In this document: positions 1-64,000 of the stretch, one piece after another
Layout: every line of letters begins with the position of its first letter
How positions within the stretch are numbered: the stretch's first letter is position 1
Source of the DNA: a virus
Virus record (IMG/VR): IMGVR_UViG_3300034101_002201
Coordinates: 32,348-96,347 of that record
DNA: 64,000 nucleotides
Direction: 5' to 3' (one strand)
Notes under the pieces: model-generated
Seen by the model: only the letters and a program-made list of their open reading frames with translations
What the model was told of the DNA's origin: nothing
Database searches by the model: none
Translations under genes and position numbers: made by a program

Positions 1-171
1 GCTAGACAAACTATTACTATAGGCAAAGTATATGGTAATAATGTAAAAAAAGATATCTGGATTACACCAGAGTTATTAAAAGAATTTGAAGAAGAATCTA
101 ATATTGAATCATGTTTTGAACAAGCAATAATATACAATTATGACAAAAAAGAGCAAGCCAGAACTATTTAA
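1..171 (+). CDS. 3' end of a hypothetical protein truncated by the window edge
   Basis: Frame 1 is open from base 1 (ARQTITIGKVYG...EQARTI) to TAA at 169-171, overlapping the next start. Confidence 0.6.
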   Translation, partial: ARQTITIGKVYGNNVKKDIWITPELLKEFEEESNIESCFEQAIIYNYDKKEQARTI

Positions 172-655
172 CCAGCAATATCAAAAAGAATGGTCAGAAA
201 CTCACAAATACAAGCACATTCATACTGGTGAATATTGCACATTTGAAGCGTATGTTGCCGAATATATAGTTTTGAGAAGATCAGAGAAATTGAATCTTGG
301 CAAACCTTCATATAAATTTTGGACCAAGGGGGATCCTCTCCACTGGTTATGGAAAAAACAACATGGTGCCGCTGTTCAACTCAAAAAGAAATATAGTGAA
401 GAAGCTATATTACAAGCTATAAAATCAAAAGACTTTGATAAACTATTGGTACTTGGGATACAAAATGGTCGTGGATATAAAATTAATCCAGAAGCCGAAA
501 AAGTAGTTGCAAAATATCAAAATAAGATTGAAGAAGAACAAAATAAACCTAAAGTCAATCTTGAAGTCAAAGAAGAAAATACGCCGCTTGAAACTAGATC
601 GTCTAGTGGCTATAATACAAAAAGGACAACTTTGAACCAATTGAGGAATTTATGA
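140..655 (+). CDS. hypothetical phage protein
   Basis: 171-aa ORF coupled to recA by an ATGA overlap; no motif recognised. Confidence 0.7.
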   Translation: MTKKSKPELFNQQYQKEWSETHKYKHIHTGEYCTFEAYVAEYIVLRRSEKLNLGKPSYKFWTKGDPLHWLWKKQHGAAVQLKKKYSEEAILQAIKSKDFDKLLVLGIQNGRGYKINPEAEKVVAKYQNKIEEEQNKPKVNLEVKEENTPLETRSSSGYNTKRTTLNQLRNL

Positions 656-1758
656 GCAAAACCAAGAAGATAACGGGCAAGTTTGCAGAAGATTCGGTCA
701 GCAATTCCATAGTAAGCAAATATGGAGATGTTGTTAGGAGTGGAACAGAAGTTCTTCAGAATATAAATAGTCTTGGTGTTATAGGCATATCTCCAGCCCT
801 TGATATTGCTTTGGGTGGCGGATTAAGAGAGGGGTCTGTTGTAGTAATGACAGGAGATCCAAAGAGCGGAAAGACCACCACAGCCTTGCACTTTGCCGCC
901 AAATGTCAAAAGCTTAGTAAGAGAATCATTTATATAAATACAGAAGGCAGACTATCTAAGCAGAACTTTGATGGTATAAAAGGTCTAGAACCAGATAATA
1001 TCATAATTATAGAATCAACAGACGAGAGGGTTCTATCAGCAGAAGACTTCCTAAATATTATTGAGTTTTATATTAACAATGATCCCGGTTGTCTAATCAT
1101 CACTGACTCATTATCTAATATGGTTCCAGCGTGTGAATTAGAGGGAGAAGTGAGAACTGGGGTAAGAAATGCTTTGCCTAGATTACTCTCAATGTTTTTC
1201 AAACGTATTAGTGGTACGCTTATGAAGAATAAGACTATACTAATTTGTATTACTCACAACATTGCTAATACTGGCGGATCTCCATATGCACCACAAAAGA
1301 TGGCAGACTGTGGAAACATGTTACAATATCAAGCCGGTACAAATATGGTAATTACTCATCGCGGAAAATGGCAAGTACCAAAGGATACCGGTGTTCATGT
1401 TGGTCAAATAGCCAACTGGGTAATAAAAACATCAACTGCTGGCGGTAGGCCAAATAGCACAGCAGAAAGTTGGATCAAGTATGGGGTTGGTGTTGACGAA
1501 GTACAAGAAGTTGTTCAGATTGCTTGCGAATTTAGACTTATAAAAGCTTCTGGAGCTTGGTATACTATACAGTGTGCCGTAGATGATCCCACTGACCCAA
1601 TCATTAGCAAAACTTTACAAGATAATAATATTGGCAATACTTCAGAAGAGATAGAAAGATTTTTTAAGTTTCAAGGCGTAAATAATGTTTCTGAGTTTTT
1701 GAATAATAATCCATCTATTGCTGAATTCATCTATAGTAAAATTAAGGAGTTGCATTGA
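652..1758 (+). CDS. recA: RecA/UvsX-like recombinase
   Basis: LDIALGGG, Walker A GDPKSGKTT, YINTEG, Walker B LIITDS, C-terminal KASGAWY. Confidence 0.93.
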   Translation: MSKTKKITGKFAEDSVSNSIVSKYGDVVRSGTEVLQNINSLGVIGISPALDIALGGGLREGSVVVMTGDPKSGKTTTALHFAAKCQKLSKRIIYINTEGRLSKQNFDGIKGLEPDNIIIIESTDERVLSAEDFLNIIEFYINNDPGCLIITDSLSNMVPACELEGEVRTGVRNALPRLLSMFFKRISGTLMKNKTILICITHNIANTGGSPYAPQKMADCGNMLQYQAGTNMVITHRGKWQVPKDTGVHVGQIANWVIKTSTAGGRPNSTAESWIKYGVGVDEVQEVVQIACEFRLIKASGAWYTIQCAVDDPTDPIISKTLQDNNIGNTSEEIERFFKFQGVNNVSEFLNNNPSIAEFIYSKIKELH

Positions 1759-2177
1759 AAGTATCCGGCATAAATGGAAAAGAATATGTATGGAATTTAA
1801 CTGGATACGATGTCTTTAATGACGATGCTCGTAAAAGATCTAAATACCATATACGTGCTAGAAATATCTTAAAAGAGATATACAATAGCTATAGAATATT
1901 AGAAGAAGTAAAGCTGCCGGGAAGCACAGCACTACACAGAAAATCTGTTCTGTACCTTGACTTTTACATTCCTTCTATTAAACTGGGGGTTGAGGTTCAT
2001 GGAGAGCAGCATTATGAATATAATCCATTTTTTCATAAGAGCAAAGCAGACTTCATAAAAGGTCAGGTGCGTGACGATGATAAGATAAGTTGGTGTGAGT
2101 TGAATGGAATTGAGTTAATAACCCTAAAATATTCAGAAAGTGATGATGAGTGGCGAAAAAGAATTAAAGGCATCTGA
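1755..2177 (+). CDS. DUF559/Vsr-like PD-(D/E)XK endonuclease
   Basis: LYLDFYIP...GVEVHGEQHY...RDDDK motif set; TTG start overlaps the recA stop, with AAGGAG upstream. Confidence 0.8.
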   Translation: MKVSGINGKEYVWNLTGYDVFNDDARKRSKYHIRARNILKEIYNSYRILEEVKLPGSTALHRKSVLYLDFYIPSIKLGVEVHGEQHYEYNPFFHKSKADFIKGQVRDDDKISWCELNGIELITLKYSESDDEWRKRIKGI

Positions 2178-2622
2178 CAAGTTAGCAGAATATATAGCAT
2201 CAATTAATGATTATATAAATCTAACTAATACCAAGTTTTCATCTTTTAGAGAAGAGTACTTAGTTGTTGCAGATATGTCCTCTGAACAACTGAGGAAACT
2301 TACACAAGTAGAACTCTTTGATGCCGCGTATCTTCTATATGGATATGCAACATATATTCAAGATGAAATAAGTAAAAACAAAGTTGCATTAAACTGGTGC
2401 AATGATCAAATGGAAAAACTGATTGTTAAAAATAGTCAAGAATTTGGTCAATATACCAAACATGAATCTAAGAAACATATACTAGCAAATACAAATTCTT
2501 ATGCAGCTTCTCTAGAAAATATGAGAGAAGTAGCAGAAGCTAGATTGCAATCGCTAGATGGTAAAGTGTTTGAATTAAAAAGAAAAGCAGATATACTACT
2601 TGAGAAAGGTAAACGATCATGA
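2140..2622 (+). CDS. coiled-coil protein, possibly a UvsY-like recombination mediator
   Basis: All-helical heptad pattern, about 160 aa, downstream of recA; start uncertain (2140, 2143 or 2146). Confidence 0.5.
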   Translation: MMMSGEKELKASDKLAEYIASINDYINLTNTKFSSFREEYLVVADMSSEQLRKLTQVELFDAAYLLYGYATYIQDEISKNKVALNWCNDQMEKLIVKNSQEFGQYTKHESKKHILANTNSYAASLENMREVAEARLQSLDGKVFELKRKADILLEKGKRS

Positions 2623-3038
2623 GTATGAATGATTTCATAAACATGCTTAACGATGAGCAAAAACAAGCCCTATTAAAAGCACTTGTTGGAGATAGTCCCA
2701 CCGTTGCAAGCGTTCCAGTAGAAGTAAAAAAAGAAAGTATCAAGCAAATACAGTCTTCAACGCCAACTGCCAGCGTCAAAGAAGATTTTACAATGTACAG
2801 GCAGGACGATAATTCCAATGTAAGGAGAAAGGAACCAGTGAGAGCTAGAAAGAATGAATGGCAAGATACAGGAGAATCTCGGGACATAGAAACTCCACAA
2901 TTTGAACGTACTCCACGTAAGCGTCAACCATATAAAAAGATAGAAGTTGAATGCCACGCTTGTGGGAAAACCTTCAAAGAAGACCCTAAGTGTATTCATG
3001 GCGACTATTATAGATGTAATAGGTGTACTGGTAAATAA
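2619..3038 (+). CDS. hypothetical protein with C-terminal zinc ribbon
   Basis: CHAC...CNRC at the C-terminus. Confidence 0.65.
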   Translation: MSMNDFINMLNDEQKQALLKALVGDSPTVASVPVEVKKESIKQIQSSTPTASVKEDFTMYRQDDNSNVRRKEPVRARKNEWQDTGESRDIETPQFERTPRKRQPYKKIEVECHACGKTFKEDPKCIHGDYYRCNRCTGK

Positions 3039-3039
3039 C

Positions 3040-4506
3040 ATGGAAGTCAAACTAACTGATATTGGATCAGAAAGAGCCGTTTTAGCTGGACTATTGCAGC
3101 ATGGCATAGATGGATATGTAGCTATATCTGATGTAGTGAGTCAAGATACATTCGGGCATTTGAACAATCAAATATTGTTTAAGTGCATTGAAAAGGTTAT
3201 TCTCAACGACCAGAAAGTAGATATACCATCAATACTGTCCGCAGCAGATCAGTTAAATCTTTCTGAAAGCATAAATACAGATCAAGAGTTGAAGTACATA
3301 AAGTCTTTAATGGACTTCCCGATCAATAAAGATAATGTTTTTAGCTTTGCCATACAGATGAAGAAGTTTGAGTTTGCACGTAAGATAAAAGGTCTTACCG
3401 CAAAAATCCATAAAGATGTAGATAATGTTACTGGTGCTGAGTCTATAAATGAGATTATACAAATACTTGAGAATCCAGTTACTGACTTCTTGAGAGAAGA
3501 TGATAGCGGGGATCTTCCAGAAAAGATTGGCAAGGATGCTAAAGATTACATACAGTTTCTGGAAGATAATAAGTGTGACATTATAGGCATTCCAACTGGC
3601 TTCAATAAGTATGATGAAGCAATTGGTGGTGGATTACGAAGGAAGTGTGTTGATTTAATATCAGCACGACCAAAGGTTGGAAAAAGCGTATTCGCTGATA
3701 ATGTAGCATTAAATGTATCTTCTGGTGGCGTTCCAGTATTGATGCTAGATACGGAAATGAGCAAGGAAGATCACTTAAATAGGTTATTAGCAAACATCAG
3801 TGGAGTACCGATCAACGAAGTAGCTACTGGTAAATTTACAGAAGACGAAGAAAAACGAAACAGGGTAATGGAAGCAATTGAAAAGATTGAGTCTATACCT
3901 TATAGTTATGTTAGCGTGGCTGGAAAACCATTTGAGCAAATACTTAACCTAATTAAGCGATGGGTTATGCAAGAGGTCAAAATGGGGGACAATGGCAAGA
4001 CAAATAACTGTTTGATTATATATGATTACCTTAAGTTGATGTCATCTACTTCTATTACTAATAATATACAAGAATACCAAGCACTTGGTTTTCAAATTAC
4101 GTCGCTACATAATCTTTGCGTCAAGCTTGACATACCATGCTTGTCCTTTGTACAATTGAACCGTGACGGCATAACAAAAGAAAGCACAGACGCTGTTTCT
4201 GGATCAGATAGATTGATTTGGCTATGTACGTCATTTAGCATATTCAAAATCAAGTCTCCAGAAGAACTAGCAGAAGATGGACCAAATGCTGGAAATAGAA
4301 AGCTTGTGCCAATTGTTTCAAGGCATGGTGGAGGTTTGGATGATGGTGATTATATTAACATGGTAATGCAGGGATCTCATGCCAAGTTAAGAGAATTGAA
4401 AACACGCAATGAATTTAAGAATCAGCCAATTGGAGATACTGGTATGGTGAATCAAAATACATTAGATAAGCTAAAAATTAATGGACTTGCAGAAGATCAA
4501 GAATAG
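3040..4506 (+). CDS. dnaB: replicative DnaB-family helicase
   Basis: SERAVLAGLL N-domain, GIPTGF, Walker A ARPKVGKS, TEM, IIYDYL, QLNR; ATG at 3040 preferred over the track start 2947, which overlaps the previous gene. Confidence 0.93.
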   Translation: MEVKLTDIGSERAVLAGLLQHGIDGYVAISDVVSQDTFGHLNNQILFKCIEKVILNDQKVDIPSILSAADQLNLSESINTDQELKYIKSLMDFPINKDNVFSFAIQMKKFEFARKIKGLTAKIHKDVDNVTGAESINEIIQILENPVTDFLREDDSGDLPEKIGKDAKDYIQFLEDNKCDIIGIPTGFNKYDEAIGGGLRRKCVDLISARPKVGKSVFADNVALNVSSGGVPVLMLDTEMSKEDHLNRLLANISGVPINEVATGKFTEDEEKRNRVMEAIEKIESIPYSYVSVAGKPFEQILNLIKRWVMQEVKMGDNGKTNNCLIIYDYLKLMSSTSITNNIQEYQALGFQITSLHNLCVKLDIPCLSFVQLNRDGITKESTDAVSGSDRLIWLCTSFSIFKIKSPEELAEDGPNAGNRKLVPIVSRHGGGLDDGDYINMVMQGSHAKLRELKTRNEFKNQPIGDTGMVNQNTLDKLKINGLAEDQE

Positions 4507-5521
4507 TCTTAACGAGCAGTCAGAAGAAGTATTCTCAAAACTAGGTATGAAATACGAAGTTTTAGGGGATAACATCTATTGTAATTGTCCTGTTCATGAA
4601 GGCAGCGACAACCCAAGAGCATTTTCATTCTCTAAAGATAAAGGTATATGGAAATGTTGGACTAGAGATTGTCAGCAACAATATAGGAATGACATATTTG
4701 GAGTTATAAGAGGATCACTTTCAAAGGAGAGCGGAATAGAGGCTGAATTTTCTGATGCTCTAAAGTGGGCGTGTAATTTTCTAGGCATCAAAAAGGGCAG
4801 AAGTTCATCTCAAAAACCAACTGTAAAAGAACCAGTAAAAGAAGATGACTTCAGTAAACTAGTAAATACAATAAACTCTAGTATCAAGTTAGATGATAAC
4901 TATCCAGCAATTGAAATAGAAGAATGTGTAAAAACGCCATCACAATATTTCATATCAAGGGGATTCAAGCCAGAAACTTTAATACATTTTGGCGTTGGAG
5001 ATTGTTATGATCGTGGATCAAAATTACATGAAAGATCTATTATACCTATACATAATGATTCTGGTGACAAAGTAATAGCTTGTATCGCAAGATCTATAAA
5101 AGACTATAGAAGTCCAAAATTTCTTCTAGATCCAAAGGGATTTGACAAGAGATATTTTTTTTATAACTATCATCGTGCCATAGAGGGTGTGAAACAAACA
5201 TCATCATTATTTCTAGTAGAAGGACAAGGCGATGTTTGGAGATTATATGAAGCTGGTATTACTCAATCAATGAGTATTTTTGGTAGGAGTCTTAGTAAAG
5301 AACAAGAACTAAAACTGTCTAAAATGCCTCTAACGCATATAATAGTCTTACTAGACAACGATCAAGCCGGTCGAGAGGCAAAGGTTCAACTCCAGAGACA
5401 ATTGGGTAGAATGTATAAGTTATCTTTCCCCAAGATACCAACCAAAGACGTTGGCGAGATGAGAGTCGAACAAGTAAAAAATATTATCATACCACAGGTT
5501 AGAGGAATAATAAATGGTTAA
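4481..5521 (+). CDS. dnaG: DNA primase (CHC2 zinc finger + TOPRIM)
   Basis: CPVH...CWTRDC zinc site, VEGQGDV, LDNDQAG, KDVGE. Confidence 0.9.
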   Translation: MDLQKIKNSLNEQSEEVFSKLGMKYEVLGDNIYCNCPVHEGSDNPRAFSFSKDKGIWKCWTRDCQQQYRNDIFGVIRGSLSKESGIEAEFSDALKWACNFLGIKKGRSSSQKPTVKEPVKEDDFSKLVNTINSSIKLDDNYPAIEIEECVKTPSQYFISRGFKPETLIHFGVGDCYDRGSKLHERSIIPIHNDSGDKVIACIARSIKDYRSPKFLLDPKGFDKRYFFYNYHRAIEGVKQTSSLFLVEGQGDVWRLYEAGITQSMSIFGRSLSKEQELKLSKMPLTHIIVLLDNDQAGREAKVQLQRQLGRMYKLSFPKIPTKDVGEMRVEQVKNIIIPQVRGIING

Positions 5522-6254
5522 AATTATTGGTATTTCTGGTAGAAAACAATCTGGAAAAAATACTGTAGCAAATTACATTAATGGTCAGGTTTTAAAAGAA
5601 AGATCTATGATAAATGACTTTGCTATTGGCAATGATGGAAATTTACTAATAAATACTCAGGATATAACTGGAACAAGTGGATATGGAATTTTTGACGTTA
5701 CCAGAAAAGACAATGTTTTTATTGACTATGCTGAAAGAGAATTATGGCCTTATATAAAAGTATATCATTTTGCCGACTACCTAAAAGATATGTGCGTTAA
5801 TTTATTTGGACTCAATTCTAAGAATGTATATGGCAATGATGATCAAAAGAATGAATTTACGCCATTCTTATGGGAAGATATGCCAACAGAAACAAATAAA
5901 ATTGGATATATGACCCACAGGGAGTTTTTAGAGTACTTTGGGACTAAAATAATAAGAAGAGTAAAATCAGACGCTTGGGTATATGCAACAATCAACAAAA
6001 TACTAAATGAAGGTTCTCAGTTGGCTATTGTTCCAGATGTTAGATTTCCAAACGAAGTCAAGGCTATTAAAGACAATGGTGGAATTGTTATAAGATTAAG
6101 TAGAAATATATTCAATAGCGATTCTGAATCGGAGTCATCGTTAGATAGTGATAAATTTGATTGGCACAATTTTGATCACGTTGTTGATAATCACAATATG
6201 ACACTAGAAGTTCTATGCGATGAACTTAAAAACAATACTTTTTGGAGAATTTAA
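5514..6254 (+). CDS. deoxynucleoside monophosphate kinase (T4 gp1-like)
   Basis: P-loop GISGRKQSGKNT, FADYLK, REFLEYFGT, VPDVRFPNE. Confidence 0.85.
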   Translation: MVKIIGISGRKQSGKNTVANYINGQVLKERSMINDFAIGNDGNLLINTQDITGTSGYGIFDVTRKDNVFIDYAERELWPYIKVYHFADYLKDMCVNLFGLNSKNVYGNDDQKNEFTPFLWEDMPTETNKIGYMTHREFLEYFGTKIIRRVKSDAWVYATINKILNEGSQLAIVPDVRFPNEVKAIKDNGGIVIRLSRNIFNSDSESESSLDSDKFDWHNFDHVVDNHNMTLEVLCDELKNNTFWRI

Positions 6255-7274
6255 ATGTTAGTAACCTATATACGATCTTCTAGTTATAATAATTATGCGT
6301 ACTGTCAGATGCAGTACTTTATAACATATGTGCTGGGACATCAACCCGACAGTGGGAAAAAAGCTGAACTAGGGACAATAGTTCATAAGGTTATGGAAGC
6401 ATTAGCCCAACTTAAAAAGTACCAACAAGATAATCCTAAGAAAGCAACATTAACAATAGAAGACGATGCCTTAAAAACAGTATCTGTCAAAAAAAATGAT
6501 TTTCTTAAAAGCTCTACTGTGGAAAATTTGCTATCCAGAAGTTTTGATTTTTATACTGGTGGATCTAAGCACACTTTTACTAAAAGCGATAAAGATTTGT
6601 GCTTAAAGCTTGTTTGGGATACATTAAAATATAACGACGGGCAGTTTGATCCTAGGCTTAGAAAGATAGTTGCAGCAGAACCTCATTTTGATATACCGAT
6701 TGATGAAGATTGGGCTTTTTACGAATACGAAGTAAATGGTCAAAAGGTGAAGGGGCAATTAGCAATTAAGGGTACAATTGACTTAGTAACAGAAACAGAA
6801 GAAGGTATTATTGAAGTAATTGATTGGAAGACAGGTCGTAGGCTGGATTGGGCTACGGGTGAGGAAAAAACATATGGAAAATTATGTTCAGACCCTCAGT
6901 TATTGCTATATAATTATGCAATTTCTAAGCTTTTCCCACAATATAAGCAGTCAATAATGAGCATCTTTTTTATTAAGGATGGTGGTCCATTTTCCATGTG
7001 TTTTGACAAAGCTGATGAAAAAAGATTTTTGGAGATGCTAAAGGAAAGATTCCTAGACATTAAAAATAATGAAAAACCACAGCCAATTTCACCAAATAGA
7101 GAAAATTGGAAATGTACCAAATTGTGCCATTATTGCAAAAATAACTGGCCGGGAACAGAAACCAACATGTGTATATATATAGAGAATAGCATCAAAACCA
7201 AAGGTATGGAAACTACAATTGATAACTGTACAAAAGAAGGATTTCAGATAGGGTTTTATTCAGCACCCGGATAA
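6255..7274 (+). CDS. PD-(D/E)XK RecB/Cas4-like exonuclease with probable Fe-S cysteines
   Basis: N-terminal C, GTIVH, GTIDL...IDWKTG, QLLLY, C-terminal CTKLCHYC...C. Confidence 0.85.
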   Translation: MLVTYIRSSSYNNYAYCQMQYFITYVLGHQPDSGKKAELGTIVHKVMEALAQLKKYQQDNPKKATLTIEDDALKTVSVKKNDFLKSSTVENLLSRSFDFYTGGSKHTFTKSDKDLCLKLVWDTLKYNDGQFDPRLRKIVAAEPHFDIPIDEDWAFYEYEVNGQKVKGQLAIKGTIDLVTETEEGIIEVIDWKTGRRLDWATGEEKTYGKLCSDPQLLLYNYAISKLFPQYKQSIMSIFFIKDGGPFSMCFDKADEKRFLEMLKERFLDIKNNEKPQPISPNRENWKCTKLCHYCKNNWPGTETNMCIYIENSIKTKGMETTIDNCTKEGFQIGFYSAPG

Positions 7275-7283
7275 AGGAAAAAT

Positions 7284-8141
7284 ATGAGTAAATTGCTAAG
7301 TATAGGAATGTCAACTTATGATGATTTTGATGGCGTTTATTTTAGCGTACAAGCATTGAGATCATATCATAAAATTTTAAATGACATTGATTATGAAATA
7401 ATAATAATAGACAATAATCCAGACAGCGAACACGGTAAGATGGTAAAGGGTTTGATAGGCTGGGTTGGCAATAATGGAAAATATATTCCATTTAAAGATA
7501 AACAAAGCACTTCCGTAAGAAATGAAATATTCAAAAATTCATCTGGCAAATACACAATTTCTATCGACTGTCACGTTTTAATAGAAAATGGTGGATTAGA
7601 ATCATTATTAACTTACTACATGCAAAATCCAGACTGCAAAGACATAATTCAAGGCCCAATGCTATATGATAATTTAAAACAATACTCTACACACTTTTCT
7701 CCAGAATGGAGAGGACATATGTATGGTATTTGGGGGACAAATGAGGATGGATATAATTCTGGTAAACCTTTTGAAATACCAATGATGGGATTGGGATTAT
7801 TTTCATGCGAAACAAAAAATTGGCGTGGATTTAGTGAACATTTTAAGGGTTTTGGTGGCGAAGAAGGATATATACACGAAAAGTTTAGACTTAATGGCGG
7901 CAAAGCAATGTGCATACCACAACTAAAATGGATACATCGTTTTGGTAGGCCATTTGGAGTCAAGTATCCGTTAATCTTAGAAGATAGAATATGGAATTAT
8001 TTTGTGGGGTGGATAGAATTAACCAAAGATCCGAATCATCCCATGGTAACTGGTGCTTATAATCACTTCAAAAATTCTATACCTGCGGGTAGTATAGACA
8101 ATATTTTATCTAATGCTAAAAAACTTATTTTAGGAGAATAA
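7284..8141 (+). CDS. glycosyltransferase, GT-A fold (GT2-like)
   Basis: LSIGMSTY, IIIIDNN, SIDCH, GFGGEE, WIH. Confidence 0.8.
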   Translation: MSKLLSIGMSTYDDFDGVYFSVQALRSYHKILNDIDYEIIIIDNNPDSEHGKMVKGLIGWVGNNGKYIPFKDKQSTSVRNEIFKNSSGKYTISIDCHVLIENGGLESLLTYYMQNPDCKDIIQGPMLYDNLKQYSTHFSPEWRGHMYGIWGTNEDGYNSGKPFEIPMMGLGLFSCETKNWRGFSEHFKGFGGEEGYIHEKFRLNGGKAMCIPQLKWIHRFGRPFGVKYPLILEDRIWNYFVGWIELTKDPNHPMVTGAYNHFKNSIPAGSIDNILSNAKKLILGE

Positions 8142-8142
8142 T

Positions 8143-9150
8143 ATGCCAATTCCACAACGTAGTAAAGATGAAAATAAAGATAAATTTGTTTCTAGATGTA
8201 TGGGAAATGAAACGATGAAAAAAGAATATCCAGATTCTCAACAGAGAGTTGCAATATGTATAGATCAAGCAACATCTGACTGCGGATGCGTTGAGGCCGC
8301 AGACTTTAAATTACAAATGGAAGCATATGGATATGAAGAAGAATTAACAGAAGAAAATCTACACATACCATTAGAAGCAGAATATGAAGACTTTGGCGAA
8401 GAAACAGAAGAATATGACATAGCAGCAGAAAAACCGGGATTATGGGAAAATATAAGAAAGAAAAAAGATAGAATGGGTAAGAAATACAAACCCGCCAAAC
8501 CCGGAGATCCAGATCGTCCAGATCCAAAGTCATGGAAAAAGGCACAATCAGACGGTGGTGACGAGATGGCTTTAGAACAAATACAGAAGATGCATGATCA
8601 ATTGATGGAAATAGTAACCAAATTAAAAGTCATGTCACTACCAGTAGAGTTCCAAGATTGGACTAAGGATATGATTTCTAAGGCAGAGATTTATATACAG
8701 AATGTATATGACTTTGTTAAGTATTATGAGCCGGGAAAATATGAAGATGAATATGTAGAAGATCCATCAGAAGTCAAGACAGAAGAACCAGAAATGGAAG
8801 AAGGTTCATATGAATATCAAGATCCGCAAACTGGCGAGGTATATACTTACAAACGACGAGGATATTATGAAAAAAATGGTAGAACACTTTTATATTTAGG
8901 AGAAGCAAGCGAATATCAAGGCAGAAAAGTTACTCTGAATAAACCATTCAGAACTTCTAATGGTCCTAAAAAGTTTGCAGTATATGTCAAAAATGAGAGT
9001 GGAAATGTCGTGATTGTTAGATTTGGCGATCCAAATATGACAATAAAGAAAAACATTCCAGAAAGACGTAAGAGTTTTAGAGCCAGACACAATTGTGACA
9101 ATCCGGGTCCAAAATGGAAGGCCCGATATTGGGCTTGTAAGAGTTGGTAA
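8143..9150 (+). CDS. modular protein of small basic domains joined by acidic linkers (possible virion internal protein)
   Basis: Modules FVSRCM...QRVAIC, GLWENIRKKK, WTKDMISKAEIYIQNVYDF and VRFGDPNM...RRKSFRARHNC...RYWACKSW, separated by E/D-rich tracts; AGGAG RBS. Confidence 0.6.
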   Translation: MPIPQRSKDENKDKFVSRCMGNETMKKEYPDSQQRVAICIDQATSDCGCVEAADFKLQMEAYGYEEELTEENLHIPLEAEYEDFGEETEEYDIAAEKPGLWENIRKKKDRMGKKYKPAKPGDPDRPDPKSWKKAQSDGGDEMALEQIQKMHDQLMEIVTKLKVMSLPVEFQDWTKDMISKAEIYIQNVYDFVKYYEPGKYEDEYVEDPSEVKTEEPEMEEGSYEYQDPQTGEVYTYKRRGYYEKNGRTLLYLGEASEYQGRKVTLNKPFRTSNGPKKFAVYVKNESGNVVIVRFGDPNMTIKKNIPERRKSFRARHNCDNPGPKWKARYWACKSW

Positions 9151-9168
9151 TAGACAACGGGGGTTCTA

Positions 9169-9816
9169 GTGTTAGATAGCATAAAAGACATAGATCATAT
9201 ACTTCAAAGTAAAAAAATAAATGACCTCAAATATACAGAAAATCCTAAAAAATTTAATGTAAAATATGGTTTAACATGGAAGGATATACTAGAACCCCCA
9301 CCGTCAAACGATAGCTTAATAGTTGCAGATGAATTAAATTATCTGTCTAGATTAACACCTAATCTTTCAAACTCTCAAATAGATTTGATAAAAATTGTCG
9401 ATGATGACCCAAAACACTTATTTAATCAAACATTGTATAAACGTGGTTTAGAATTTCCAGAGGATATATTCAACAAATATTACAACATTATAGATGATTA
9501 TATCTTAGCAGTTAAATATCATTTTAACAGGGTAAAACCAGAATATTTAGGAAATATACTGGGAAAAAAAATAAACGTTATCGAATCCAAAACCACAAAA
9601 ACGCCATCATATCCATCTGGACACACTTGTTATGCCGTGTTAGCATCGATTTTATGTTCTAGATTGTATCCAGCTTTAATAAATGAATTCAGAGAAAATG
9701 TTAAAATAACTGCATACTGTAGAGAAATGCAGGGTGTACATTATCCATCGGATAATAAAGCCTCTATTATTTTTACAGAGTCCATTTTTGATCAGTTGCA
9801 TAAGATACTTGGTTAG
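9169..9816 (+). CDS. PAP2-superfamily phosphatase
   Basis: KYHFNRVKP, PSYPSGH and CREMQGVHYPSD match the three PAP2 motifs. Confidence 0.85.
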   Translation: MLDSIKDIDHILQSKKINDLKYTENPKKFNVKYGLTWKDILEPPPSNDSLIVADELNYLSRLTPNLSNSQIDLIKIVDDDPKHLFNQTLYKRGLEFPEDIFNKYYNIIDDYILAVKYHFNRVKPEYLGNILGKKINVIESKTTKTPSYPSGHTCYAVLASILCSRLYPALINEFRENVKITAYCREMQGVHYPSDNKASIIFTESIFDQLHKILG

Positions 9817-9824
9817 GCTATAAT
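9796..9824 (+). promoter_or_regulatory. sigma70-type promoter for the dnaE block
   Basis: TTGCAT (9796-9801), 17-nt spacer, TATAAT (9819-9824); AGGAG at 9849-9853 precedes GTG at 9860. Confidence 0.65.
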
Positions 9825-9859
9825 AAGCTTGACCATCGCTACTTGCTTAGGAGATTGCT

Positions 9860-11491
9860 GTGAATTGGTTCCCATTGAAGAATTTTACTCATTATAGTTT
9901 GCTAAAAGGTTATTCGAAGCCAGAGGAACTGTCAAAAAAATGCAAGGATAATGGATATCCAGCATGTGGCATTTGTGATTATAAGACATTATCTGGTGCG
10001 GTTGCTTTTTATAAAGCCTGCAAAAAACATGGCATAAAGCCCATCATTGGATGTTCATTTGATTTTGCTACACTTTTTGCCAAGAATAAAGATGGATGGT
10101 ACGAGTTGATTGAGATGGTTTCGTCATTAGATGAAAATGGTAAGTTGCCAGAACAATATGAAAATATAGATATTAGTAAAAATCTGATTAGTATCTATAA
10201 TGCTCCTACTGAGTCAATGCCTATTAGTTATTACACTAATAGAGAAGACGCAAAACTTCACAGAGTATTATTATGTTCTGATATGAAGACTACGCTACCA
10301 AAAATAAAGAAAAGCATTAGGCCAGACAACAATGGTGGTATCAATGTAGACTCAAAATATCCACAAGAGCATATGGATAAATTAGTGTATTTCATGCAAG
10401 ACTCTTTTTATGTCAAAGATAAGGATGAATCCAAGAGTCTAGATACGTCTAAACTAAAAGAGATTTATGACCAGTGCGAAGACTATAATATTCTCAGCAA
10501 ACCAATGTTGCCTAAATTTGAATGTCCAAAAGGGGCATCAGAAGAAGATTATCTCAAAGAACTATGTCGTATTGGCTGGAAGAATATATTAATAGATCAA
10601 AACAAAGTATCAAACGAAGAAGATAAGCAGAAGTATTTGAGTAGATTCAAGGAAGAGTTTGACGTTATTAAAGATGCTAATCTATTCGGATATTTTCTTA
10701 TTGTGCGTGATATTATCAAACACGTTAATGATATGGGTTGGCTATCTGGCCCCGGTAGAGGATCTGCCGCAGGTTGTTTAATCTCATACTTAATTGGTAT
10801 CACAAAGATTGATCCAATAGAGTTTGACCTTCTATTTGCAAGATTTTATAATGCTGGACGAAATAGTGCTGATCATATATCTCTACCAGATATTGATATA
10901 GATGTTCCCGGTACTAAACGTGATGAAATTATTGCATATCTAAAAGATAAGTATGGTAGCAGTCGAGTTAGCCAAATGTTAACATTCGGCAGACTTCAAG
11001 GAAAGAGTGCTATTAAGGAAGTTTTGCGTGTTAATGAGGCTTGCTCATTCTCTGAAATGAATGCTATAAGTAACTGCATACCAGATGAAGCAAGAATCTC
11101 AGACCAATTAGCAGAAATGGATGATGAAGATCGATCTATTATTAAGTGGGCTTTAATCAATAACTCTGATGATTTAAAAGATTTCTGTAGAATATCAGAA
11201 GATGGAAAACTTGAGGGAGAGTATGCTGCGTATTTTGAGCAAGCTATTCAGATAGAAGGAACTTTCAAAACTCAAGGAAAACATGCGGCTGGTGTTGTGA
11301 TTTCAGCAGAACCTTTACAAAAAGTATGCCCAATGGTAAAACAAAAAGGATCATCAGAAAAGGTGGCTGGACTTGAAATGGCAGACTTAGAGGCACTGGG
11401 TCATGTAAAGTTTGACGTTCTAGGAATCAATTTGCTAGATAAAATCATGAAAATTCAAGATATAATAAAAGGGGAAACATGTTATTCTTAG
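9860..11491 (+). CDS. dnaE: DNA polymerase III alpha, N-terminal half (degenerate PHP + palm/thumb)
   Basis: THYSLLKG, GIKPIIG, GPGRGSAAG, LLFARF, PDIDID, GKHAAGVVI, KFDVLG; ends about 20 aa after the third catalytic Asp. Confidence 0.92.
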   Translation: MNWFPLKNFTHYSLLKGYSKPEELSKKCKDNGYPACGICDYKTLSGAVAFYKACKKHGIKPIIGCSFDFATLFAKNKDGWYELIEMVSSLDENGKLPEQYENIDISKNLISIYNAPTESMPISYYTNREDAKLHRVLLCSDMKTTLPKIKKSIRPDNNGGINVDSKYPQEHMDKLVYFMQDSFYVKDKDESKSLDTSKLKEIYDQCEDYNILSKPMLPKFECPKGASEEDYLKELCRIGWKNILIDQNKVSNEEDKQKYLSRFKEEFDVIKDANLFGYFLIVRDIIKHVNDMGWLSGPGRGSAAGCLISYLIGITKIDPIEFDLLFARFYNAGRNSADHISLPDIDIDVPGTKRDEIIAYLKDKYGSSRVSQMLTFGRLQGKSAIKEVLRVNEACSFSEMNAISNCIPDEARISDQLAEMDDEDRSIIKWALINNSDDLKDFCRISEDGKLEGEYAAYFEQAIQIEGTFKTQGKHAAGVVISAEPLQKVCPMVKQKGSSEKVAGLEMADLEALGHVKFDVLGINLLDKIMKIQDIIKGETCYS

Positions 11492-12153
11492 AAGATGTAA
11501 AAAAGAATTTTCCAAATTTGAAAAATATTTTTGAAGTTGGAGCGCATCGTGGTGGTGATATATTTGATATAATTTCTATTTGGCCAGACGCTAATATATA
11601 TGCCTTTGAAGCAGATCCTACTAACTTTTCAATACTGAACAACAAGTTTGCTGAACGTGATAAAGTTCATACATATCATATGGCAGTAACAGATACTAGC
11701 GGATCTGTAACTTTCAATAGATATTATCCACTTGACACTATAAATGATGAAGATACTTTTGTAGGACAAAATTGCCAAAATACTGGGCAAGGTTCTATTT
11801 TAAAACCCGGTAAAGGGATGAAAGAAATTTTCAAAGTCAATAATGTTTATCAGACCTTTGATGTAGAGTCTATAAGCCTTTATGATTTTTGTAATAGATT
11901 CAATGTTGATTCAATAGATGCAATCTTTATGGATGTACAAGGTGCAGAATATAATGTATTTATTGGTTGTGAGAGTATGATTGATACATTGCAGGCGACT
12001 ATCTTCGAATGGTCTAAAAACTACATAATGTATGAAGGAGAGACATCATTCGATGATATAGCTAATTTTTTAAATAAGAACGGGTTAACTGAAACCAGTC
12101 GAGAATATCAGTTTTTTGAAATATCTGGAGACTCACTATTTGTGAGAAAATAA
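11479..12153 (+). CDS. FkbM-family SAM-dependent methyltransferase
   Basis: FEVGAHRG, YAFEAD, MDVQGAE. Confidence 0.85.
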   Translation: MLFLEDVKKNFPNLKNIFEVGAHRGGDIFDIISIWPDANIYAFEADPTNFSILNNKFAERDKVHTYHMAVTDTSGSVTFNRYYPLDTINDEDTFVGQNCQNTGQGSILKPGKGMKEIFKVNNVYQTFDVESISLYDFCNRFNVDSIDAIFMDVQGAEYNVFIGCESMIDTLQATIFEWSKNYIMYEGETSFDDIANFLNKNGLTETSREYQFFEISGDSLFVRK

Positions 12154-12833
12154 TGGCTAATAGGGACTATATTATATTTGACTTTGAAACAGGATCACGC
12201 AATCCACATCGCACTCAGCCAACACAAATTGCTGCTATTGCTTTAGATGGAAGAACATTACAGATGAAGGGGCAATTCAATAGTGAAATTAAGCCTATTT
12301 TTGATGATGAAAAGGCTATAGCGGCTGGTTTTGATCCCATACAAGATGAAGCTTTAAAGATAACAAAGAAAACAAGAGAACAGTTAGAATTAGCACCATC
12401 TTTAAAAGCAGTATGGACTAAGTTTACAAAGTTCGTTGATCAGTACAATTGGAAGGGTGAAGCATTTTTTAATCCTATTCCAGTTGGTTTTAACATCATT
12501 GGCTTTGATATGCACATTATAAATAGACTGTGTAAAGAATTTGGACCTTGGGACAAGGAGAGAGAGCAGCAAAAACTATTTAGTAGAGTCTATAAAATAG
12601 ATATCATGGATAGTGTATTTGCTTGGACTGAAAGCGATCCAAGTGTTAGATCTATAAGTATGGATTCACTACGCGAGAGAATGGGGTTAAGCTTTGATAA
12701 TGCTCACGATGCTTTACAGGACGTTAAGGATGAGGCAAATATATTCATTAAAATTATGAAAACTCATCGTGCGGTATATCAAAATATGAACTTTGACAAG
12801 GCATTTGCTGACGGAAATTTGTATGTTAAATGA
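12153..12833 (+). CDS. dnaQ: DEDDh 3'-5' exonuclease (Pol III epsilon-like)
   Basis: ExoI DFETG, ExoII GFNIIGFDM, ExoIII HDALQD. Confidence 0.88.
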   Translation: MANRDYIIFDFETGSRNPHRTQPTQIAAIALDGRTLQMKGQFNSEIKPIFDDEKAIAAGFDPIQDEALKITKKTREQLELAPSLKAVWTKFTKFVDQYNWKGEAFFNPIPVGFNIIGFDMHIINRLCKEFGPWDKEREQQKLFSRVYKIDIMDSVFAWTESDPSVRSISMDSLRERMGLSFDNAHDALQDVKDEANIFIKIMKTHRAVYQNMNFDKAFADGNLYVK

Positions 12834-14394
12834 TTTAGATTATAATGATAAAGCAACTTGGCAACTGTTTGCAGAAGGCAAGACTAAGGGGATCTTTCAA
12901 TTAGAAAGTAACCTTGGAAAATCATGGTCCAAAAAGTTAGCACCGACCAATATAGAAGAATTATCAGCACTAATTGCTATTATTAGGCCGGGAACCTTAA
13001 AAGCAATTGTTGATGGTAAAAGTATGACACAGCATTACATTGACCGTAAGCACGGTAGAGAAGAAGTAACATATCTTCACCCCGCATTAGAAGAGATTTT
13101 AAAGCCAACATATGGTGTTCTTGTATATCAAGAGCAGTCCATGCGTATAGCTGAGAAAATAGCTGGCTTCAATTTACAGGAGGCAGACGTTCTTCGTAAG
13201 GCCATTGGAAAGAAAAAAGCTGACCTCATGAATGAAGTCAAAAAATCATTCATAGCCGGTGCAGAACGTGTTGGAATCGTAGGCAAGGAGAACGCTGAAG
13301 AAATCTTTGGATGGATTGAGAAATCATCAAGATATGCATTCAATAAATCTCACAGTGTTTCATACGCTGTATGTTCTTATTGGAGTGCATATTTTAAGGC
13401 TCATAATACCAAGGAATTCTTTTTGTCTTACCTGTTCTACGCGAATGAAAAGCAAGACCCTCATCAAGAAGTTTATGAATTAATATCTGAGGCCAAACTA
13501 TTTGATATTGAGACAAGAACTCCAAGTTTGATCAACTTTGAAAGAAAGTTCAACATTAAGCGTGGTAAGATATACTTTGGTATTAAAGATATCAAGTCAT
13601 TAACTGGTGCGACGGGAGACAAGTTAATAGAGACTATAAATGAAGCTGAGAAGACTTTGAGTAAGACGGTAAAAGAATTTACTTGGCTTGAAATCCTACT
13701 TTTCATAGGATCAAATATTAGTTCTACTGCATTCAAAGCTTTAGCTTCAATAGGATTTTTTAGAAATTTCAAGGGTAATGTTACTAGGAACAAAGCCCTT
13801 TATGATTATGAAATTTACAGAACTCTCACCAAAGCAGAACAGACTTGGATATTAAATCATTATGATGATAAAAAATGGGATTCTTTCGTAGATTGCTTGA
13901 GAGATTTAGCACCGACCAAAAAAGAGGGCGGTGGAACTAGCAAAGCTGACAGGAAGCAGGCTATAGAAAATGAGATACAACTATTAGTAAGTCCACCATA
14001 TGATCTAGAAGATGATCCAACTTGGATTATAGATCAAGAGGTTAAATTTCTCGGATGTCCAGTTACAATGACAAAAGTAGAAACATCTGACACTTCTGCT
14101 GCTAACACAACTTGTAAAGAAATAATAAATGGTAAAAAGGGAAAAGATATGTGCATAGTAGCTAATATCCAAAGATTATCAGATTATACCATTAATAAGG
14201 GTGAATCTAAAGGTCAGGTGATGTCATTTTTAACTATAGAAGATGACACCTGTATTCTAGATAGCGTGATAGCATTTCCAAAAGTAAGAGAAAAATACAA
14301 ATATATAATGTATGAAGGCAACAATTTAATATTCTGCGGATCAGTTAGTGATAAAGATGGTTCTTTTATAATTGAAAAAATACATGAAGTGTAG
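12823..14394 (+). CDS. dnaE: DNA polymerase III alpha, C-terminal half (fingers, HhH, OB)
   Basis: GIFQLES, IRPG, TYGVLVYQEQ, ADVLRKAIGKKK, YAFNKSHS, MSFLTIEDDT (OB); ATG at 12823 preferred over TTG at 12793. Confidence 0.92.
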   Translation: MLNDLDYNDKATWQLFAEGKTKGIFQLESNLGKSWSKKLAPTNIEELSALIAIIRPGTLKAIVDGKSMTQHYIDRKHGREEVTYLHPALEEILKPTYGVLVYQEQSMRIAEKIAGFNLQEADVLRKAIGKKKADLMNEVKKSFIAGAERVGIVGKENAEEIFGWIEKSSRYAFNKSHSVSYAVCSYWSAYFKAHNTKEFFLSYLFYANEKQDPHQEVYELISEAKLFDIETRTPSLINFERKFNIKRGKIYFGIKDIKSLTGATGDKLIETINEAEKTLSKTVKEFTWLEILLFIGSNISSTAFKALASIGFFRNFKGNVTRNKALYDYEIYRTLTKAEQTWILNHYDDKKWDSFVDCLRDLAPTKKEGGGTSKADRKQAIENEIQLLVSPPYDLEDDPTWIIDQEVKFLGCPVTMTKVETSDTSAANTTCKEIINGKKGKDMCIVANIQRLSDYTINKGESKGQVMSFLTIEDDTCILDSVIAFPKVREKYKYIMYEGNNLIFCGSVSDKDGSFIIEKIHEV

Positions 14395-14443
14395 AGTGTT
14401 TTATTGGTTTGTTGTTGCTAATATATTAAGATAGGAGAAAAAA

Positions 14444-14755
14444 ATGAATATGTGTTCCTTTACGGGATATTTGGTGGAAAATCCAAGAATCTCAATGGTT
14501 GGCGATGTTGTTTTAGCTGAATTTTTAATGGTAATCTATACCTATCGGAAAACAAAAACCGGGGAAAAAAACAGAATACCAACTTATATAAATTGCGAGG
14601 CATGGCATACAGGTGCTGAAACACTAGAAAAATATGCCATTAAAGGAACTAAATTAGTGGTTCATGCTTCTGCTAAAAATGTATCTAAAGAAACAAGCGA
14701 TATAGTTTTTAGAATTAATGAGTTCGATTTTTGTCATAAGGACTTTGAAGACTAA
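14444..14755 (+). CDS. ssb: short single-stranded DNA-binding protein (OB fold)
   Basis: MN...GYLVENP, YINCEAW..AE, KGTKLVV; AGGAG RBS; acidic DFED tip. Confidence 0.75.
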   Translation: MNMCSFTGYLVENPRISMVGDVVLAEFLMVIYTYRKTKTGEKNRIPTYINCEAWHTGAETLEKYAIKGTKLVVHASAKNVSKETSDIVFRINEFDFCHKDFED

Positions 14756-16425
14756 TGAGAAAACCAAGAATTTTATTTTGTAGCGAAGCCACCTTTTTAA
14801 ATACTGGATACGCAACATATACTAGAGAAATATTAAACTATTTATATAGTACAGGCAAGTACGATTTAGCAGAAATGTCCTGCTACGGTGAGCGAAATGA
14901 TCCAAGAGCTAAAGATATACCTTGGAAATTTTATGGAGTTGTTCCAGACGCTAGTTGTTCAGAAGAAGAAAAAGCTCAATATGCACAAAATGCAACTGCA
15001 CAGTTTGGAGAGTTTATATTTGAAAATGTCTGTTTAGATTTCTTGCCAGATATCGTATGTGATATCAGAGATTTTTGGATGTTAGATTTCGCAGAGAGAT
15101 CTCCATATAGGAAATATTTTAAGTGGTGCATTATGCCCACAGTAGACGCAAGACCTCAAGCTAGACAGTGGGTATCAACATATGCTTCCGCTGACGCATG
15201 TTTGACATATTCTGAATGGGCTGGCGAAGTATTAAAACAACAATCTGGTAGTAAAATTAATTACATTGGCATTTCTCCACCGTCAGCACATCATGCCTAT
15301 CAACCAATAGCAGACAAGCAAAACTTAAGACTTGCTTATGGAATAGATCCAAACGCAAAAATTATAGGTACTGTTATGCGTAATCAAAGACGCAAGCTTT
15401 ATCCAGATTTGTTTCAAGCATTCCGCACGATGTTAGACAGTATAGAAGATAGTTCTAATTACTATTTATATTGTCATACTAGTTATCCAGATCTTGGATG
15501 GGATATTCCAGAATTATTACAACAATATCAACTATCATCTAAAGTATATTTTACATATATATGCCCACAAACAAATAAGCCGTTTGCGTCCTTGTTCAAA
15601 GGTGCCATAATCCAATCTCCATTCACTGGTCAGTTTGGTGCTTCATTATCAAATGTAAAAAATGGTGTTGAATACGAACAATTATCAGAGATTATAAATC
15701 TGTTTGATCTATATGTACAATACGCAAACTGCGAAGGATTTGGTTTACCTCAAGTCGAAGCCGCAGCGTGTGGTATACCAATTATGGCTACAGATTATTC
15801 AGCTATGGAAAGCGTAGTAAGAAATCTAAACGGAACACCATTAACGCCAAAGGCTTTGTATAAAGAGTTAGAAACTGGATGTTTACGTGCAGTACCAGAT
15901 AACCAATTGGCCGCACAAAAATTTAAAGAATTTTTCGAAAAACCAGCTAGTATAAGAAATAAAATGGGTTTTGAGACTAGGCAGTTATTTTTACAACATT
16001 ATCAATGGGATAAGAGCGGAAAAGCTTGGGAAAATTATTTTGATAGTGTTGAAATTTCTGATACGTTTGATAATTGGAGAGGACCGGTTCAGATCAGACA
16101 ACCACAACCTAAACCAACCAATTTGCCAGAAAACATTACGCATCAAGATATTGCTAAGTGGTTAATTTTAAATGTTCTGTGCGACTCAAGCAAAATTAAT
16201 ACATATTTTGAATCTAGACTAGTAAGAGATTTACTATATAGAAGTTCAACATCTGTAACGGGTGGTATGTACTTTAATGAAAGTTCTGCGTCTTTTGACT
16301 CTAGAACAGTTCGTAATCCATTTGATTTTGATACTGCTTATGACCACATGGTATCACTATGTACTAGACGTAATTTTTGGGAAAATCAAAGACTAGAAAT
16401 GCTAAAACGTAGAGGAATGATATGA
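14755..16425 (+). CDS. GT-B glycosyltransferase (GT4-like)
   Basis: TGY, RNQRRK, EGFGLPQVEAAACG. Confidence 0.88.
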   Translation: MRKPRILFCSEATFLNTGYATYTREILNYLYSTGKYDLAEMSCYGERNDPRAKDIPWKFYGVVPDASCSEEEKAQYAQNATAQFGEFIFENVCLDFLPDIVCDIRDFWMLDFAERSPYRKYFKWCIMPTVDARPQARQWVSTYASADACLTYSEWAGEVLKQQSGSKINYIGISPPSAHHAYQPIADKQNLRLAYGIDPNAKIIGTVMRNQRRKLYPDLFQAFRTMLDSIEDSSNYYLYCHTSYPDLGWDIPELLQQYQLSSKVYFTYICPQTNKPFASLFKGAIIQSPFTGQFGASLSNVKNGVEYEQLSEIINLFDLYVQYANCEGFGLPQVEAAACGIPIMATDYSAMESVVRNLNGTPLTPKALYKELETGCLRAVPDNQLAAQKFKEFFEKPASIRNKMGFETRQLFLQHYQWDKSGKAWENYFDSVEISDTFDNWRGPVQIRQPQPKPTNLPENITHQDIAKWLILNVLCDSSKINTYFESRLVRDLLYRSSTSVTGGMYFNESSASFDSRTVRNPFDFDTAYDHMVSLCTRRNFWENQRLEMLKRRGMI

Positions 16426-17534
16426 AAGTATTGTATATAGGACATTACAAAGAAAATAGCGGTTGGTCTAAAGCTGCGATAGATCTTATATTATCTATTG
16501 ATAGTGTTGGTATAGATATAACTTGTAGGAGTATAAAACTAACTGACAACGAATTCACATTAAACAATAGGATATTAGAACTTGAATCTAAGCCTATAAA
16601 TAATATTGATTTTTGCATACAGCACGTATTGCCTCATCATTTGGTTGGAAGTTCAAAATTTAAACGAAATATATCATATTATGTTTCTGAGTCTGATACA
16701 TTGAGATATAACAATTGGCATTCCAATCTCAATTTAATGGATGAAATATGGGTTCCAAACCATACACAGCTTGAAAATATGAAAACTGATGGATTTAATA
16801 ATATATCATATGTTCCTCATGCATTTGATTTATCTAAATACAACAAAAACACAGAAACAAAGATAGATTTTAGTGGAATAAATGACACATTTAAATTTTA
16901 TTATATTGCAGATTTAAACGATAGAAAAAATATAGAATCTGTTATAAGATGCTTCCATAGCGAATTCCATAAATACGAGCCTGTGTCGTTGATACTAAAA
17001 ATTAAAAAATTTGGAGTTAGCGGACGAGACTTGCAAAAATACATGAATGAATTGTGTAAAAGCATAAAAACTAATTTAAGAATATATCCCAAAATAGAGG
17101 ATTATCATGAAGAATTAGTTATACCAGAAGACTTAAAAGATTCTGATGTGGACGCTTTGCATAGGTCTTGCGATTGTTTGATAAACACTACTCATGGTGA
17201 GGGTTGGTCTATACCATCTTTTGATGCTATGTGTTTTGGTAAAACGCCAATATGTGGAAATGAGGGCGGTCCAAAAGAATATATACGAGATATAAATGGC
17301 GGAACTCTAATAAATGGAGTACACGGCATTTGTGAACATTCAGATCCGGCGTTTCCAAATATTTTTACAGGTAGAGAAACTTGGTTTGTACCAGACGAAA
17401 AAGAAATTAAGTCTGCTATGAGATTTTACTATAATAATCGAGATACAATAGACAGATCGCGTGGATTGAGAGATGCGGAAGCATTTTCATATACAAGCGT
17501 CGGTAACAGAATAAAGGAAATTCTAAATGTATAA
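16422..17534 (+). CDS. GT-B glycosyltransferase (GT4-like)
   Basis: SGW, DRKN, EGWSIPSFDAMCFG. Confidence 0.85.
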   Translation: MKVLYIGHYKENSGWSKAAIDLILSIDSVGIDITCRSIKLTDNEFTLNNRILELESKPINNIDFCIQHVLPHHLVGSSKFKRNISYYVSESDTLRYNNWHSNLNLMDEIWVPNHTQLENMKTDGFNNISYVPHAFDLSKYNKNTETKIDFSGINDTFKFYYIADLNDRKNIESVIRCFHSEFHKYEPVSLILKIKKFGVSGRDLQKYMNELCKSIKTNLRIYPKIEDYHEELVIPEDLKDSDVDALHRSCDCLINTTHGEGWSIPSFDAMCFGKTPICGNEGGPKEYIRDINGGTLINGVHGICEHSDPAFPNIFTGRETWFVPDEKEIKSAMRFYYNNRDTIDRSRGLRDAEAFSYTSVGNRIKEILNV

Positions 17535-18519
17535 TAATACTGTAGAAAGAATTGTTGACATTGCCAATTCAAATAAACCAATGAGATATAATATTCTTAC
17601 ATTTCCAACCCATGAAAGATATGAAACTCAACTGTGTAAAACTGGGCATGAATTTTATTCTTTTACCTCTGATAGATTTAAGAGATGGAACACATCGCAG
17701 GTAGAAGTTCCTAGTAATTATCATATTTTACCCGATAATCAAGTATGTGGATATTTGAAGTATGATTTTATCTTAGTTCAGAGTAAATTTTGGCAGTTTC
17801 AAGTTGCTCAACAAATTAATCAACAGCTAAGTATACCAATTATATGTTTAGAGCATACTCTACCAACCCCTCAAACAATGACATTTGATCAAATAAATTC
17901 AATGAGGCAGATGTCTGGCGATGTAAATATTTTTATATCTGATTTTTCTAAGAAAGCATGGAATATAAATGGGGCAGTAATACATCATGGCGTTGATACC
18001 AATGTATTCTGTAAGCAAAATATAGATAAAAAATTAGAAATATTAACGGTAGCAAATGACTTTATAAATCGTGATTATTGTTTAAATTATAGCGGATGGA
18101 AGAGAGTAACAAACGGATTAGATGTAAATATTATTGGTGACACAAAGGGGTTATCATCACCGGCAAAATCTATTGATGAACTAGTTAATGCATATAATAC
18201 TTGTTCAATATATTTTAATAGCTCTACGTTAAGTCCAATACCTATGTCTTTGTTAGAAGCTATGTCTTGCGGATGTCCAGTAGTATCAACGGCGACATGC
18301 ATGATACCAGAGATAATAAAAAATGGTGAAAATGGATTTATATCTAACAATGAAGAAGAGTTAAGGTCATATATAGACTATTTATTGAACAATCCAGAGG
18401 AGCGAGAAAAGCTAGGAAATAATGCTAGACAGACCGTGATTGATAAATTTTCTGAATATGAATTCATTCAAAAATGGAACGAATTATTCGATAAAGTATA
18501 TGAGGAAACAACAAAATGA
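17527..18519 (+). CDS. GT-B glycosyltransferase (GT4-like)
   Basis: IHHGVD, SPIPMSLLEAMSCGCPVVS, IIKNGENG. Confidence 0.88.
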   Translation: MYNNTVERIVDIANSNKPMRYNILTFPTHERYETQLCKTGHEFYSFTSDRFKRWNTSQVEVPSNYHILPDNQVCGYLKYDFILVQSKFWQFQVAQQINQQLSIPIICLEHTLPTPQTMTFDQINSMRQMSGDVNIFISDFSKKAWNINGAVIHHGVDTNVFCKQNIDKKLEILTVANDFINRDYCLNYSGWKRVTNGLDVNIIGDTKGLSSPAKSIDELVNAYNTCSIYFNSSTLSPIPMSLLEAMSCGCPVVSTATCMIPEIIKNGENGFISNNEEELRSYIDYLLNNPEEREKLGNNARQTVIDKFSEYEFIQKWNELFDKVYEETTK

Positions 18520-18932
18520 AAATACAAATTTTGACAGATATAAAAGACTCTATTGATGGTTTCAATCCTGTTTTTTTAAATGAGAATGGTTTATCTGCTA
18601 ATATAGCAGAAAATTCTGCAACAGAAATTATTATGAATGGAACAGTTGAACTAGTTCCATATGAAAAACTAGATAATATTTTACTAGATCTTAAAAAGCT
18701 AGTAAGAAAAGGTGGAAAAATAGTAATGAATGGGGTAGATGCTAGTTGTGTGTCCAGAGATTTTGTGACCGGTATCATAGATATAAAAACATATAATGAT
18801 GTGATTTTTTCTAGAATGTCAGTACATGACTCCAAACAATTGGGCAATAAATTAAAATCTCTAGGATTTGTAATTGACAAAATCTTGCTAAGAGGATCAA
18901 TATATGAGCTACATGCTTCCAGACCCCAGTAA
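18516..18932 (+). CDS. degenerate class I methyltransferase-like protein
   Basis: VELVP...LKKLVRKGGKIVM resembles the C-terminal half of a class I MTase; no SAM-binding GxG motif. Confidence 0.45.
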   Translation: MKIQILTDIKDSIDGFNPVFLNENGLSANIAENSATEIIMNGTVELVPYEKLDNILLDLKKLVRKGGKIVMNGVDASCVSRDFVTGIIDIKTYNDVIFSRMSVHDSKQLGNKLKSLGFVIDKILLRGSIYELHASRPQ

Positions 18933-19647
18933 ACAGACAAGCTGTAAAAGTTGTTCTTTTGCTGTTTATGAGGAAAAGACACAAACCGATTGCTTACATA
19001 ATAGAATATCTAAATTCAAAGAAGATGTTATAGCCGCCTATGATGATGATAAGGAATTCTTTGTTATAAATAGAAAATGCAATTTCTACAGACATAAAGA
19101 TTGGAACGATGGAAAGCCAGAGATAGACAAAGCTGTTAAAGAATCTTCTATAAGTTTTGATTTATTAATCGATTGTGATAACATAACTGAGTCATATATA
19201 ACTAAAATAATTTCTCAGTTAAAATGTTTGAATTATCCCATAAATAGACTAAAAATAGTCTTATATCATTCCCATCTTTTAGAACAAAATAAAAGAACTT
19301 TGATATCTCAGATTTATCAAAATTTTCCACAAATAACAGCGTCGATGTTTTTTGACAAAAAGCTGTTTTTATATGAATTTCTAATGAGAACTAAAAATAG
19401 ATTTCATATATTAATTGATGCAAATAATATAGATCAGATAAGTTCAGCAATTTATGAGATCAATAATGCAATAAATACAGAGCTTTTAAGATGCACTGTC
19501 TTCAAGTTCAAAGATTCTTGTGCCATATTAAATTCACTTTATAAGATGGTATCATTTTATATAGAAAGCGGTGAATACGTCGATATAGTAGAAAAAGTTG
19601 TTGACGAATCCAAACAGCAAGGATTATATATTGAGAAGGATACATGA
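18904..19647 (+). CDS. hypothetical protein (CxxC N-terminus, possible degenerate GT-A fold)
   Basis: CKSC...C...C followed by an alpha/beta region (LNYPINRLKIVL); lies in the GT cluster. Confidence 0.5.
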   Translation: MSYMLPDPSKQTSCKSCSFAVYEEKTQTDCLHNRISKFKEDVIAAYDDDKEFFVINRKCNFYRHKDWNDGKPEIDKAVKESSISFDLLIDCDNITESYITKIISQLKCLNYPINRLKIVLYHSHLLEQNKRTLISQIYQNFPQITASMFFDKKLFLYEFLMRTKNRFHILIDANNIDQISSAIYEINNAINTELLRCTVFKFKDSCAILNSLYKMVSFYIESGEYVDIVEKVVDESKQQGLYIEKDT

Positions 19648-20381
19648 AAAAGAAAATAAAACAAAATATTCAAACTAATGAAGAATTAATTAGTATAGTT
19701 TTGTTATGCGATTTACCGGGATATAGAATGAAGTCATATGGTCCAACATCTTTAATAAGTATTCATAACAAAAAACTAATTGATTTTCAGATAGATGCTA
19801 TCAAAAAAACTTTTGACAAATTTGAAATAATAATTTGTGTAGGGTTTGAAGCTGAAAAAATATGCAAATATATAAGACAAAAATACAACAATATGAGCAT
19901 AAGAATAGTAGAGAATCAAAGCTTTAATTCTTCTAATTCTTACGAATCTACTAGATTATCTATCAATAACACCATGAACAAAAAAGTTTTAATATGCAAT
20001 GGCGAATTATTGATAAATAAAAAAACTCTTAAATTATTAGATCTCAATAGAACGTGTGTTCTTATTGAAAAGAGTACCTCAGAGAATCTAGACATTGGTT
20101 TAAATATGAACAGCAATAAAGAGGCACAGCACTTCTCGTTTGGTGCTTATCAAACTTGGTCAGAAATGGTATATCTTTGTGGGAATGATGTCGTAGAGCA
20201 TATAAGAAAAGTTCTTAGTCATCCAGATAGCAAAAAAAAGTTTATATTTGAGGCTCTTAATGAGTTAATTAGATCCAATTTTACTATTTTATGTATAGAT
20301 AATAAGTTTCCTGTTCAAAAAATCAATAATATAAAAACCTATCACAATATAAGGGATAATAATGAGATTTTTAGTATTTGA
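19644..20381 (+). CDS. NTP-transferase (LicC/MobA-like nucleotidyltransferase fold), divergent
   Basis: IVLL..PGYRMKSYGP.SLI, LIDFQI, IIICVGF, VENQSF, CNGELL. Confidence 0.7.
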   Translation: MKKKIKQNIQTNEELISIVLLCDLPGYRMKSYGPTSLISIHNKKLIDFQIDAIKKTFDKFEIIICVGFEAEKICKYIRQKYNNMSIRIVENQSFNSSNSYESTRLSINNTMNKKVLICNGELLINKKTLKLLDLNRTCVLIEKSTSENLDIGLNMNSNKEAQHFSFGAYQTWSEMVYLCGNDVVEHIRKVLSHPDSKKKFIFEALNELIRSNFTILCIDNKFPVQKINNIKTYHNIRDNNEIFSI

Positions 20382-21177
20382 TTACTCTTCGTATTGGTCT
20401 ACTGAACCACACTATTTCAACGCCGCATTAAGAAATATCGGCGTAGAATCAAATATGTGGAATACTAATCTTAGTGTATATGATAATTTTGATACATATA
20501 AACCAGACGTATTTATTGGTCATGCTCTAAATCTGCCAAGAGATTTCATTCAATATTTAAAAGACAGTAACAACCAAGAAATTAAAGTGTTATTGAACAT
20601 TAATGACATAAATGCTAATAATATTGGGCTATTAGCTGAAAGGTTAAATGAAAATAATATTAAATTTGTATTTTTTGGTACACGCGAGACTAGTACCAGT
20701 GATATAAAATTTATCAAGATAATGCCATCGGCTGATGTATTTATACCAATTGCCAAAAAGAAGTTTGAGATTGATAAAGCTATATTCGTATCTCAAGAAG
20801 ATCAAATTCCAGAATATGATGGCGTATACCATATTCTAACTAATAACCAAGCAATAAAAGATAAAGTAGATATTTTCTTGCCTGTCTTAGAACTTAACAA
20901 ACTTTTTGTCAACTACAAAGAAATTGTTTTTAAAGATGCGTCTTTCTTAGAATCTCAGATAGTTTTTGATGCAATAAAAAATGGTAATAAAATCGTATTT
21001 GATTTTAAGAATAATAGCTATACTGACAAAATTACAGAAATTTTTAAAGGCGAAAAATTTAGTAGTTCGGTCAAAAATAGACACACATGTTTCCATAGAT
21101 TAAAAACATTATTGTCTCAAATTTCACCACCAGAAGAAATACTTAGTAGACTAAACGATAGGATCAACTCGTTATGA
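20362..21177 (+). CDS. degenerate CgeB-like glycosyltransferase-related protein
   Basis: KPDVFI and C-terminal HTCFHRLKTL echo HTYKKRIKII of the 23770 gene. Confidence 0.45.
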   Translation: MRFLVFDYSSYWSTEPHYFNAALRNIGVESNMWNTNLSVYDNFDTYKPDVFIGHALNLPRDFIQYLKDSNNQEIKVLLNINDINANNIGLLAERLNENNIKFVFFGTRETSTSDIKFIKIMPSADVFIPIAKKKFEIDKAIFVSQEDQIPEYDGVYHILTNNQAIKDKVDIFLPVLELNKLFVNYKEIVFKDASFLESQIVFDAIKNGNKIVFDFKNNSYTDKITEIFKGEKFSSSVKNRHTCFHRLKTLLSQISPPEEILSRLNDRINSL

Positions 21178-21884
21178 AATTTTTACTACAATTTCCAACG
21201 CTTGGAAGACCAGAAAAATTTAGTTTTTGCTTAAAGAAGTACCTTGAGCTTTTTAGCAAAGAAAATGAATTACATTTTAATATTAATTGTGATAGCTCAG
21301 ATGTTACAATGAATAATGACATAACGGTAAATACAATTAAGTATATTCTGGATAGATATGAGAATGTTAACTACAATATAAATTTTGATGATAATACCAC
21401 CAAGATCAGTGCTATAAATGATCATATTGATGATAAAGATTTTGATATAGTAATTTGCGTGTCTGATGACATGATACCCATCAAGAGTGGATGGGACAAA
21501 ATTATATCCTCAAGTATGGAAAAACACTTTCCAGATACATATGGGTGTTTACACTTTAACGACGGCTTACAGGGAAATAATCTAATAACTTTATCCATAC
21601 TTGGCAAAAAATTGTATGATTTTTTTGGATATATTTATCATCCAGATTATAAAAGTTTATATTGTGATAATGAATTCACGAATCAAGTATATTCTATGAA
21701 TAAAGTAGCATATATTAATGAAATAGTTATTATGCATGAACATTATTCAAAAAATGGCAGCATGAATCATAACGACTATGATTATGCCGCACAAAAGACC
21801 CTATCATTTGCTGGAAGAGATGCTTATGTATTCCAACAAAGAGCCGCCCTTAACTATCCCAAGCAAAGAATTACTAATGACTAA
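21174..21884 (+). CDS. GT-A glycosyltransferase (GT2-like)
   Basis: FPTLGRP, KISAIN, VSDDM, YCDNE, HEH. Confidence 0.8.
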   Translation: MKFLLQFPTLGRPEKFSFCLKKYLELFSKENELHFNINCDSSDVTMNNDITVNTIKYILDRYENVNYNINFDDNTTKISAINDHIDDKDFDIVICVSDDMIPIKSGWDKIISSSMEKHFPDTYGCLHFNDGLQGNNLITLSILGKKLYDFFGYIYHPDYKSLYCDNEFTNQVYSMNKVAYINEIVIMHEHYSKNGSMNHNDYDYAAQKTLSFAGRDAYVFQQRAALNYPKQRITND

Positions 21885-22512
21885 TAAGATTATATGCTTT
21901 TCACTTTGGGGTGATAATCCAAAGTATACAATGGGAGCTATAAAAAATGCCAGATTAGCACAGGAAATTTATGAGGGCTGGAAATGCAGATTTTATATTG
22001 GAAATGACGTATCAAACAAAATTATAGATCAATTAGATTCTCTGAATTGCGAATTGGTACATAAAGATGATACCGGATGGAATGGCATGTTTTGGAGATT
22101 TTTAGGTGCAGATTCTGAAAATATATTTCTATCCAGAGATACTGATAGTAGATTAAATACTAGAGAAAAAGCAGCAGTTGATGAGTGGTTAAAAACCGAT
22201 AAAGATTTTCATATTATGCGAGATCACCCTTATCATCAAACGGAAATATTAGGAGGAATGTGGGGTTGTAGGAATGGAATTCTAAAAGGCATAACTGAAA
22301 TGATAGACACGTATGATAAAAAAGAATACGATAATGCATATCAAGTAGATCAAAATTTTTTGAGACAGGTAATTTATCCTATGATAAAGTACAATAGTAC
22401 TGTGCATGATGAATTTTTTGAACGTATACCGTTTCCATCAAATGCTACTCAACGAGCTAGATCTTATTTTGTAGGACAGGTGTATGATGAAAATGATATT
22501 CCTCAATTTTAA
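21877..22512 (+). CDS. putative GT-A-like transferase
   Basis: FSLWGDNPKY, MFWRF, SRDTDSR (DxD), MRDHPYH, ILGGMWG, DQNFL; ATG at 21877 preferred over 21778. Confidence 0.6.
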   Translation: MTNKIICFSLWGDNPKYTMGAIKNARLAQEIYEGWKCRFYIGNDVSNKIIDQLDSLNCELVHKDDTGWNGMFWRFLGADSENIFLSRDTDSRLNTREKAAVDEWLKTDKDFHIMRDHPYHQTEILGGMWGCRNGILKGITEMIDTYDKKEYDNAYQVDQNFLRQVIYPMIKYNSTVHDEFFERIPFPSNATQRARSYFVGQVYDENDIPQF

Positions 22513-22523
22513 AAGGATGCAAG

Positions 22524-23153
22524 ATGAATAAATTAACAGAACTTGGAGTTAGATACGGAACTGATAAGGTGGATGGAAATCATACATTTGCTGGAGAGTG
22601 CTATACGGATGTTTATCATAGATATTTGAATCACTTGCGTGACCAAAAATTTAATTTCTTAGAAATAGGAATAAGAGATGGTTGTTCTCTTAAAATGTGG
22701 TCAGAATATTTTCCAAAGGCTTCTATTATAGGATTAGATATTAATCCGACATGTAAACAATATGAGGGTGGAAATGTTCATGTAGAAATTGGATCTCAAA
22801 GCGATCCAGAGTTTTTACAAACATTAATTGATAAATACAAAACTTTTAATGTTATACTTGACGATGGAAGTCATATAAATACATTAACATTAAAGTCATT
22901 TGAAATTTTAAATGATTATGCTACTGATTTCTACATCATAGAAGACTTAAGAAATTCATATGAAAATCTTACCAATGATATCGCCGGGTGGCCGGGAATG
23001 CATTTGAACAAAGATCTAAATCCAAGAAATGATATAACAAGAACTCAGTTCAATGATACGTTTTTAGATTTGATCAAAACAATGGATTACAGAAGTGGCA
23101 AGTATAAATCTATTAATTTTCACGCTCAGATACTTGTATTGGAGAAAATATAA
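22524..23153 (+). CDS. class I SAM-dependent methyltransferase (sugar O-methyltransferase-like)
   Basis: YGTDK, FLEIGI..G.S, GLDI, GSQSD, LDDGSH, YIIED. Confidence 0.82.
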   Translation: MNKLTELGVRYGTDKVDGNHTFAGECYTDVYHRYLNHLRDQKFNFLEIGIRDGCSLKMWSEYFPKASIIGLDINPTCKQYEGGNVHVEIGSQSDPEFLQTLIDKYKTFNVILDDGSHINTLTLKSFEILNDYATDFYIIEDLRNSYENLTNDIAGWPGMHLNKDLNPRNDITRTQFNDTFLDLIKTMDYRSGKYKSINFHAQILVLEKI

Positions 23154-23155
23154 TC

Positions 23156-23773
23156 ATGTTTTATTCTCAGTATGGAGAAGAAAAGATATTATCACAATTC
23201 TTTGGTGATAAAAACAACGGATTCCTAGTAGACATAGGGGCAATGGACGGAGTAACATATTCTAATTCAAGATATTTAATAGAACATAAGTCGTGGTCTG
23301 GCATACTAGTAGAACCACACCCTCTGTACTATAAAAATTTATCAGATTTGTACAAAGACAATGATAAAATTAGTATACTGAATGTTGGATGTTTTAATGT
23401 TGAAAAAGAAGTCGATTTTTACATTTACTCTACAGGCATTGATTCGTCTGTATCAACCATGTCTGATGTCTTTAAGAAAAGAGTCATAGACCATCATGGG
23501 GATAAATTTAGAGAAACAATAACCGTAAAAACGCAAACATTAAATAATATCATTTCTAACAATGTCGTAGATTTTCTTTCTATAGACGCAGAAGGTGTAG
23601 ATATGGAAGTTTTAGCATCAAATGATTGGACAAAGAATAGGCCAAGATTAGTTTGCGTAGAACACAGTATGGATATTAATGTACTATTAAATTTTATGAT
23701 GCACATAGAATACTCTGTATACTCTAAAACTGATGGAAATACATTTTTTATTAGTTCAGAGGAAAATATATGA
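23156..23773 (+). CDS. FkbM-family methyltransferase
   Basis: YSQYGE, VDIGAMDG..SNS, GILVEP, SIDAEG. Confidence 0.88.
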   Translation: MFYSQYGEEKILSQFFGDKNNGFLVDIGAMDGVTYSNSRYLIEHKSWSGILVEPHPLYYKNLSDLYKDNDKISILNVGCFNVEKEVDFYIYSTGIDSSVSTMSDVFKKRVIDHHGDKFRETITVKTQTLNNIISNNVVDFLSIDAEGVDMEVLASNDWTKNRPRLVCVEHSMDINVLLNFMMHIEYSVYSKTDGNTFFISSEENI

Positions 23774-24600
23774 AAACATTGCTGATACAAGAAGCCGGTA
23801 GACACAAAGTAAATAGCAACTTTAGAGAGTGTTTATCTTTACAGAGAGCTATGCAAGATCAAAATCATGACGCAGAAGTATGGGGGCTTGGTCATGATAA
23901 CTACACTAAAACGCCAGATTGGGATTCTTATGACTTGATTATTAATTTAGAGAATCACGATGAAACTAACTGGATTCCAGATTTATCTAAAGCAAAGACT
24001 AAAAAATTTATTTGGTCTATTGATGCACATTGTAAAGGTATTCAGAGCTATATGAAAACATTTTATGATGGGAAATATGATCTAATATTGCAATCTACTC
24101 CAGAGTTTTTGAATGAACATAGCGTATGGTTTCCAAATTGTTATGATGATGATTTGATAATGCCTCTTGGTATAGAAAAAAGACACGATGTAGGTTTTTG
24201 CGGTATGATAAATAATAGAGGCGGATTAATAGATATTCTAAGTTCATTTTTTGCTTTTAGATTAGATGAAAAAGTATTAGGACAAAATATGGTTCATTCT
24301 ATCAATTCATACAAAGTCCACTTTAATGCTAATATTTCTATTGATATCAACTATAGAAATTTTGAAACGATTGGATGCGGAACTTGTTTGTTGACAAATT
24401 ATAACCAATATTATGATAAATTAGGATTCATAGATGGAGTGAACTGTCTAATCTATAAAGATGTAAATGAGATGATAGAGAAAATAAAAATGGCATTAAA
24501 TAATGATAATCTAAGATATAATATAGAGCAGGGCGGTTTAGAACTAGCAAAACAGCATACATACAAAAAAAGAATAAAGATTATAGAGGAGCTTTTATGA
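23770..24600 (+). CDS. CgeB-like (Glyco_trans_1_2) glycosyltransferase
   Basis: VGFCG, INYRNFETIGCG..LLT, HTYKKR. Confidence 0.8.
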   Translation: MKTLLIQEAGRHKVNSNFRECLSLQRAMQDQNHDAEVWGLGHDNYTKTPDWDSYDLIINLENHDETNWIPDLSKAKTKKFIWSIDAHCKGIQSYMKTFYDGKYDLILQSTPEFLNEHSVWFPNCYDDDLIMPLGIEKRHDVGFCGMINNRGGLIDILSSFFAFRLDEKVLGQNMVHSINSYKVHFNANISIDINYRNFETIGCGTCLLTNYNQYYDKLGFIDGVNCLIYKDVNEMIEKIKMALNNDNLRYNIEQGGLELAKQHTYKKRIKIIEELL

Positions 24601-25085
24601 ATTTAGGAATATATATTGATACTATGCTTGACACAAGTAAGCTTGAGAAAATAAATAATTTTATAGATTTTGCTATAGAAGATAGGCTTTTTGATGATAT
24701 AAGTATCTTTTATGATAACATAGGGCATAATCCATTCAACACAAAATGTGGAATGTTCAATTCAACAGAATTGTGGAGTTTCAATGGAACTCTAATAGTT
24801 ATGTCTCTAGAGTCTCTAAAGACCACATTGAATATTGTTAATAACATTAACGTAATATATTACTATAATTGGGATCAAAATATTAACATTTTAGATCTAG
24901 TCATTAATTCTAGCAGAATTAAAAATATAATATGTAGGACTGAAAAAGATCAAAAGGAAATATTTAGATTAACTGGTAAGAAACCAATCGGCATATCAGA
25001 CAACTTCCAAGATATACTAGAAATACTATTAAGGTGTAAAGATGAATACAAATCAAATAATAATGATGTATACAAAGCAGCATAA
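24597..25085 (+). CDS. hypothetical protein, possible GT-B N-terminal lobe
   Basis: 162-aa alpha/beta ORF coupled within the GT cluster; IYYYNWD, IICR. Confidence 0.5.
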   Translation: MNLGIYIDTMLDTSKLEKINNFIDFAIEDRLFDDISIFYDNIGHNPFNTKCGMFNSTELWSFNGTLIVMSLESLKTTLNIVNNINVIYYYNWDQNINILDLVINSSRIKNIICRTEKDQKEIFRLTGKKPIGISDNFQDILEILLRCKDEYKSNNNDVYKAA

Positions 25086-25809
25086 AAGTACTTACGAAAT
25101 TGCTGAGACATTTAATACTTATCCAAATAGGATTCGAAGAATCCTAATAAAGAGCGGTGTATCATTAAAAACTAAAAGCGAAGCTCAAAAAAATGCTATA
25201 GATAATGGCACTGCTATACATCCAACTAGTGGAAAAAATAGAACAAAAGAAGAAAAATTAAAGATTAGTTTTGGACTTAAAAAATACTGGGAAGAAATGT
25301 CAGAAGAGATGTATGAGTCTAGAGTTGATCAATCTAAAAAAAGGTGGGAAAAATTGTCTGAAGTTGAAAAAGATAGAATGATGAGTGCTGCTATCAAAAG
25401 CATACAAGTGGCTGGTAAAGAAGGGTCTAAACTAGAAAAATTTCTATATGAAGAAATAACCAAGGCCGGTTATTCTGTTCAGTACCATAAAAAGCATCTG
25501 ATACAAAATCACAACATGGAACTGGATATGTACATACCATCACTCAAGGCTATAATAGAGGTAGACGGCCCATCTCATTTCTTGCCAATATGGGGTGAAG
25601 AAAAGTTACAAAAACAAATAAAAGCTGATACACAAAAAAGTGGGCTTTTACTCAGCAAGGGAATGGTCATCATACGAATAAAAAACTTATCTGACTCAGT
25701 ATGTTTGGCCGATAAAGAAAAGTTGAGACTTGACATTGTGAATTGCTTGGGTACAATAGAAAAGTCGTTTCCCAAAAAAGCAGAAAGGTACATAGAGATT
25801 GAAATATGA
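25042..25809 (+). CDS. HTH + NUMOD3-like + Vsr/DUF559 endonuclease (homing-endonuclease-like architecture)
   Basis: STYEIAETFNTYPNRIRRIL (HTH), GKNRTKEEKLKIS, ELDMYIP..IIEVDGPSH, DTQK. Confidence 0.75.
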   Translation: MNTNQIIMMYTKQHKSTYEIAETFNTYPNRIRRILIKSGVSLKTKSEAQKNAIDNGTAIHPTSGKNRTKEEKLKISFGLKKYWEEMSEEMYESRVDQSKKRWEKLSEVEKDRMMSAAIKSIQVAGKEGSKLEKFLYEEITKAGYSVQYHKKHLIQNHNMELDMYIPSLKAIIEVDGPSHFLPIWGEEKLQKQIKADTQKSGLLLSKGMVIIRIKNLSDSVCLADKEKLRLDIVNCLGTIEKSFPKKAERYIEIEI

Positions 25810-26561
25810 GTGATATTGAAACTATTTTTGATAAAGTTGAATTAGCTTCACCGAGTAATACCGATACATCAGTAAAAAATGTTGTGATGAACAATGCCCC
25901 ATCTATGCTTAGTACAGAATGGCATGACTATGCTATGACATTATTCCATGAAACGGAAATGGTTGATGGTCATCCTCTAGTTGCTGGATTAAGGCGTGTA
26001 GCAGAAATAGTACTGGGGCCAATTATGTTTAGTGGCCCAACTCAGGTATTTCCAGTTCAAAGAGAAGATCATCACGGTAGAGCAACAGTAGTATTTACAG
26101 TTCAATTTGATAATGGTATGAAGTATTCAGAAGTGGCAGATTCTTGGGAAGGGAATACTGATGATATGTTCTGTGCCTTTGCGGTGGCTATTGCTAGCAC
26201 CAGAGCAGAAGCAAGAGCTTTACGTAAGGCACTAAAGATTAAGGGTGTTGCTGCCGAAGAATTAACTAAGAAGGATACAGCAAAGATCGTCAGAGATATT
26301 TCTAATACTAAGAATGCTAGTGAGGGTGAGTATGACGATCAGAGTAGAATGAGTGATGCACAATACAACTTTATTGATGTAAAGTGTAAGCAACTTAACA
26401 TCGATGGAGAGAAGCTATTCGCATCGTTTAAGGTGGATAGCGGAAAGAAGGTTTCTAAGAAGATCGCTAGTGATATCATAGATTCACTAAACGATTACCA
26501 GCGTGATAAGAGTTCAATTCCACAAGATATAATAGGCTATCAACAGGAGTGGCGTAAATGA
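25806..26561 (+). CDS. Rad52/Sak-like single-strand annealing protein
   Basis: ATVVFTV, ASTRAEARALRKAL, EEL; C-terminal SDAQ..FI...ASDII motif. Confidence 0.6.
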   Translation: MSDIETIFDKVELASPSNTDTSVKNVVMNNAPSMLSTEWHDYAMTLFHETEMVDGHPLVAGLRRVAEIVLGPIMFSGPTQVFPVQREDHHGRATVVFTVQFDNGMKYSEVADSWEGNTDDMFCAFAVAIASTRAEARALRKALKIKGVAAEELTKKDTAKIVRDISNTKNASEGEYDDQSRMSDAQYNFIDVKCKQLNIDGEKLFASFKVDSGKKVSKKIASDIIDSLNDYQRDKSSIPQDIIGYQQEWRK

Positions 26562-26893
26562 AGATTACATATACTACAAAGAACGGGCGATTACAGGCAG
26601 AACTAGAAGGTGAATCACAGAAGGACTTATTTAATGAACTAAGTAAGTTCCAAGAAGTGTTTGAAGAAACCACATGCGGAAAGTGTGGCTCTGATGATAT
26701 TCGATTCGTGGTGCGTACAGTTGATGACAATCAGTATTATGAACTACGATGCATGAAGTGCGGTGCTAGGCTAGCATTTGGTGTTAATAAGAAGGGTGGC
26801 GGGTTATTTCCCAAGCGTAAGGATGCAGAAGGAAATTGGCTACCAGACAGTGGATGGGTTAAGTGGAATCCAAAGACGGAGAAGGCAGAATGA
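26558..26893 (+). CDS. zinc-ribbon protein
   Basis: CGKC...CMKC. Confidence 0.7.
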   Translation: MKITYTTKNGRLQAELEGESQKDLFNELSKFQEVFEETTCGKCGSDDIRFVVRTVDDNQYYELRCMKCGARLAFGVNKKGGGLFPKRKDAEGNWLPDSGWVKWNPKTEKAE

Positions 26894-27171
26894 GATGTTT
26901 AGCAATACTATTTATGCTGATAGGGATATCAAATGAGGGATTTGCTAATTATCCAGTTTACATTGTACCACAATCGGTTCCTATTGTTCAGCAACCGGTG
27001 GTTGTCCAAACTATGGTGTACCAAGCACCGCAGTTAATCGTTACGGTTCCTGTGCCAGTAGTAGTGTATCCTCAACCAATTATTGATCAAAGAATTTATT
27101 GGGGGTATCCTTACTATACAACAACACCTATGCCGGTCGAAAGACACAGACATAGGTGCTGGAATTACTGA
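26890..27171 (+). CDS. small, probably secreted Pro/Val/Tyr-rich protein
   Basis: ATGA overlap at 26890; signal-peptide-like MRCLAILFMLIGISNEGFA followed by PVVV/YP-rich sequence. Confidence 0.6.
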   Translation: MRCLAILFMLIGISNEGFANYPVYIVPQSVPIVQQPVVVQTMVYQAPQLIVTVPVPVVVYPQPIIDQRIYWGYPYYTTTPMPVERHRHRCWNY

Positions 27172-27179
27172 TGATTTGG

Positions 27180-27203
27180 GGGGCGGGAAACCGCCCCTTT
27201 TTT
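27180..27203 (+). terminator. intrinsic terminator between the convergent blocks
   Basis: GGGGCGG-GAAA-CCGCCCC perfect 7-bp stem, GNRA loop, followed by T6. Confidence 0.9.
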
Positions 27204-27919
27204 CATAGATACTCTAATGTAAAATATAGTCCATAGTTTTGTTTGGCACCGGGAGTATCTGGTTCCGAACTAATAGCTAAATACCAATCATGTCTTAACG
27301 CCTCATGGGTATCCCCTTGATTAAATTCCCATTTTAGAATAGACTGATTGCCTTCACCGGATAATGTATTCTTTCCGCTAACTCCGGGTGATGGAGTAAG
27401 TGAAAAATCTGACATAATTTGACCGCCAGTAAATAATCTCCATGAATACTCTGAATTTGCCCTATGACTTAAACTTCCCGCTGATTGATTTGTAGCCGGA
27501 TGCCTTGCTTCATAGATCCACGTTGAAACTCCAGAAGCTTGTTTTGATATATCGTTTCTATCAAACACCCTAAGCTTACAATTCTTAACCGATACTGCCT
27601 GTGTGTGTGTAAATCTAATGTTTAGTGGGCATTGATTGTTTGGCAAGTTATTCAAAGAAAGAGTATTTCCATCCTTGGCTTTTACTTGACCATTTTGAGT
27701 AGAATTTCCACTAGTCAACATGGCTGTATTTTGTAATTGCGTACCAACAACAGTTCCGCTAGAGTTAGTAATCCATGTGGTAGACTGCTGAGATTGTACT
27801 GGTACAGAAACTCCGAAACCAGCACCAAAAAACCCTAATCCACTTCCTAATAAGTGAGGTATTTCTTCCGGTACTCCGTCTACACCAATTACATTCCCAT
27901 AAAATTTGATTTCAGCCAT
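27203..27919 (-). CDS. putative virion structural protein
   Basis: Beta-rich G/S/T/N composition; own GGAG RBS and GTGTATAAT motif; last gene of the tail block. Confidence 0.6.
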   Translation of the reverse strand: MAEIKFYGNVIGVDGVPEEIPHLLGSGLGFFGAGFGVSVPVQSQQSTTWITNSSGTVVGTQLQNTAMLTSGNSTQNGQVKAKDGNTLSLNNLPNNQCPLNIRFTHTQAVSVKNCKLRVFDRNDISKQASGVSTWIYEARHPATNQSAGSLSHRANSEYSWRLFTGGQIMSDFSLTPSPGVSGKNTLSGEGNQSILKWEFNQGDTHEALRHDWYLAISSEPDTPGAKQNYGLYFTLEYL

Positions 27920-27951
27920 AAAATTCTCCCCTTTTTAGTAGGTTTACAGTA

Positions 27952-27961
27952 TATTATACAC
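27952..27961 (-). promoter_or_regulatory. GTGTATAATA putative late-promoter motif
   Basis: Intergenic, about 33 nt upstream of the ATG at 27919; the same motif lies upstream of the tail tube gene. Confidence 0.5.
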
Positions 27962-27966
27962 CTTTT

Positions 27967-30900
27967 TTAGTTAGCACTAATTTCTAGATTTAAATATTGG
28001 ACATATGGATCGAATGGTAAATATGTTCCCCCATTACCGTTTTCTGTTGAGCAAAGTATGTCATTTACGAAGAATAGAAAAATATCATATTTTCCACCGC
28101 CAATATCCGTATTTGCTGATATATTATTAGATAACGCTACAGAGGTGGTTTTACTAGTTCTTACATAGCCATCCCCGTCGCCGTTACCATTATTGTCTTT
28201 TACTGATAAAAGCTGCTGTTTGTATAAAACTGGTTCTTCATCTTTCTTGACTTTTTCTCTAATTTTTAATGACTTTAAATATATCTCAGCTGCTATTACT
28301 CCGTCTGTTCTGCTAATAGATCCTTTTAATCCTTTTGGAAAGTTTGAAAATGGATTTGATGGAAATTCTCCAGCTTCTTTTAGTTTTAATTTAGTAATTT
28401 CGCCATTTGAGCCAATAGTTTCCACTTCATATATAACCTGACCAGCGAAAGTAACTGTATCGCCTACAGCATATCCGCCACCGGCTTTTTCTATATTTAT
28501 ATCCGCCCCTTCATATCCACCAAGATATCTTTGTATATATGTGAATCCGCCTCCGGTCAATAGCATATTTCTTCTAATTGGATTTTTTACATATTCTACT
28601 TTGGTTGTAGGAGTTACAACTATACCCACCGATAGACTTGGTTGTGAAAAATCTAATTTGCTACTGTTTGAATTAAAATGCAATGGCGTGAAGTATCTTC
28701 CATCATATATAGTATTTGGACAATGATCATATACTTTCGCCCATAATCCAACAGTACCAAATGAATCATATCTATTATCATCTCCGCTACTTCCCCACTG
28801 TACATTTTCTAATGTTTTACTCGTACCGCCAGTATCAGTACTCCAACTCATTCCGCCTATAATAGTTATATCAGGACCATTATTACCACCCCCGCTAACT
28901 ACTCCGTATCCATTATAACCATAGTGGTTATTTGTTATTAATGATAATTGACCACCATTTGGCAAACTAATAGTTTGTTTTGCTGCTAATATTCCAACGA
29001 CATTAGATCGTTCGTCTGTAAAATCGGGATCAATCCATTTTGGAAAAATACCCGGCCCATCATCTGGCTTATCTTTTCTTGCTGGTTCAACAATAGATCC
29101 AGTTTTATAATCAATTAGATATCTGTTAAAACCAATTCTAGAAGTGATATTAACTCCATTTTCACTGTATAGAGTTTTTTGCTCTTGAACATTAATTCTT
29201 TTCCATAAATTACCTAAAAATAAATGTCGCTCATTGTTGCCAAATGGATAATATAAAGTATTTGCCAAATCAGCAAAATTGCCATTTACACTTTCAGTTT
29301 CACCCCTATCGTTTACTTTAGTTCCAAGAGATTGAAAAGAACATAATGCTAAATTGAGTGATAATGCAGTAAATTGAATTTTATTTGGGTTTACTGGTGT
29401 CAAATTGAACAAATCTTTACCACTAGAATCTTGTATCCATTCCCCCTTTTGACCCGGTGAAGATTTTAAATAATCAATCATTGCGCCAGCATAGTTAATA
29501 TCTTTAGAATAATCTATTTGCCACAACTTTGGCATATAAAGTGAAGGATTACCAGATGCATTCAATGCTATTTGTGCTGGCAAATGGAATAAATTAGAAT
29601 CAAATACTTGAAATAGCGATACTCCTTCAGCGAGAGGGTCTGAAGCCTGACCTTCAGCAGTAAAATCTAATTTATCTCCACCAGTATATATAAAACTATT
29701 TGGTATTTTACCAGCAGATGTGTATGTATCAACATAGTTTTTTAATCTACCAACACTGCTAGATGTATAACCATCCGAATAGTATATTCCCCAACTATTT
29801 CTACTATTAACAGAAAAATGATCATTAAATTCTGGCTCATCATAGGGAATTTGAGAATAATTAGTTTGTGTTAAAACTGAGTACGGTTTTTGTGCATGAT
29901 TTGTATTATTGCCGCCAATAGACGTAGGAATAACATCAGCATCATAAACCGGTAAATATCCAGTACTGGGTAAAAAAGAAATATTCTTTTGAAAATTAGA
30001 CACTTTATTAAAATCTGTGTCTACAACAACTGCGCCATTGTCATCTATTTTTGCACTCTCTGGATCTATATTTAACATGTTTAATGCGGCTATTTTATTT
30101 AAATCATTAGCTCCAGAAGCCGCGCTAGTCAAAGCGATTTGAGTTGCAAAATATGGATTGACTGTTCCAGATAATGCTCTATAAAATTTATGTCTAACGC
30201 TTTCAGCATAATTTACAAGAGGCAAAGTAATTGGTCCAAAATCAACTTGTGTTTGATCTGTACTATCTCTAAAAAATGAATTTGCTTGCACGATATACTT
30301 TTGTATGTCTGATAGTTTAGACTCAAATTTTTTAGTAACAGTTTTTGGTAAACCGAACCCCATAGGAATCCAATCTGTGCCAATTAAACTGCATATTACT
30401 ATTTCTCCTTTAGTATATGATCTTGGGGTTCGATTAGTTACTATTATTTTTTCTACTTTTGCTTTCTCTCCACACCCAATGATATTTGGTCCAAATAAAT
30501 TTGGATTACTATCTTCAACGCTAAAAGGTATCCCACTTCCCCTCTTGCATTCTCCTAAAAATAATGCTCCTGTATAATATTGCGAAGCATCATCTATATT
30601 AGATGGCAGATCTTTCAAAGATACACCATCTATATCACTGATAAGTCTAACTAACATTTGTTGAGTACCAGCCTCCCACTGACCCAAAGCGTCGTTCCAA
30701 GCTGTTCTAAGCTTACCGGCAACTGTATTTGCTGGATTTTTCGCACCACCTTCTGCCGGTAATGCATATTGGCCGGTTCCTAATTTTTTAGATTCTGAAT
30801 AACTAAATGGCAATCCGGCAGCGGTTCTAGGAACATCTGCTATATTAAAAGATGCACCATTATGTGCCACTCCTCGACTTGTATTTACTTTAGCACCAGC

Positions 30901-31434
30901 ATTAAAATACAATCTTATAGATGTATTTCTGTTACAATCTAGAACAGAATAGTCTATATCAAATGTTATACAACCAGAGGAACTTGTCTGTATTTGGGAC
31001 CACAAAAAGTTGACCGCGAATACTACTTCCGAAGATAATCCGTGTGGAAGACCTTTTTGTATTTTATCAAATCTTTCTTGAAATTCTTTTATATCGCTGG
31101 CAGCAGAACCGCTAGGAGTATACCATAAATTTGATTCACCTCCACCAGATGTGCTTTTAAGATAATAATCTTTTGCAACATTGTCATAAGCCATGATTTG
31201 CAAATCTTCACCATCGCCCAGCAATTTATCTTTTGGAACATCTCCATCAAAGTATTCTGTTATATCTTTTGACAAGATTTTTTCACCAGTTTTACTTTTT
31301 TCTATACCGAAGTTTTCTATACTATTTCTAGTATAAGAAGCCAAACCAATATTTTGTAATACAGCATCATCAACTATGTAAGAATGGTAGTTTTGTACTG
31401 CCCCTCGTCCAGATCTAGCAAAAAAATTGCTCAT
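27967..31434 (-). CDS. putative tail tip/spike protein
   Basis: 1155 aa downstream of hub-like genes; AGGGYAVGDTVT beta repeat typical of virion proteins. Confidence 0.55.
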   Translation of the reverse strand: MSNFFARSGRGAVQNYHSYIVDDAVLQNIGLASYTRNSIENFGIEKSKTGEKILSKDITEYFDGDVPKDKLLGDGEDLQIMAYDNVAKDYYLKSTSGGGESNLWYTPSGSAASDIKEFQERFDKIQKGLPHGLSSEVVFAVNFLWSQIQTSSSGCITFDIDYSVLDCNRNTSIRLYFNAGAKVNTSRGVAHNGASFNIADVPRTAAGLPFSYSESKKLGTGQYALPAEGGAKNPANTVAGKLRTAWNDALGQWEAGTQQMLVRLISDIDGVSLKDLPSNIDDASQYYTGALFLGECKRGSGIPFSVEDSNPNLFGPNIIGCGEKAKVEKIIVTNRTPRSYTKGEIVICSLIGTDWIPMGFGLPKTVTKKFESKLSDIQKYIVQANSFFRDSTDQTQVDFGPITLPLVNYAESVRHKFYRALSGTVNPYFATQIALTSAASGANDLNKIAALNMLNIDPESAKIDDNGAVVVDTDFNKVSNFQKNISFLPSTGYLPVYDADVIPTSIGGNNTNHAQKPYSVLTQTNYSQIPYDEPEFNDHFSVNSRNSWGIYYSDGYTSSSVGRLKNYVDTYTSAGKIPNSFIYTGGDKLDFTAEGQASDPLAEGVSLFQVFDSNLFHLPAQIALNASGNPSLYMPKLWQIDYSKDINYAGAMIDYLKSSPGQKGEWIQDSSGKDLFNLTPVNPNKIQFTALSLNLALCSFQSLGTKVNDRGETESVNGNFADLANTLYYPFGNNERHLFLGNLWKRINVQEQKTLYSENGVNITSRIGFNRYLIDYKTGSIVEPARKDKPDDGPGIFPKWIDPDFTDERSNVVGILAAKQTISLPNGGQLSLITNNHYGYNGYGVVSGGGNNGPDITIIGGMSWSTDTGGTSKTLENVQWGSSGDDNRYDSFGTVGLWAKVYDHCPNTIYDGRYFTPLHFNSNSSKLDFSQPSLSVGIVVTPTTKVEYVKNPIRRNMLLTGGGFTYIQRYLGGYEGADINIEKAGGGYAVGDTVTFAGQVIYEVETIGSNGEITKLKLKEAGEFPSNPFSNFPKGLKGSISRTDGVIAAEIYLKSLKIREKVKKDEEPVLYKQQLLSVKDNNGNGDGDGYVRTSKTTSVALSNNISANTDIGGGKYDIFLFFVNDILCSTENGNGGTYLPFDPYVQYLNLEISAN

Positions 31435-31448
31435 TTTATGTCCTTTTT

Positions 31449-34400
31449 TTATGCTGGCGGTGTAAATTCATCATCATTAATCGTAAAATTTTCGTCTTCA
31501 CAAAGTCTATTTATTGCTCTAAAATCAATAGTTCTATGATTATGTGCTATATTCGAATGAAATGGTTCGTTAGAAAATGGAACATATAAATCTGATAGTC
31601 TTGAAGCACCTGTATTATACATAGCTTGTTCTCTTTGAATATTGCTATCAAATCTATTTGCGGTATCATATATATTAGTTTCTGGTTGCATAGAAACAGA
31701 ATTAGAAGACTGACTAGTTGTACTAGAACCAGCTGAACCAAAATTACCACCAAAATTTCCTAGGGCTGGAGCATATGAAGATGTCTCATATTTTACAACA
31801 GAAGCAACAATATGATCTGATAATATGGGCGGATTTGGTATTATTCCTTCGCTAGCAAACATATTTACAGCACCAACCATATTAACGCTAGTTTGTGCTT
31901 TTCCTATGCCCTTTCTTATAAGAGCATTTCTTTCATCCCTTGATCTTTGTCGTTCTCTACTTATTTTAGAAATAAGATCTTGTTTTTGTTTTTGTAGTTT
32001 GCCAAAACTAGCTGTGTAAAGGTCTAATTTATATGTAGTCTTTAAACCGCCTTCTGATACATCGACTTGCATACTAGTAATAATTGGCCCACCATCAATT
32101 AAAGCTTTACCTAAAGAGCCGGATGGTATAGTTGGAACTACAAATCCTCCGCGTTCAGATAAGAGCATTAAACTATTAGAAAATTCTGCTTGTATTCTTC
32201 CAGCATCCTGCATCAATTGATATCCAGCATAATTCCAAGGTGCTAAATTTTCATCTTTTGAAAACTCTATTCTTCCACCCACCTTAGAATATACAACAGC
32301 TTGAGTATCCAATTGAGAAGAAATCCAAGGTCCATAGCATCTATCGTTAGAAATTAATGGTAATACAACTAAATCTGGATATACTGGAGAAGGCGAAGAC
32401 ATTTGTACTTGTTGAGGTAAAGCAAATTGTAAAGATGCTTTTGCTTTTTTAGAAGCTAACCAAGCTATACTTCTAGCTTCTGCCGAAAACGTTTTACATC
32501 CAATATCTCTTCTTAAAGCATCGCTATCCGGCCCTTTACAAAATGCTGGTTCTGAAAATTCTGGTAAACCTTTTACAACATCCATAGTCAAATAATGTTT
32601 TACACTGTATGCATTATCTTTTTGATTTATTGCATCTCTAAATCTAGAATCTTTGGTCGGTATCGCTTTTCCGGGTAATGTGATTAAAGCATATACATGA
32701 TCAGTATCTAAATCTTCAATTTCAGTTTTTATGATATTAGAATTAAGTGCTGGTTGAAATTTTCTATCAAAGTCTAATGTAGTGACGGGTTCTCCAGCTT
32801 CTATATTCGGGGTATATAGCATTTCAAGGAATCTAAATGAGCTTATAAAGACTCCGGTTCCGGGAACCAAATCTTCTGGACTGTCACCCGGAACATTATT
32901 TTTCCATCCAGAACATGGTACAAAAATTTTCCTAGGTTTTGATGCTTTGATTCTTGGATCACCAACTTGACCATAAACGCTTATTGATCTTTCCTTTGTC
33001 TTGGGTGGCATATAAAAGTTATCGTCTACAGTGCATTTTATGAAAGAACATTGCTGGGGTTTTTCTCTGTCATTATCTTGTCTGTCATCATCGGCGGCTT
33101 CGTAACTTTCAAATTCAGTATTGTCTGCATGAACATTGTCTAAAAATTCACATAGATCTGGAACCATACCTTTAGCAGTAATAAGCTGTTGAGTGAAATC
33201 TTCAGAATTAAAATGGCTAAAGTCTAAATGTTGACTATGATCAAATCTGACATATGCGGATAATCTTCCGTCTTCATTCAAAAAGTTTGTTGCATCTTGT
33301 GGTATCAACATTTGGTTAACAGCTTTAGGAATAACATTGTCAGGCAAGGATTCAATCTGAGCTTTTGTCAGAGTATTTTCATACAATTCAAATGGAAGAT
33401 ATCCACCTAAATTAGTAGGAGAATAATTATATTCGTATTTATCAGATATTGGATTAAAATTAGCCCTCAATGCTCCACCATACTTATTATATATAGGATT
33501 TCCTGAGCCATTTAAAAATCCTTTTATGAAATTGCTTGAGCCGGTTTCGTTGTAGTCTTCTACCAAAGCTTGAGTAAAAGTTGAAGTAAATTCAAAACCC
33601 GGAATAGATGAAAATGCTCTTGGTTTAAATCCAAATGGACCAGACGAATATTCACCATACTGTGGCGATGAATTCCAAGTTATTTCATTACTATATTTTA
33701 AGTTAACCTTATTAGGAATTTTTACCAAAAACTTTTTACCTAAATTTTCATCTGCAATTTTTTTCAAAAAATTGTATACTTTCAAGGCATTTTCTGTTCC
33801 TTTTTTGGCTAATCTAGGCAATACAACATTTATCTTATGCAATGACTCTTCTATTTCATTTAATAGAGCTATATTTGGAGGAGATTGATCTAGAGCTTTT
33901 TTCATCTCATCGTAGTATTGTTTTTCTTGAGGTGTTAATTTAGCATAATTTTCAACTATATCTTCCAAAAAGTTTAATTGCGCTTCTTTTATATCTTGAT
34001 AGTTTGAACCATCAGCACCTCTGACCATTGCAACCCCATCTATCATATGAGTAATGGCAGATTGCAAAGTTGTTAGCCCACCTTCTGGAATACCAAGTCT
34101 ACTCATACGTTTATAATACAGTGGATATCCATATGGTGGATTACATGGACTTTTAGGCAATTCATCTTCATCAAATGGAGAACCTCCACCACTAACATAA
34201 GTATCAAATACAGATCTAGGAACAGTAACAGCATAGTTATTTGAAATATTAACTGGAACGTTAGCAAAAGATGGTGTTTGACTTAAAGCTGCACCTTCGG
34301 CAACATCGCTGTCTTCTATACTTTCTAAATAAGTATCGTTATATTGTTTTAAAAAGTCTTTCCAGCATTCATATGATATAGATGCACATCTTAATTCCAT

Positions 34401-36221
34401 TTCTGTGGCTACATAATATGCTCCTACGCCTTGAGCATTTAATCCAGTTGTATCTAATAATATTTGTTGGTATGATCCCCAACCCTTTGGTATTGTAACA
34501 GCATTTTTACCTAAAGTACCATAATATGGTAAAATTTGTTGTTCCAATTGCGTAGACAGTCTCCACTGAGATGGCGAAGATTCTGCATCGGTTTCCGCCC
34601 CCCTTCTTTTCCTTACCGATACAAAATCTCTATCAGCATTGGCAGAAAAACAATACATATCTACTTCTTGCGCACCAACTACAAATTTATCAGTTGTTAT
34701 ATTTGATAGTTCGTATCCAACATCTTGATTTTCTACTTCAACACCCATAGCTAATAAATTATCAAGAAAAGATTTAATAGCACCATATTTAGGTGGTTTT
34801 GATCTATCTATACTATCTACTCTAATTATTCCAGCTATTATATCTTGCGGTAATGCAGATTTATTGTAGTCATATATATATTGACAAGCGGGGTGGTCAA
34901 TGATTGGCAAAAGCGTAACAAATAGATCTCTGCTTACAACATCGCAAATCTCTAAACAAAAATCTAATATACTTATTTGATCAAAATCAATAAAATAAAA
35001 TGGAGGTAAAGCTGGTAGACCGCTAAAATCAACGACGTAATTGTATCCTCTGAAGTTTATCTTCCCTCCAAAACTATTATTTTTATACTCTTGTGGCAAT
35101 GCAATGTCAATTTCCATCAGAGCTTTAATAGCTTGAGATACTCTATAAAATGGCATACCCTGAGTACTTCTTCTAGCAAAACCAGTACCAGTTATAGGAA
35201 ATGACGTATTTGATGATCCAAAACTTCCAGTTTTAGATGAATAATACGTATCATTGTTGGTATATACAAATGTTCCAGAAGTTGGATGTACGGTCTTTTT
35301 TAAGACACCGCTTTCTGGCAACAAGTTTTTTATTTCGTCTATAGTTTCTTGAGAAGCATTATATTCCAAAAAACCATATAGATTAATAATATTTTGTGTA
35401 CCGTAAACACTACCGGCATAATTATTAAAAATTAAAATTGCATTAGATAAAATTTCGCGTGGATCTACAACCTGTACGGAAAATAGAGGATTACCATTTG
35501 AGCCTCTGTTTTGCAAATAAGATTGTAGGATACCACCAAATACTATATGATTTTCTCCTCGCCTGTCGTTGCCGGGGGCTAAGTAAGAAGACAAATCAAC
35601 AGCTTGGCCAGTGTCTGTATCTACAAAATTATTATTTGGTAAAGATTGTATAGAATTATTTACTAAGTCACCATATGTTGGAAATGGAAATGGCGCGGGG
35701 CCAACTCCAGTATATGTGCTAACGCCATTATTATATAGATCATCAAAAGTTTTTCTATATGTCTGTTCAACGGTAGCCAAATTTGCACCAAATTTAAAAA
35801 ATACTGGAGATCCTGCTATTGGTGGTGCAAATTGATCATGAACTCCATTATGATATACATCATCACCAAGACCTTGAGGGGTTGCGTCAGATCTATTAAA
35901 TTCATCATTTATTAATTCGACTGATAACGTAGAACTGGTATCTCCAAATCCACCATTCATACTAAAACTGCGCACTGACGCACCAAGAAATGTTTGCTGT
36001 TGTAATCCCCTGTTTTGAAGAGTCCATCCACCAACCGATAGACTTTGTGGTATAACAAGTCCAGCAGAAGGCCAGCTTGGACCGTAATATCCAGAAGATT
36101 GAATTATACTATTATTATTAATACCATTATATGCCTCTGTGACTTGATTGGATTGATAGGAGGGATCAAGTTGAACAGGGACTGTAACGGGGTTAACTTC
36201 TGGAACTGGATCTATAGACAT
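31449..36221 (-). CDS. putative baseplate hub / central tail-tip protein
   Basis: 1590 aa; SFSMNGGFG..SSTLSVEL, IVFGGILQ and C-terminal ITSMQVDVSEGGLKTTYKL + coiled coil, as in hub proteins; downstream of the TMP. Confidence 0.55.
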   Translation of the reverse strand: MSIDPVPEVNPVTVPVQLDPSYQSNQVTEAYNGINNNSIIQSSGYYGPSWPSAGLVIPQSLSVGGWTLQNRGLQQQTFLGASVRSFSMNGGFGDTSSTLSVELINDEFNRSDATPQGLGDDVYHNGVHDQFAPPIAGSPVFFKFGANLATVEQTYRKTFDDLYNNGVSTYTGVGPAPFPFPTYGDLVNNSIQSLPNNNFVDTDTGQAVDLSSYLAPGNDRRGENHIVFGGILQSYLQNRGSNGNPLFSVQVVDPREILSNAILIFNNYAGSVYGTQNIINLYGFLEYNASQETIDEIKNLLPESGVLKKTVHPTSGTFVYTNNDTYYSSKTGSFGSSNTSFPITGTGFARRSTQGMPFYRVSQAIKALMEIDIALPQEYKNNSFGGKINFRGYNYVVDFSGLPALPPFYFIDFDQISILDFCLEICDVVSRDLFVTLLPIIDHPACQYIYDYNKSALPQDIIAGIIRVDSIDRSKPPKYGAIKSFLDNLLAMGVEVENQDVGYELSNITTDKFVVGAQEVDMYCFSANADRDFVSVRKRRGAETDAESSPSQWRLSTQLEQQILPYYGTLGKNAVTIPKGWGSYQQILLDTTGLNAQGVGAYYVATEMELRCASISYECWKDFLKQYNDTYLESIEDSDVAEGAALSQTPSFANVPVNISNNYAVTVPRSVFDTYVSGGGSPFDEDELPKSPCNPPYGYPLYYKRMSRLGIPEGGLTTLQSAITHMIDGVAMVRGADGSNYQDIKEAQLNFLEDIVENYAKLTPQEKQYYDEMKKALDQSPPNIALLNEIEESLHKINVVLPRLAKKGTENALKVYNFLKKIADENLGKKFLVKIPNKVNLKYSNEITWNSSPQYGEYSSGPFGFKPRAFSSIPGFEFTSTFTQALVEDYNETGSSNFIKGFLNGSGNPIYNKYGGALRANFNPISDKYEYNYSPTNLGGYLPFELYENTLTKAQIESLPDNVIPKAVNQMLIPQDATNFLNEDGRLSAYVRFDHSQHLDFSHFNSEDFTQQLITAKGMVPDLCEFLDNVHADNTEFESYEAADDDRQDNDREKPQQCSFIKCTVDDNFYMPPKTKERSISVYGQVGDPRIKASKPRKIFVPCSGWKNNVPGDSPEDLVPGTGVFISSFRFLEMLYTPNIEAGEPVTTLDFDRKFQPALNSNIIKTEIEDLDTDHVYALITLPGKAIPTKDSRFRDAINQKDNAYSVKHYLTMDVVKGLPEFSEPAFCKGPDSDALRRDIGCKTFSAEARSIAWLASKKAKASLQFALPQQVQMSSPSPVYPDLVVLPLISNDRCYGPWISSQLDTQAVVYSKVGGRIEFSKDENLAPWNYAGYQLMQDAGRIQAEFSNSLMLLSERGGFVVPTIPSGSLGKALIDGGPIITSMQVDVSEGGLKTTYKLDLYTASFGKLQKQKQDLISKISRERQRSRDERNALIRKGIGKAQTSVNMVGAVNMFASEGIIPNPPILSDHIVASVVKYETSSYAPALGNFGGNFGSAGSSTTSQSSNSVSMQPETNIYDTANRFDSNIQREQAMYNTGASRLSDLYVPFSNEPFHSNIAHNHRTIDFRAINRLCEDENFTINDDEFTPPA

Positions 36222-36235
36222 TATTATCCTCTATT

Positions 36236-36628
36236 TTAACGATACTGTCTACTGTAAATTTCAAATCTGACGGAAGCCTCCTGCAAAAAAGACCAAACAT
36301 TAATCTTTAAAGCATTAGATTCTCCAGCCACGCCAAAATCAGACATGGCATTTCCAGCCGATGCAGAATTACTAGAATAATGTATGTATGGGTTAAAAAG
36401 ACTAAAATCATTTATCCCATAATAATTGTTTACTTGTCTAGAATAATTACCATTAGATAAATCTGTATTTTCAGAAAAATTTAAACCATTTGGGGCTACT
36501 ATACTACGACCAACAAATGTTGCTTTAGGTTGTGGAGTAGTGGTAGTATCAGTTCCATCTACTGCCCCAAGTAAAATATGTGAAACATCAAACGGCTCAT
36601 TTAATTGATTTTCGCTATATGTTGGCAT
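36236..36628 (-). CDS. hypothetical tail-associated protein
   Basis: 130-aa ORF tightly packed in the tail operon. Confidence 0.6.
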   Translation of the reverse strand: MPTYSENQLNEPFDVSHILLGAVDGTDTTTTPQPKATFVGRSIVAPNGLNFSENTDLSNGNYSRQVNNYYGINDFSLFNPYIHYSSNSASAGNAMSDFGVAGESNALKINVWSFLQEASVRFEIYSRQYR

Positions 36629-36630
36629 GA

Positions 36631-38499
36631 TTATCTATTAAGCTCATAGGTCCAATTTAAATTTAAAGAGTATCTTCCGGCTTGAGCGTCCCAAGTTTCA
36701 GTTGGTGGAGAAAGAAAATATTTTCTTATTCCATATTCCTTAGCTGGGCTATAAGCTGATATTAAATTGTTTATTTGGGATCTAAAAGGATCATTTAAAG
36801 TTGGTTTTGATAGAACGGAAAAAGTTCTTATCCTGTCAACCAAATTTGTGCTAACGCCAGAATTATAATATGTATCAAATACTAGTTCTATACTTAGATT
36901 ACGCTGATATTCTGTTCTACCACCGATGTATTGTAAAACTGGTCCAGTTTGCCTACCTAAAACCGGTATAACGGCAAAAACATCTCCGGGATAAGTATCA
37001 GAATAGTTTACATTAGAAGATATTACACCGCTAATACTTTCAGATAATAATGGGCTTCTATTGTCGTACTCAAAGCTATAGGATATTTCTCCTAAAAACT
37101 CATTAGCATTTATACTAATTGATAGTGGCTGTGGATTTAAAACCACAGATGTAGTATTTTGTGCGCGTTTATAAACATAAGAATTAATACCATACATTCC
37201 ACCGCCAGTTATTTGATGTAATTTATTTCTCGCATTAGCATATGCATTATTAAATAATGAATTATGTGGTAAATCATTTCCGCCACCATATATTGTTGCC
37301 GACGCGGATTTGCTGCTTAAACCTTTAATATTTCCTTCAATAGAAACTTTTGTTAAAGTTTTGGTCCTAGCATCGTCACTTAATACTCTAGATAAATTTA
37401 ATCTATAATCTTCGTATGCTGAATCTTGAGATAAGATCCAAGAATCAGAAACAGTATAAGATCCGCCCGTTTGATCTATTGATTCTGTTCGTGAGTGATT
37501 AAATCCTCCATACTTGCTAGTTGCTAAATTTAATAAATTCTTTCCAAAATATGAATTTAAATCATTATCTTTAAAATCTGGATATTGTTCATATCCAGAA
37601 CTATTATTTCCACTATTTTGATCTCTATCTTTTAGTATAACTTTAAATATAAAGTCTCTGGCTTGTTTCCAAGCTGGCATACTCTCATTTTGAGTATGCA
37701 TTGTACGCCCGGTGGCAGTGACATTTCTAGTTAATCTATAACCTCTTATAGATTTAATATGATTTTGTGGATTATACGCATAAAAAACATTAGATGTATC
37801 TGTATTTCCTTTTCCCTCTTCTGGCTCTATTGACCAACTCTCGCTATAATCTTCTACAAATCCTCCGTATGTATCAATTTGTGTATTTATATTTTGTCTG
37901 GTATACTGTTGATTCATCAAATGATCGTCAAGATTATTAGAAGTTGAAGTAATCATACTAGGTGTTATTAATCCATCAGAAATAATATTTTCTGAACCGT
38001 CTAGTAAAACTTCTGCTCGTAAGTTTATTGTATATCTACATAAATCAGTATATCCACCTTCTTCAAAACTTATAGACTGAACGGTTGGATAAAAAATTAA
38101 AACTGGCTCATCACTCAAGCTACTTGGTGTATTTAATTCAGAGTCTAATGAGGCTGGATATAATTCAACTTTCTGACCATCATTTTTAAACAATTCTCGT
38201 AATAAATTTTGTTTTACTATGATAGATGACATAGCGTGGGCTAAATCTACCATTTCCCTAGCTGGTCTAGTATAATTTGCAGTAAAAGAACCAACCGGAG
38301 ATGCTGGGCCGGTATGTAAGCTTCCGCCACCGGTTATATAATACGGTGATCCTTGATCTGGTAATATTGTACCATTTAAAACAATATCATAAAAACTACC
38401 TAAAACACCATTTTTGTTTCTAATGGCATTTTGAGTGATAGAAATAAATGGCACCGGCCTTATAACACACTGATTGGTGTTTTGGTATACTACTAGCAT
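36631..38499 (-). CDS. putative distal tail protein
   Basis: Repeated beta-strand units (ESWSIE, TESIDQTGGSYTVSDSW, TETWDAQAGRYSLNLNWTYE); position in the tail operon. Confidence 0.5.
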   Translation of the reverse strand: MLVVYQNTNQCVIRPVPFISITQNAIRNKNGVLGSFYDIVLNGTILPDQGSPYYITGGGSLHTGPASPVGSFTANYTRPAREMVDLAHAMSSIIVKQNLLRELFKNDGQKVELYPASLDSELNTPSSLSDEPVLIFYPTVQSISFEEGGYTDLCRYTINLRAEVLLDGSENIISDGLITPSMITSTSNNLDDHLMNQQYTRQNINTQIDTYGGFVEDYSESWSIEPEEGKGNTDTSNVFYAYNPQNHIKSIRGYRLTRNVTATGRTMHTQNESMPAWKQARDFIFKVILKDRDQNSGNNSSGYEQYPDFKDNDLNSYFGKNLLNLATSKYGGFNHSRTESIDQTGGSYTVSDSWILSQDSAYEDYRLNLSRVLSDDARTKTLTKVSIEGNIKGLSSKSASATIYGGGNDLPHNSLFNNAYANARNKLHQITGGGMYGINSYVYKRAQNTTSVVLNPQPLSISINANEFLGEISYSFEYDNRSPLLSESISGVISSNVNYSDTYPGDVFAVIPVLGRQTGPVLQYIGGRTEYQRNLSIELVFDTYYNSGVSTNLVDRIRTFSVLSKPTLNDPFRSQINNLISAYSPAKEYGIRKYFLSPPTETWDAQAGRYSLNLNWTYELNR

Positions 38500-41400
38500 T
38501 ATTTTCCTCTGATACGTAATGGTAATGATTCAGAAATAATCGTTGTCCCGCTAGTCACAAGCATTAATCCAGATTCAGATATGCTTCTTGGGTATCCGCT
38601 TGCAAACATGGATAATCCAGACGGCATTGCGCCAGAAGCGAAGCCTAATATTGCACTATTATACATTCCTAATGTATTATACACATTTGCCGACACATCT
38701 ACTCTGGTATATAGGGGTAATGAACTACTTGGCAAAGCGTTGGTTCCAAAAGAATACAATAGAAGACCTGTTTTCTTAGGGGTGCCAGACTTGTATTCAC
38801 CAATTACTGCCTCTATATATGGTCTATGTGTTATAAAGCTTTGCGTAGAAGGATCTTGACCAGAAACCTCTAAAAATATATATCCATCTTTTGTTGCGTA
38901 AACATCATTAGATGTAATAACAGGTACATTGGGATCACCCGCATTATAGAATTTAATTCTAGCTTCTTTATTTTCACTTACTTTATCACCAAAGACTCTA
39001 CCCTCTATCCAAGCATTTTCATTTCTGGTAGATGGCGGATTTTGTCTTAACATTATATCTTTGTCATAAACAATGCCAGATGTATTCCAATATTCATTAC
39101 CAACAAATATAGTATAATCAGCATCACTTCTGTAAGGTCTAGTAAGATATACATTTGAGCCATATTGTTCATTTTCAAGTCTACTTGGCGATGTGTCTTT
39201 TTCAACGAATTTCCAATCTCTAGCTCTCCTATTTGCCCAATCAGAAAATCCATACTCATATGTATAAACTGCCCCAGCTTTTGGTATATATGAATATTGT
39301 TGATTACCATAGTTTTGTCTATTTCCAGAAATACCAAGATCTATTACCTGTCTTGTAGTAATGTCAAAGGATTCATCAAAGTACTTTCTACCAAACTCTC
39401 CTCTTGTAATAATTTGTTCATTTCCATATGAATGACCGGGAGCGCCAATAAGCATTATGTCATTATTTAAATACAATGACTCTCCAAATCTATCAGATAC
39501 AATTGACACTCCGCTATTTTGTCCCATCAATGAATCTGGTTTTAATTTTTTAACGCACTGCCAAGAAATATTTACATCATCAACACCAGATCCATTCCCA
39601 GTTTTTTCAAAGACATATACAGCACCACCGCCACCATTCTTTCCTAACGATAATTGACTTGTTGTACTCCAAGGATTTATATTTTCTGATTTAAATGCCG
39701 AGAATGGAGAACCAATAATAACTTTATTTTCTTGTATGGAAACAGAATAACCAAATAAATCTCCGGGATATAGATCTGGAATTTTATCTAAATCCATATA
39801 ATCATATCCTTTATCTTTCAATAGTTCTGGTAATCCACCATCAATTGTGGCATCAACATAAAGATTACCACCTATTACTCCACTAAATCGTGGATACATA
39901 CATCCAGTTTGTAAAATACTTGCGAAGAAACCACTGATAAATTCATTTTTTGTTTCTTCTATTTCTTTTTGATCTGTCAAATCTGCCCAAGGTATATCTG
40001 GTCTATCTGTGACGTATTCAGAATTATAAGTACTTTCTTTATTATTTATGTGAGAGTAGCTTGGACTTCCAAATGACGAATTACCACGGAAGAAAGATAC
40101 TAAACTTTGCATACTATTATCATTAATAAAGTATTTAGCTGGACTTCCTCTTTCTGGAGAAATTAATTTAGTTTGAACATTATATTGTCTACCTAATATA
40201 TCTGTTGGTGCAAAATAAGTTTCTGGATACAAACTTCGTATAAAGCGTCCAGCGTCCTGTCTAAACACGCCTTCCGAATCTACCAAGAATTGACCTTGAA
40301 TTAAATTAGGATCAGATAATAATGTAATTCTAGATCTATTATATCCAGCCTCAAATGATGACCAGATTTCTAATTCTTGTGCGGCGACTACTGGCCCATC
40401 ATCTATTAAATTAAGACTAAGACCTTCTAGTTCACACAGTTCTGTGGAACTGCAATATTTAGCACATTCTGTACTAATAGGTCGAATAACTTCTATCTCT
40501 GATGTACTGCTAGGAATACGATCAGATATCTTCTGTTGCTCATATCCAACTACAACATCATACTCAGAAAATCCTACAACATTTCTGGTAGATATCATAG
40601 CTCCAGATATTCCAACAAGTCTAGTTGTTCTTGGTCTAGGTTCAGATACTAAATTAAGGCTATTGGTATATCTAGTATTGCATCCAATGTAGATGTTGAT
40701 TTCACTAACATTTTCTGCCACTTGCACTTGTAGAGTTTCTTCTGTATCTGCCGGTAGTACGAAGGCAAATGCTGGCGTAAGTGTTTCTCCACTAATATAA
40801 TCTCCATTATCATTTATATAAGATAATGAAGATTGCTCTGGAAAGCTTGTATCTGGACAGGGGTGACGGGGAGTTCTAAATACATTTTCTATAACAACAT
40901 ATAGTGGCACTCTTTCTGTTGGAGTTTCTTGCAAGGTTTTAAAATATAATTCATATCCAGAGCAAGCAACGACGGGAAAAGATACCTTACAAAATCCTGT
41001 ACGCATTTCCCAAAAATCATTTACTGCTATTTTTGGTACAAGATCATTTACAGGAGAATATGAATAAGCTAATGGGATAGAACTTGGTCCTAATTTTATC
41101 GGTGTAAAGTCTATTCTTCCATTCATTATAGGATCTTGAGACTCTCCAAATGAAACAAATGGTCTAAATTTACTAATGTAACTATCAGAATTAAGACCTA
41201 GAGAAAAATCTTGTACAGAAGCATACTTGTCTAAATAGTTCAAATATATTGGTTTCATTTGAACATTAAGTGCGGTCAATAATTTTTCTATATTTTTAAT
41301 ACTTGATATGTTTTGATCATATGTAATAACTAATTTTTTATTCAAACTAGTTGTCCTACTATTTCCCTTTAACCACAATTTAATAGCTTGTAATTCATCT

Positions 41401-44400
41401 GCATATTCTGGACTAGTAATATCATTTAGAGGATTTGCTATCCAAGCAACATCTATGCTATCGTGTAAATCTTTAGTCGGGAATCCCTGTATAACATCGT
41501 TATTTCCTCCCAATACTCCATACAAAATAGATTTTGGATAAGCATCTATGAAACTAGTCCTGTTAGGCCATTGATTTTCACCGCCAATTTGAGCAACTGT
41601 AGAATAAACTCTCTGTTTAGTCTTAGTGTCAATATGAGAAACTAAGTTAACATAGAAGTTCACATTTTGATCTAAATAGCTATCATATATAAATTGCTTT
41701 GATTCACTATTAATTCCTAATAAAACGATTGTGGAAGTATCGTTTTCATAATATGGTTCTTCTACGCAATAGTAGCCCCTTGGAGAGACTTCTTCTTCTT
41801 CTGAATATGGATCTATTTTTACTCTAGATACGGCTTTTGCTTGTAAGACATAACCTTTACCATCAAAGTCTTGGGGTTTATAAAACACGGCTTCTGGATC
41901 TAAATTATAGGCAAAGTTATATTGTAAAGATGAGTAGTCACTATTTCCACTATCCCATATAAAATCTAATTCTGGCTTTGCTCTTCCACCAAATTCACCT
42001 CTTTCATTACTATCAGTTCTCTTTTCTATTATTGGTATACTAATAGTCTTTTCTGGAATTTCTGGAATAGTTATAGTTTGCATAGTTTTTTCTGCTGCAA
42101 CTAATAATGGAATTGGTTCTTGATTTTTTGTTGGCTTTGGTGGTGGTGGTGTATCATAGCCACAGTCTGGCACATAAGATCCAAAAATTAAAGGCCAATT
42201 ATATGAATAGATGACCGTTACAAATCCCTTTGGTGTTGGTTTGCAACATAAATCTTTCCATTCTGCCCGAATATCACCATAATGCTGAAGCGGCATTTCA
42301 CATCTGCTTTGAATTTGTATTTTCTCGGGTGGATCACTACAATCTGTGACCTTAGCACATCTCATTTGCTCAAAGAAATTAGGATAATAAATCTTAATAT
42401 CTGCTACACCGCTACCTATTAAGTTGGTTCTAGCTACATATGTATCAGTACATCCAAAGGGAACAAAAGATGGAACTATATTATTGAATGATGAATATCC
42501 ATTTGGTAATGATTCATATCTATTTCTAGCTTGGACTAACCTCATGCGAGAATTTAGTCTTTCTAGAAGAGTATTAAGAATTTTATTAGATTTAGAGTAC
42601 TGACCATCTGCTTCCCATATTGGATCATTACCAACAAGTACTAGATTTCTATCACCAAGTGCTAGCCAATTAGATATCTTATCAAAAACTTCATTACTTA
42701 AAGCGTTTGCTGAAGGTGTAACAATAAATATTAAACCTACACCTTGAGGAATTTCTGGATCATCAAAATCAGTCTTAACAAAATGTTTGTCTGCAAAGAC
42801 ATCTTTTACGTAATCAAAGTGTCCCGAATCAGCAGTCTTATTAGACATACTAATCATTTCATGTAAATTGCCAAATTTTCCATACTCTATTACGCCACTA
42901 TGTGGATAATATTTTCTTGATTCAAAAATTTTAACAGATCCAGCATTAACAGTCGCGGGCCAAGTGGGCTTAATACTGTCATTTCTATATTGTGGTCTAA
43001 ATTTCTTTTGTCTACCTTTTATGAATTTTTCGCACATACAGGTATAATAAATATCAGCATCGTTTGATAGATTCATGCTGTCCGTTGGAGATCCAACTAT
43101 CAACTTAGTTCCATCTTCATTTAAGTCTAGACTATACCCAAGCCTTGGAGTTGGTGCTGCCAAAGAATTGATAAAGGTCCAAGACCCTATTGGCGCATTA
43201 TCTTGATATGTATATTTGTATACTTGTTCGTATTCTTTAATGTCATAGTCTAGTCTAACTCTAAATTTATCCTCTGGACTTAAACTAAGATATAATTTTT
43301 CAGCATCTTCAATTCTTCCGGGAGACTGTAAATATTGTTGTAGTTCTGTTGAATATTTTGGCTGTTTAGACTGTACCCAATAAGGTATATTTAGATATAA
43401 GTATATTTTTGAGTCTGGCTTATATTCATATACAGTAACAGCATCATTAATATAAGGAGATCCAACAGCTATAACATCAGTATCGTCACTTATGGTTACA
43501 GCGTGACCAAACCTATCTGGATGAGAATAAGTTACATTTGGGGATCTTATTTCTTGAATCAAATTCCAAGATCCACTTTCTTGTTCAAAAATGTAAACAC
43601 GACCACCACTTTCTGGAGGTATAGTAAATGAGGGGTTGGCACTAGAATTAAATGATCCAACATTATTGGAAATAAATCTCTTACCATTTACTTCATTTAT
43701 GAAGTTGAAATCTAAAATTTTATTTAAAGCACCCTTAGACAATTCGATCCAATCTTCATCTTGACCAAATTCTGATGTAAATACAATGGCTTCCCCGCTA
43801 GATGGCATATCTGTATCAAGAGTCTTTACGCCACTATCGTGGCTATATTTTTTATAGTAGTCTACGAATCTACTGAGTGCTGGATCTAATGCTCCAGATA
43901 GCGATGCGCTATTATCTATGCAAATAGATAGTAATGGTGGAATATTGTTGTGTACTTTATTTTCATCATAAGGAAATGCTGTTAAGAATGAGGATTGAAT
44001 TCCACTAAATATTTGATTTATTTTTTCTTCTGACGGTACTTTGCCTCTATTTCTACTAATAGTAGATAGACTAATAAAATCTGGCTTATCTGGAAATTCT
44101 GATACACTGAGATTTGGATCATCAGCTATGGGCTGAATAATCATTAGCTTAACATCAAATTTGACAGATGGTGTGCTAAAATATTTGTATACTAAATCTT
44201 TATTTGTTATTTCTGCAACTACTTCTTCATATCCTTTATAACTATTAGGATATCTACCGGGTAATCTATACGAAAATTCATCTGTGAATAACATTACGCC
44301 AATATTCACTGTGTCAGGTTCTGTAAATGATAATGATCGCGTCCACTTGGCACTCGGTCCACCAACAACGATGATATTTCTTGAGTCATGACCAAGTGAC

Positions 44401-47400
44401 TTTCTTCCACTATCTATTGCTAAGTCTAAAGAATGTCCAAATTGTCTTCCCTCTTGACCAACATTCCAATATGTTTTTAAAATGTTAAATCCGGCAGGCA
44501 AGCTACCATCAAAGTCATTTGATTCAACTATTACAGAATAATCTCTTAACATTTCATTTGGAAGTGTCAATATTCCACTTAATTGCCAAGGAGATTTATG
44601 CTTGTCTGTGGGCCAAGAATAACCAGTTGGCCTATCTTCTCTACGATAAATAAATACAGAGCCTGCTTCTTGTAGAGTCTTTGTTCCTCCGATTTCATTT
44701 GAATCTGTTATAACTAAATCTCTCTTGGGCGCACCAACTATTAAAATGTTATCTTTAGAAGCTATGGCTTTGCCAAACTCATCTCCAGATGCAATGTAAT
44801 TAGTGGGTGGAATAATCTTTATGCCACTATTGTTGAAGAATGTGTCAGTATTAGCTATTGAATTATATTCTATTTCTGTAAATTCACTAGGAACTTCTAC
44901 AAAGTCTTTCGATCCATATCTACCTACCACAGTAACAACGTAAGGATAATTAGGAATTAAACCAGAATATTTTCTAATACCATAAAAATGTCCACTATAC
45001 ATTAGGTCAGTATCAAATGTAGTTACCGTTTGACCAATATTGTTTGTCTTTGTACTTTTAAAAGCTCCGCTCGGCAAAGATAAGTTCGTGTAAGTATACT
45101 GAGGTCTAAATATACCACCGTCTACACAAACCTCTGGTTCATACCAATCGATGCCGTGAATAGTAACAAAATCTTCTTCGCATCTAGCATTATTGCCATC
45201 TTCACATATCCCGCGACAAATTAAAGAAACACCTCGTATATCATCATCAGCATCTATTGTGGCATAAGAATTATCAAACGATGTTATTCCATCTCCAACA
45301 TTATTTTTATCCCATCTTATTGATGCCATGACGGGATCAGCGGATTCATAAGTCAGATAATTTATAGTATATAGGCTACAAGTTTGTGTTAATAAATTTT
45401 CTTGGATAGCAGCAGTGACCAAATTCATCGAAGCGTTACCAGATTGGTATACGTATGGAGAATTTGTGAAAAGTGGCATTGAACCACTAATATATCTATT
45501 ATCTACTAATTGTAAACCTCTGATATAGAGCGGTATCTGCAATTCTGGAGTAATATCAGTAAAAGATGTCAAAGATAAAGATTCAAATAGTATATCTGTT
45601 TCGCCATTTGCGTACAATGGCATTGATATCTCTCTCATCGGCGCGCCACTAACATAAAAAGTCAATGGCCTAGGAGCAGAATCAAACGATCCAAATAATT
45701 GTGGACCGCTGAATACGTCTATAGTAGCAAAAGCCGAAGTAAACAAATTAACAGAATCAGAAGACCAAGTAGATCCAGATGTATAAAAATCAACATTTGC
45801 GTCATGTCTAGGCCACTTTGATCCACTAGTATATAATGTTACGCCAGAAAATGGTACAAAATTTATACCACTATTAAATAAAGTAATTGTATCAAATGAA
45901 TATTGCTTACTCACAGAATACATATTCATTGTTGTATTCTTACCAGATCCCACTACTAGTGCTTGGCATTTAATATTGGCATTATGTATTTTTACTTTGC
46001 TCTTAAATGGTTGTCCACTTGGATATACAATATCATACTGTAAAAACATAGAATTAATATCTGTATTAAGATATCTATCATTAAATTCTCTAGCAATTGC
46101 TTCTGATTCAAACGATGACCAACCTTCTGAATAATCAAAAATGCTATTTTGATTAAAGACAGTTTCAATAGTTCTTATACAGCCGGATGGTTCAAGATAA
46201 TGAGTTTGTCTTGTAACGAGTCCAAAGTCTTGATTTGGTTTAAATGGATGGTTCTGAGAGGGTGTATACAAACTTACTATTAATTTAGGACCAAGTTTTT
46301 CATCATTCCAAATAACGTTTCCGCTGGATTCATATTCTAGTGTGGTTTGTACTGATATGCCACCATCTCTAAATCCATAACCTCTAGGAAGATTTTTGAC
46401 TATCCTTTGTGGAACTCTATAAAATCTATTTGCATCATCGCTGTCCAAGTCAGCTATATTAAATCTTAAAAAGTCATTCTCTATTTGAGTGTGGTAACAT
46501 ACTCCAGAAAGATTAACATCATCTGGTAATGACTTATTAGTAAATTGTGAATAACCAGATCCATGATGATTAAGTTCATGTGTTATATAATCAGAACCAA
46601 CCCTTACAGTCCAAACATCAAATGCTGGAGAAAAGCTACAAGTTCTAAAAGCACCTAAACGCCAATCATCTATATTATTATCTACAAATGACCATAATTT
46701 ATATCCATCATTATTTTCATCTGCATCTGTCCAAAATTTTTGTCTTATAGTTTCAAAAAATTTGGAAATACTAAAATACTTGTAAACACTATCTCTATTA
46801 GCAGAGGGAACATATTTTTCTGGGCCGGGATAGTATATTTGAGCCGGTATATTGTTAGTAATATTAGTTTGATTGCCATATAAAGAATTAGCAATAGGAT
46901 GATTTTTTGTTGAAGTAGTAGAAATACCAAACTCATGAACAAACATTTTCATTCCAGATCCAATGTTGGAATGACCGATTAATAACTTGTTTCCACTTGG
47001 ATTAAACCCAGTGGAGGTATTAGTAATAGCAGCTCCCCTTGCGTGATTAAAAATTCCAGTTTTTATTTCATTATCTGTATATAGACTAATTCTGTTTGCC
47101 AAAGATGGAGAAGGAGATCCAAATTCTCTGAATGTGACTATTGCCGATAGTGGGTACTGGTATTCATAATATGGTAAACTATCCTTAGCCTTTGATATTG
47201 TTCCATTATTTATTAGATATGCACATAGATAACCGTTTTCATATCCAAGATAAAAACCATTTGTTTTTTGTGAATTAATCTGTGAAACTAAAATACCAGA
47301 GTTAAAGAAAAAGTCATTCGAATGATAGTCGGGTGTAAATCTAATATAAAAAGCAAAACCATTATTTGTGTTTACATTTCCAAAGTCTAAATGAGCATTT

Positions 47401-50366
47401 GCACCAGACACTCTTACGGCGTTGTCATAAGCATCGCAAATCTTACCATATAGAGGATGACCTATAAAGTTGTTGCTACCACTAGATAGCAATGTCCAAT
47501 CCAATGATGAATAATTACCAGTATATCCTACTAACTGATTAGTGAAAATATTATTATTTTTGAATCTAAGTCCAAGATTTTGATATTTTTCACAATTGCC
47601 CACATATTTTCCACTCAAAGAACCAAGTCCACTACCAAGTGGTAATGAAAATATATTAGAACCACTATCATAATTGAAATTAAAGTAACCAGATAAAAAT
47701 GGTCGTTCAATTTCTGGATTATAAAATGAGTAATCAAATTCTGCCGCACTAAACGGACCATTTGTAATTGAGCCAGTTACCCCTCTCCATCTACGAGAAT
47801 AGTTAGTTTTTAATGTTGGATAATTGAGATAACCGTGGGGAATATTTTCTATCTTAGATAGTTGAGTTGAATATCCTAAACCGTGATTATGCTTTCTATC
47901 TGATGCCGAATTGTAATTAGAAGGCATCAATGTGAATTCTCTTTTTGTCATCTCTCTTGATTGATCACCACCGATAGTAATCATGGACAAAGCATTAGAT
48001 GGAGTATAATTTACAATTAATTTAATACTACAAATTTTTGCTCCGGTTGGCAAGGGTGATATATCAACATATAAGTTTTCAAACATGGATGCCGATGTAT
48101 AGGATATTGTGTCATATCCAAAATAGTTTTGCTCATTGTAAATTTTCAATGGAAAAGTATATTCTTGAAACTGAACACCAGTTACCCTTGGACACATCAG
48201 CCAAGCAACGCCATAAAATACATCAGCAATATTTGATTTTTCAATAGAAGTCAAATTATTTGAATTAGATACCGTAACAGTATCTATCAGCTTAAATATA
48301 TCAGACTCTAGTGTTGGATATGTATATTTTAATTCTTCTTGAGCAAAAATTGTTCTTGCTTTATCAAGCACATTATTTTTACTTTGTATTAATGCATTTT
48401 CTGATATTTCTTTAGCAAATTCTTTGCTATATTTTGAAAACTGAACTTGATGTTTTGAATTAGTAATTACTTTATATTCTGATAAATTCTTAGTTGTTGT
48501 TTTGATCTGGTTTAGGATTGTACTATTTGGTTTATAAACATCAATATCTTGTATTGTATAATGATCGCCTAGACTTGTGATATCTTTTTCATAATACTGA
48601 GATTTGTTTGATATAGCGTCAAATGACATAGATAAATCATCGATATCATAAAAGCCAGATATTTTTGGTATATCTTGGATTTTATACGATATTGTATCAT
48701 CATTTTGTAAAAATCCGCCAATTTTTTTAGTTACATTCAAAAGCTTATCATCACTATAACCAACAACATCAATAACATAATCTGGAATACTTGAGTTAAT
48801 TTTACTAGCTATTACTTTTAGCTCAACGCTTGTTACATTAAAATATTCATCATTATTTTTTAACAACTCATATGCAGCATTGTTAAATGCGGGATTATTT
48901 CCTCCAAAGTCAAAAGCCCCACCAACAAAACCCTTGGCATCTATAAATGGTAAAGTATTAAACTTAACAACTAATTTCCCGCTTGGATAAGAATCTGCAA
49001 GACCAGAGAGCATTATAAATTGATCTCTAGAGTCTGTACGGATTTTATTGACTAGTATATTAGCATGTTCTAGAGTAGTATTTTCGTATCTGTTTTCTTC
49101 TTCATCAAAAGCAATCCATTTACTATTTTTAGTTGGATATATCCCATTATCATATTGATATAGCATCATTTCTGATGGACCAAGAACTCGACTTATTGTT
49201 CTTGGTGTGTAACTAGATAATTGATATATCGGTAAAAATGATTCAATTGCTAAGTTTTCTGTACCGCTGTTTCCAACTTCTACGGCAGAAATTTTTAAAT
49301 AATTAAGTGGATCAATTAGTGGATTAAACTGCGGATAAGTAGACAAACAAGTATCTTCGTATCCCTCGTCAAATTTTTCAGAAAATGGTGATTGTTCGCA
49401 TTTTGCGCTAATAGAAAATGATAGTGTATATCCGCTTGGCTGATTTATTAATGGATAACTATTTTGCCACTGATAAGATGAAACTAGATTATTTGTTTTA
49501 GTATCAGAAATATAGGTAGTATATCCGGTATCTGGTTTTATGTTTATATCATTATATGATATTATTAAATTGCCAGATGGGTCTTGAAATTTTACATCAT
49601 AAATTTTGTAATATTGTGGCTTTCTCTCCATATAATTGCTATATGGTGCAAATGCTCTTATAGCAAAATAACTTTGCTTCGCTATCAAGTTTGGCTTGCT
49701 GACAGAAAATTTATATACTATGTCTCCGCTAACTAGTAGATTATTTGGAAATACATAAGAAACTTCATCATCTGTAATGAGATATCCGTTATTACGATTC
49801 GAAGTATAGTCACCTATAAAAACACCTTCATCTACAGCACCGTCGTGTCTAACTGGATATTCAGTTGATAAATAATCATAATTTTCGAGAAGAATTGAAT
49901 TACCATTTTCTGTTATCAAATTTTCAAAATTAGTAATTTTTACATCAACTGGAGAATTATCATATTTTGTAGAAAACTGAGCAAAACCGCTGGGAAACAA
50001 TTTTTGAGTAGCAATAAATCCTGCGGAGCCAAAAAATTTATCAGCATATTTTATACTGTATTTACTTGAAGACCCATTTCTTGATCGCAAAGTTCCATCT
50101 AATATGCTAATAAATTTTAAATCACTATTACGTCCACCTAATCTTGATATTGGAGATAAATTTGAATTTTCTCTTAGTCTTACACCACCAAAAAAACTAA
50201 GGCGTGTTGCACCATTAGCAATAAATTGTGTGTTAGCTCTTATTTTAAAAACTGAACCGTTTTTGTGATTTATTGGTCCAAGTACAGATGAATTTTTAGC
50301 AACTAATTTACTAGTAGCTTTAATTCTTTCGTAATCGGTAGGTACTAAACAAATCTCACAAGTCAT
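38499..50366 (-). CDS. giant virion protein with a LamG-like domain and FG-GAP beta-propeller repeats
   Basis: 3955 aa; FG...GAP/GSP repeats (DEFGK..IVGAP, QFGH..VGGP, RFGH..VGSP, RLGY..VGSP, LFGY..IGSP, RFGE..IGAP, QYGS); LamG-like GFAFYIRF...GFYLGY. Confidence 0.7.
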   Translation of the reverse strand: MTCEICLVPTDYERIKATSKLVAKNSSVLGPINHKNGSVFKIRANTQFIANGATRLSFFGGVRLRENSNLSPISRLGGRNSDLKFISILDGTLRSRNGSSSKYSIKYADKFFGSAGFIATQKLFPSGFAQFSTKYDNSPVDVKITNFENLITENGNSILLENYDYLSTEYPVRHDGAVDEGVFIGDYTSNRNNGYLITDDEVSYVFPNNLLVSGDIVYKFSVSKPNLIAKQSYFAIRAFAPYSNYMERKPQYYKIYDVKFQDPSGNLIISYNDINIKPDTGYTTYISDTKTNNLVSSYQWQNSYPLINQPSGYTLSFSISAKCEQSPFSEKFDEGYEDTCLSTYPQFNPLIDPLNYLKISAVEVGNSGTENLAIESFLPIYQLSSYTPRTISRVLGPSEMMLYQYDNGIYPTKNSKWIAFDEEENRYENTTLEHANILVNKIRTDSRDQFIMLSGLADSYPSGKLVVKFNTLPFIDAKGFVGGAFDFGGNNPAFNNAAYELLKNNDEYFNVTSVELKVIASKINSSIPDYVIDVVGYSDDKLLNVTKKIGGFLQNDDTISYKIQDIPKISGFYDIDDLSMSFDAISNKSQYYEKDITSLGDHYTIQDIDVYKPNSTILNQIKTTTKNLSEYKVITNSKHQVQFSKYSKEFAKEISENALIQSKNNVLDKARTIFAQEELKYTYPTLESDIFKLIDTVTVSNSNNLTSIEKSNIADVFYGVAWLMCPRVTGVQFQEYTFPLKIYNEQNYFGYDTISYTSASMFENLYVDISPLPTGAKICSIKLIVNYTPSNALSMITIGGDQSREMTKREFTLMPSNYNSASDRKHNHGLGYSTQLSKIENIPHGYLNYPTLKTNYSRRWRGVTGSITNGPFSAAEFDYSFYNPEIERPFLSGYFNFNYDSGSNIFSLPLGSGLGSLSGKYVGNCEKYQNLGLRFKNNNIFTNQLVGYTGNYSSLDWTLLSSGSNNFIGHPLYGKICDAYDNAVRVSGANAHLDFGNVNTNNGFAFYIRFTPDYHSNDFFFNSGILVSQINSQKTNGFYLGYENGYLCAYLINNGTISKAKDSLPYYEYQYPLSAIVTFREFGSPSPSLANRISLYTDNEIKTGIFNHARGAAITNTSTGFNPSGNKLLIGHSNIGSGMKMFVHEFGISTTSTKNHPIANSLYGNQTNITNNIPAQIYYPGPEKYVPSANRDSVYKYFSISKFFETIRQKFWTDADENNDGYKLWSFVDNNIDDWRLGAFRTCSFSPAFDVWTVRVGSDYITHELNHHGSGYSQFTNKSLPDDVNLSGVCYHTQIENDFLRFNIADLDSDDANRFYRVPQRIVKNLPRGYGFRDGGISVQTTLEYESSGNVIWNDEKLGPKLIVSLYTPSQNHPFKPNQDFGLVTRQTHYLEPSGCIRTIETVFNQNSIFDYSEGWSSFESEAIAREFNDRYLNTDINSMFLQYDIVYPSGQPFKSKVKIHNANIKCQALVVGSGKNTTMNMYSVSKQYSFDTITLFNSGINFVPFSGVTLYTSGSKWPRHDANVDFYTSGSTWSSDSVNLFTSAFATIDVFSGPQLFGSFDSAPRPLTFYVSGAPMREISMPLYANGETDILFESLSLTSFTDITPELQIPLYIRGLQLVDNRYISGSMPLFTNSPYVYQSGNASMNLVTAAIQENLLTQTCSLYTINYLTYESADPVMASIRWDKNNVGDGITSFDNSYATIDADDDIRGVSLICRGICEDGNNARCEEDFVTIHGIDWYEPEVCVDGGIFRPQYTYTNLSLPSGAFKSTKTNNIGQTVTTFDTDLMYSGHFYGIRKYSGLIPNYPYVVTVVGRYGSKDFVEVPSEFTEIEYNSIANTDTFFNNSGIKIIPPTNYIASGDEFGKAIASKDNILIVGAPKRDLVITDSNEIGGTKTLQEAGSVFIYRREDRPTGYSWPTDKHKSPWQLSGILTLPNEMLRDYSVIVESNDFDGSLPAGFNILKTYWNVGQEGRQFGHSLDLAIDSGRKSLGHDSRNIIVVGGPSAKWTRSLSFTEPDTVNIGVMLFTDEFSYRLPGRYPNSYKGYEEVVAEITNKDLVYKYFSTPSVKFDVKLMIIQPIADDPNLSVSEFPDKPDFISLSTISRNRGKVPSEEKINQIFSGIQSSFLTAFPYDENKVHNNIPPLLSICIDNSASLSGALDPALSRFVDYYKKYSHDSGVKTLDTDMPSSGEAIVFTSEFGQDEDWIELSKGALNKILDFNFINEVNGKRFISNNVGSFNSSANPSFTIPPESGGRVYIFEQESGSWNLIQEIRSPNVTYSHPDRFGHAVTISDDTDVIAVGSPYINDAVTVYEYKPDSKIYLYLNIPYWVQSKQPKYSTELQQYLQSPGRIEDAEKLYLSLSPEDKFRVRLDYDIKEYEQVYKYTYQDNAPIGSWTFINSLAAPTPRLGYSLDLNEDGTKLIVGSPTDSMNLSNDADIYYTCMCEKFIKGRQKKFRPQYRNDSIKPTWPATVNAGSVKIFESRKYYPHSGVIEYGKFGNLHEMISMSNKTADSGHFDYVKDVFADKHFVKTDFDDPEIPQGVGLIFIVTPSANALSNEVFDKISNWLALGDRNLVLVGNDPIWEADGQYSKSNKILNTLLERLNSRMRLVQARNRYESLPNGYSSFNNIVPSFVPFGCTDTYVARTNLIGSGVADIKIYYPNFFEQMRCAKVTDCSDPPEKIQIQSRCEMPLQHYGDIRAEWKDLCCKPTPKGFVTVIYSYNWPLIFGSYVPDCGYDTPPPPKPTKNQEPIPLLVAAEKTMQTITIPEIPEKTISIPIIEKRTDSNERGEFGGRAKPELDFIWDSGNSDYSSLQYNFAYNLDPEAVFYKPQDFDGKGYVLQAKAVSRVKIDPYSEEEEVSPRGYYCVEEPYYENDTSTIVLLGINSESKQFIYDSYLDQNVNFYVNLVSHIDTKTKQRVYSTVAQIGGENQWPNRTSFIDAYPKSILYGVLGGNNDVIQGFPTKDLHDSIDVAWIANPLNDITSPEYADELQAIKLWLKGNSRTTSLNKKLVITYDQNISSIKNIEKLLTALNVQMKPIYLNYLDKYASVQDFSLGLNSDSYISKFRPFVSFGESQDPIMNGRIDFTPIKLGPSSIPLAYSYSPVNDLVPKIAVNDFWEMRTGFCKVSFPVVACSGYELYFKTLQETPTERVPLYVVIENVFRTPRHPCPDTSFPEQSSLSYINDNGDYISGETLTPAFAFVLPADTEETLQVQVAENVSEINIYIGCNTRYTNSLNLVSEPRPRTTRLVGISGAMISTRNVVGFSEYDVVVGYEQQKISDRIPSSTSEIEVIRPISTECAKYCSSTELCELEGLSLNLIDDGPVVAAQELEIWSSFEAGYNRSRITLLSDPNLIQGQFLVDSEGVFRQDAGRFIRSLYPETYFAPTDILGRQYNVQTKLISPERGSPAKYFINDNSMQSLVSFFRGNSSFGSPSYSHINNKESTYNSEYVTDRPDIPWADLTDQKEIEETKNEFISGFFASILQTGCMYPRFSGVIGGNLYVDATIDGGLPELLKDKGYDYMDLDKIPDLYPGDLFGYSVSIQENKVIIGSPFSAFKSENINPWSTTSQLSLGKNGGGGAVYVFEKTGNGSGVDDVNISWQCVKKLKPDSLMGQNSGVSIVSDRFGESLYLNNDIMLIGAPGHSYGNEQIITRGEFGRKYFDESFDITTRQVIDLGISGNRQNYGNQQYSYIPKAGAVYTYEYGFSDWANRRARDWKFVEKDTSPSRLENEQYGSNVYLTRPYRSDADYTIFVGNEYWNTSGIVYDKDIMLRQNPPSTRNENAWIEGRVFGDKVSENKEARIKFYNAGDPNVPVITSNDVYATKDGYIFLEVSGQDPSTQSFITHRPYIEAVIGEYKSGTPKKTGLLLYSFGTNALPSSSLPLYTRVDVSANVYNTLGMYNSAILGFASGAMPSGLSMFASGYPRSISESGLMLVTSGTTIISESLPLRIRGK

Positions 50367-50374
50367 TTTATTTC

Positions 50375-53300
50375 CTAAGCCATTCTAGGCACAATTCCCG
50401 GATTACTCTTTAATTCACCATCTGTAGTTGCTCTAAGTGTATTAATTTTGTTCATTATTTCAGTTAAGATTTCATTCTTTACAGATTGTGATACACTAGC
50501 TAAAGCCTGCATACCAGTTAGATTTATATTTACATTGGTAGCATCTAATTTGATTTTAATTTCTGTACTTTTTAGGGCTTCAATATTTTTAGTTAAATCT
50601 CGGTTAAAAGTATTAAGAGCAGCGGTAAATATAGACATGGAATCAGAACTAGAACTTGGGCTTGGGCTTGGGCTTTCTGCATTCTTGCTACCAAATCTCC
50701 TATATCTAACCATTCCTCCGTCTGCCATCATCGCCGTTCCATTATTAGATACACCACTCGATCCATTGTTCATCGCTTGTAAAACACGTAAATTATTGCC
50801 TCTCTGAACAGCATTTCTATTAACTACAAATTCACCCGGAGTTAACATAGCTGGTATAGTATCTGTTCCCCTAGGTACAAATATACCATTACTAGCATAG
50901 AGTAATCCACCCTTTGCCATACCAACCGCATTTCCAGCTTCTCTGCCACGATTAACAACGTCTGCCAATTCTAATTTAGCAGCATTTACTATTACAGTCT
51001 CTGTCTGTACTTGCATTTCTGCCATTTCTGTTCCTAGTTGACCAGTTTCTCCAAGCATACCGCCTAATTGACGCAATCTGGATTTACTAGCTTCTTCTTC
51101 TGGTGTTGTACCAGATAATACTTGTGCTGCTCTTGCATCTCTTACACCCATGGAAGACAATGCAGCACCGGCAGCGGCTTCTGATAGACCTCCGGGACCG
51201 GCAAGTTGTTGACCATATAAAGTTTGTACGCCAGCCTCTTGTTGTCTTTGAATGTCCATAGACGCAGCACCAAGAGCCTGCGATCCATACAATTTCATTA
51301 GTCTTTCATCGCCACTAGCGATAGCAGCAGTAGCACCAACGGCAGATTGCTTTTTAAAGAACTCTTCTACATCACCCTTAACAAGAGATTCTAAAGAATC
51401 TTTTTCAAGTTTATTCTTTTCTTGAGTAATCTTGAGTTGATCTTCTTCTAGCTTGATTAATCCACGTATTGTTTCTATTTGAGTTCTATATGCTTTTTGT
51501 AAATCTTTTTGTGTTTCATCAGCTTCGACACCGGCAACACCCTGCATACCATTACGCTGGCTTTTTCTGGACTCTATATTACCAAACGCCCCACCAATTT
51601 CAGCATTCCTTCTTCTCAATTCTCCTATGTCGCCACTTTTCATAGCAGTTAAACCTAAACGAGATCCTTCAACATTAGATTTAGCTAATAAATTTCCTTT
51701 TCGTTCTTGGTTTGTTACTGCGCGACCACCATATTTTGCTTCAACTTCTCGCCCCTCCATTGTCAAGTCTAGAGCTTCTTGTTGAGCCTGCACTAAATTG
51801 CGTTCAGCTTCAATCCTTTGTTTAGTAAGTGATATCAGTTGTTGATTTATTTTGGCGGTTTGTTCAGCAACCTTTTTCGCTTCTTCAAGTGTCTTTTGAC
51901 CAGCTTCGTCAAGATATTTTTGAAACACACTAAGATCGCCACCTCTTAGTTTTGTCATATCATCATTTGATAGCTTGACATTACCAAGTACGTCTTGCAT
52001 TCGTTTTCTTACATCTTCACCTATACCAGCATTTTTTAATTGCTCGTCTAAATTCTTAGCAAACTTATCAGTGAATCCTTCTGCATTTAATCCACGGAAA
52101 TCAGCTTTACTAAAGTCTTTTTTAACTCCTTCGAATATTTCATTATAATTTGCAGATACGGCAGCAAAAGCTGCGGCATTTTCTTTAAACATTTGTACAG
52201 ATTTATCAGTAGCACCTAATTGTTCTAAATTTGCTGCAACATCATTGATAGCAGATTGAACATTTTTAGGATTCATGGCCTGACCAGCTTCGCTGAATGC
52301 CGCTTCAAGAGTTGCAACACCTTGAGTAATTGGAGTAGATCCAACTTCTAAACTATCTGCAAAAACAGATAAAGATGCAGCGGCAGCATTGGCAGTAGCT
52401 ACTGGGCCTCGCAAACCTAGATTTAACGCTTCAAATGCTTTTTTAGCTTTTGCAACTTCTTTGGCTATATTATCGAAGCCCTGTTTTAATTGAGTACTTC
52501 CTTGATTTACGAGAGAAAAATATAAACCGGGATTATTTTTCTTGATGTCTTCCATGACATCTTCAAATGATCCACCGGCTACAGCAAATTGTCTAGATAA
52601 AGCATTTATTGCTGGGGTACTTTGTTGTATTAATGCTTCTTGAGCTTTTTTATCGCCAGCAGACAATTCTTTATTTTCTTTGTCTATTCTTGTATTCCTC
52701 TGTTTGCCAGATTCTAACCCCATATAACCAGCTAGACCTAGTGTGCCAACTCTAGCTGTGCCACGCAGAAAACCCCCAACCATGCCACTCTTATTTTTTT
52801 CATTATCTGCAATAGCCTTTTTACTAGTTTCGCTATTTTTCATTACTTCTTGACCAGCCATGGCATTAGATGCTATAGCCTGAGAAGCCGTTATAGTTCC
52901 ATTCTCTAAGTCTTTCATTGCTTTAGTAACAGCTTCAGATCCATCGTTTAATGCTTTTTGTGTTTTTACTCCTTGAGCTTGCGCCGCAGCTAATGAACGA
53001 ATACTATCAGCTGTATTTCCACCAAATAAAGTTCCAATACCTATAGCAGCTTCTTTAATGTATGGTCCTATAATTGGAAGTTCGCTTCCTAATTTAAGAG
53101 CAGATGCTGTTGCTACTCCGACTGCTAATCCAAATGGACCAAAAAGTGAACTTATTCCAATTATAGTAGACCCTAAACCATTTATGGCTTCGGAGCCAGC
53201 TGCTTCTATGGCATTTGATTTAGCTTTTTCTACATTGCCATCTTGAATAGCCTTGTTAGCTTGACCTTGATAATCAACAAATGAGTCAATAACAGAAGTT

Positions 53301-56300
53301 ATTGCGGTAAATGCTAATCCTAAACCTATTGCTGGGCCACTCAATTTATTTAAATTTGTCAAACCCTTACCAGCTAAACCGCCAGCTTGTGCTGACACAG
53401 AAGCACCACTACCAATTACAGATTTGGCTGGGTTAGCTATTGTGGCAGATGCGCCCTTATAAAATTGAGAACCAGCCTTCGTAATCGTACCTCCAGCGGT
53501 AGATAATCCACTCTTTACCGCACCAACTCCGGGTATCTTAGATAGTGCATCCCCGCCAACACTCAAAGTTCTTCCTAATGCGCCACTGGCCTTTGTTGCA
53601 ATACCTTTGGAAGAACCAAAAATATTAGAAAATGTTGCATTTGGACTGTTCAATCCTGCACTAAATCCTCTGCCAATATTAGATTTATTTATAGCAGTGG
53701 CGGCTGTGGCACCTCTAGTAATTAAACTTTTTCCAGTATCTATAGTTGCTTGAGTTGCCCGTCCAGCTAATCCTATTCCTCTACTTAAACCGGCACCACC
53801 CGGAGCATCTACTCTTCCAGCCATTCCTCTTTTAAAGATGGTAGAAAAACTTTTTAGACCGGGAATTCCTCCTTTAATAGTAGAAAATAAATCTGTGAGC
53901 GATTTGGCACCACTCAAAAAATCTAAAGCATTTTGAGCTACCATTTTAGCTGTAGCTAAAGATAATTGTATATTCATTTGCTGTAGAGCTATAATAGATA
54001 TACCAATAGTAGAAGCTAAATTGCTAAAAGTGTTTAATAAAGTAGCACCGACTCTTTCAAATGCTGAACTATTTTCATCAATAACCGGAGTCAAAGAAGT
54101 GAGTGCAGCTTGTACAGCCGTTAATCCACCTAAAGAAAAATATAATGATTGTCCAAAATTCTGTACAAAGCCAGATGATTTGTTCTGAGATTCAGCATTG
54201 CTATCTACCGCTTTTGTTTGCGCGATTTGTGCTTTTGTTAAAGCTTCTGCTTGTTGAGTTAAAGAGTCTAATCCAACGAATGCAACTATGCCGGGATTGC
54301 TTTTGCTACTTGCCGGTTGCGCCCCAGCCATTGGTGTACCACTAGCAAATTTTTGAACAATTCCTCCGCTGGCATATCTTCCAACTTTATTCATACGGTT
54401 TAGATTACCGTAACCAATATTCTGGGCGGATGAGCGATTAATAACAAACTCGCCGGGGGTTAATAGGGCGGGAACGGTGTCAGTTCCAACTCCACCGCCC
54501 TTTGCAAACTGTTGCACATCCATCCAAAGATTTTTACGCCCCATCATATCAACAAGCTTGGAACTATTGATCTTAAATCGTGAACCGGGCTGTAGTGTAA
54601 ATTCACTTTCTGATTCTGGGGGTTTTTGATAAAATGTTTCCATTTTACCAGTTCTGGGATTCAAGGCTTGTTTAGAACCACCAACTTTTCTACCACTTAG
54701 TTGTTTCTCAACATCAACTCCCATAGCGTTCTTTTTAGTCATGATGGTCATCATTGCTGCCCATTTGTCTTCTGAGCGATCAGCATTATCCAAGAACATT
54801 TTGGCTTTATTCATTTCCTTACTAGTAGAAAGGAAACCAGATAGTTTAAATGTTCTTCCAATTATTTTTTTGGCTTCTTGATCATAATACTTTTCTCTAT
54901 CAAATAATCTAGTACCTTCTGGAATTTTAGGATTTTTATTAAGTCCAGTTTGGTTTGCCATCGAATCAAATGCATTGCGGGATATGGAACTATATAATAG
55001 TTTTGGTGCAGCAGATCTTAAAGATCTCATATCACGAATTTTATCAGCAGTTTCTTTTCTGTCGGATGAATATAAAGAGTTTCCTTCAAAGAAACTTTGT
55101 AGAGTGTTTTTAGGATCTCTAGCAACACCCCCGCCTTTGGCAAACTTTTGAATAAGTCCACCAAAGAACTTCTTTCTTGGTCCTTTTGGATTATCAAATT
55201 CTGATCTACCCTTACTAGTTCCTTCCATAGAAAGAACTCTTTTCTTCAGTGCTTGAAATGTTCCACTAGTATTAACTTGTTCAGCAAGAGTATTCATTGT
55301 TTTTCTAGATGCTATATCATTCAATATGCTACTATCTAAAGTCTTTTTAGCATCGGTTGGCTTGTCTGCTAGTTCTGAAAATGCTTTAAATTGCCCCAAA
55401 TGACTACCAATACCCATGGGAAAATCGAAAGCATCTCTATCTTGTTTGCCTCTATTTGCATCAAATGGCGCACCAAGACTACTTACAGCCGCTTCAAAAA
55501 TTTTGCCAGTAGCATCTTCTAATCCTATTGATTTAATTACATTTTGGTTAAAAGCACCAATAGCGGTTGGAAGGCCAACGGAAGAAGCTAATTGAGAAGC
55601 TACGTTTGGTATTATGCCTGTATAAGCATTTGTAAGAGAAGTTTTTATACCTTGTTCAACAGAAGAGTCTGAATTTTTTGTAGAAGGGAAAGACACCCCC
55701 TTAGTTGTAAATGTTTGTCGGTTTTTACCCCCAAAAGCTATTCTACTAACTAATTTTTCTAATCTATTTCCGAAAGTTAATCCATCTGGAGCTTCTTTGC
55801 GGTCCATTAAATTTTGTAGTTTACCGCTTTTATCAGTAAGTTTTAAGTTTCCAGATATGCCACCAGCAAGTTGATTATTGTTAGATAATGTAGCAAGAAT
55901 ATCTTTTACAGTAACAGTTCCTTTACCAGTAGCCTGCGAATCCATAGGATTTAAAGCTATTGCTCCAACAGTTCCGCCCATAGCATACCGATTATTATTC
56001 ATCGCCGCAAGTGTACCAGCACCCATTTTATTAACGCTACTCTTGCGTATAACAAATTCGCCGGGAGCTAACATCGCAGGAACAGTATCACTATTACCGG
56101 TGCCGGGAACTAAACCGCCTCTTGCAAATCCAAGAACTTTTCCGCCCTTATTATATGTTCGTCCAGATGTAGCACCGCTCATTATTCCACCAAAAAATCC
56201 ACCTAAACCTTTGGCAACTTTAAAAGCTGCTAATGCTGCTAGCATTGGAAGTAAAGGCTTAATAGAATCTGCGATCTTAATTAATGCTGAAGCTAAAGAT

Positions 56301-57499
56301 AGAGCAGAATTAGCCATGATTTGAAATGTAGAAGTTTCAGTAACACTGCGGATTAACGCAAGGAACTCTTCTCTAACTTTCATAATCCTAATGGCAAGTG
56401 CGGCTTGTGCTGATGCGGCATCTTGTGTTAAAGAATCACCAGCCTTCATGGCAACATTAAGAGCGGACTGAGCGGTAGAGAATTGCTGTAAAAGTGGAAG
56501 AACTTTACCAATCTGTCGGAATCCACCAAGCTCTTCAGCAATACTAATAAATGTAAGATCGCCCTCCCCCAATCCAGACAAAGCTTCACTTAATCGTCTG
56601 ATGGCTTCATATGGGCCAACGAACTTGCCATTAAGATCCACTAATTCCACGCCAAATTGTTTTAAGAATTCAATAGTTTTGGGACGTTGAATACGTGTAA
56701 AAATAGTACGTAAACCAGTACCAATACTTTCAGCACTTTCTCGCGTTGTGGCTCTAACACTAGTAAATAATGCTAATAGTTCATTTAAGTCACCGCCCGA
56801 TGCCTTAAACACACCACCTGTTCTACGAACAACGTCAATTAAGTCGCTGGCTTCTACGGCAAATGCACCGGCAACAGCATTGATAGAACCAAGTTGCTTT
56901 TCTAATGCTCCAACACCCTGACCAAATTGAGCAAGAATAGCAATAGCACCTTCTGCTGTTTCTGTTATACTATCAAAGTTAGGAGCAAGAGCAGCTTTTG
57001 CTAATGTTCTTAAGGCAATAGAAGTATCTTCAGCTGTTAGACCGGCTTGAGCTAATACGGTAGAAACTTCTAATAAATCTGACGAAGCGACACCAAAACC
57101 TGTAGATAAATTAGTTATCTGCTTAGTAAGACCACGAAGCTGGCTTATACTTTTGCCTGTTACTTGGCTTACTTTAATCAATTGGCGTTCAAAATCAATA
57201 GCTGTCTCTACCGCACTCCCAAGAGTACTAGTAAATAAACTAACTGCCCTAGTTGCAATAGAAAAAGCAGCAAACCGCCTAATAGAAAGGGCAAATGCTT
57301 TACCCATTCTTTCGGCGGCTGTTGTTGCTTGATTAGAGGCTTGAGCTACTTGCTGAATTTGCTTTTGAGCTTGTACCGCCCCCTGTACTTGTACATTGAC
57401 GGTAACGCCCTGTAATTGTTGTTGTATTTGTTGTACAACTTGTTTAACATTATTAGGAGCTTGTAGCTGTAATTGTGCGGTCAGTACGAACTTGGACAT
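50375..57499 (-). CDS. tail tape measure protein with internal cargo domains
   Basis: 2374 aa; TP901-like core (DFERQL, LAQAG, RESAESIGTGLRTIFTR, GGFRQ), hydrophobic segments, coiled coils, three DT(V/I)PA(M/L)LxPGEFV modules. Confidence 0.92.
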   Translation of the reverse strand: MSKFVLTAQLQLQAPNNVKQVVQQIQQQLQGVTVNVQVQGAVQAQKQIQQVAQASNQATTAAERMGKAFALSIRRFAAFSIATRAVSLFTSTLGSAVETAIDFERQLIKVSQVTGKSISQLRGLTKQITNLSTGFGVASSDLLEVSTVLAQAGLTAEDTSIALRTLAKAALAPNFDSITETAEGAIAILAQFGQGVGALEKQLGSINAVAGAFAVEASDLIDVVRRTGGVFKASGGDLNELLALFTSVRATTRESAESIGTGLRTIFTRIQRPKTIEFLKQFGVELVDLNGKFVGPYEAIRRLSEALSGLGEGDLTFISIAEELGGFRQIGKVLPLLQQFSTAQSALNVAMKAGDSLTQDAASAQAALAIRIMKVREEFLALIRSVTETSTFQIMANSALSLASALIKIADSIKPLLPMLAALAAFKVAKGLGGFFGGIMSGATSGRTYNKGGKVLGFARGGLVPGTGNSDTVPAMLAPGEFVIRKSSVNKMGAGTLAAMNNNRYAMGGTVGAIALNPMDSQATGKGTVTVKDILATLSNNNQLAGGISGNLKLTDKSGKLQNLMDRKEAPDGLTFGNRLEKLVSRIAFGGKNRQTFTTKGVSFPSTKNSDSSVEQGIKTSLTNAYTGIIPNVASQLASSVGLPTAIGAFNQNVIKSIGLEDATGKIFEAAVSSLGAPFDANRGKQDRDAFDFPMGIGSHLGQFKAFSELADKPTDAKKTLDSSILNDIASRKTMNTLAEQVNTSGTFQALKKRVLSMEGTSKGRSEFDNPKGPRKKFFGGLIQKFAKGGGVARDPKNTLQSFFEGNSLYSSDRKETADKIRDMRSLRSAAPKLLYSSISRNAFDSMANQTGLNKNPKIPEGTRLFDREKYYDQEAKKIIGRTFKLSGFLSTSKEMNKAKMFLDNADRSEDKWAAMMTIMTKKNAMGVDVEKQLSGRKVGGSKQALNPRTGKMETFYQKPPESESEFTLQPGSRFKINSSKLVDMMGRKNLWMDVQQFAKGGGVGTDTVPALLTPGEFVINRSSAQNIGYGNLNRMNKVGRYASGGIVQKFASGTPMAGAQPASSKSNPGIVAFVGLDSLTQQAEALTKAQIAQTKAVDSNAESQNKSSGFVQNFGQSLYFSLGGLTAVQAALTSLTPVIDENSSAFERVGATLLNTFSNLASTIGISIIALQQMNIQLSLATAKMVAQNALDFLSGAKSLTDLFSTIKGGIPGLKSFSTIFKRGMAGRVDAPGGAGLSRGIGLAGRATQATIDTGKSLITRGATAATAINKSNIGRGFSAGLNSPNATFSNIFGSSKGIATKASGALGRTLSVGGDALSKIPGVGAVKSGLSTAGGTITKAGSQFYKGASATIANPAKSVIGSGASVSAQAGGLAGKGLTNLNKLSGPAIGLGLAFTAITSVIDSFVDYQGQANKAIQDGNVEKAKSNAIEAAGSEAINGLGSTIIGISSLFGPFGLAVGVATASALKLGSELPIIGPYIKEAAIGIGTLFGGNTADSIRSLAAAQAQGVKTQKALNDGSEAVTKAMKDLENGTITASQAIASNAMAGQEVMKNSETSKKAIADNEKNKSGMVGGFLRGTARVGTLGLAGYMGLESGKQRNTRIDKENKELSAGDKKAQEALIQQSTPAINALSRQFAVAGGSFEDVMEDIKKNNPGLYFSLVNQGSTQLKQGFDNIAKEVAKAKKAFEALNLGLRGPVATANAAAASLSVFADSLEVGSTPITQGVATLEAAFSEAGQAMNPKNVQSAINDVAANLEQLGATDKSVQMFKENAAAFAAVSANYNEIFEGVKKDFSKADFRGLNAEGFTDKFAKNLDEQLKNAGIGEDVRKRMQDVLGNVKLSNDDMTKLRGGDLSVFQKYLDEAGQKTLEEAKKVAEQTAKINQQLISLTKQRIEAERNLVQAQQEALDLTMEGREVEAKYGGRAVTNQERKGNLLAKSNVEGSRLGLTAMKSGDIGELRRRNAEIGGAFGNIESRKSQRNGMQGVAGVEADETQKDLQKAYRTQIETIRGLIKLEEDQLKITQEKNKLEKDSLESLVKGDVEEFFKKQSAVGATAAIASGDERLMKLYGSQALGAASMDIQRQQEAGVQTLYGQQLAGPGGLSEAAAGAALSSMGVRDARAAQVLSGTTPEEEASKSRLRQLGGMLGETGQLGTEMAEMQVQTETVIVNAAKLELADVVNRGREAGNAVGMAKGGLLYASNGIFVPRGTDTIPAMLTPGEFVVNRNAVQRGNNLRVLQAMNNGSSGVSNNGTAMMADGGMVRYRRFGSKNAESPSPSPSSSSDSMSIFTAALNTFNRDLTKNIEALKSTEIKIKLDATNVNINLTGMQALASVSQSVKNEILTEIMNKINTLRATTDGELKSNPGIVPRMA
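54443..56155 (-). repeat. two DTVPAxLxPGEFV modules and AxGG motifs flanking the TMP cargo region
   Basis: Copies at 56051-56128 and 54443-54508; third copy at 50825-50920. Confidence 0.85.
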
Positions 57500-57531
57500 A
57501 ATTCTCCTTTACTGATGCCACACAACTCTAT

Positions 57532-58425
57532 CTATTCACTTTCCGTTGCTGTTGACTTCTTTTTTTTAGTGGGTTTTTCGTCATCTTCTGAGTCATCAGA
57601 ATTTAACTTAATTTCTTTATCGTTATCATCTACGTAGGTTAAATCTGGAATATAATTGCCATTTTCGTCAAGAACGTTACCATCCTTGTCTACTCTCTTA
57701 CCATCTCCATTTAACCAATAACCCTGCTTATCTATTCTACGACCGTCTGTATCTACTGTTTCTCCCTTGTCATTTACAAGGCTTAAATCCTCATTAACAA
57801 AGTGGAACATCTTGAGAAATTTATTCTCTGGAAGTTTAGCCTCAAAATCCTTATCTACAGAATACATCATACCGGCTAGAGCAGAAGCGGCCATAAATGC
57901 AACTTCGTCATCTGACCTTTCTTTATAGTCATCCATATCATTATACACTTTCTGACCATTTTCATAATATGTACAATTTGCTACTAGGTAATCAAACCTT
58001 ACATTATCAGAAATGGCCTCGGCTGTGTTTTGTTCAAGACTGATTTTTTCCGCAATTAAGTCCCTTAATTCATTTCTTTTAATTCTCATATCAATGGCTA
58101 TTTTTTTGCCTTCAGAAGCTTTTAGCTTTTTGCCAGAAGATCCACTGACATAAAGCCTTTTTTCTAAATCTGCTATTTCTTGAACTACTTTTTTCTGTTC
58201 CTCGTCTTTGCCTTCATCCCAAATACCTTGCTGTTTCATGAACTTTTCTAGTTCTTTTTTGGTCATAATTCCATCTCTAACACAATCTGTCCAAGCCTTT
58301 GCTCCAACTCTTTGTGCTTGTGATATTAATGAGCTACTTGGACGTTTAACTACTAACTTAGTAACTTCTTCTTTTCCACTCTTTGTTCTTTTTACTTCTA
58401 CTATTTTTTCCTTTTCCTGTAACAT
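57532..58425 (-). CDS. putative tail assembly chaperone with DxxG repeats
   Basis: Immediately upstream of the TMP; GGAGGA RBS before ATG at 58425; paralogous to the 58802-59833 gene. Confidence 0.6.
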   Translation of the reverse strand: MLQEKEKIVEVKRTKSGKEEVTKLVVKRPSSSLISQAQRVGAKAWTDCVRDGIMTKKELEKFMKQQGIWDEGKDEEQKKVVQEIADLEKRLYVSGSSGKKLKASEGKKIAIDMRIKRNELRDLIAEKISLEQNTAEAISDNVRFDYLVANCTYYENGQKVYNDMDDYKERSDDEVAFMAASALAGMMYSVDKDFEAKLPENKFLKMFHFVNEDLSLVNDKGETVDTDGRRIDKQGYWLNGDGKRVDKDGNVLDENGNYIPDLTYVDDNDKEIKLNSDDSEDDEKPTKKKKSTATESE

Positions 58426-58437
58426 CGTTTCCTCCAA

Positions 58438-58791
58438 TTATTTGTTATTAGGGTTTATCACTGGTATTTTCATCTGATATCTCATCCACTCTACTTCATA
58501 CTGAGCTAATTCAGCATCAATATTTCTTGCTTGATTATTGCCACGATCTAAAATTTCTGACCGTACTTTGTTATACATGGTCTTCATTTCTTCTTGGTCT
58601 TTTGTCAATGGCTTTCCATCTATATTATTCCATAGAAAACCAAAATTTTCTTCTATTGTACTTAAAGCTCCTATCATAGTAGTTTGAATTTTTTTTTTCA
58701 AAATCTTTGATAGTCTGTCTTTAGAATCACTTTTATATTTTGATTCTCTAATTTTTTTGTAATCTTGGGGTGTAATATTTTCCGAGTCCAT
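58438..58791 (-). CDS. hypothetical helical protein in the tail chaperone region
   Basis: 117 aa, AGGAG RBS. Confidence 0.65.
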   Translation of the reverse strand: MDSENITPQDYKKIRESKYKSDSKDRLSKILKKKIQTTMIGALSTIEENFGFLWNNIDGKPLTKDQEEMKTMYNKVRSEILDRGNNQARNIDAELAQYEVEWMRYQMKIPVINPNNK

Positions 58792-58801
58792 TTTTTCTCC
58801 T

Positions 58802-59833
58802 TTATCTTCCCATGAGCTTGTTACTAGCCATCATCTTTAAATTTTGTTGTTGATCTGGCAAGTCTTGTTCAGAAACTGAACCTCTAGATTGTATAGTTTT
58901 ATTTCTTTGTGCTTTTATCATATTTCCAACTGGCCCATTTAACATTTCAACATTTTTTCGTTTTGTATCATTATTAGAAACTACATAAACTTCTGAAGCA
59001 TTCTTTATTTTATCATTTTGAACTTCATTATCTAGTTCTCTTTCTAATCTTTCCTTTTCTCTCTTCTTGGATTGTATAATAAACCAGCCATCAAGCATAT
59101 CATCGTCATCTATAACGTTTTTTTCTGGACAGTCTAAAGATTCTTGTATATTATCATACATCTTAGACCACACCAGCAGACTCTTTTGATTATATGTTAA
59201 TTCTGTATTCGGTGGGTTGGAAAATAAAGAAATATTGTTATCTTTAATAATCCATAATGATTTCCAAGGATCGTTTCTAGCTAATTCTCTAGATTTTGTA
59301 TCTGACACAAAACTATTCTGCCATTCATCAACAATATATTGTAAAGAGATATCTTCAAAATCATATATTTGATTATCACGATATGTGGTATTTTTTATTA
59401 TCCATGCTAATTTTTCCGCCGATGCTACCCCCTCACATGTATTTTGATGATATAAGTGTTTTTTATGAATATGCAATGATAATTGAGTTTCTGCGGATCT
59501 AAGATATGATCTAATTTTTTTAACAAGTTGATCATCAATTCGTGAATTAAAAATTTCAACTTTTAATTTTTCTATATCCTGCTTGATTCCTTCTTCTATT
59601 TTATCATCTACGGCGGTCCAAAGGTCATTTTCAAGCATCCAAGAATTCATATCATCTTCTGTCATAATTTCTTCAGAATAAGCTTTGTAGTAAGCTTCGT
59701 CATAAACTTTGCAAGCTTTAAAAGATTGTTCAATAGTTTGTGGTCTAATCTCAAGATCTATCTTATTATGAGATATAAACACTTTGCCGCATCGTATCAT
59801 AGAAATTAATAACTCCCGCTCATGATATTTCAT
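58802..59833 (-). CDS. putative tail assembly chaperone
   Basis: Lies between tube and TMP; N-terminal domain aligns with the 57532 gene; start ATG 59833 or GTG 59848. Confidence 0.55.
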   Translation of the reverse strand: MKYHERELLISMIRCGKVFISHNKIDLEIRPQTIEQSFKACKVYDEAYYKAYSEEIMTEDDMNSWMLENDLWTAVDDKIEEGIKQDIEKLKVEIFNSRIDDQLVKKIRSYLRSAETQLSLHIHKKHLYHQNTCEGVASAEKLAWIIKNTTYRDNQIYDFEDISLQYIVDEWQNSFVSDTKSRELARNDPWKSLWIIKDNNISLFSNPPNTELTYNQKSLLVWSKMYDNIQESLDCPEKNVIDDDDMLDGWFIIQSKKREKERLERELDNEVQNDKIKNASEVYVVSNNDTKRKNVEMLNGPVGNMIKAQRNKTIQSRGSVSEQDLPDQQQNLKMMASNKLMGR

Positions 59834-59861
59834 GTAGAAAATTCTCACAAGCGGGAGTCAT
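59809..59861 (-). promoter_or_regulatory. long RNA hairpin covering the start of the gene after the tail tube
   Basis: Perfect inverted repeat ACTCCCGCT (59812-59820) / AGCGGGAGT (59850-59858), extendable to about 17 bp with G-U pairs on the - strand. Confidence 0.6.
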
Positions 59862-59897
59862 GTTTTGTATCCTTGAAAGTCCTAAATTATTATTTAA

Positions 59898-61067
59898 CTA
59901 TGCTTGAATTACACCAGTGATAGCTGGTTTGTAATCTTCAAAATCATCAGCATCGGCGGGATCCTTTAGCTGAGTAACATATAAGGAATTATATGTACTA
60001 TAACTATATGTTGTAGTTACATTACCACCACCAGCATCACCACCGGTATAATTAACTGATGCTAATCTATTTTTCCCGCCTAAATTGAACATTGTGCCAT
60101 CATGCATTCTAATTAAAATTCGCTCCTGTGCGCTATTGTTACCAACATTGATAGTATTAGCATATTCTGGTCTACCGTCTTCATAAGCACTTACGAAGTC
60201 GCCAGATGTTGATAAAACTTCAAATTCGCAAGTAACTTCTACTGGGAAATTAGCAAATCTATAATATGGTGTTTTTCTTCCAAGTTCTTGAATACTATCT
60301 CGCCCTAAATCGGTACTAATTGTACAAGTTTGTACGTGTACTCTCGGGGTGCTTGCTGCACTATTCCAACCGTTCCCAGCTGATGAACCATTAACACCCT
60401 GTATGGAAACTGGTAGAATTGAATTTTTTATATCTACATTTTCTCTTCTTTGAACGCCACCATATGGTGTTCCAGCGGTTAAATTTGCTGGCACATCTCC
60501 CTCAAACTTATCAGCTAAAGTCGAGCTAAACTTTGATCCGGGTGTATTCCAGACCTTACTGTTACCAACTAATGTTACTGATTCTGTGCAGTTTCCATCT
60601 ACTGGTAAAGTATAGCTTATACTGCTTACATACATACCAGACATGAATACTTCAATAGGAGCAGCAGAAGCCGCGCCACCAACGTTATCATACGAGTCAT
60701 TAAAAATACCAAGAATTACATTAGCTCTTTCTTTAGATCTTGCAACAAGCGAAGATCTTTCGCTAGTATCAGATACTGAGTCTTTTACTCCGCTAGTTGC
60801 TAAATGATAAACTAGTGGATAACCATCAAGAACTTTTTCTAATGTAACTTCAATTTCTGGTAAACCTTCTATATTTTCATAGATTTCTACTTGACCCAAT
60901 TCGAAAACTTGTTCTAGATTAAAAGATGTATTTACACCTACGGTTTGAACACCGTGTACTTCGGAAACACCTCTTACTTGAAGTACGCCATTGACGTCAG
61001 CGTATAATGGCTCAATTGCTACGGCCTGACAGGCGTAGAAGATTCTATTATTAGGGGTAGCGGGCAT
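59898..61067 (-). CDS. major tail tube protein
   Basis: 389 aa, acidic and beta-rich; LEQVFELG and DSIQELG tube-like motifs; AGGAG RBS; position before chaperones and TMP. Confidence 0.75.
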   Translation of the reverse strand: MPATPNNRIFYACQAVAIEPLYADVNGVLQVRGVSEVHGVQTVGVNTSFNLEQVFELGQVEIYENIEGLPEIEVTLEKVLDGYPLVYHLATSGVKDSVSDTSERSSLVARSKERANVILGIFNDSYDNVGGAASAAPIEVFMSGMYVSSISYTLPVDGNCTESVTLVGNSKVWNTPGSKFSSTLADKFEGDVPANLTAGTPYGGVQRRENVDIKNSILPVSIQGVNGSSAGNGWNSAASTPRVHVQTCTISTDLGRDSIQELGRKTPYYRFANFPVEVTCEFEVLSTSGDFVSAYEDGRPEYANTINVGNNSAQERILIRMHDGTMFNLGGKNRLASVNYTGGDAGGGNVTTTYSYSTYNSLYVTQLKDPADADDFEDYKPAITGVIQA

Positions 61068-61102
61068 AATTCTCTCCTATTTTAAGTTGGAAGCTCTAGT
61101 TA

Positions 61103-61111
61103 ATTATACAC
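61103..61111 (-). promoter_or_regulatory. GTGTATAAT putative late-promoter motif
   Basis: Intergenic, about 36 nt upstream of the tail tube ATG. Confidence 0.5.
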
Positions 61112-61116
61112 TAAAA

Positions 61117-62094
61117 TTATATTGTAGTATCTATTGTTTCTGTTGTTAAGCGTACTATTCCGGCGAAAAAACTATTACTAATTACTTTCATACTTTGTAA
61201 ATTAGCATTTTTAAATCTCAGTTGTCCTCTTCTGTAATAATTTTCTATTAAATCTGGATATCTTAATGCTCCAGATACCGGAAATCCTTTATAATCTAAC
61301 GGAAATGCTCCGCTTTGGGATATTTTGTTGCTATCAAACATATATATAGTTTTTTCATTTTGTAAGGATATTATATCTGTTAGTTTGTTTCTGGTATATT
61401 CGTCTTCTGCGAAACAGTGGAATAAGACATCTGTTTCGACATATTGACCACCACCAAGTTGATATGGCCTCAAACTACGCCTAGGAACTATTTCAACAGC
61501 TATAGCTGGAAGTTGAACTCTAACTTCAGCTGGAATATCGTATTTACCCTTGTTCAAAATATTAAAACTACTGTCTAAATTCAGAGAAGAGTATTGCACT
61601 TCTGACAACCAAGGTAAACTATTAGCATATATTACATTGATATATTTATAACTATATTCTGCTTTTACAATACTTCCAGTTGGTATTGGGTTATTAAAAA
61701 TAATACGACCATTATAATAATCAACTTTATGTGCATATGTACCAGCCGTTGTAGACGGATAGAATGTACCATTGACATAAACACCAGATATGCCGGGTAT
61801 GGTATTGTTAGAGCCAACAATTGGAGAGGGGTTATAGGAAACGCCGCTTTGCCATACCCAATTTTTTCTAAAACCCTCCCAAGCCTTACCACTAGGAAAT
61901 GCTGGACTAGAAGAAGGTCTAAGTTTACTATAGTCTTGACTATCTGGAGATAGCTCATTGAGAGTAACATTCATATAGTTACCCTTCTCAAGCAATGACC
62001 AATCTAAAAATTCAATAAGATTATCTTGTATTTCATTATTTAGCGTAGAATCAAATACGCTATTAAAACCTTTAAGATTTAGATGATTGCTCAT
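61117..62094 (-). CDS. putative tail terminator/completion protein
   Basis: LPAIAVE...YQLGGG...DVLFHCFAE; directly upstream of the tube gene. Confidence 0.55.
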   Translation of the reverse strand: MSNHLNLKGFNSVFDSTLNNEIQDNLIEFLDWSLLEKGNYMNVTLNELSPDSQDYSKLRPSSSPAFPSGKAWEGFRKNWVWQSGVSYNPSPIVGSNNTIPGISGVYVNGTFYPSTTAGTYAHKVDYYNGRIIFNNPIPTGSIVKAEYSYKYINVIYANSLPWLSEVQYSSLNLDSSFNILNKGKYDIPAEVRVQLPAIAVEIVPRRSLRPYQLGGGQYVETDVLFHCFAEDEYTRNKLTDIISLQNEKTIYMFDSNKISQSGAFPLDYKGFPVSGALRYPDLIENYYRRGQLRFKNANLQSMKVISNSFFAGIVRLTTETIDTTI

Positions 62095-62735
62095 GGGCCA
62101 CCTAAAATATTTTGAAAGATAGATGCTATAGCTTTTTCTTGTTCTTGACCCAACAAAGATCTAGTAATAAAGTTATTATCAGATGTTCCAGAAAATTGAG
62201 GTGGTATTCTAAAACTTCCGCCCTTGACCATGTTTCCTAATCTAGATCTTCCGATTCCATTTTTAGGATTATATTCATAACCAACTATTATCACTTCGTC
62301 GCCGCGAGTCAATAGCCAATTAAGCCAGTGTAAATCTCCAGAAAAATTTAGATCTCTGTAAACTGTGTGACCTTCTGGTAAAGATAATAAGTTTTGAAAG
62401 TCTGATGGCTGAATATACAATTCCAAGCCGCCGTTTTTCAGTTTCTTATCATATTTCTTAATAGACATTGTTGTAGAATTGACTACTGATTGTATAATGG
62501 CATTTATTATAGAACTTGCACTTATAGTAATTCCAAATTGACCAATAAGATTTCCAGAGTTGAGTGCTTGTATTTCTGGTTGTGAATTTATCCATTGTGG
62601 AATTAGTTTTTTAACTTCGTCTAAAATTTTGGATGAACTCTTGATTAATGCACTATTTAATTTTTCAGATAGTGCTTCATTTATTTTTTTCTCTATTTCG
62701 TCTACTGAGTCAATTAGTTTTAATGATATTGTCAT
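62091..62735 (-). CDS. putative neck/tail completion protein
   Basis: LHWLNWLL, NFITRSL C-terminus; synteny; ATG at 62735 gives an ATGA overlap. Confidence 0.5.
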   Translation of the reverse strand: MTISLKLIDSVDEIEKKINEALSEKLNSALIKSSSKILDEVKKLIPQWINSQPEIQALNSGNLIGQFGITISASSIINAIIQSVVNSTTMSIKKYDKKLKNGGLELYIQPSDFQNLLSLPEGHTVYRDLNFSGDLHWLNWLLTRGDEVIIVGYEYNPKNGIGRSRLGNMVKGGSFRIPPQFSGTSDNNFITRSLLGQEQEKAIASIFQNILGGP

Positions 62736-63214
62736 GCTCTTATCCACAAGCAGGAGAAATATCTATTTTGTCTAAGACCCATTGGTATATGTTCACCAAA
62801 TCTTTCGAACTTCATTTCTTTGTAGTCTTTGATATCTTTGTGTACAATCAAAAACTTAGATTTTAATATGAGTGGTAAATCTTTCATCATGCCTATTGTC
62901 TGAATGCCGTTGTTTGGTACTTGAATGCCATTAGTAACATTGATCCATTCTTTTGGATTCCAATAAACTTTTAATTTAATGTCTACTAACTTTTCAACAT
63001 CCCTAATTATTTTATTTCCACGCTCATAATCGCCCTCTCGCAATCTATGAACATTTATAGAATTTTTTTCTGGAATATTATTATTTGGAGTATAAACTAT
63101 TTCTTCTACTTGATCAACCATTACAAGCTGACACATGACCCCGAAAATGTCGAATGTAGAATCTATGACATCAAAATATTTATCAAATACACTTTCTGGT
63201 ACATTTACTGGCAT
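62732..63214 (-). CDS. putative head-tail joining (head closure) protein
   Basis: 160 aa, first of the neck genes; synteny only. Confidence 0.45.
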   Translation of the reverse strand: MPVNVPESVFDKYFDVIDSTFDIFGVMCQLVMVDQVEEIVYTPNNNIPEKNSINVHRLREGDYERGNKIIRDVEKLVDIKLKVYWNPKEWINVTNGIQVPNNGIQTIGMMKDLPLILKSKFLIVHKDIKDYKEMKFERFGEHIPMGLRQNRYFSCLWIRA

Positions 63215-63221
63215 GTTTCAC

Positions 63222-63734
63222 CTATATAGATATGTTTATAGCTTCTACTTCTTCTTCGCTCTGAGATTCTAATATAAATTTTTTAATAGTAGCATAACTA
63301 TTGCTCATGGTAGCTCGGGCTTGACCATACTGTAACATCAAAACTGTTAACTGCTGCAAAGATAATGGATGAGAATTACCCTCTAAATCTACTATAGAAA
63401 CAGGATCATTCATGCCAATTAAGGACGCCTCTTTCGCTAACGTGAATGCTCCACTTAGCAAAGCAACGTCAGATATATCTATTCCAAGGCGGTATCCATC
63501 TGGAGTTTGCCAGCCAGTTTTAAGTTTTACTTTCCAAGACTCGTCTAATAGATTAATTTTTTCTAACTTCGCCTTATCAAGAGGCCACGCATCTATAATA
63601 TTACTAATTTGCAACAGTTGAGATTCGGATGGAGTATTATTTTCCAAATACTCTAGATCAATAGTAGAATTTCTTTCCACTATAGCTTTGATAGGTATAA
63701 TATCTTGCAGTTTTTTTAGTAAAATATTTAACAT
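63222..63734 (-). CDS. DUF4376-like tail fibre assembly protein
   Basis: AKLEKI...GW...DLEGNSHPLSLQQL pattern; follows a fibre-like gene. Confidence 0.6.
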   Translation of the reverse strand: MLNILLKKLQDIIPIKAIVERNSTIDLEYLENNTPSESQLLQISNIIDAWPLDKAKLEKINLLDESWKVKLKTGWQTPDGYRLGIDISDVALLSGAFTLAKEASLIGMNDPVSIVDLEGNSHPLSLQQLTVLMLQYGQARATMSNSYATIKKFILESQSEEEVEAINISI

Positions 63735-64000
63735 TCGTATGTACCCATGATTCCATAATTTCCAAGTAACCTGTTTCCATAAATTATCGGTGTGCCGAAC
63801 GTTGCTTTTTCTATTCCGTAGAATTTTTCATAACCAACTGGCTTACAATAAATAGAAGCAGATAGTGTTTTTTTAGTACCATCTTGACTGTCGCCGGAAA
63901 GCATATCGGTAGTAACTAAACCGGTAGTATTTGACAACACAACGCTAGAGTAATTGTAAAAATAAGCATCATTATCTATATAGTATAATATATCATCATA
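63728..64000 (-). CDS. C-terminal part of a probable tail fibre protein (truncated by the window)
   Basis: Frame is open from 64000 (YDDILYY...) to the stop at 63728; upstream of a DUF4376-like gene. Confidence 0.5.
   Translation of the reverse strand, partial: YDDILYYIDNDAYFYNYSSVVLSNTTGLVTTDMLSGDSQDGTKKTLSASIYCKPVGYEKFYGIEKATFGTPIIYGNRLLGNYGIMGTYEC

Follow-up and report, generated by a model that had tools for sequence, protein, structure and literature searches.

Phage tape measure proteins (TMPs) are regarded as rulers and channel formers. Can such a protein also serve as a carrier of exchangeable enzymes? The question is raised by a single long gene in a window of 64,000 nucleotides (the whole stretch of DNA that was analysed), which lies on the 96-kb contig of an uncultured freshwater (lake) siphophage. 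An earlier note on this DNA had described a TMP whose domains are delimited by aromatic/Met-x-x-GG motifs, and had proposed that the repeats bracket enzymatic cargo and act as processing sites, recombination anchors, or both. Here we examine the gene, the units within it and their relatives.

Results

A TP901-type tape measure protein with two embedded globular units

The protein is a TP901-type TMP: PF10145 (PhageMin_Tail) covers aa 126-312 with 91.1 bits, its cut-off being 33.2 bits, and the tape-measure families of PHROG match at E 4e-19 to 5e-10. Its position agrees with this assignment, as this long tail gene comes directly after two small ORFs in the chaperone position (117 and 301 aa) and is followed by large distal tail genes, whose proteins measure 3,955, 622, 1,590 and 1,155 aa. 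The neighbouring genes matched no PHROG or Pfam family, and a candidate capsid-region protein had no match among cultured phages. Stop-codon read-through joining the two upstream ORFs was considered and rejected, because GGAGG and an ATG come after the stop; the second ORF is therefore an ordinary gene. Nor is the arrangement within the TMP an assembly artefact, since a 434-nt contig from another lake metagenome run covers the joint between domains A and B (54789-55222) with zero differences.

The interval 50714-56155 singled out by the earlier note corresponds exactly to aa 449 (YNKGG) through aa 2262 (MADGG), and the order of parts read in it holds: module 1, domain A, an FFGG-FAKGG joint, domain B, module 2, a hydrophobic and coiled-coil part, and module 3 (Table 1). 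The ruler part consists of Gly/Ala/Ser-rich hydrophobic segments (hydrophobic windows at aa 1154-1172, 1386-1409 and 1442-1470) followed by a coiled-coil-like charged region. The stretch after module 3, which measures 105-140 aa in relatives (median 116), is presumed to be a tail-tip anchor by analogy with T5, lambda and JBD30, where the TMP C-termini lie at the tip of the tail and the TMP forms the channel on being expelled (PMC10038345, PMC11445458, PMC12617516). Module 3 together with this tail gave no PDB sequence match in a single-sequence search.

Table 1. Parts of the tape measure protein and their positions in the window
Feature	Residues (aa)	Window position	Strand	Length	Basis
Whole TMP gene		50375..57499	(-)	2,374 aa	ORF list and translation, PF10145, PHROG
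Conserved N-terminal TMP core	1-445	56165..57499	(-)		PF10145 at aa 126-312
Module 1: YNKGG-FARGG-DTVPAMLAPGEFV-...-YAMGG	449-509	55973..56155	(-)		motif and module HMM
Domain A, constant enzyme-like unit	510-777	55169..55972	(-)		alignment, AlphaFold2 model, homologues
Joint peptide FFGGLIQKFAKGG, exchange point between units	778-790	55130..55168	(-)		identity breaks in relatives
Domain B, predicted C3/VIP2/iota-type ADP-ribosyltransferase	791-997	54509..55129	(-)		fold match and catalytic residues
Module 2: FAKGG-DTVPALLTPGEFV-...-YASGG-IVQK-FASG	998-1054	54338..54508	(-)		motif and module HMM
Ruler and channel part	1055-2193	50921..54337	(-)		hydrophobic windows, composition by region
Module 3: MAKGG-DTIPAMLTPGEFV-...-MADGG	2194-2262	50714..50920	(-)		motif and module HMM
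C-terminal tail, presumed tail-tip anchor	2263-2374	50375..50713	(-)		length conserved in relatives

Three copies of a module of about 55 aa are present, with the core D.[VI]PA.L..GEFV at aa 471, 1007 and 2213. The pattern [FYWM]xxGG begins at aa 449, 458, 505, 786, 998, 1042, 1121, 2194 and 2258, and FFGG (aa 778-781) stands directly ahead of FAKGG (aa 786-790). These nine occurrences compare with 2.05 expected from 2,000 shuffles, the shuffle maximum being 8; similarly, 120 relatives average 9.9 occurrences per protein against 1.9 expected.

Domain B is predicted to be an intact ADP-ribosyltransferase

Neither of the two segments between modules 1 and 2 models as a helical ruler. AlphaFold2 gives domain B the fold of an ADP-ribosyltransferase, and domain A that of a globular alpha/beta unit. 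For domain B (pLDDT 81), Foldseek returned Certhrax, Plx2A, C3larvin, CDTa and VIP2 at E about 1e-7 and probability 1.0, and VIA-align superposed the model on iota Ia with Z 13.2 (rmsd 3.1 A over 156 residues), on VIP2 with Z 12.5 and on C3 with Z 12.0, covering residues 3-207. The profile PF03496 scored 20.5 bits (E 3.4e-4) on the isolated domain, below its gathering cut-off of 23.4, and two relatives, P0012 and P0099, carry a precomputed match to this family. Catalytic residues occur in the proper order: R51 (LYSSISR), S101-T102-S103 (FLSTS) and E174-x-E176 (ESEF). Among relatives of the domain that are 54-94% identical, R51 is invariant and STS and ExE are kept in all that are correctly aligned. 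By its modelled fold and residues, domain B is thus predicted to be an intact R-S-E ADP-ribosyltransferase with NAD+-dependent activity. ExE rather than QxE is a sign of arginine specificity in the R-S-E clade, and the enzyme is probably arginine-specific.

Among 1.84 billion representatives we found 18 sequence relatives of domain B, all within giant proteins and never as a free-standing gene; 17 of the 18 carry the N-terminal part or the modules of the TMP family, the exception being a weak match to a repeat protein. Searched alone against viral contigs, domain B found no relative.

Domain A is a constant unit

A homologue of domain A occurs in all 120 relatives, so domain A is a constant unit and not optional cargo. 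Its alignment shows invariant columns at GxxFE, GAPFD, DFP and DAK, and its model (pLDDT 79.5) is that of a globular domain. Across 37 sequences E160, D183 and D207-A-K209 show little or no variation, and they follow the residue order of PD-(D/E)xK nucleases. In the model, two short helices separate the D strand from the DxK strand. Neither PDB nor BFVD yielded a Foldseek hit at E <= 0.001, the best VIA-align score (Z 5.2) is confined to a helical hairpin, Pfam was empty at E <= 10, and the ESM Atlas and PHROGs likewise gave no match; a PD-(D/E)xK nuclease reading of the modelled domain is therefore not confirmed by fold. A near-length search for stand-alone homologues yielded nothing except a 205-aa fragment on a 1.3-kb contig.

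Related phages exchange whole units at conserved joints

The search for relatives of the TMP returned more than 2,495 proteins, of which the 120 already mentioned were examined in detail. In all 120 the N-terminal 445 aa are conserved, modules 2 and 3 are present, and the position of module 1 is the same (the module HMM places it at aa 456-511 in nearly every one). Identity across the tabulated relatives is 70-92% in the N-terminal core and 35-62% in the ruler part. The stretch between modules 1 and 2 can be as short as 220 aa or as long as about 1,090 aa, and the 120 proteins display 41 architectures built from about 37 segment families; the expectation of variable segments between conserved flanks is thereby borne out. 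A domain-A-type unit is always present in this slot, and about two-thirds of the relatives carry between one and four extra units as well, drawn from many unrelated families, whole units being gained, lost and reordered.

Where the exchanges fall was read at the protein level in individual relatives and with IMG/VR loci. Close relatives swap units exactly at YAMGG and at the joint peptide FFGGLIQKFAKGG. For example, P0002 and P0031 share about 90% identity as far as the joint peptide and are unrelated immediately after it, while in P0004 identity rises at the same peptide from about 20-40% to 90-96%. Taking the N-terminal part, domain A and domain B in turn, identity is 90%, 31% and 94% for P0004, and 89%, 91% and 60% for P0003. 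DNA homology to 36 IMG/VR loci extends from aa 1 to aa 503-509, is then lost, and picks up again at aa 996-1004. Overall, 40% of internal alignment ends fall within 10 aa of a motif, as compared to 10% at random. Units have thus moved in frame between related phages at the aromatic-x-x-GG peptides. The N-terminal part used as a query against genome contigs found no relative.

This exchange is seen between genomes, at the joints. Within the gene, the three module copies share about 60% nucleotide identity and match exactly over no more than 8 nt in a row, so the idea that they are intragenic recombination substrates was rejected. Most simply, the GG joints are flexible, selectable boundaries between separately folding units.

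Five accessory families of the slot (2, 3, 11, 23 and 35) and the L036 and L018 inserts gave no Pfam, PHROG or PDB-sequence match. Since domain A and the common accessory families are without recognisable function, the term effector is limited to one unit family, and that status is established for the transferase alone.

Discussion

A proposed tail-borne payload

We interpret these data as a fixed TMP scaffold with an exchangeable unit slot that contains an ADP-ribosyltransferase, carried in the tail and delivered to the host, and we put the probability of this reading at roughly 0.6. The evidence for the slot is its conserved joints together with at least one intact predicted NAD+-dependent enzyme that is found only in such giant proteins. 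The scaffold comprises the N-terminal 445 aa, three modules of the lambda gpH type, a hydrophobic and coiled-coil ruler and a presumed C-terminal tip anchor of about 116 aa. Slot units would ride in the tail lumen as segments of the TMP and would leave via the tip after the C-terminal and membrane-inserting parts, just before the DNA. The lumen is a few nanometres wide and three or six copies of a folded 23-kDa domain cannot fit abreast, so the units would need to travel unfolded and then refold. Once inside, the transferase may modify a host protein using cytoplasmic NAD+, so as to take over the cell or counter its defences, in a way similar to that of T4 Alt, which comes from the head. It is worth noting that during injection the lambda TMP becomes labelled at the inner membrane (PMC13190303) and that the enzyme motif embedded in the TM4 TMP is functional (PMC1796659). 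The tail, then, probably brings the enzyme to the host ready-made, and the slot units may be freed by proteolysis, reach the cytoplasm and act against the host or its defences.

Release by cleavage is central to a second explanation, in which the modules and GG joints are processing sites and the TMP is a polyprotein cut in assembly or ejection, freeing domain A and the transferase. This is possible, if on balance doubtful. A module HMM built from 318 copies matches lambda gpH at aa 732-776 (E 7e-10), within a module (HFATGG...PAGIVHRGEFV...GVGNL...YATGG) that occupies aa 732-787 of 853 and is apart from PF09718, which maps to aa 627-701. gpH is cut into gpH* and a gpHC of about 14 kDa (PMC12617516), and by mass estimate the cut lies at about aa 712-738, beside the first FATGG. 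Cleavage of T5 pb2 after R1127 likewise falls exactly at the border of its hydrophobic part with its enzymatic domain (PMC10038345). In our family the 13-aa joint peptide FFGGLIQKFAKGG is identical in 10 IMG/VR loci with synonymous differences, and such conservation at the protein level through changes in the DNA suggests a function of the peptide itself. However, the link to the gpH cut is one of proximity to a site estimated by mass. Self-cleavage of the SEA or Ntn type at GG was rejected, because the following residue varies (T, L, G, I, L, M) and is no conserved nucleophile. A broader version, that the module with its aromatic-A-x-GG ends is a general TMP cleavage signal and that TMPs with three to eight modules are polyproteins freeing enzymes into the cytoplasm just ahead of the DNA, seems to us somewhat less likely still. 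If true, it would identify the long-unknown determinant of the gpH to gpH* cut, and where lambda gpH is cut relative to FATGG and YATGG is a tractable question raised by the present finding.

A third explanation starts from the distribution of the module, which occurs in the TMPs of 792 cultured-phage records (986 places, most records with one copy) and, in larger relatives of 3,400-5,800 aa, up to eight times along the whole length rather than around the slot alone. As judged by these matches, and by the lambda gpH match, the module is a widespread TMP element not special to cargo bracketing. The modules could instead be structural contacts for long tails (with the tail tube or chaperones, or in trimer register), the units staying attached and acting, if at all, at the envelope, and slot diversity would then be escape from a host that senses or blocks TMPs rather than payload. 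Indeed, defence systems that bind TMPs exist (SNIPE, PMC13190303) and most slot units lack an enzyme signature. Against this, the catalytic residues of the transferase are all kept in relatives only 54-68% identical, which is hard to explain without enzyme activity, and NAD+ is cytoplasmic; moreover, gain, loss and reordering of whole units is unlike the point variation usual in escape. We consider this explanation unlikely. Finally, the embedded enzymes might act late in the infected cell before assembly, with the TMP fusion as an expression route only, and an unassembled TMP could be active in the cytoplasm where it is made and where NAD+ is present, but this is very improbable, as the transferase family is confined to giant, mostly recognisable TMP-family proteins and the free-standing relatives of domain A amount to that one short fragment, an exclusive linkage to an ejected protein for which delivery is the better explanation.

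To our knowledge, the enzymes known inside TMPs are cell-wall hydrolases. A plug-in slot in so large a TMP family of lake phages would add a third role for the TMP, that of an exchangeable tail-borne payload delivered before any phage gene expression, and our survey of the slot exposes dozens of unit families without known fold or function.

Comparison with known systems

We found no publication describing a TMP slot system in the literature searched, and several known systems share single aspects of it. In polymorphic toxins the variable unit is C-terminal and an immunity gene is adjacent, neither of which is seen here. Like those toxins, and like polyvalent proteins (Iyer et al. 2017), the present TMP joins unrelated units in one giant polypeptide of a mobile element with cassette-like exchange. 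Polyvalent proteins are defined by catalytic domains linked to head-packaged MuF, portal or RNA-polymerase modules, and the paper that describes them makes no mention of TMPs (Iyer et al. 2017). Our protein has several unrelated units, yet its carrier is a tail TMP and it falls outside that class; in addition, the transferases of polyvalent proteins are of the H-Y-D type, whereas domain B is of the R-S-E type. T4 Alt and the MuF-VIP2 fusions are R-S-E transferases carried in the particle, as domain B would be, and entry with the DNA followed by host protein modification is shown for Alt and thought to occur for MuF-VIP2 (PMC5512222, PMC7302621, PMC9206674). These proteins ride in the head, attached to or near the portal-associated MuF, whereas domain B lies inside the tail TMP.

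Lambda gpH has its module placed as module 3 is here, about 70-120 aa from the C-terminus. It contains one module and no inserted globular units, unlike the present TMP with three modules and its units, and its N-terminal family is PF06791 rather than PF10145. Motif 3 of TM4 gp17 and T5 pb2 provide the precedent for enzymes embedded in a TMP. TM4 stays viable without its unit, which contributes to the length of the tail (PMC1796659), and T5 pb2 is cut between its enzyme and its hydrophobic part (PMC10038345). Both are cell-wall hydrolases that act in the envelope, whereas the enzyme predicted here is an NAD+-dependent, protein-modifying one that would need the cytoplasm. In contrast to TM4 and T5, moreover, the TMP described here has a slot for multiple units, with conserved joints and a content that is combinatorially exchanged among relatives.

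Organization of the tape measure gene

In this tape measure protein (TMP) family a fixed scaffold surrounds a variable slot whose contents are exchanged at conserved joints, and the slot of the present member holds a transferase domain with an intact active site. The region that the earlier note had described spans exactly aa 449-2262 of the TMP, which matches the phage-related minor tail protein family PF10145 over aa 126-312 (91.1 bits; cut-off, 33.2) as well as several PHROG tape-measure families. All of the motifs listed there were found, and in the same order, in the translation. The motif [FYWM]xxGG occurs nine times as compared to 2.05 expected by shuffling, with a maximum of 8 in 2,000 shuffles.

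Coordinates of the tape measure gene, its parts and its neighbours
Feature	Position	Strand	Remarks
TMP ORF	window 50375-57499	(-)	2,374 aa
Two small ORFs	window 57532-58791	(-)	117 + 301 aa; directly upstream of TMP, usual tail-chaperone position
3,955-aa ORF	window 38499-50366	(-)	start 8 nt past TMP stop
Modules 1, 2 and 3	TMP aa 449-509, 998-1054, 2194-2262		copies of a ~55-aa element
Core D-T-[VI]-P-A-x-L-x-P-G-E-F-V	TMP aa 471, 1007, 2213		
[FYWM]xxGG motif	TMP aa 449, 458, 505, 786, 998, 1042, 1121, 2194, 2258		
Domain A	TMP aa 510-777		
Joint	TMP aa 778-790		
Domain B	TMP aa 791-997 (window 54509-55129)		

The two small upstream ORFs share a frame and are separated by one TAA. Read-through joining them is disfavoured; with GGAGG and an ATG downstream of the stop, they look like two ordinary genes. 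Downstream lie giant ORFs of 3,955, 622, 1,590 and 1,155 aa, the first of which presumably encodes a giant tail-tip or fibre protein. Its sole Pfam match is to FG-GAP repeats near aa 3533-3558, and apart from these no recognisable family was found in the ORFs on either side of the TMP gene.

The source contig is 96,347 bp long. Identical or closely related sequence was present in the lake and freshwater metagenomes of several studies, and a contig from another lake run spans the joint between domains A and B with zero differences. A search of genomes representing each prokaryotic species once gave no relative, which fits a lytic, uncultured lineage.

A fixed scaffold around a variable slot

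A word-indexed search revealed more than 2,495 relatives of 2,000-3,000 aa, every one metagenomic. Using a profile built from 318 copies of the module, we placed the modules in 120 relatives. Three modules were present in 109 of these, and in nine the second position was taken by a tandem pair. Nearly all of the relatives have module 1 at aa 456-511, modules 2 and 3 are separated by ~1,150 aa, and a tail of 105-140 aa follows module 3; modules 1 and 2 lie as little as 220 or as much as ~1,090 aa apart. When this slot was divided at the GG motifs, ~37 segment families emerged, each narrow in length, and they make up 41 architectures among the 120 proteins. Inter-motif segments thus differ in number and identity while the scaffold stays fixed, as the earlier note had anticipated. 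For a motif-independent check, the ends of internal BLAST alignments were compared with random positions: 40% of them fell within 10 aa of a motif as compared to 10% at random (maximum 12% in 200 trials).

The slot can be extensive. For example, in one IMG/VR relative (L036:9534-13142, (+)) it comprises 1,203 aa with at least four units between modules 1 and 2, none of which matched Pfam or PHROGs. The commonest accessory unit, family 2, is found in 26 of the 120 relatives (e.g. L008:10455-10865, (+)). Many of its polar and glycine residues are invariant (among them GGG, D-x-D-R-T, S-K-S and G-I-P), and it looks like another enzyme or binding domain; it is without known family or PDB sequence relative. 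More distant TMP relatives (P0121-P0130) reach 3,400-5,762 aa and have 4-8 modules along their whole length. If the whole protein counts as ruler, these would specify extraordinarily long tails.

Exchange at the joints

Comparison with close relatives revealed strongly discordant regional identities. Relative to this TMP, P0004 is 90% identical in the N-terminal part, 31% in domain A and 94% in domain B, and P0003 is 89%, 91% and 60% identical, respectively. In P0002 (90% in the N-terminal part, 93% in domain A) domain B is swapped for an unrelated 104-aa unit. In block-wise alignments the switch points fall at YAMGG, with which module 1 ends, and at the 13-aa joint FFGGLIQKFAKGG. P0002 and P0031 are ~90% identical as far as the joint and unrelated immediately past it, and the identity of P0004 rises to 90-96% there. 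Similarly, when the DNA of the TMP gene was compared with 36 IMG/VR loci, homology extended from codon 1 as far as codons 503-509, was lost over the slot, and reappeared at codons 996-1004 for ~50 codons. Contigs of related phages from other lake metagenomes match the window solely on such islands of homology.

The joint peptide was found in ten loci with synonymous differences among them, and is therefore maintained by selection on the peptide and not by recent copying. Recombination between the three modules inside the gene is ruled out, since they share only ~60% nucleotide identity and their longest identical run is 8 nt.

Domain A is a constant unit

In profile-profile comparison every segment family occupying the first position proved to be a homologue of domain A (families 0, 1, 9, 13/14, 17 and 32, with a weaker signal for 30 and 36). 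Therefore a domain-A-type unit is present in 120/120 proteins, and the view of domain A as optional cargo was not borne out. It is the remaining units that are optional: 43 of the proteins have no unit besides domain A, and the other 77 carry between one and four extra units. In the modelling check proposed by the earlier note, domain A is predicted to be a globular alpha/beta unit (pLDDT 79.5) rather than a helical ruler. Its invariant residues (G-x-x-F-E160, G-A-P-F-D, D183-F-P and D207-A-K209) are ordered as in a PD-(D/E)xK site, and it looks like an enzyme of no assigned kind. Neither a nuclease nor any other structure matched: Foldseek returned zero matches at E <= 0.001 against PDB and BFVD, the best VIA-align hit (Z 5.2) lay on a helical hairpin, and ESM Atlas gave nothing usable. 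Pfam had no match and PHROGs a weak tail-protein match alone (E 0.0036). A near-length search for a stand-alone relative found none, just a fragment of 205 aa from a contig of 1.3 kb.

Domain B is a mono-ADP-ribosyltransferase-type domain

The same check gave an ADP-ribosyltransferase fold for domain B (AlphaFold2 model, mean pLDDT 81). Its top Foldseek matches in the PDB were mono-ADP-ribosyltransferase toxins: Certhrax, Plx2A, C3larvin, CDTa, iota Ia and VIP2 (E ~1e-7, probability 1.0). VIA-align gave Z 13.2 against iota Ia (rmsd 3.1 A over 156 residues), and 12.5, 12.0 and 11.4 against VIP2, C3 and ExoS, respectively, covering residues 3-207. The catalytic triad comprises R51 (LYSSISR), S101-T-S103 (FLSTS) and E174-x-E176 (ESEF). 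In an alignment with fifteen relatives, in which P0063 is the single misaligned row, it is invariant or nearly so among those correctly aligned, at identities as low as 54%. In the C3/VIP2/iota-type transferase clade E-x-E rather than Q-x-E denotes an arginine acceptor, and the acceptor of domain B is likewise predicted to be arginine. Because domain B scores 20.5 bits against PF03496, slightly below the cut-off of 23.4, it is by modelled fold and active site, and not by the curated threshold, that we class it as a divergent member of this type.

When 1.84 billion representatives were searched exhaustively, domain B had only 18 relatives, all within proteins of 835-5,762 aa, with as many as eight modules in a single protein. 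Since all of them share the N-terminal part or the modules, save P0132, a weak match to a repeat protein, this transferase family appears to be tied to TMPs.

The module in other phages and possible processing

The module is not peculiar to this TMP family: by tblastn, 792 records of cultured phages have it in their TMPs, including Mycobacterium (489), Gordonia (100) and Pseudomonas (84) phages. The TMP of Gordonia phage Bunnybear (L037) carries the module three times, at aa 952, 1629 and 1971 of 2,142, and has additional FASGG and MAGGG motifs between modules at aa 1236-1450; with these it could serve as a laboratory model for cleavage at the motifs. In lambda gpH, aa 732-776 match the module profile (E 7e-10), inside HFATGG...PAGIVHRGEFV...GVGNL...YATGG. 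The Pfam family Tape_meas_lam_C maps to gpH aa 627-701, away from the module, which is therefore without a Pfam family.

The earlier note had proposed the repeats as processing sites. During tail maturation gpH is cleaved to gpH* and the ~14-kDa gpHC (PMC12617516); by mass estimate the cut would fall at ~aa 712-738, adjoining the first motif. In T5 pb2 the cut comes after R1127, where the hydrophobic part meets the enzymatic domain, and the tail retains both pieces (PMC10038345). By analogy with these two cuts, processing at or near the modules is plausible.

A proposed route of delivery

TMP C-termini are held at the tail tip, through which the protein exits and builds a channel (PMC10038345, PMC11445458, PMC12617516), and lambda TMP is labelled during injection when the labelling enzyme is fused to ManZ, an inner-membrane protein (PMC13190303). 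We envisage that the C-terminus would exit first and the slot (aa 510-1000) late, once the hydrophobic segments (aa 1154-1470) have left, with the N-terminal part and the DNA right behind it. Since the transferase needs NAD+, domain B would probably act in the cytoplasm. The slot units would travel unfolded and then refold, because the lumen is too narrow for three or six folded units of 23 kDa to lie abreast; T5 pb2 has been described as metastable inside the tube (PMC10038345). At 0.15 nm per residue the TMP predicts a tail of ~356 nm, of which ~72 nm is slot. The embedded enzyme motif of the TM4 TMP, 114 aa long, accounts for ~20 nm of tail, is dispensable and helps infection (PMC1796659).

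Comparison with known systems

In the literature searched we found no account of a TMP that contains a transferase, or of one with an exchangeable slot fenced by motifs, and the paper on polyvalent proteins (Iyer et al. 2017) does not mention tape measure proteins. Cell-wall hydrolases embedded in TMPs were already known (PMC1796659), as were head-borne transferases such as T4 Alt and MuF-VIP2 fusions (PMC5512222, PMC7302621, PMC9206674), and in polyvalent or polymorphic proteins a multi-domain architecture is likewise already known.

Follow-up and report, generated by a model that had tools for sequence, protein, structure and literature searches.

Phage ADP-ribosyltransferases (ARTs; Alt, ModA and ModB), fusions of ARTs to head proteins, and cell-wall enzymes within tape measure proteins (TMPs) were already known. 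Peptidoglycan hydrolase or peptidase motifs are embedded in the TMPs of mycobacteriophage TM4 and of T5 (pb2). For the R-S-E clade of ARTs, the roles of the R, STS, E and ExE elements have been described, with the beta-1 arginine positioning NAD+ (PMC8120803). T4 Alt is a phage ART that is carried in the virion and acts right after infection (PMC8120803). MuF-ART (VIP2-like) fusions and ART-bearing "polyvalent proteins" attach an ART to a virion protein, and the fusion is predicted to pass into the host together with the DNA (PMC7302621; PMC7824862). The TMPs of other siphophages are trimeric, seal the tail and leave it at ejection (PMC13033339). We found no description of a TMP-ART fusion in the literature searched.

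The window (the whole 64,000-nt stretch of viral DNA analysed here) encodes a TMP with an internal domain that is predicted to adopt the ART fold. Our preferred reading, to which we assign a probability of about 0.55, is that this domain is a divergent, probably active ART which, we infer, is expelled with the TMP at infection as a functional analogue of T4 Alt.

Carrier protein and predicted fold of the embedded domain

The carrier (P0002, 2374 aa) is encoded on the minus strand at 50375..57499 by a single ORF with no interruption. The Pfam scan identified PF10145, PhageMin_Tail (E 1.1e-25, 91.1 bits against a cut-off of 33.2), which makes it a TP901-type TMP, and PHROG tape measure families matched it with E 4e-19. 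PF10145, TMP_N and PF03496 were all the Pfam domains listed for the entire 2374-aa protein, and no MuF domain was found in the same scan. The N-terminal 450 residues have more than 2118 homologues. The motif GVGTDTVPALLTPGEFV occurs three times (aa 458-483, 1003-1019 and 2209-2225), and phrog_35029 matches three stretches of the protein. The second copy (54443..54493, minus strand), directly after the ART cassette, matches gp16, the tape measure of mycobacteriophage Douge (8zdo). C-terminal to the cassette are two membrane-like segments, hydrophobic and rich in glycine (aa 1386-1408 and 1442-1465; 53105..53344, minus strand; Kyte-Doolittle, window 19, mean >1.5). Pfam and PHROG scans of the adjacent tail genes gave almost no matches.

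The original prediction had placed an ART-like domain inside the TMP between two FAKGG motifs, and this was confirmed. The region 54509..55129 (minus strand) translates to aa 791-997 (P0001), the ART-fold domain proper, and is bounded exactly by FAKGG at aa 786-790 (55130-55144) and at aa 998-1002 (54494-54508). The AlphaFold2 (AF2) model built on a 32-sequence alignment reached pLDDT 89.7 and pTM 0.81; the single-sequence model was poor (pLDDT 47.9) and was set aside. The former showed a split beta-sheet ART core with a C3/VIP2-type N-terminal helical subdomain. Its best 22 matches by VIA were all ARTs of the R-S-E clade (Z 13.5 to 6.3; 130-157 residues aligned, spanning model positions 3-207), with 18 clade members at Z 13.5-9.1, led by CPILE-a (13.5), 8za7_B (12.6), and VIP2 and C3bot2 (12.1). 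Foldseek against the PDB returned C3larvin, Plx2A, CDTa and Certhrax (E ~1e-7, probability 1.00). In BFVD, the models of ModB and ModA were the best matches, together with MuF-ART and portal-ART, and the closest ESM Atlas clusters were viral PF03496 proteins (score 0.97).

The fold and topology are those of the C3 exoenzymes and the binary and related toxins (C3bot, VIP2, iota Ia/CPILE-a, CDTa, C2-I, Certhrax, Vis; PF03496), including the two helices between beta-1 and beta-2. These toxins superposed on the model with Z 13.5-11.4 over 145-157 residues, at an identity of just 9-18%. Unlike the toxins, which are secreted, the cassette lies mid-chain in a phage tail protein.

At the sequence level the relationship is fainter. 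A profile search and a structure prediction of aa ~791-997 had been proposed as a check: the predicted fold is indeed that of an ART, but the window's domain alone scored 20.5 bits with PF03496 (E 3.4e-4), under the gathering cut-off of 23.4 bits. Its relative P0029 exceeded that cut-off (32.1 bits, E 9.4e-8, profile positions 20-193), PF03496 matched three of six domain-only relatives at E <= 0.01, and phmmer matched the canonical ART repeats of P0041 (E 1e-8). The hhalign comparisons with single ARTs were weak (E 0.02-0.1), that with Alt was not significant (E 0.046, probability 1%), and that with a C3 profile gave E 0.024 on the thin support of a reference built from only three C3 homologues. 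HMMER searches of PDB sequences with the single domain, the domain profile and the TMP profile found no ART, only weak chance matches to OmpH/Skp and the TMP motif. NCBIfam had no match to the domain, and PHROGs no family for it. Nevertheless, PF03496, P0029, AF2, VIA/Foldseek and ESM Atlas rule out a chance co-occurrence of ART motifs, and aa 791-997 are predicted with high confidence to be a real ART-fold domain of the cholera-toxin-like (R-S-E) clade with C3/VIP2 topology. The assignment to the C3/VIP2/Alt group made in the original prediction thus has high-confidence backing from AF2, VIA and Foldseek.

Signature motifs in 41 TMP-borne homologues

Motif conservation was counted over 41 TMP-borne homologues with a median pairwise identity of 55%. 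The blocks follow each other as alpha-3, beta-1, STS and ExE; the order first proposed is right, and it is also that of the C3 and binary toxins, with STS and (Q/E)xE in register. The STS motif, a beta-3 feature in this clade (S891-T-S893; 54821..54829, minus strand), closes AF2 strand 100-103, precedes a helix, aligns to the STS of C3, Alt and P0041, and is invariant (41/41). The ExE motif (E964-S-E966; 54602..54610, minus strand), followed by F-T-L-Q-P-G-S-R-F-K-I, aligns to Q212-x-E214 of C3 and to E-M-E of T4 Alt; both glutamates (E174 and E176 in P0001 numbering) are kept in all 39 sequences that cover this part. GFLSTS at 54821-54838 and the ExE at 54602-54610 lie where they had been claimed. 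The ExE block is most like that of T4 Alt (APSNEMEVILPRG in Alt, PPSSEEEVILQPRS in the family). Judging from the full-length superposition on solved ARTs and the secondary-structure register, STS and ExE would share one pocket.

The third signature element is missing. The beta-1 block LLYSSISR (54977..55000, minus strand; AF2 strand 44-49) carries S837 (P0001 S47) at the canonical arginine position, hhalign pairing LYSS with LFRG of C3. The original prediction had noted KLLYSS and an apparent change of Arg to Ser; the motif is present, but 54986-54997 covers LYSS only (the full KLLYSS is 54986-55003), and the caveat extends to every relative, since the position is never basic (S in 39, A in one and N in one of the 41; R or K in none). 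The family therefore keeps two of the three R-S-E signature motifs, always without the arginine.

A variable 16-residue block, IPEGTRLFDREKYYDQ (54878..54925, minus strand), looks like a second "PxxxxLFR" block, and in single-sequence hhalign comparisons it lines up with the Arg block of C3, Alt and P0041. We rejected "IPEGTRLFDR" as the true beta-1/Arg block: it is variable, helical in the model and deleted in P0032, P0039, L006 and L007, and even in that alignment the Arg position is occupied by Asp.

Further differences from the C3 and binary toxins surround these motifs. The ARTT motif X-X-aromatic-X-X-E/Q-X-E (PMC8120803) is replaced by a version with an invariant proline, P961, three residues before E964. 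T4 Alt also has Pro there, so the aromatic residue is not universal among active members. Two insertions are found relative to the toxins, the ~16-residue variable one ahead of beta-2 and a family-specific one of ~33 residues ahead of the ARTT/ExE turn (54620..54721, minus strand). The latter contains the beta-hairpin "INPRTGKMET" (AF2 strands 151-156 and 163-168, pLDDT 75-85) and is conserved family-wide, with STS and ExE separated by 75 residues here compared to 40 in C3. The alpha-3 NAD-binding helix motif is represented by a remnant in the family alignment, TLQSFFEGN (55079..55105, minus strand), which hhalign pairs with EKEAIVSYTKSASEINGKLR of C3. It is ~11-14 residues shorter in the window's subclade than in other members (DTLExYYxDSSxxNLGL...), and part of the motif has been lost in that subclade.

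A highly conserved segment after STS, AKxFLDNAxRxxDxW (54761..54805, minus strand), occupies the place of the phosphate-nicotinamide loop. K110, F112, D114, N115, R118 and D121 (P0001 numbering) are invariant, and R908 (P0001 R118) is, from its position, a candidate NAD-phosphate ligand. The missing beta-1 Arg may be offset by R118, in the loop after STS, or by another invariant basic residue (R24, R51 or K110).

Several sequence features weigh against an active ART: the beta-1 Arg absent in every member, the alpha-3 motif shortened in the window's subclade, Pro for the ARTT aromatic, the window's sub-threshold PF03496 score, the weak hhalign scores against single ARTs and the failure of HMMER to find a solved ART. 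The domain might instead have an ART fold that no longer transfers ADP-ribose, with a role in the TMP as a binding module, plug or spacer, comparable to the VIP2-like domain 2 of anthrax LF or the N-domains of binary toxins. The absent Arg, the shortened alpha-3 motif and the sub-threshold score fit such a module, and the non-catalytic LF domain 2 also matches the model (Z 10.0). Still, STS, ExE, K110, D114, N115, R118 and D121 are invariant down to ~29-45% identity, a constancy not easily accounted for unless there is a ligand or catalytic site. In dead ART folds the STS/ExE residues are usually lost. We regard a non-catalytic module as unlikely.

The acceptor can be approached from the same residues. 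Judging from ExE, the putative enzyme would most likely modify arginine. The absence of the beta-1 Arg and the unusual 33-residue pre-ExE insertion could also fit an NAD+ glycohydrolase or a non-protein acceptor (DNA, RNA or a small molecule), and the DNA-modifying clade members Scabin and pierisin match the model, albeit weakly (Z 4.4 and 2.9). The best structural matches, however, are protein-modifying ARTs, ExE is typical of arginine-modifying enzymes (PMC8120803), and an NAD+ drain at the start of infection would presumably harm phage replication. We hold an acceptor other than protein arginine, or plain NAD+ hydrolysis, to be quite unlikely.

An optional cassette at a linker site

The cargo cassette, including both FAKGG linker copies, spans aa 786-1002 (54494..55144, minus strand). 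In P0060 this stretch is cleanly missing, and a single FATGG|GVGTDTVPALLTPGEFV is found instead. The domain is an optional cassette of ~212 residues; its insertion point is an FAxGG|GV linker that immediately precedes the TMP's second DTVPALLTPGEFV motif. The DNA on either side carries an imperfect direct repeat (~28 nt, with 24 positions identical). Among 111 further close TMP relatives, the cassette was present in only two. The site was empty in 13 TMPs and held unrelated cargo in 38. Compared with the window's TMP, P0004 is 92% identical in the ART, 55% at the N-terminus and 26% in the middle. How similar two copies of the domain are does not follow how similar the TMPs around them are, and the site may be empty or hold other cargo; the cassette is optional, is horizontally exchanged and has moved between divergent TMPs. 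Being optional, it is dispensable for building the tail and for setting its length, a further point against the plug or spacer role.

A tblastn search with the domain gave no match in 50,697 phage records. Viral contigs yielded no locus with a single protein query and four with alignment A2, and metagenome contigs yielded one. The domain was not found in genome contigs of 185,579 species, which gave no sign of a prophage or cellular copy.

The arrangement differs from that of the MuF-ART fusions, in which the carrier is a head MuF/portal protein and the ART is terminal; here the carrier is a tail TMP and the ART is internal, with linker repeats on both sides. The TMPs of the TM4 and T5 pb2 type likewise contain optional catalytic modules, exposed when the TMP is ejected. 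Their enzymes act on the cell wall, outside the cytoplasm, whereas an NAD+-dependent enzyme works only within it.

Proposed delivery and its implications

The domain is probably present in the virion and delivered, because it lies inside a TMP as recognized by PF10145 and the PHROG families. The analogy to T4 Alt drawn in the original prediction is reasonable on the same ground, the TMP being a virion protein expelled at infection, and the cassette presumably acts right after infection, as Alt does. The vehicles differ: Alt is a free protein packaged in the head with a canonical LYR arginine, whereas the cassette travels in the TMP, lacks the Arg and is probably present in three copies. In the mechanism that we propose, the ART domain, being part of the TMP, would travel inside the tail lumen and be expelled via the tail tip before the DNA leaves. 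The TMP's hydrophobic C-terminal part would enter the membrane, and the N-terminal part with the ART would reach the cytoplasm and fold there. NAD+-dependent mono-ADP-ribosylation of host proteins would follow in the first moments of infection.

The tail lumen is ~4 nm wide by our estimate, and three folded 23-kDa domains side by side would not fit. In consequence, unfolding and refolding must be assumed. NAD+ is cytoplasmic, and this part of the TMP would have to get into the cytoplasm to meet it; three copies per virion would be a low dose.

Alternatively, the ART might act late, in the producing cell, modifying host or phage proteins before the tail is assembled; its occurrence in the virion would then be incidental. 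The TMP is made in an NAD+-containing cytoplasm, so no unfolding or refolding has to be assumed, and the 96-kb virus record (~60% complete) contained neither PF03747 (ARH) nor PF01661 (Macro), so no ADP-ribosylhydrolase or macrodomain encoded there would restrain the enzyme. Yet a late enzyme could be a free gene, as small viral ARTs are, and what points to delivery is the position of the domain, inside the only tail protein expelled into the next host and at a linker also used by other cargo. We consider late action very unlikely.

Delivery of an ART with the TMP, our preferred reading, can be extended further, though more doubtfully. The TMP of a large phage clade may be an effector-delivery platform whose FAxGG-bounded cassettes are swapped by recombination at the linker repeats, like polymorphic toxin tips. 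The ART would then be an active "S-S-E" variant that binds NAD+ via R118 or another invariant basic residue, may leave the TMP at the linkers, and, once in the cytoplasm, would modify a host or defence protein within seconds of adsorption. If this is true, entry into the cytoplasm would be established for the N-terminal third of a siphophage TMP.

For an NAD+-dependent enzyme in a TMP to work, its section of the TMP must reach the cytoplasm, so the cassette could be a built-in reporter that bears on an old question, the destination of the TMP after ejection. The 41 sequences with STS and ExE, and never the Arg, amount to a natural experiment on how far the "R" of R-S-E is essential. Across >100 close TMP relatives, one linker site is empty, filled with other cargo or occupied by the ART, which points to effectors being exchanged as modules within a lineage of abundant, uncultured, low-GC phages.

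Location of the domain in the tape measure protein

The source IMG/VR virus record comprises 96 kb (estimated completeness ~60%, GC 34%), and Pfam and PHROG matches are almost absent among its proteins; across the lineage, tail and head genes are nearly devoid of them. The lineage is abundant in metagenomes, with contigs up to ~167 kb and >2118 homologues of the N-terminal 450 aa of its tape measure protein (TMP). The TMP gene (50375–57499, minus strand) is an ORF of 2374 aa, and its product is a TP901-type TMP (PF10145, 91.1 bits, E 1.1e-25) that also matched PHROG tape measure families at E 4e-19. The ADP-ribosyltransferase (ART)-fold domain spans 54509–55129 (minus strand), TMP aa 791–997. 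The original observation placed it between two FAKGG motifs, and these pentapeptides (aa 786–790 and 998–1002) indeed bound it exactly. The coordinates proposed for GFLSTS and ExE were also exact, while those for KLLYSS cover only LYSS.

Along the TMP, a conserved core is followed by motif copy 1, a variable module, the ART, motif copy 2, two hydrophobic glycine-rich segments (within aa 1386–1465, C-terminal to the ART), a coiled coil, motif copy 3 and the C-terminus. The motif, (F/Y)AxGGxVxGxGxxDT(V/I)PAxLxPGEFV, has 17–26 residues and occurs three times in this TMP, at 56051–56128 (aa 458–483), 54443–54493 (aa 1003–1019) and 50825–50875 (aa 2209–2225), all on the minus strand; all three copies are kept in close relatives. 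It weakly matched the tape measure gp16 of mycobacteriophage Douge (8zdo) at two places (E 0.011). Directly downstream of the TMP gene, a giant gene (38499–50366, minus strand) encodes 3955 aa with a single Pfam match, FG-GAP repeats (PF14312, E 1.6e-15); this very large product is presumably a fibre or belongs to the tail tip. The genes beyond it (1590, 1155 and 622 aa) gave no match in a Pfam scan.

ART fold, motif register and the missing arginine

The domain alone matched PF03496 (ADPrib_exo_Tox) with E 3.4e-4 and 20.5 bits, below the gathering cut-off of 23.4 bits; a relative, P0029, cleared it (32.1 bits, profile positions 20–193). The AlphaFold2 model was poor from the single sequence (pLDDT 47.9) and reached pLDDT 89.7 and pTM 0.81 with a 32-row alignment. 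The leading Foldseek matches in the PDB were C3larvin, Plx2A, CDTa, Certhrax, VIP2, iota Ia, C2-I, Vis and C3bot (E ~1e-7). VIA, a structure search independent of Foldseek, returned CPILE-a (Z 13.5), a Listeria ART-ARH toxin (12.6), VIP2 and C3bot2 (both 12.1) and C3stau2 (12.0); its top 22 rows were ARTs of the R-S-E (C3/VIP2/Alt) clade throughout, spanning model residues 3–207. In a viral structure library, the best matches to the model were ModB, ModA, MuF-ART and portal-ART proteins, and an ESM Atlas feature search, as independent evidence, led to ModB and to clusters of small viral PF03496 proteins (score 0.97). The ART fold of the original prediction is thus borne out by the model and its Foldseek and VIA matches, and the modelled fold places the domain in the C3/VIP2-type branch of cholera-toxin-like ARTs.

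When 1.84 billion representative proteins were searched exhaustively with phmmer, just 18 matched: 16 giant TMPs, one TMP fragment and P0041 (E 1e-8), the sole match outside TMPs. This protein of 1636 aa contains five near-identical 298-residue repeats, each with a Q/E/K-rich repeat region followed by a canonical ART (PF01129/PF03496; LYRG...STS...EAE). A word-indexed search found 33 domain-carrying TMPs (45–93% identity), 7 of which have a precomputed PF03496 match. No relative of the domain was found among 50,697 deposited phage genomes, and no copy in 185,579 prokaryotic genomes.

With C3 of Clostridium phage c-st and Alt of T4 as references, all four canonical ART blocks were located in the TMP family, in the correct order. 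The α3 block reads YTKSASEINGKLR in C3, YVGSGYVDINNAL in Alt and DTLExYYxDSSxxNLGL in the TMP family, and is 11–14 residues short in the window's subclade (P0002–P0004). The β1 block is MLFRGDD, TLYRSQR and LLYSSISR, respectively, and the STS block ISTS, VSTS and LSTS. The catalytic block is GQLEMLLPR in C3, NEMEVILPR in Alt, SESEFTLQP in the window and SEEEVILQPR in relatives. In hhalign, the family aligned with three C3 sequences as LYSS to LFRG, STS to STS and ExE to QxE (E 0.024).

When single sequences were aligned, it was IPEGTRLFDR (residues 70–78) that fell opposite the Arg block of C3, Alt and P0041. We rejected this pairing because the segment is poorly conserved, absent altogether from four relatives (P0032, P0039, L006 and L007) and helical in the model, whereas LLYSSI forms a strand (residues 44–49, pLDDT ~94), and because the model has two helices between β1 and β2, like C3. 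The VIA range for VIP2, 168 residues versus 205 in the model, agrees with the accepted register, in which LYSS is β1: the gap amounts to a 13-residue deletion before β1 and insertions of 17 residues before STS and 33 before ExE, where we take S47, S101 and E176 of the domain to be VIP2 R349, S386 and E428.

Among 41 TMP-borne cassettes, the Arg position is Ser in 39, Ala in one and Asn in one. It is never basic; therefore, the original caveat that this Arg appears to be Ser holds family-wide. STS is present in 41/41 cassettes, and both Glu of ExE in all 39 that are not truncated there. K110, F112, D114, N115, R118 and D121 are invariant, R24 is found in 40/41 and R51 in 38/41. We also observed a conserved β-hairpin insertion of ~33 residues ahead of ExE. 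Where the ARTT motif calls for an aromatic residue (PMC8120803), the cassettes have Pro, as does T4 Alt. Judged by sequence, the domain fails the R of the defining R-S-E triad.

Cassette site and mosaic similarity

The ART was found in just 2 of 111 further close relatives listed (76–92% identical over the N-terminal 450 aa). In the ART-less TMP P0060, GGLIQRFATGG is followed directly by GVGTDTVPALLTPGEFV; in the window, GGLIQKFAKGG is followed by GVARD, the ART, QQFAKGG and then GVGTDTVPALLTPGEFV. A second ART-less TMP, P0050, has unrelated cargo of ~150 aa between two KFAVGG copies. In 120 TMPs parseable by simple pattern search, the site was empty in 13 and held other cargo of 120–180 aa in 38; in ART carriers it was longer. 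At the DNA level, the cassette is flanked by an imperfect direct repeat of ~28 nt (24 identical). Identity of P0004 to the window TMP is 92% in the ART but 55% over the N-terminus and 26% over the middle part; for P0009 it is 91% in the preceding module but 65% in the ART. Similarity along the TMP is thus a mosaic, and the ART is an optional, mobile cassette.

The insertion point of the cargo cassettes lies directly N-terminal to motif copy 2. This FAxGG-bounded site is taken up in P0050 (aa 819–964) and ~38 other TMPs by unrelated cargo, charged or helical, of 110–165 residues. The module preceding the ART, domain A (55145–55954, minus strand; aa 516–785), is also exchangeable: it is ~65% conserved in P0060 and barely alignable in P0003, P0005, P0007 and P0010 (25–36% identity), despite N-terminal cores 81–90% identical.

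Proposed action and relation to known phage ARTs

In other phages, the TMP is a trimer that fills the tail lumen, seals the tail and is expelled ahead of the DNA (PMC13033339). Here, the C-terminal part would leave first, into the envelope, and the ART-bearing part next, just before the DNA, into the cytoplasm, where the ART would fold and ADP-ribosylate host targets. ExE favours arginine acceptors (PMC8120803). Judging by position, the strongest candidate for taking over from the β1 Arg at the NAD+ diphosphate is R118, which is invariant and lies in the post-STS loop. Against an active injected ART, we counted the missing β1 Arg, the shortened α3 block, a tail lumen too narrow for three folded 23-kDa domains abreast and the low dose. 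Searches of the 96-kb record (~60% complete) found neither an ADP-ribosylhydrolase nor a macrodomain.

The proposed role would resemble that of T4 Alt, and also that of MuF-ART fusions (PMC7302621) and ART-bearing polyvalent proteins (PMC7824862), which differ in the carrier, here the TMP. In the part of the literature on tape measure proteins and ADP-ribosyltransferases that was sampled, we found no description of a TMP-ART fusion. The original observation holds, and its interpretation stands in part, namely the fold, the order of the motif blocks and the Arg-to-Ser caveat. Based on the model, the domain is an Arg-less, insertion-bearing ART cassette on a tape measure protein, and a predicted enzyme.

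Follow-up and report, generated by a model that had tools for sequence, protein, structure and literature searches.

Enzyme-like domains are already known as a kind in phage tape measure proteins (TMPs). Lytic transglycosylase, M23 peptidase and Rpf-like motifs are embedded in the TMPs of SPbeta, T5 and mycobacteriophages, and the TMP genes of SPbeta and phi3T carry the annotation 'lytic transglycosylase'. For the PD-(D/E)xK superfamily the reference is EcoRI, with the motif P-D91 ... E111-A-K113. The order of elements in the restriction-endonuclease fold is alpha1-beta2-beta3-alpha2, corresponding to a helix with the Glu, the Asp, a strand with (D/E)xK and a further helix. Among the phage polyvalent proteins, ADP-ribosyltransferase (ART), GNAT and nuclease domains have been described (PMC7824862).

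A domain of 268 residues, here called domain X, was found embedded in a TMP of the TP901 family and, like the enzymes in other TMPs, is surrounded by extended or coiled sequence. It differs from these in being family-less and in having a motif that is nuclease-like instead of muralytic, and also in its setting, as it occupies the N-terminal quarter of the protein directly behind a conserved repeat and varies in mosaic fashion between TMPs that are otherwise near-identical. As proposed for domain X, T4 Alt and the polyvalent proteins are virion-borne enzyme domains delivered with the DNA, and in the TMP studied here an ART-like domain adjoins domain X. Those proteins, however, are capsid-internal or separate and their domains are freely shuffled, whereas the carrier here is the TMP. 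Compared with the polyvalent proteins, domain X is also constant and only the insert that follows it varies. No description of a TMP-borne nuclease was found in the parts of the literature covered by a limited survey.

Tape measure gene and position of domain X

The window (the whole stretch of 64,000 nucleotides that was analysed) has a G+C content of ~34% and is part of an IMG/VR virus record of 96 kb with a CheckV completeness of 60%. The following features were located on it:

50375..57499, minus strand: TMP gene (P0001), 2374 aa; ORF, PF10145 and PHROG matches
55973..56125, minus strand: first 'GG..VPG.GN.DTVPAML.PGEFV...MN' repeat, aa 459-509, PGEFV at aa 479-483
55169..55972, minus strand: domain X, aa 510-777, globular alpha/beta; AlphaFold2 and homologues
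55493..55507, minus strand: G665-K-I-F-E669 element; conservation, helix 151-165 of the model
55406..55432, minus strand: A-F-D692-F-P-x-G696-x-G698 turn (AFDFP, aa 690-694, at 55418-55432); conservation
55343..55357, minus strand: T-D716-A-K718-K719, the (D/E)xK element, aa 715-719 (DAK at 55346-55354); four-residue strand
55292..55303, minus strand: K733-x-x-N736, helix after the (D/E)xK strand; conservation
55130..55168, minus strand: FFGGLIQKFAKGG linker, aa 778-790, between domain X and the ART-like insert
54500..55129, minus strand: ART-like insert, aa 791-1000; PF03496 at E 0.0052, below the cut-off
54350..54499, minus strand: second PGEFV repeat, aa 1001-1050, PGEFV at aa 1015-1019
50720..50914, minus strand: third PGEFV repeat, aa 2196-2260, near the C-terminus, PGEFV at aa 2221-2225

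With PF10145 (PhageMin_Tail) matching aa 126-312 well above the cut-off (E 1.1e-25, 91 bits against 33) and a setting in a tail module, the gene product is assigned as a TMP of the TP901 family. Four PHROG tape measure families (phrog_4211, 1533, 28 and 1272) match it as well, and phrog_35029 matches three stretches of the protein. Giant tail genes encoding 3955, 622, 130, 1590 and 1155 aa are situated downstream, and small ORFs upstream. The N-terminal core of the TMP (aa 60-458) is only ~25% identical to the TMPs of cultured phages in GenBank. It has 2173 relatives at E <= 1e-20, of which the best 120 are 77-93% identical. The clade carrying domain X is a large one, made up of uncultured siphoviruses with contigs of up to ~150-165 kb.

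Domain X is basic (pI 9.7). Its N-terminal boundary is set by YAMGG (aa 505-509), with which the first PGEFV repeat finishes; this repeat is positioned at ~aa 474 in nearly all homologues. The linker behind domain X starts with FFGG (aa 778-781) and is found again at the end of domain X in homologues as '(K/R)K.FGG(L/I)IQKFA.GG'. The second PGEFV repeat follows directly after domain X in many homologues. With phmmer the ART-like insert was detected in only 13 of the 156 long TMPs, and in each of these it separated domain X from the second repeat. All motif positions listed in the first-pass annotation of this DNA (YAMGG, GKIFE, AFDFP, TDAKK and FFGG) proved exact in the 2374-aa translation.

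Conservation of the motif residues

The same annotation had proposed a PD-(D/E)xK nuclease-like domain from the order and spacing of the short motifs GKIFE, AFDFP and TDAKK. Taken in a single sequence, an E...D...(D/E)xK pattern does not exceed chance: when the 268 aa were shuffled with preservation of composition, 67% of the shuffles contained one or more E-x(10-40)-D-x(8-35)-[DE]xK triples, and the number of triples in the real sequence was matched or exceeded in 20%. The motif signal of domain X is nevertheless real, because it is conserved across homologues. An extended motif, formulated as the regular expression G..[FYLM][EQ]-x12-34-hD[FY]-x10-45-[DE]x[KRT], occurred in all of the clade's long TMPs examined (156/156), compared with 2/156 shuffled slots. 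The distance from the Asp to the (D/E)xK element is 21-32 aa, which falls within the range of the PD-(D/E)xK families. Very different slot families show this signature (GYIFEG...NFDFPAG...KAEAK; GQLFEN...PFDFTRG...YVDAK; GQFFEA...IFDFES...PNEFK).

Conservation per residue was determined on 66 homologues of domain X with 23-94% identity, of which 64-66 were aligned in the columns given here. The four residues singled out previously, E669, D692, D716 and K718, all belonged to the best-conserved polar residues of this set: E669 was kept in 65/66 (one Q), D692 in 66/66 and K718 in 63/65, while position 716 was occupied by D (58 sequences) or E (7) among the 65 aligned there and never by another residue. 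E669, D692 and D716 were the only acidic residues above 90% conservation among those checked, the next-best acidic positions being D680 (42/64) and D689 (37/66). Next to these, A717 (64/65) and a K or R at position 719 (58/65) were conserved, as were K733 (59/65) and N736 (54/65) further downstream. Glycines G665, G676, G696 and G698 were invariant (66/66), and high conservation was also seen for P678 (64/65), P714 (57/65), F668 of GKIFE (63/66), F693 (63/66) and P694 (59/66).

A core-only alignment (A5) comprised 34 sequences from IMG/VR loci and fragments with 15-38% identity. G665, E669, D692 and K733 were invariant in it (34/34) and A717 and K718 were conserved at 90% or more. Variants of the (D/E)xK element within the clade are DAR, DSK, EFK, EVK and D[AV]T-R; the middle residue is mostly A, also S, F or V, and the K-to-R and D[AV]T-R forms are rarer. 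Natural variants are known for K718 (T or R) and for E669 (Q). Domain X shares with the PD-(D/E)xK superfamily the ordered arrangement E ... hD ... (D/E)xK, a third site held by D or E, and a free middle residue. Such D/E-only tolerance, together with five polar residues fixed at 15-25% identity, is what one usually sees where a protein has a catalytic or ligand site. Judged from the alignments, the conserved residue set of domain X probably constitutes an enzyme site.

Predicted structure

Domain X was modelled with AlphaFold2 using a 43-row alignment in which the rows were whole TMPs and the motif columns had been verified. A single globule was predicted (pLDDT 90.0, pTM 0.84) with no segment below 50, and model residues 181-210 (addition of 509 gives the TMP numbering) reached a pLDDT of 94-96. 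The N-terminal part of the model contains strands 2-6 and 14-21 and helices 22-31 and 67-80, with short helices 42-45 and 54-57 in between; strand 85-94, the long helix 105-131 and helix 143-148 make up the middle. E669 (E160 in the model) is borne by helix 151-165. In the loop after this helix, F693 (F184), which adjoins D692, forms a one-residue beta-bridge. Two short helices are placed between the bridge and strand 206-209 (T-D-A-K). Helix 214-234, bearing K733 and N736, and helix 237-249 close the model.

Modelled alone, the motif core (aa 645-765) dropped to a pLDDT of 66; the N-terminal strands are therefore part of its fold, and the 268 aa form one unit. The F693 bridge was present in both the full and the core-only model. 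In the latter F693 and T715 were the sole beta residues and hence pair with each other; if antiparallel, this bridge would set D692 opposite D716.

The order of elements agrees with that of the PD-(D/E)xK enzymes: the Glu is positioned on a helix, and the strand bearing the (D/E)xK element leads into a helix on which a polar residue is conserved. Several features deviate from that superfamily: beta1 is unformed, beta2 amounts to one bridge residue in the F-D-F-P-x-G-x-G turn, two helices precede the (D/E)xK strand, N-terminal strands take the place of a beta4 after alpha2 in completing the sheet, and there is an extra conserved lysine, K733. The alpha-beta-beta-beta-alpha-beta core, whose four-stranded mixed sheet has the D where beta2 begins and the (D/E)xK within beta3, was not recognised in the model, which has three N-terminal strands besides. 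Structural scores of restriction-endonuclease cores are weak, and such a similarity could hide under helical matches.

Searches for relatives

Domain X displayed no detectable profile or structural similarity to the PD-(D/E)xK enzymes. Foldseek with the full model gave nothing significant against the PDB (best E 0.37, no nuclease) or against BFVD (best E 1.0). Wide VIA-align searches with the full model and the motif core returned no nuclease and no significant fold match, the core-only search carrying little weight because the core alone folds poorly. The AlphaFold and Foldseek comparison recommended in the first-pass annotation therefore yielded a confident fold on the one hand, and neither a nuclease match nor a restriction-endonuclease core on the other.

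Among the Pfam models, those of Tox-REase and PDDEXK included, none matched domain X at E <= 1. With 11 and subsequently 34 diverse members as queries, a threshold of E <= 10 gave no match either, and no weak family recurred. NCBIfam had no match, and no relative emerged when PDB sequences were searched with domain X itself or with two profiles; a whole-TMP profile (A2) returned coiled-coil noise only from the PDB. The Tox-REase-type signature that had been read into the motifs found no counterpart in the profiles of Pfam, NCBIfam or the PDB. No PHROG family was assigned to domain X, the ESM Atlas contained no usable match, tblastn against GenBank phages gave no match, and IMG/VR scans with domain X alone or with a wide alignment produced nothing usable. 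The proposed PD-(D/E)xK nuclease-like character stands as far as the conserved residues and the D/E-only third site are concerned, and is unsupported by the model and the searches as to the restriction-endonuclease core and a family match.

Wall hydrolases (GH19/22/23/24, M23, NlpC/P60) were not matched in Pfam and did not appear among the Foldseek or VIA-align matches listed, at a sensitivity where a remote kinship is possible. Nor was a known wall hydrolase detected elsewhere in this TMP or among the products of the five large tail genes downstream.

Several other candidates were considered on motif appearance. The motif order of MutH and Sau3AI is G...E..LG...DF...ExK; kinship with these was dropped, as the MutH Pfam model matched nothing in the phage record with the threshold relaxed to E <= 10. 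By eye, two slots (L020 and L037) looked like SNase (DGDT...TFR....D..E), and Pfam, PDB and direct SNase-model searches all failed to support this. A PVD...EVK appearance in slot L038, seen by eye as an alternative nuclease, was likewise without support in Pfam and PDB searches. On inspection, the motif orders of protein kinases, lysozyme, HAD, Toprim and DDE enzymes did not fit E, D, (D/E)xK and K.

Distribution and mosaicism

A word-indexed search with aa 505-790 retrieved 31 proteins, and a HMMER scan of 1.84 billion representatives with domain X retrieved 46. One of the latter (P0049) was a false positive driven by the repeat; the remaining matches were TMPs, mostly of 1.9-4 kaa with the match at ~aa 500-1000, or short fragments at contig ends. 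Domain X homologues were confined to giant TMPs or their fragments, with no copy free-standing or in another fusion among the 1.8 billion representatives and in a short-length search. The HMM of domain X detected only 17 of 101 new relatives of the N-terminal core. In every long TMP examined (n = 156), domain X was located directly behind the first PGEFV repeat, and two IMG/VR TMPs (L024 and L025) each contained two domain X cores in tandem. The presence of the motif core in 156/156 long TMPs makes domain X a constant module and not optional cargo. The earlier suggestion of a second injected cargo beside the ART domain was consequently abandoned: domain X is universal in the clade and the ART-like domain is the optional insert.

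With the TMP of the window as reference, the identity of the slot was compared with that of the N-terminal core over 129 TMPs. The correlation was r = -0.17 for the slot, against +0.50 for the middle of the TMP and +0.42 for the C-terminus. TMPs with 90-93% identical N-terminal cores can have slots that are unalignable by BLAST, and TMPs only 42-64% identical in the core can share 40-55% identical slots. Slot identity is uncoupled from core identity, from which it follows that slot families are exchanged among TMP backbones with retention of the motif. On these comparisons the domain X slot is hypervariable and mosaic outside the motif, a pattern which would fit a surface that changes while the active site beneath it is retained.

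TMPs are targets of other proteins: the exclusion protein Ltp targets the TMP (Bebeacua et al. 2013, cited in PMC3952083) and SNIPE is described as a defence protein targeting TMPs (bioRxiv 10.1101/2025.11.03.685801). Pressure from exclusion and defence proteins may plausibly drive the slot variation.

Interpretation

E669, D692, D716, K718 and K733 together resemble a classical metal site of two carboxylates plus a lysine, and for this reason the PD-(D/E)xK reading was chosen. The confident single fold, the basic character of the domain and its fixed position throughout the clade likewise agree with a catalytic or ligand site. In the favoured, though tentative, interpretation domain X is specific to TMPs and carries a hydrolase site of PD-(D/E)xK type, probably dependent on a metal, in a fold that is not recognised; this reading is well possible without being assured. 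In the model the residues form a fixed constellation, with E669 on a helix, D692 in a tight turn, D716 and K718 on the adjacent strand and K733 on the next helix. The fold may be a restriction-endonuclease-like core that is strongly derived, with shortened strands 1 and 2 and two extra helices between D and (D/E)xK. Alternatively, it may be an unrelated fold which arrived at this residue set by convergence. The TMP, when ejected ahead of the DNA, would carry domain X into the cell envelope or the cytoplasm. Metal binding, hydrolysis and a nucleic acid substrate are what we infer for domain X; its activity would most probably be that of a phosphodiesterase or nuclease, and nuclease activity is suggested by the motif.

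A bolder version, which we consider doubtful, is that domain X founded a new TMP-only fold family of metal-dependent nucleases or phosphodiesterases, delivered at the tip of the incoming genome. It might cleave nucleic acid of the host or of a competitor, or else act on the end of the phage DNA by processing or holding it, and its surface would be diversified by recombination as host membrane defences or exclusion proteins target it.

An enzyme of another class is an unlikely explanation with a number of points to its credit. The carboxylates would then serve a virion-associated hydrolase that opens the wall to the tail, with peptidoglycan, capsule, another glycan of the envelope, or a lipid or sugar phosphate as the substrate. 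The presence of domain X in all long TMPs of the clade is what one would expect of a function required in every infection, wall hydrolases embedded in TMPs have precedent, no other such enzyme was recognised in this TMP or the tail proteins behind it, and hypervariability is consistent with the diversity of host envelopes. However, lysozyme-like folds are usually easily detected, and no lysozyme-like, M23, NlpC or other hydrolase match was obtained. Lysines adjoining carboxylates are atypical of glycosidases, which argues against this explanation in view of K718 and K733. The position of domain X is also unfavourable: in the lambda/T5 paradigm the N-terminal quarter of the TMP leaves the tail last, and domain X would be among the last parts to exit.

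To the same low degree of probability, domain X could be a non-catalytic module. Its charged residues would then be a buried salt-bridge or metal cluster stabilising a fold that the TMP requires for packing in the tube, for refolding once ejected or for docking to a component of the host inner membrane, and its surface would track host or defence proteins. The exclusive occurrence in TMPs, throughout the representatives and the short-length search, agrees with this, as does the structural nature of many invariant residues, which are Gly or Pro (G665, G676, P678, G696, G698 and P714). The natural exchanges of K718 to T or R and of E669 to Q point in the same direction, and targeting of TMPs by exclusion or defence proteins would explain the mosaic variation. 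A structural partner, on the other hand, should match the conservation of the N-terminal core (77-93%) and should not be unalignable, and the D/E-only tolerance with five polar residues retained at 15-25% identity speaks against a purely structural role.

A Tox-REase cargo of the polymorphic-toxin type, optional and exchangeable like the ART-like domain, is very improbable: the slot is indeed mosaic in sequence with families exchanged among TMP backbones, and repeated FA.GG and PGEFV junctions mark its boundaries, but all 156 long TMPs share the motif core at the same place, no Tox-REase or PDDEXK match exists in Pfam, and the domain is absent outside TMPs.

Significance for tape measure proteins

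TMPs are usually seen as rulers that sometimes bear a wall-lysing motif. New in the present case are an unrecognised fold exclusive to TMPs, a nuclease-type signature and mosaic variation around a fixed core, in a domain that is universal in a clade of thousands (156 long members examined). If domain X is catalytic, genome injection would deliver an unrecognised activity, and the fold would be a new one among enzymes. A non-catalytic domain X would mark where the TMP encounters the host and its defences. In both cases, E669, D692, D716, K718 and K733 are precise mutable targets for the role of the TMP after ejection.

Organisation of the tape measure protein

In the tail tape measure protein (TMP), three PGEFV repeats of about 50 aa mark the borders of the variable slot and of the C-terminal region. 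Domain X, with its E…D…(D/E)xK…K core, sits in the slot after the first repeat.

Window 56126-57499, (-): N-terminal core of the TMP
Window 55973-56125, 54350-54499 and 50720-50914, (-): PGEFV repeats
Window 54500-55129, (-): ADP-ribosyltransferase (ART)-like segment, downstream of domain X
Window 38499-50366, (-): 3955-aa protein, directly downstream of the TMP gene

The repeats follow the consensus GG..V.G.G.(S/N)DT(V/I)PA(M/L)L(T/A)PGEFV(I/V).(R/K)..V...G...L..MN and matched only phrog_35029, of unknown function; F/Y-A-x-G-G was also found at domain junctions of the TMP. Over aa 1-777, 791-1000 and 1050-2374, that is, with linkers 778-790 and 1001-1049 left out, the TMP contains no Cys, a single His, located in domain X, and two Trp, both in the ART segment. 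The only recognisable feature of the 3955-aa protein, presumably a giant protein of the distal tail or of host recognition, is a set of FG-GAP repeats (PF14312, E 1.6e-15).

The N-terminal core is 77-93% identical among more than 100 metagenomic TMPs, encoded on contigs of at most 166 kb, whereas in cultured phages (Bacillus SPbeta-like, Rhodococcus, Tsukamurella) the TMPs share only about 25% identity with it. These TMPs form an abundant, uncultured clade.

Variation in and behind the slot

L024:4365-5399, (+): X motif cores, two tandem copies
L020:4068-4595, (+): slot without X motif, DGDT...TFR....D..E by eye, likewise in L037
L038:4098-4880, (+): slot without X motif, YPVD...GEVKFK by eye
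L035:4368-4823, (+): slot without X motif, FDFDDT...VVTAR...DDD
L010:4878-5480, (+): recurrent insert

In the IMG/VR TMPs of L024 and L025 the motif core is doubled (GFAFER...PFDFAL...FVDAK, then GKVFED...PFDFKG...FVDAK), flanked by PGEFV repeats 1 and 2. The motif is missing from the slot in a few more distant TMPs (L020, L037, L038 and L035). On visual inspection the L020/L037 pattern is SNase-like; neither this pattern nor that of L038 was confirmed by Pfam, PDB or direct SNase-model searches. The L035 pattern appears HAD-like by eye, with a weak match to PF03767 (E 0.14).

The ART-like segment, which matches PF03496 weakly (E 0.005, under the Pfam cut-off), is an optional insert after domain X, present in 13 of the 156 long TMPs. 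All carriers share the order domain X, ART-like segment, second PGEFV repeat; the homologues concerned are P0003, P0007, P0012, P0014, P0020, P0042, P0052, P0097, P0105, P0118, P0142 and P0145. The insert of L010, which begins GRAKGI..(A)PLVDDI...GSILPRPSAAIQALIKAGGGAVDVDRTLKRT.GD and gave no match in a Pfam search, recurs after domain X in L012, L016, L017, L033 and P0123, and may represent another optional cargo family.
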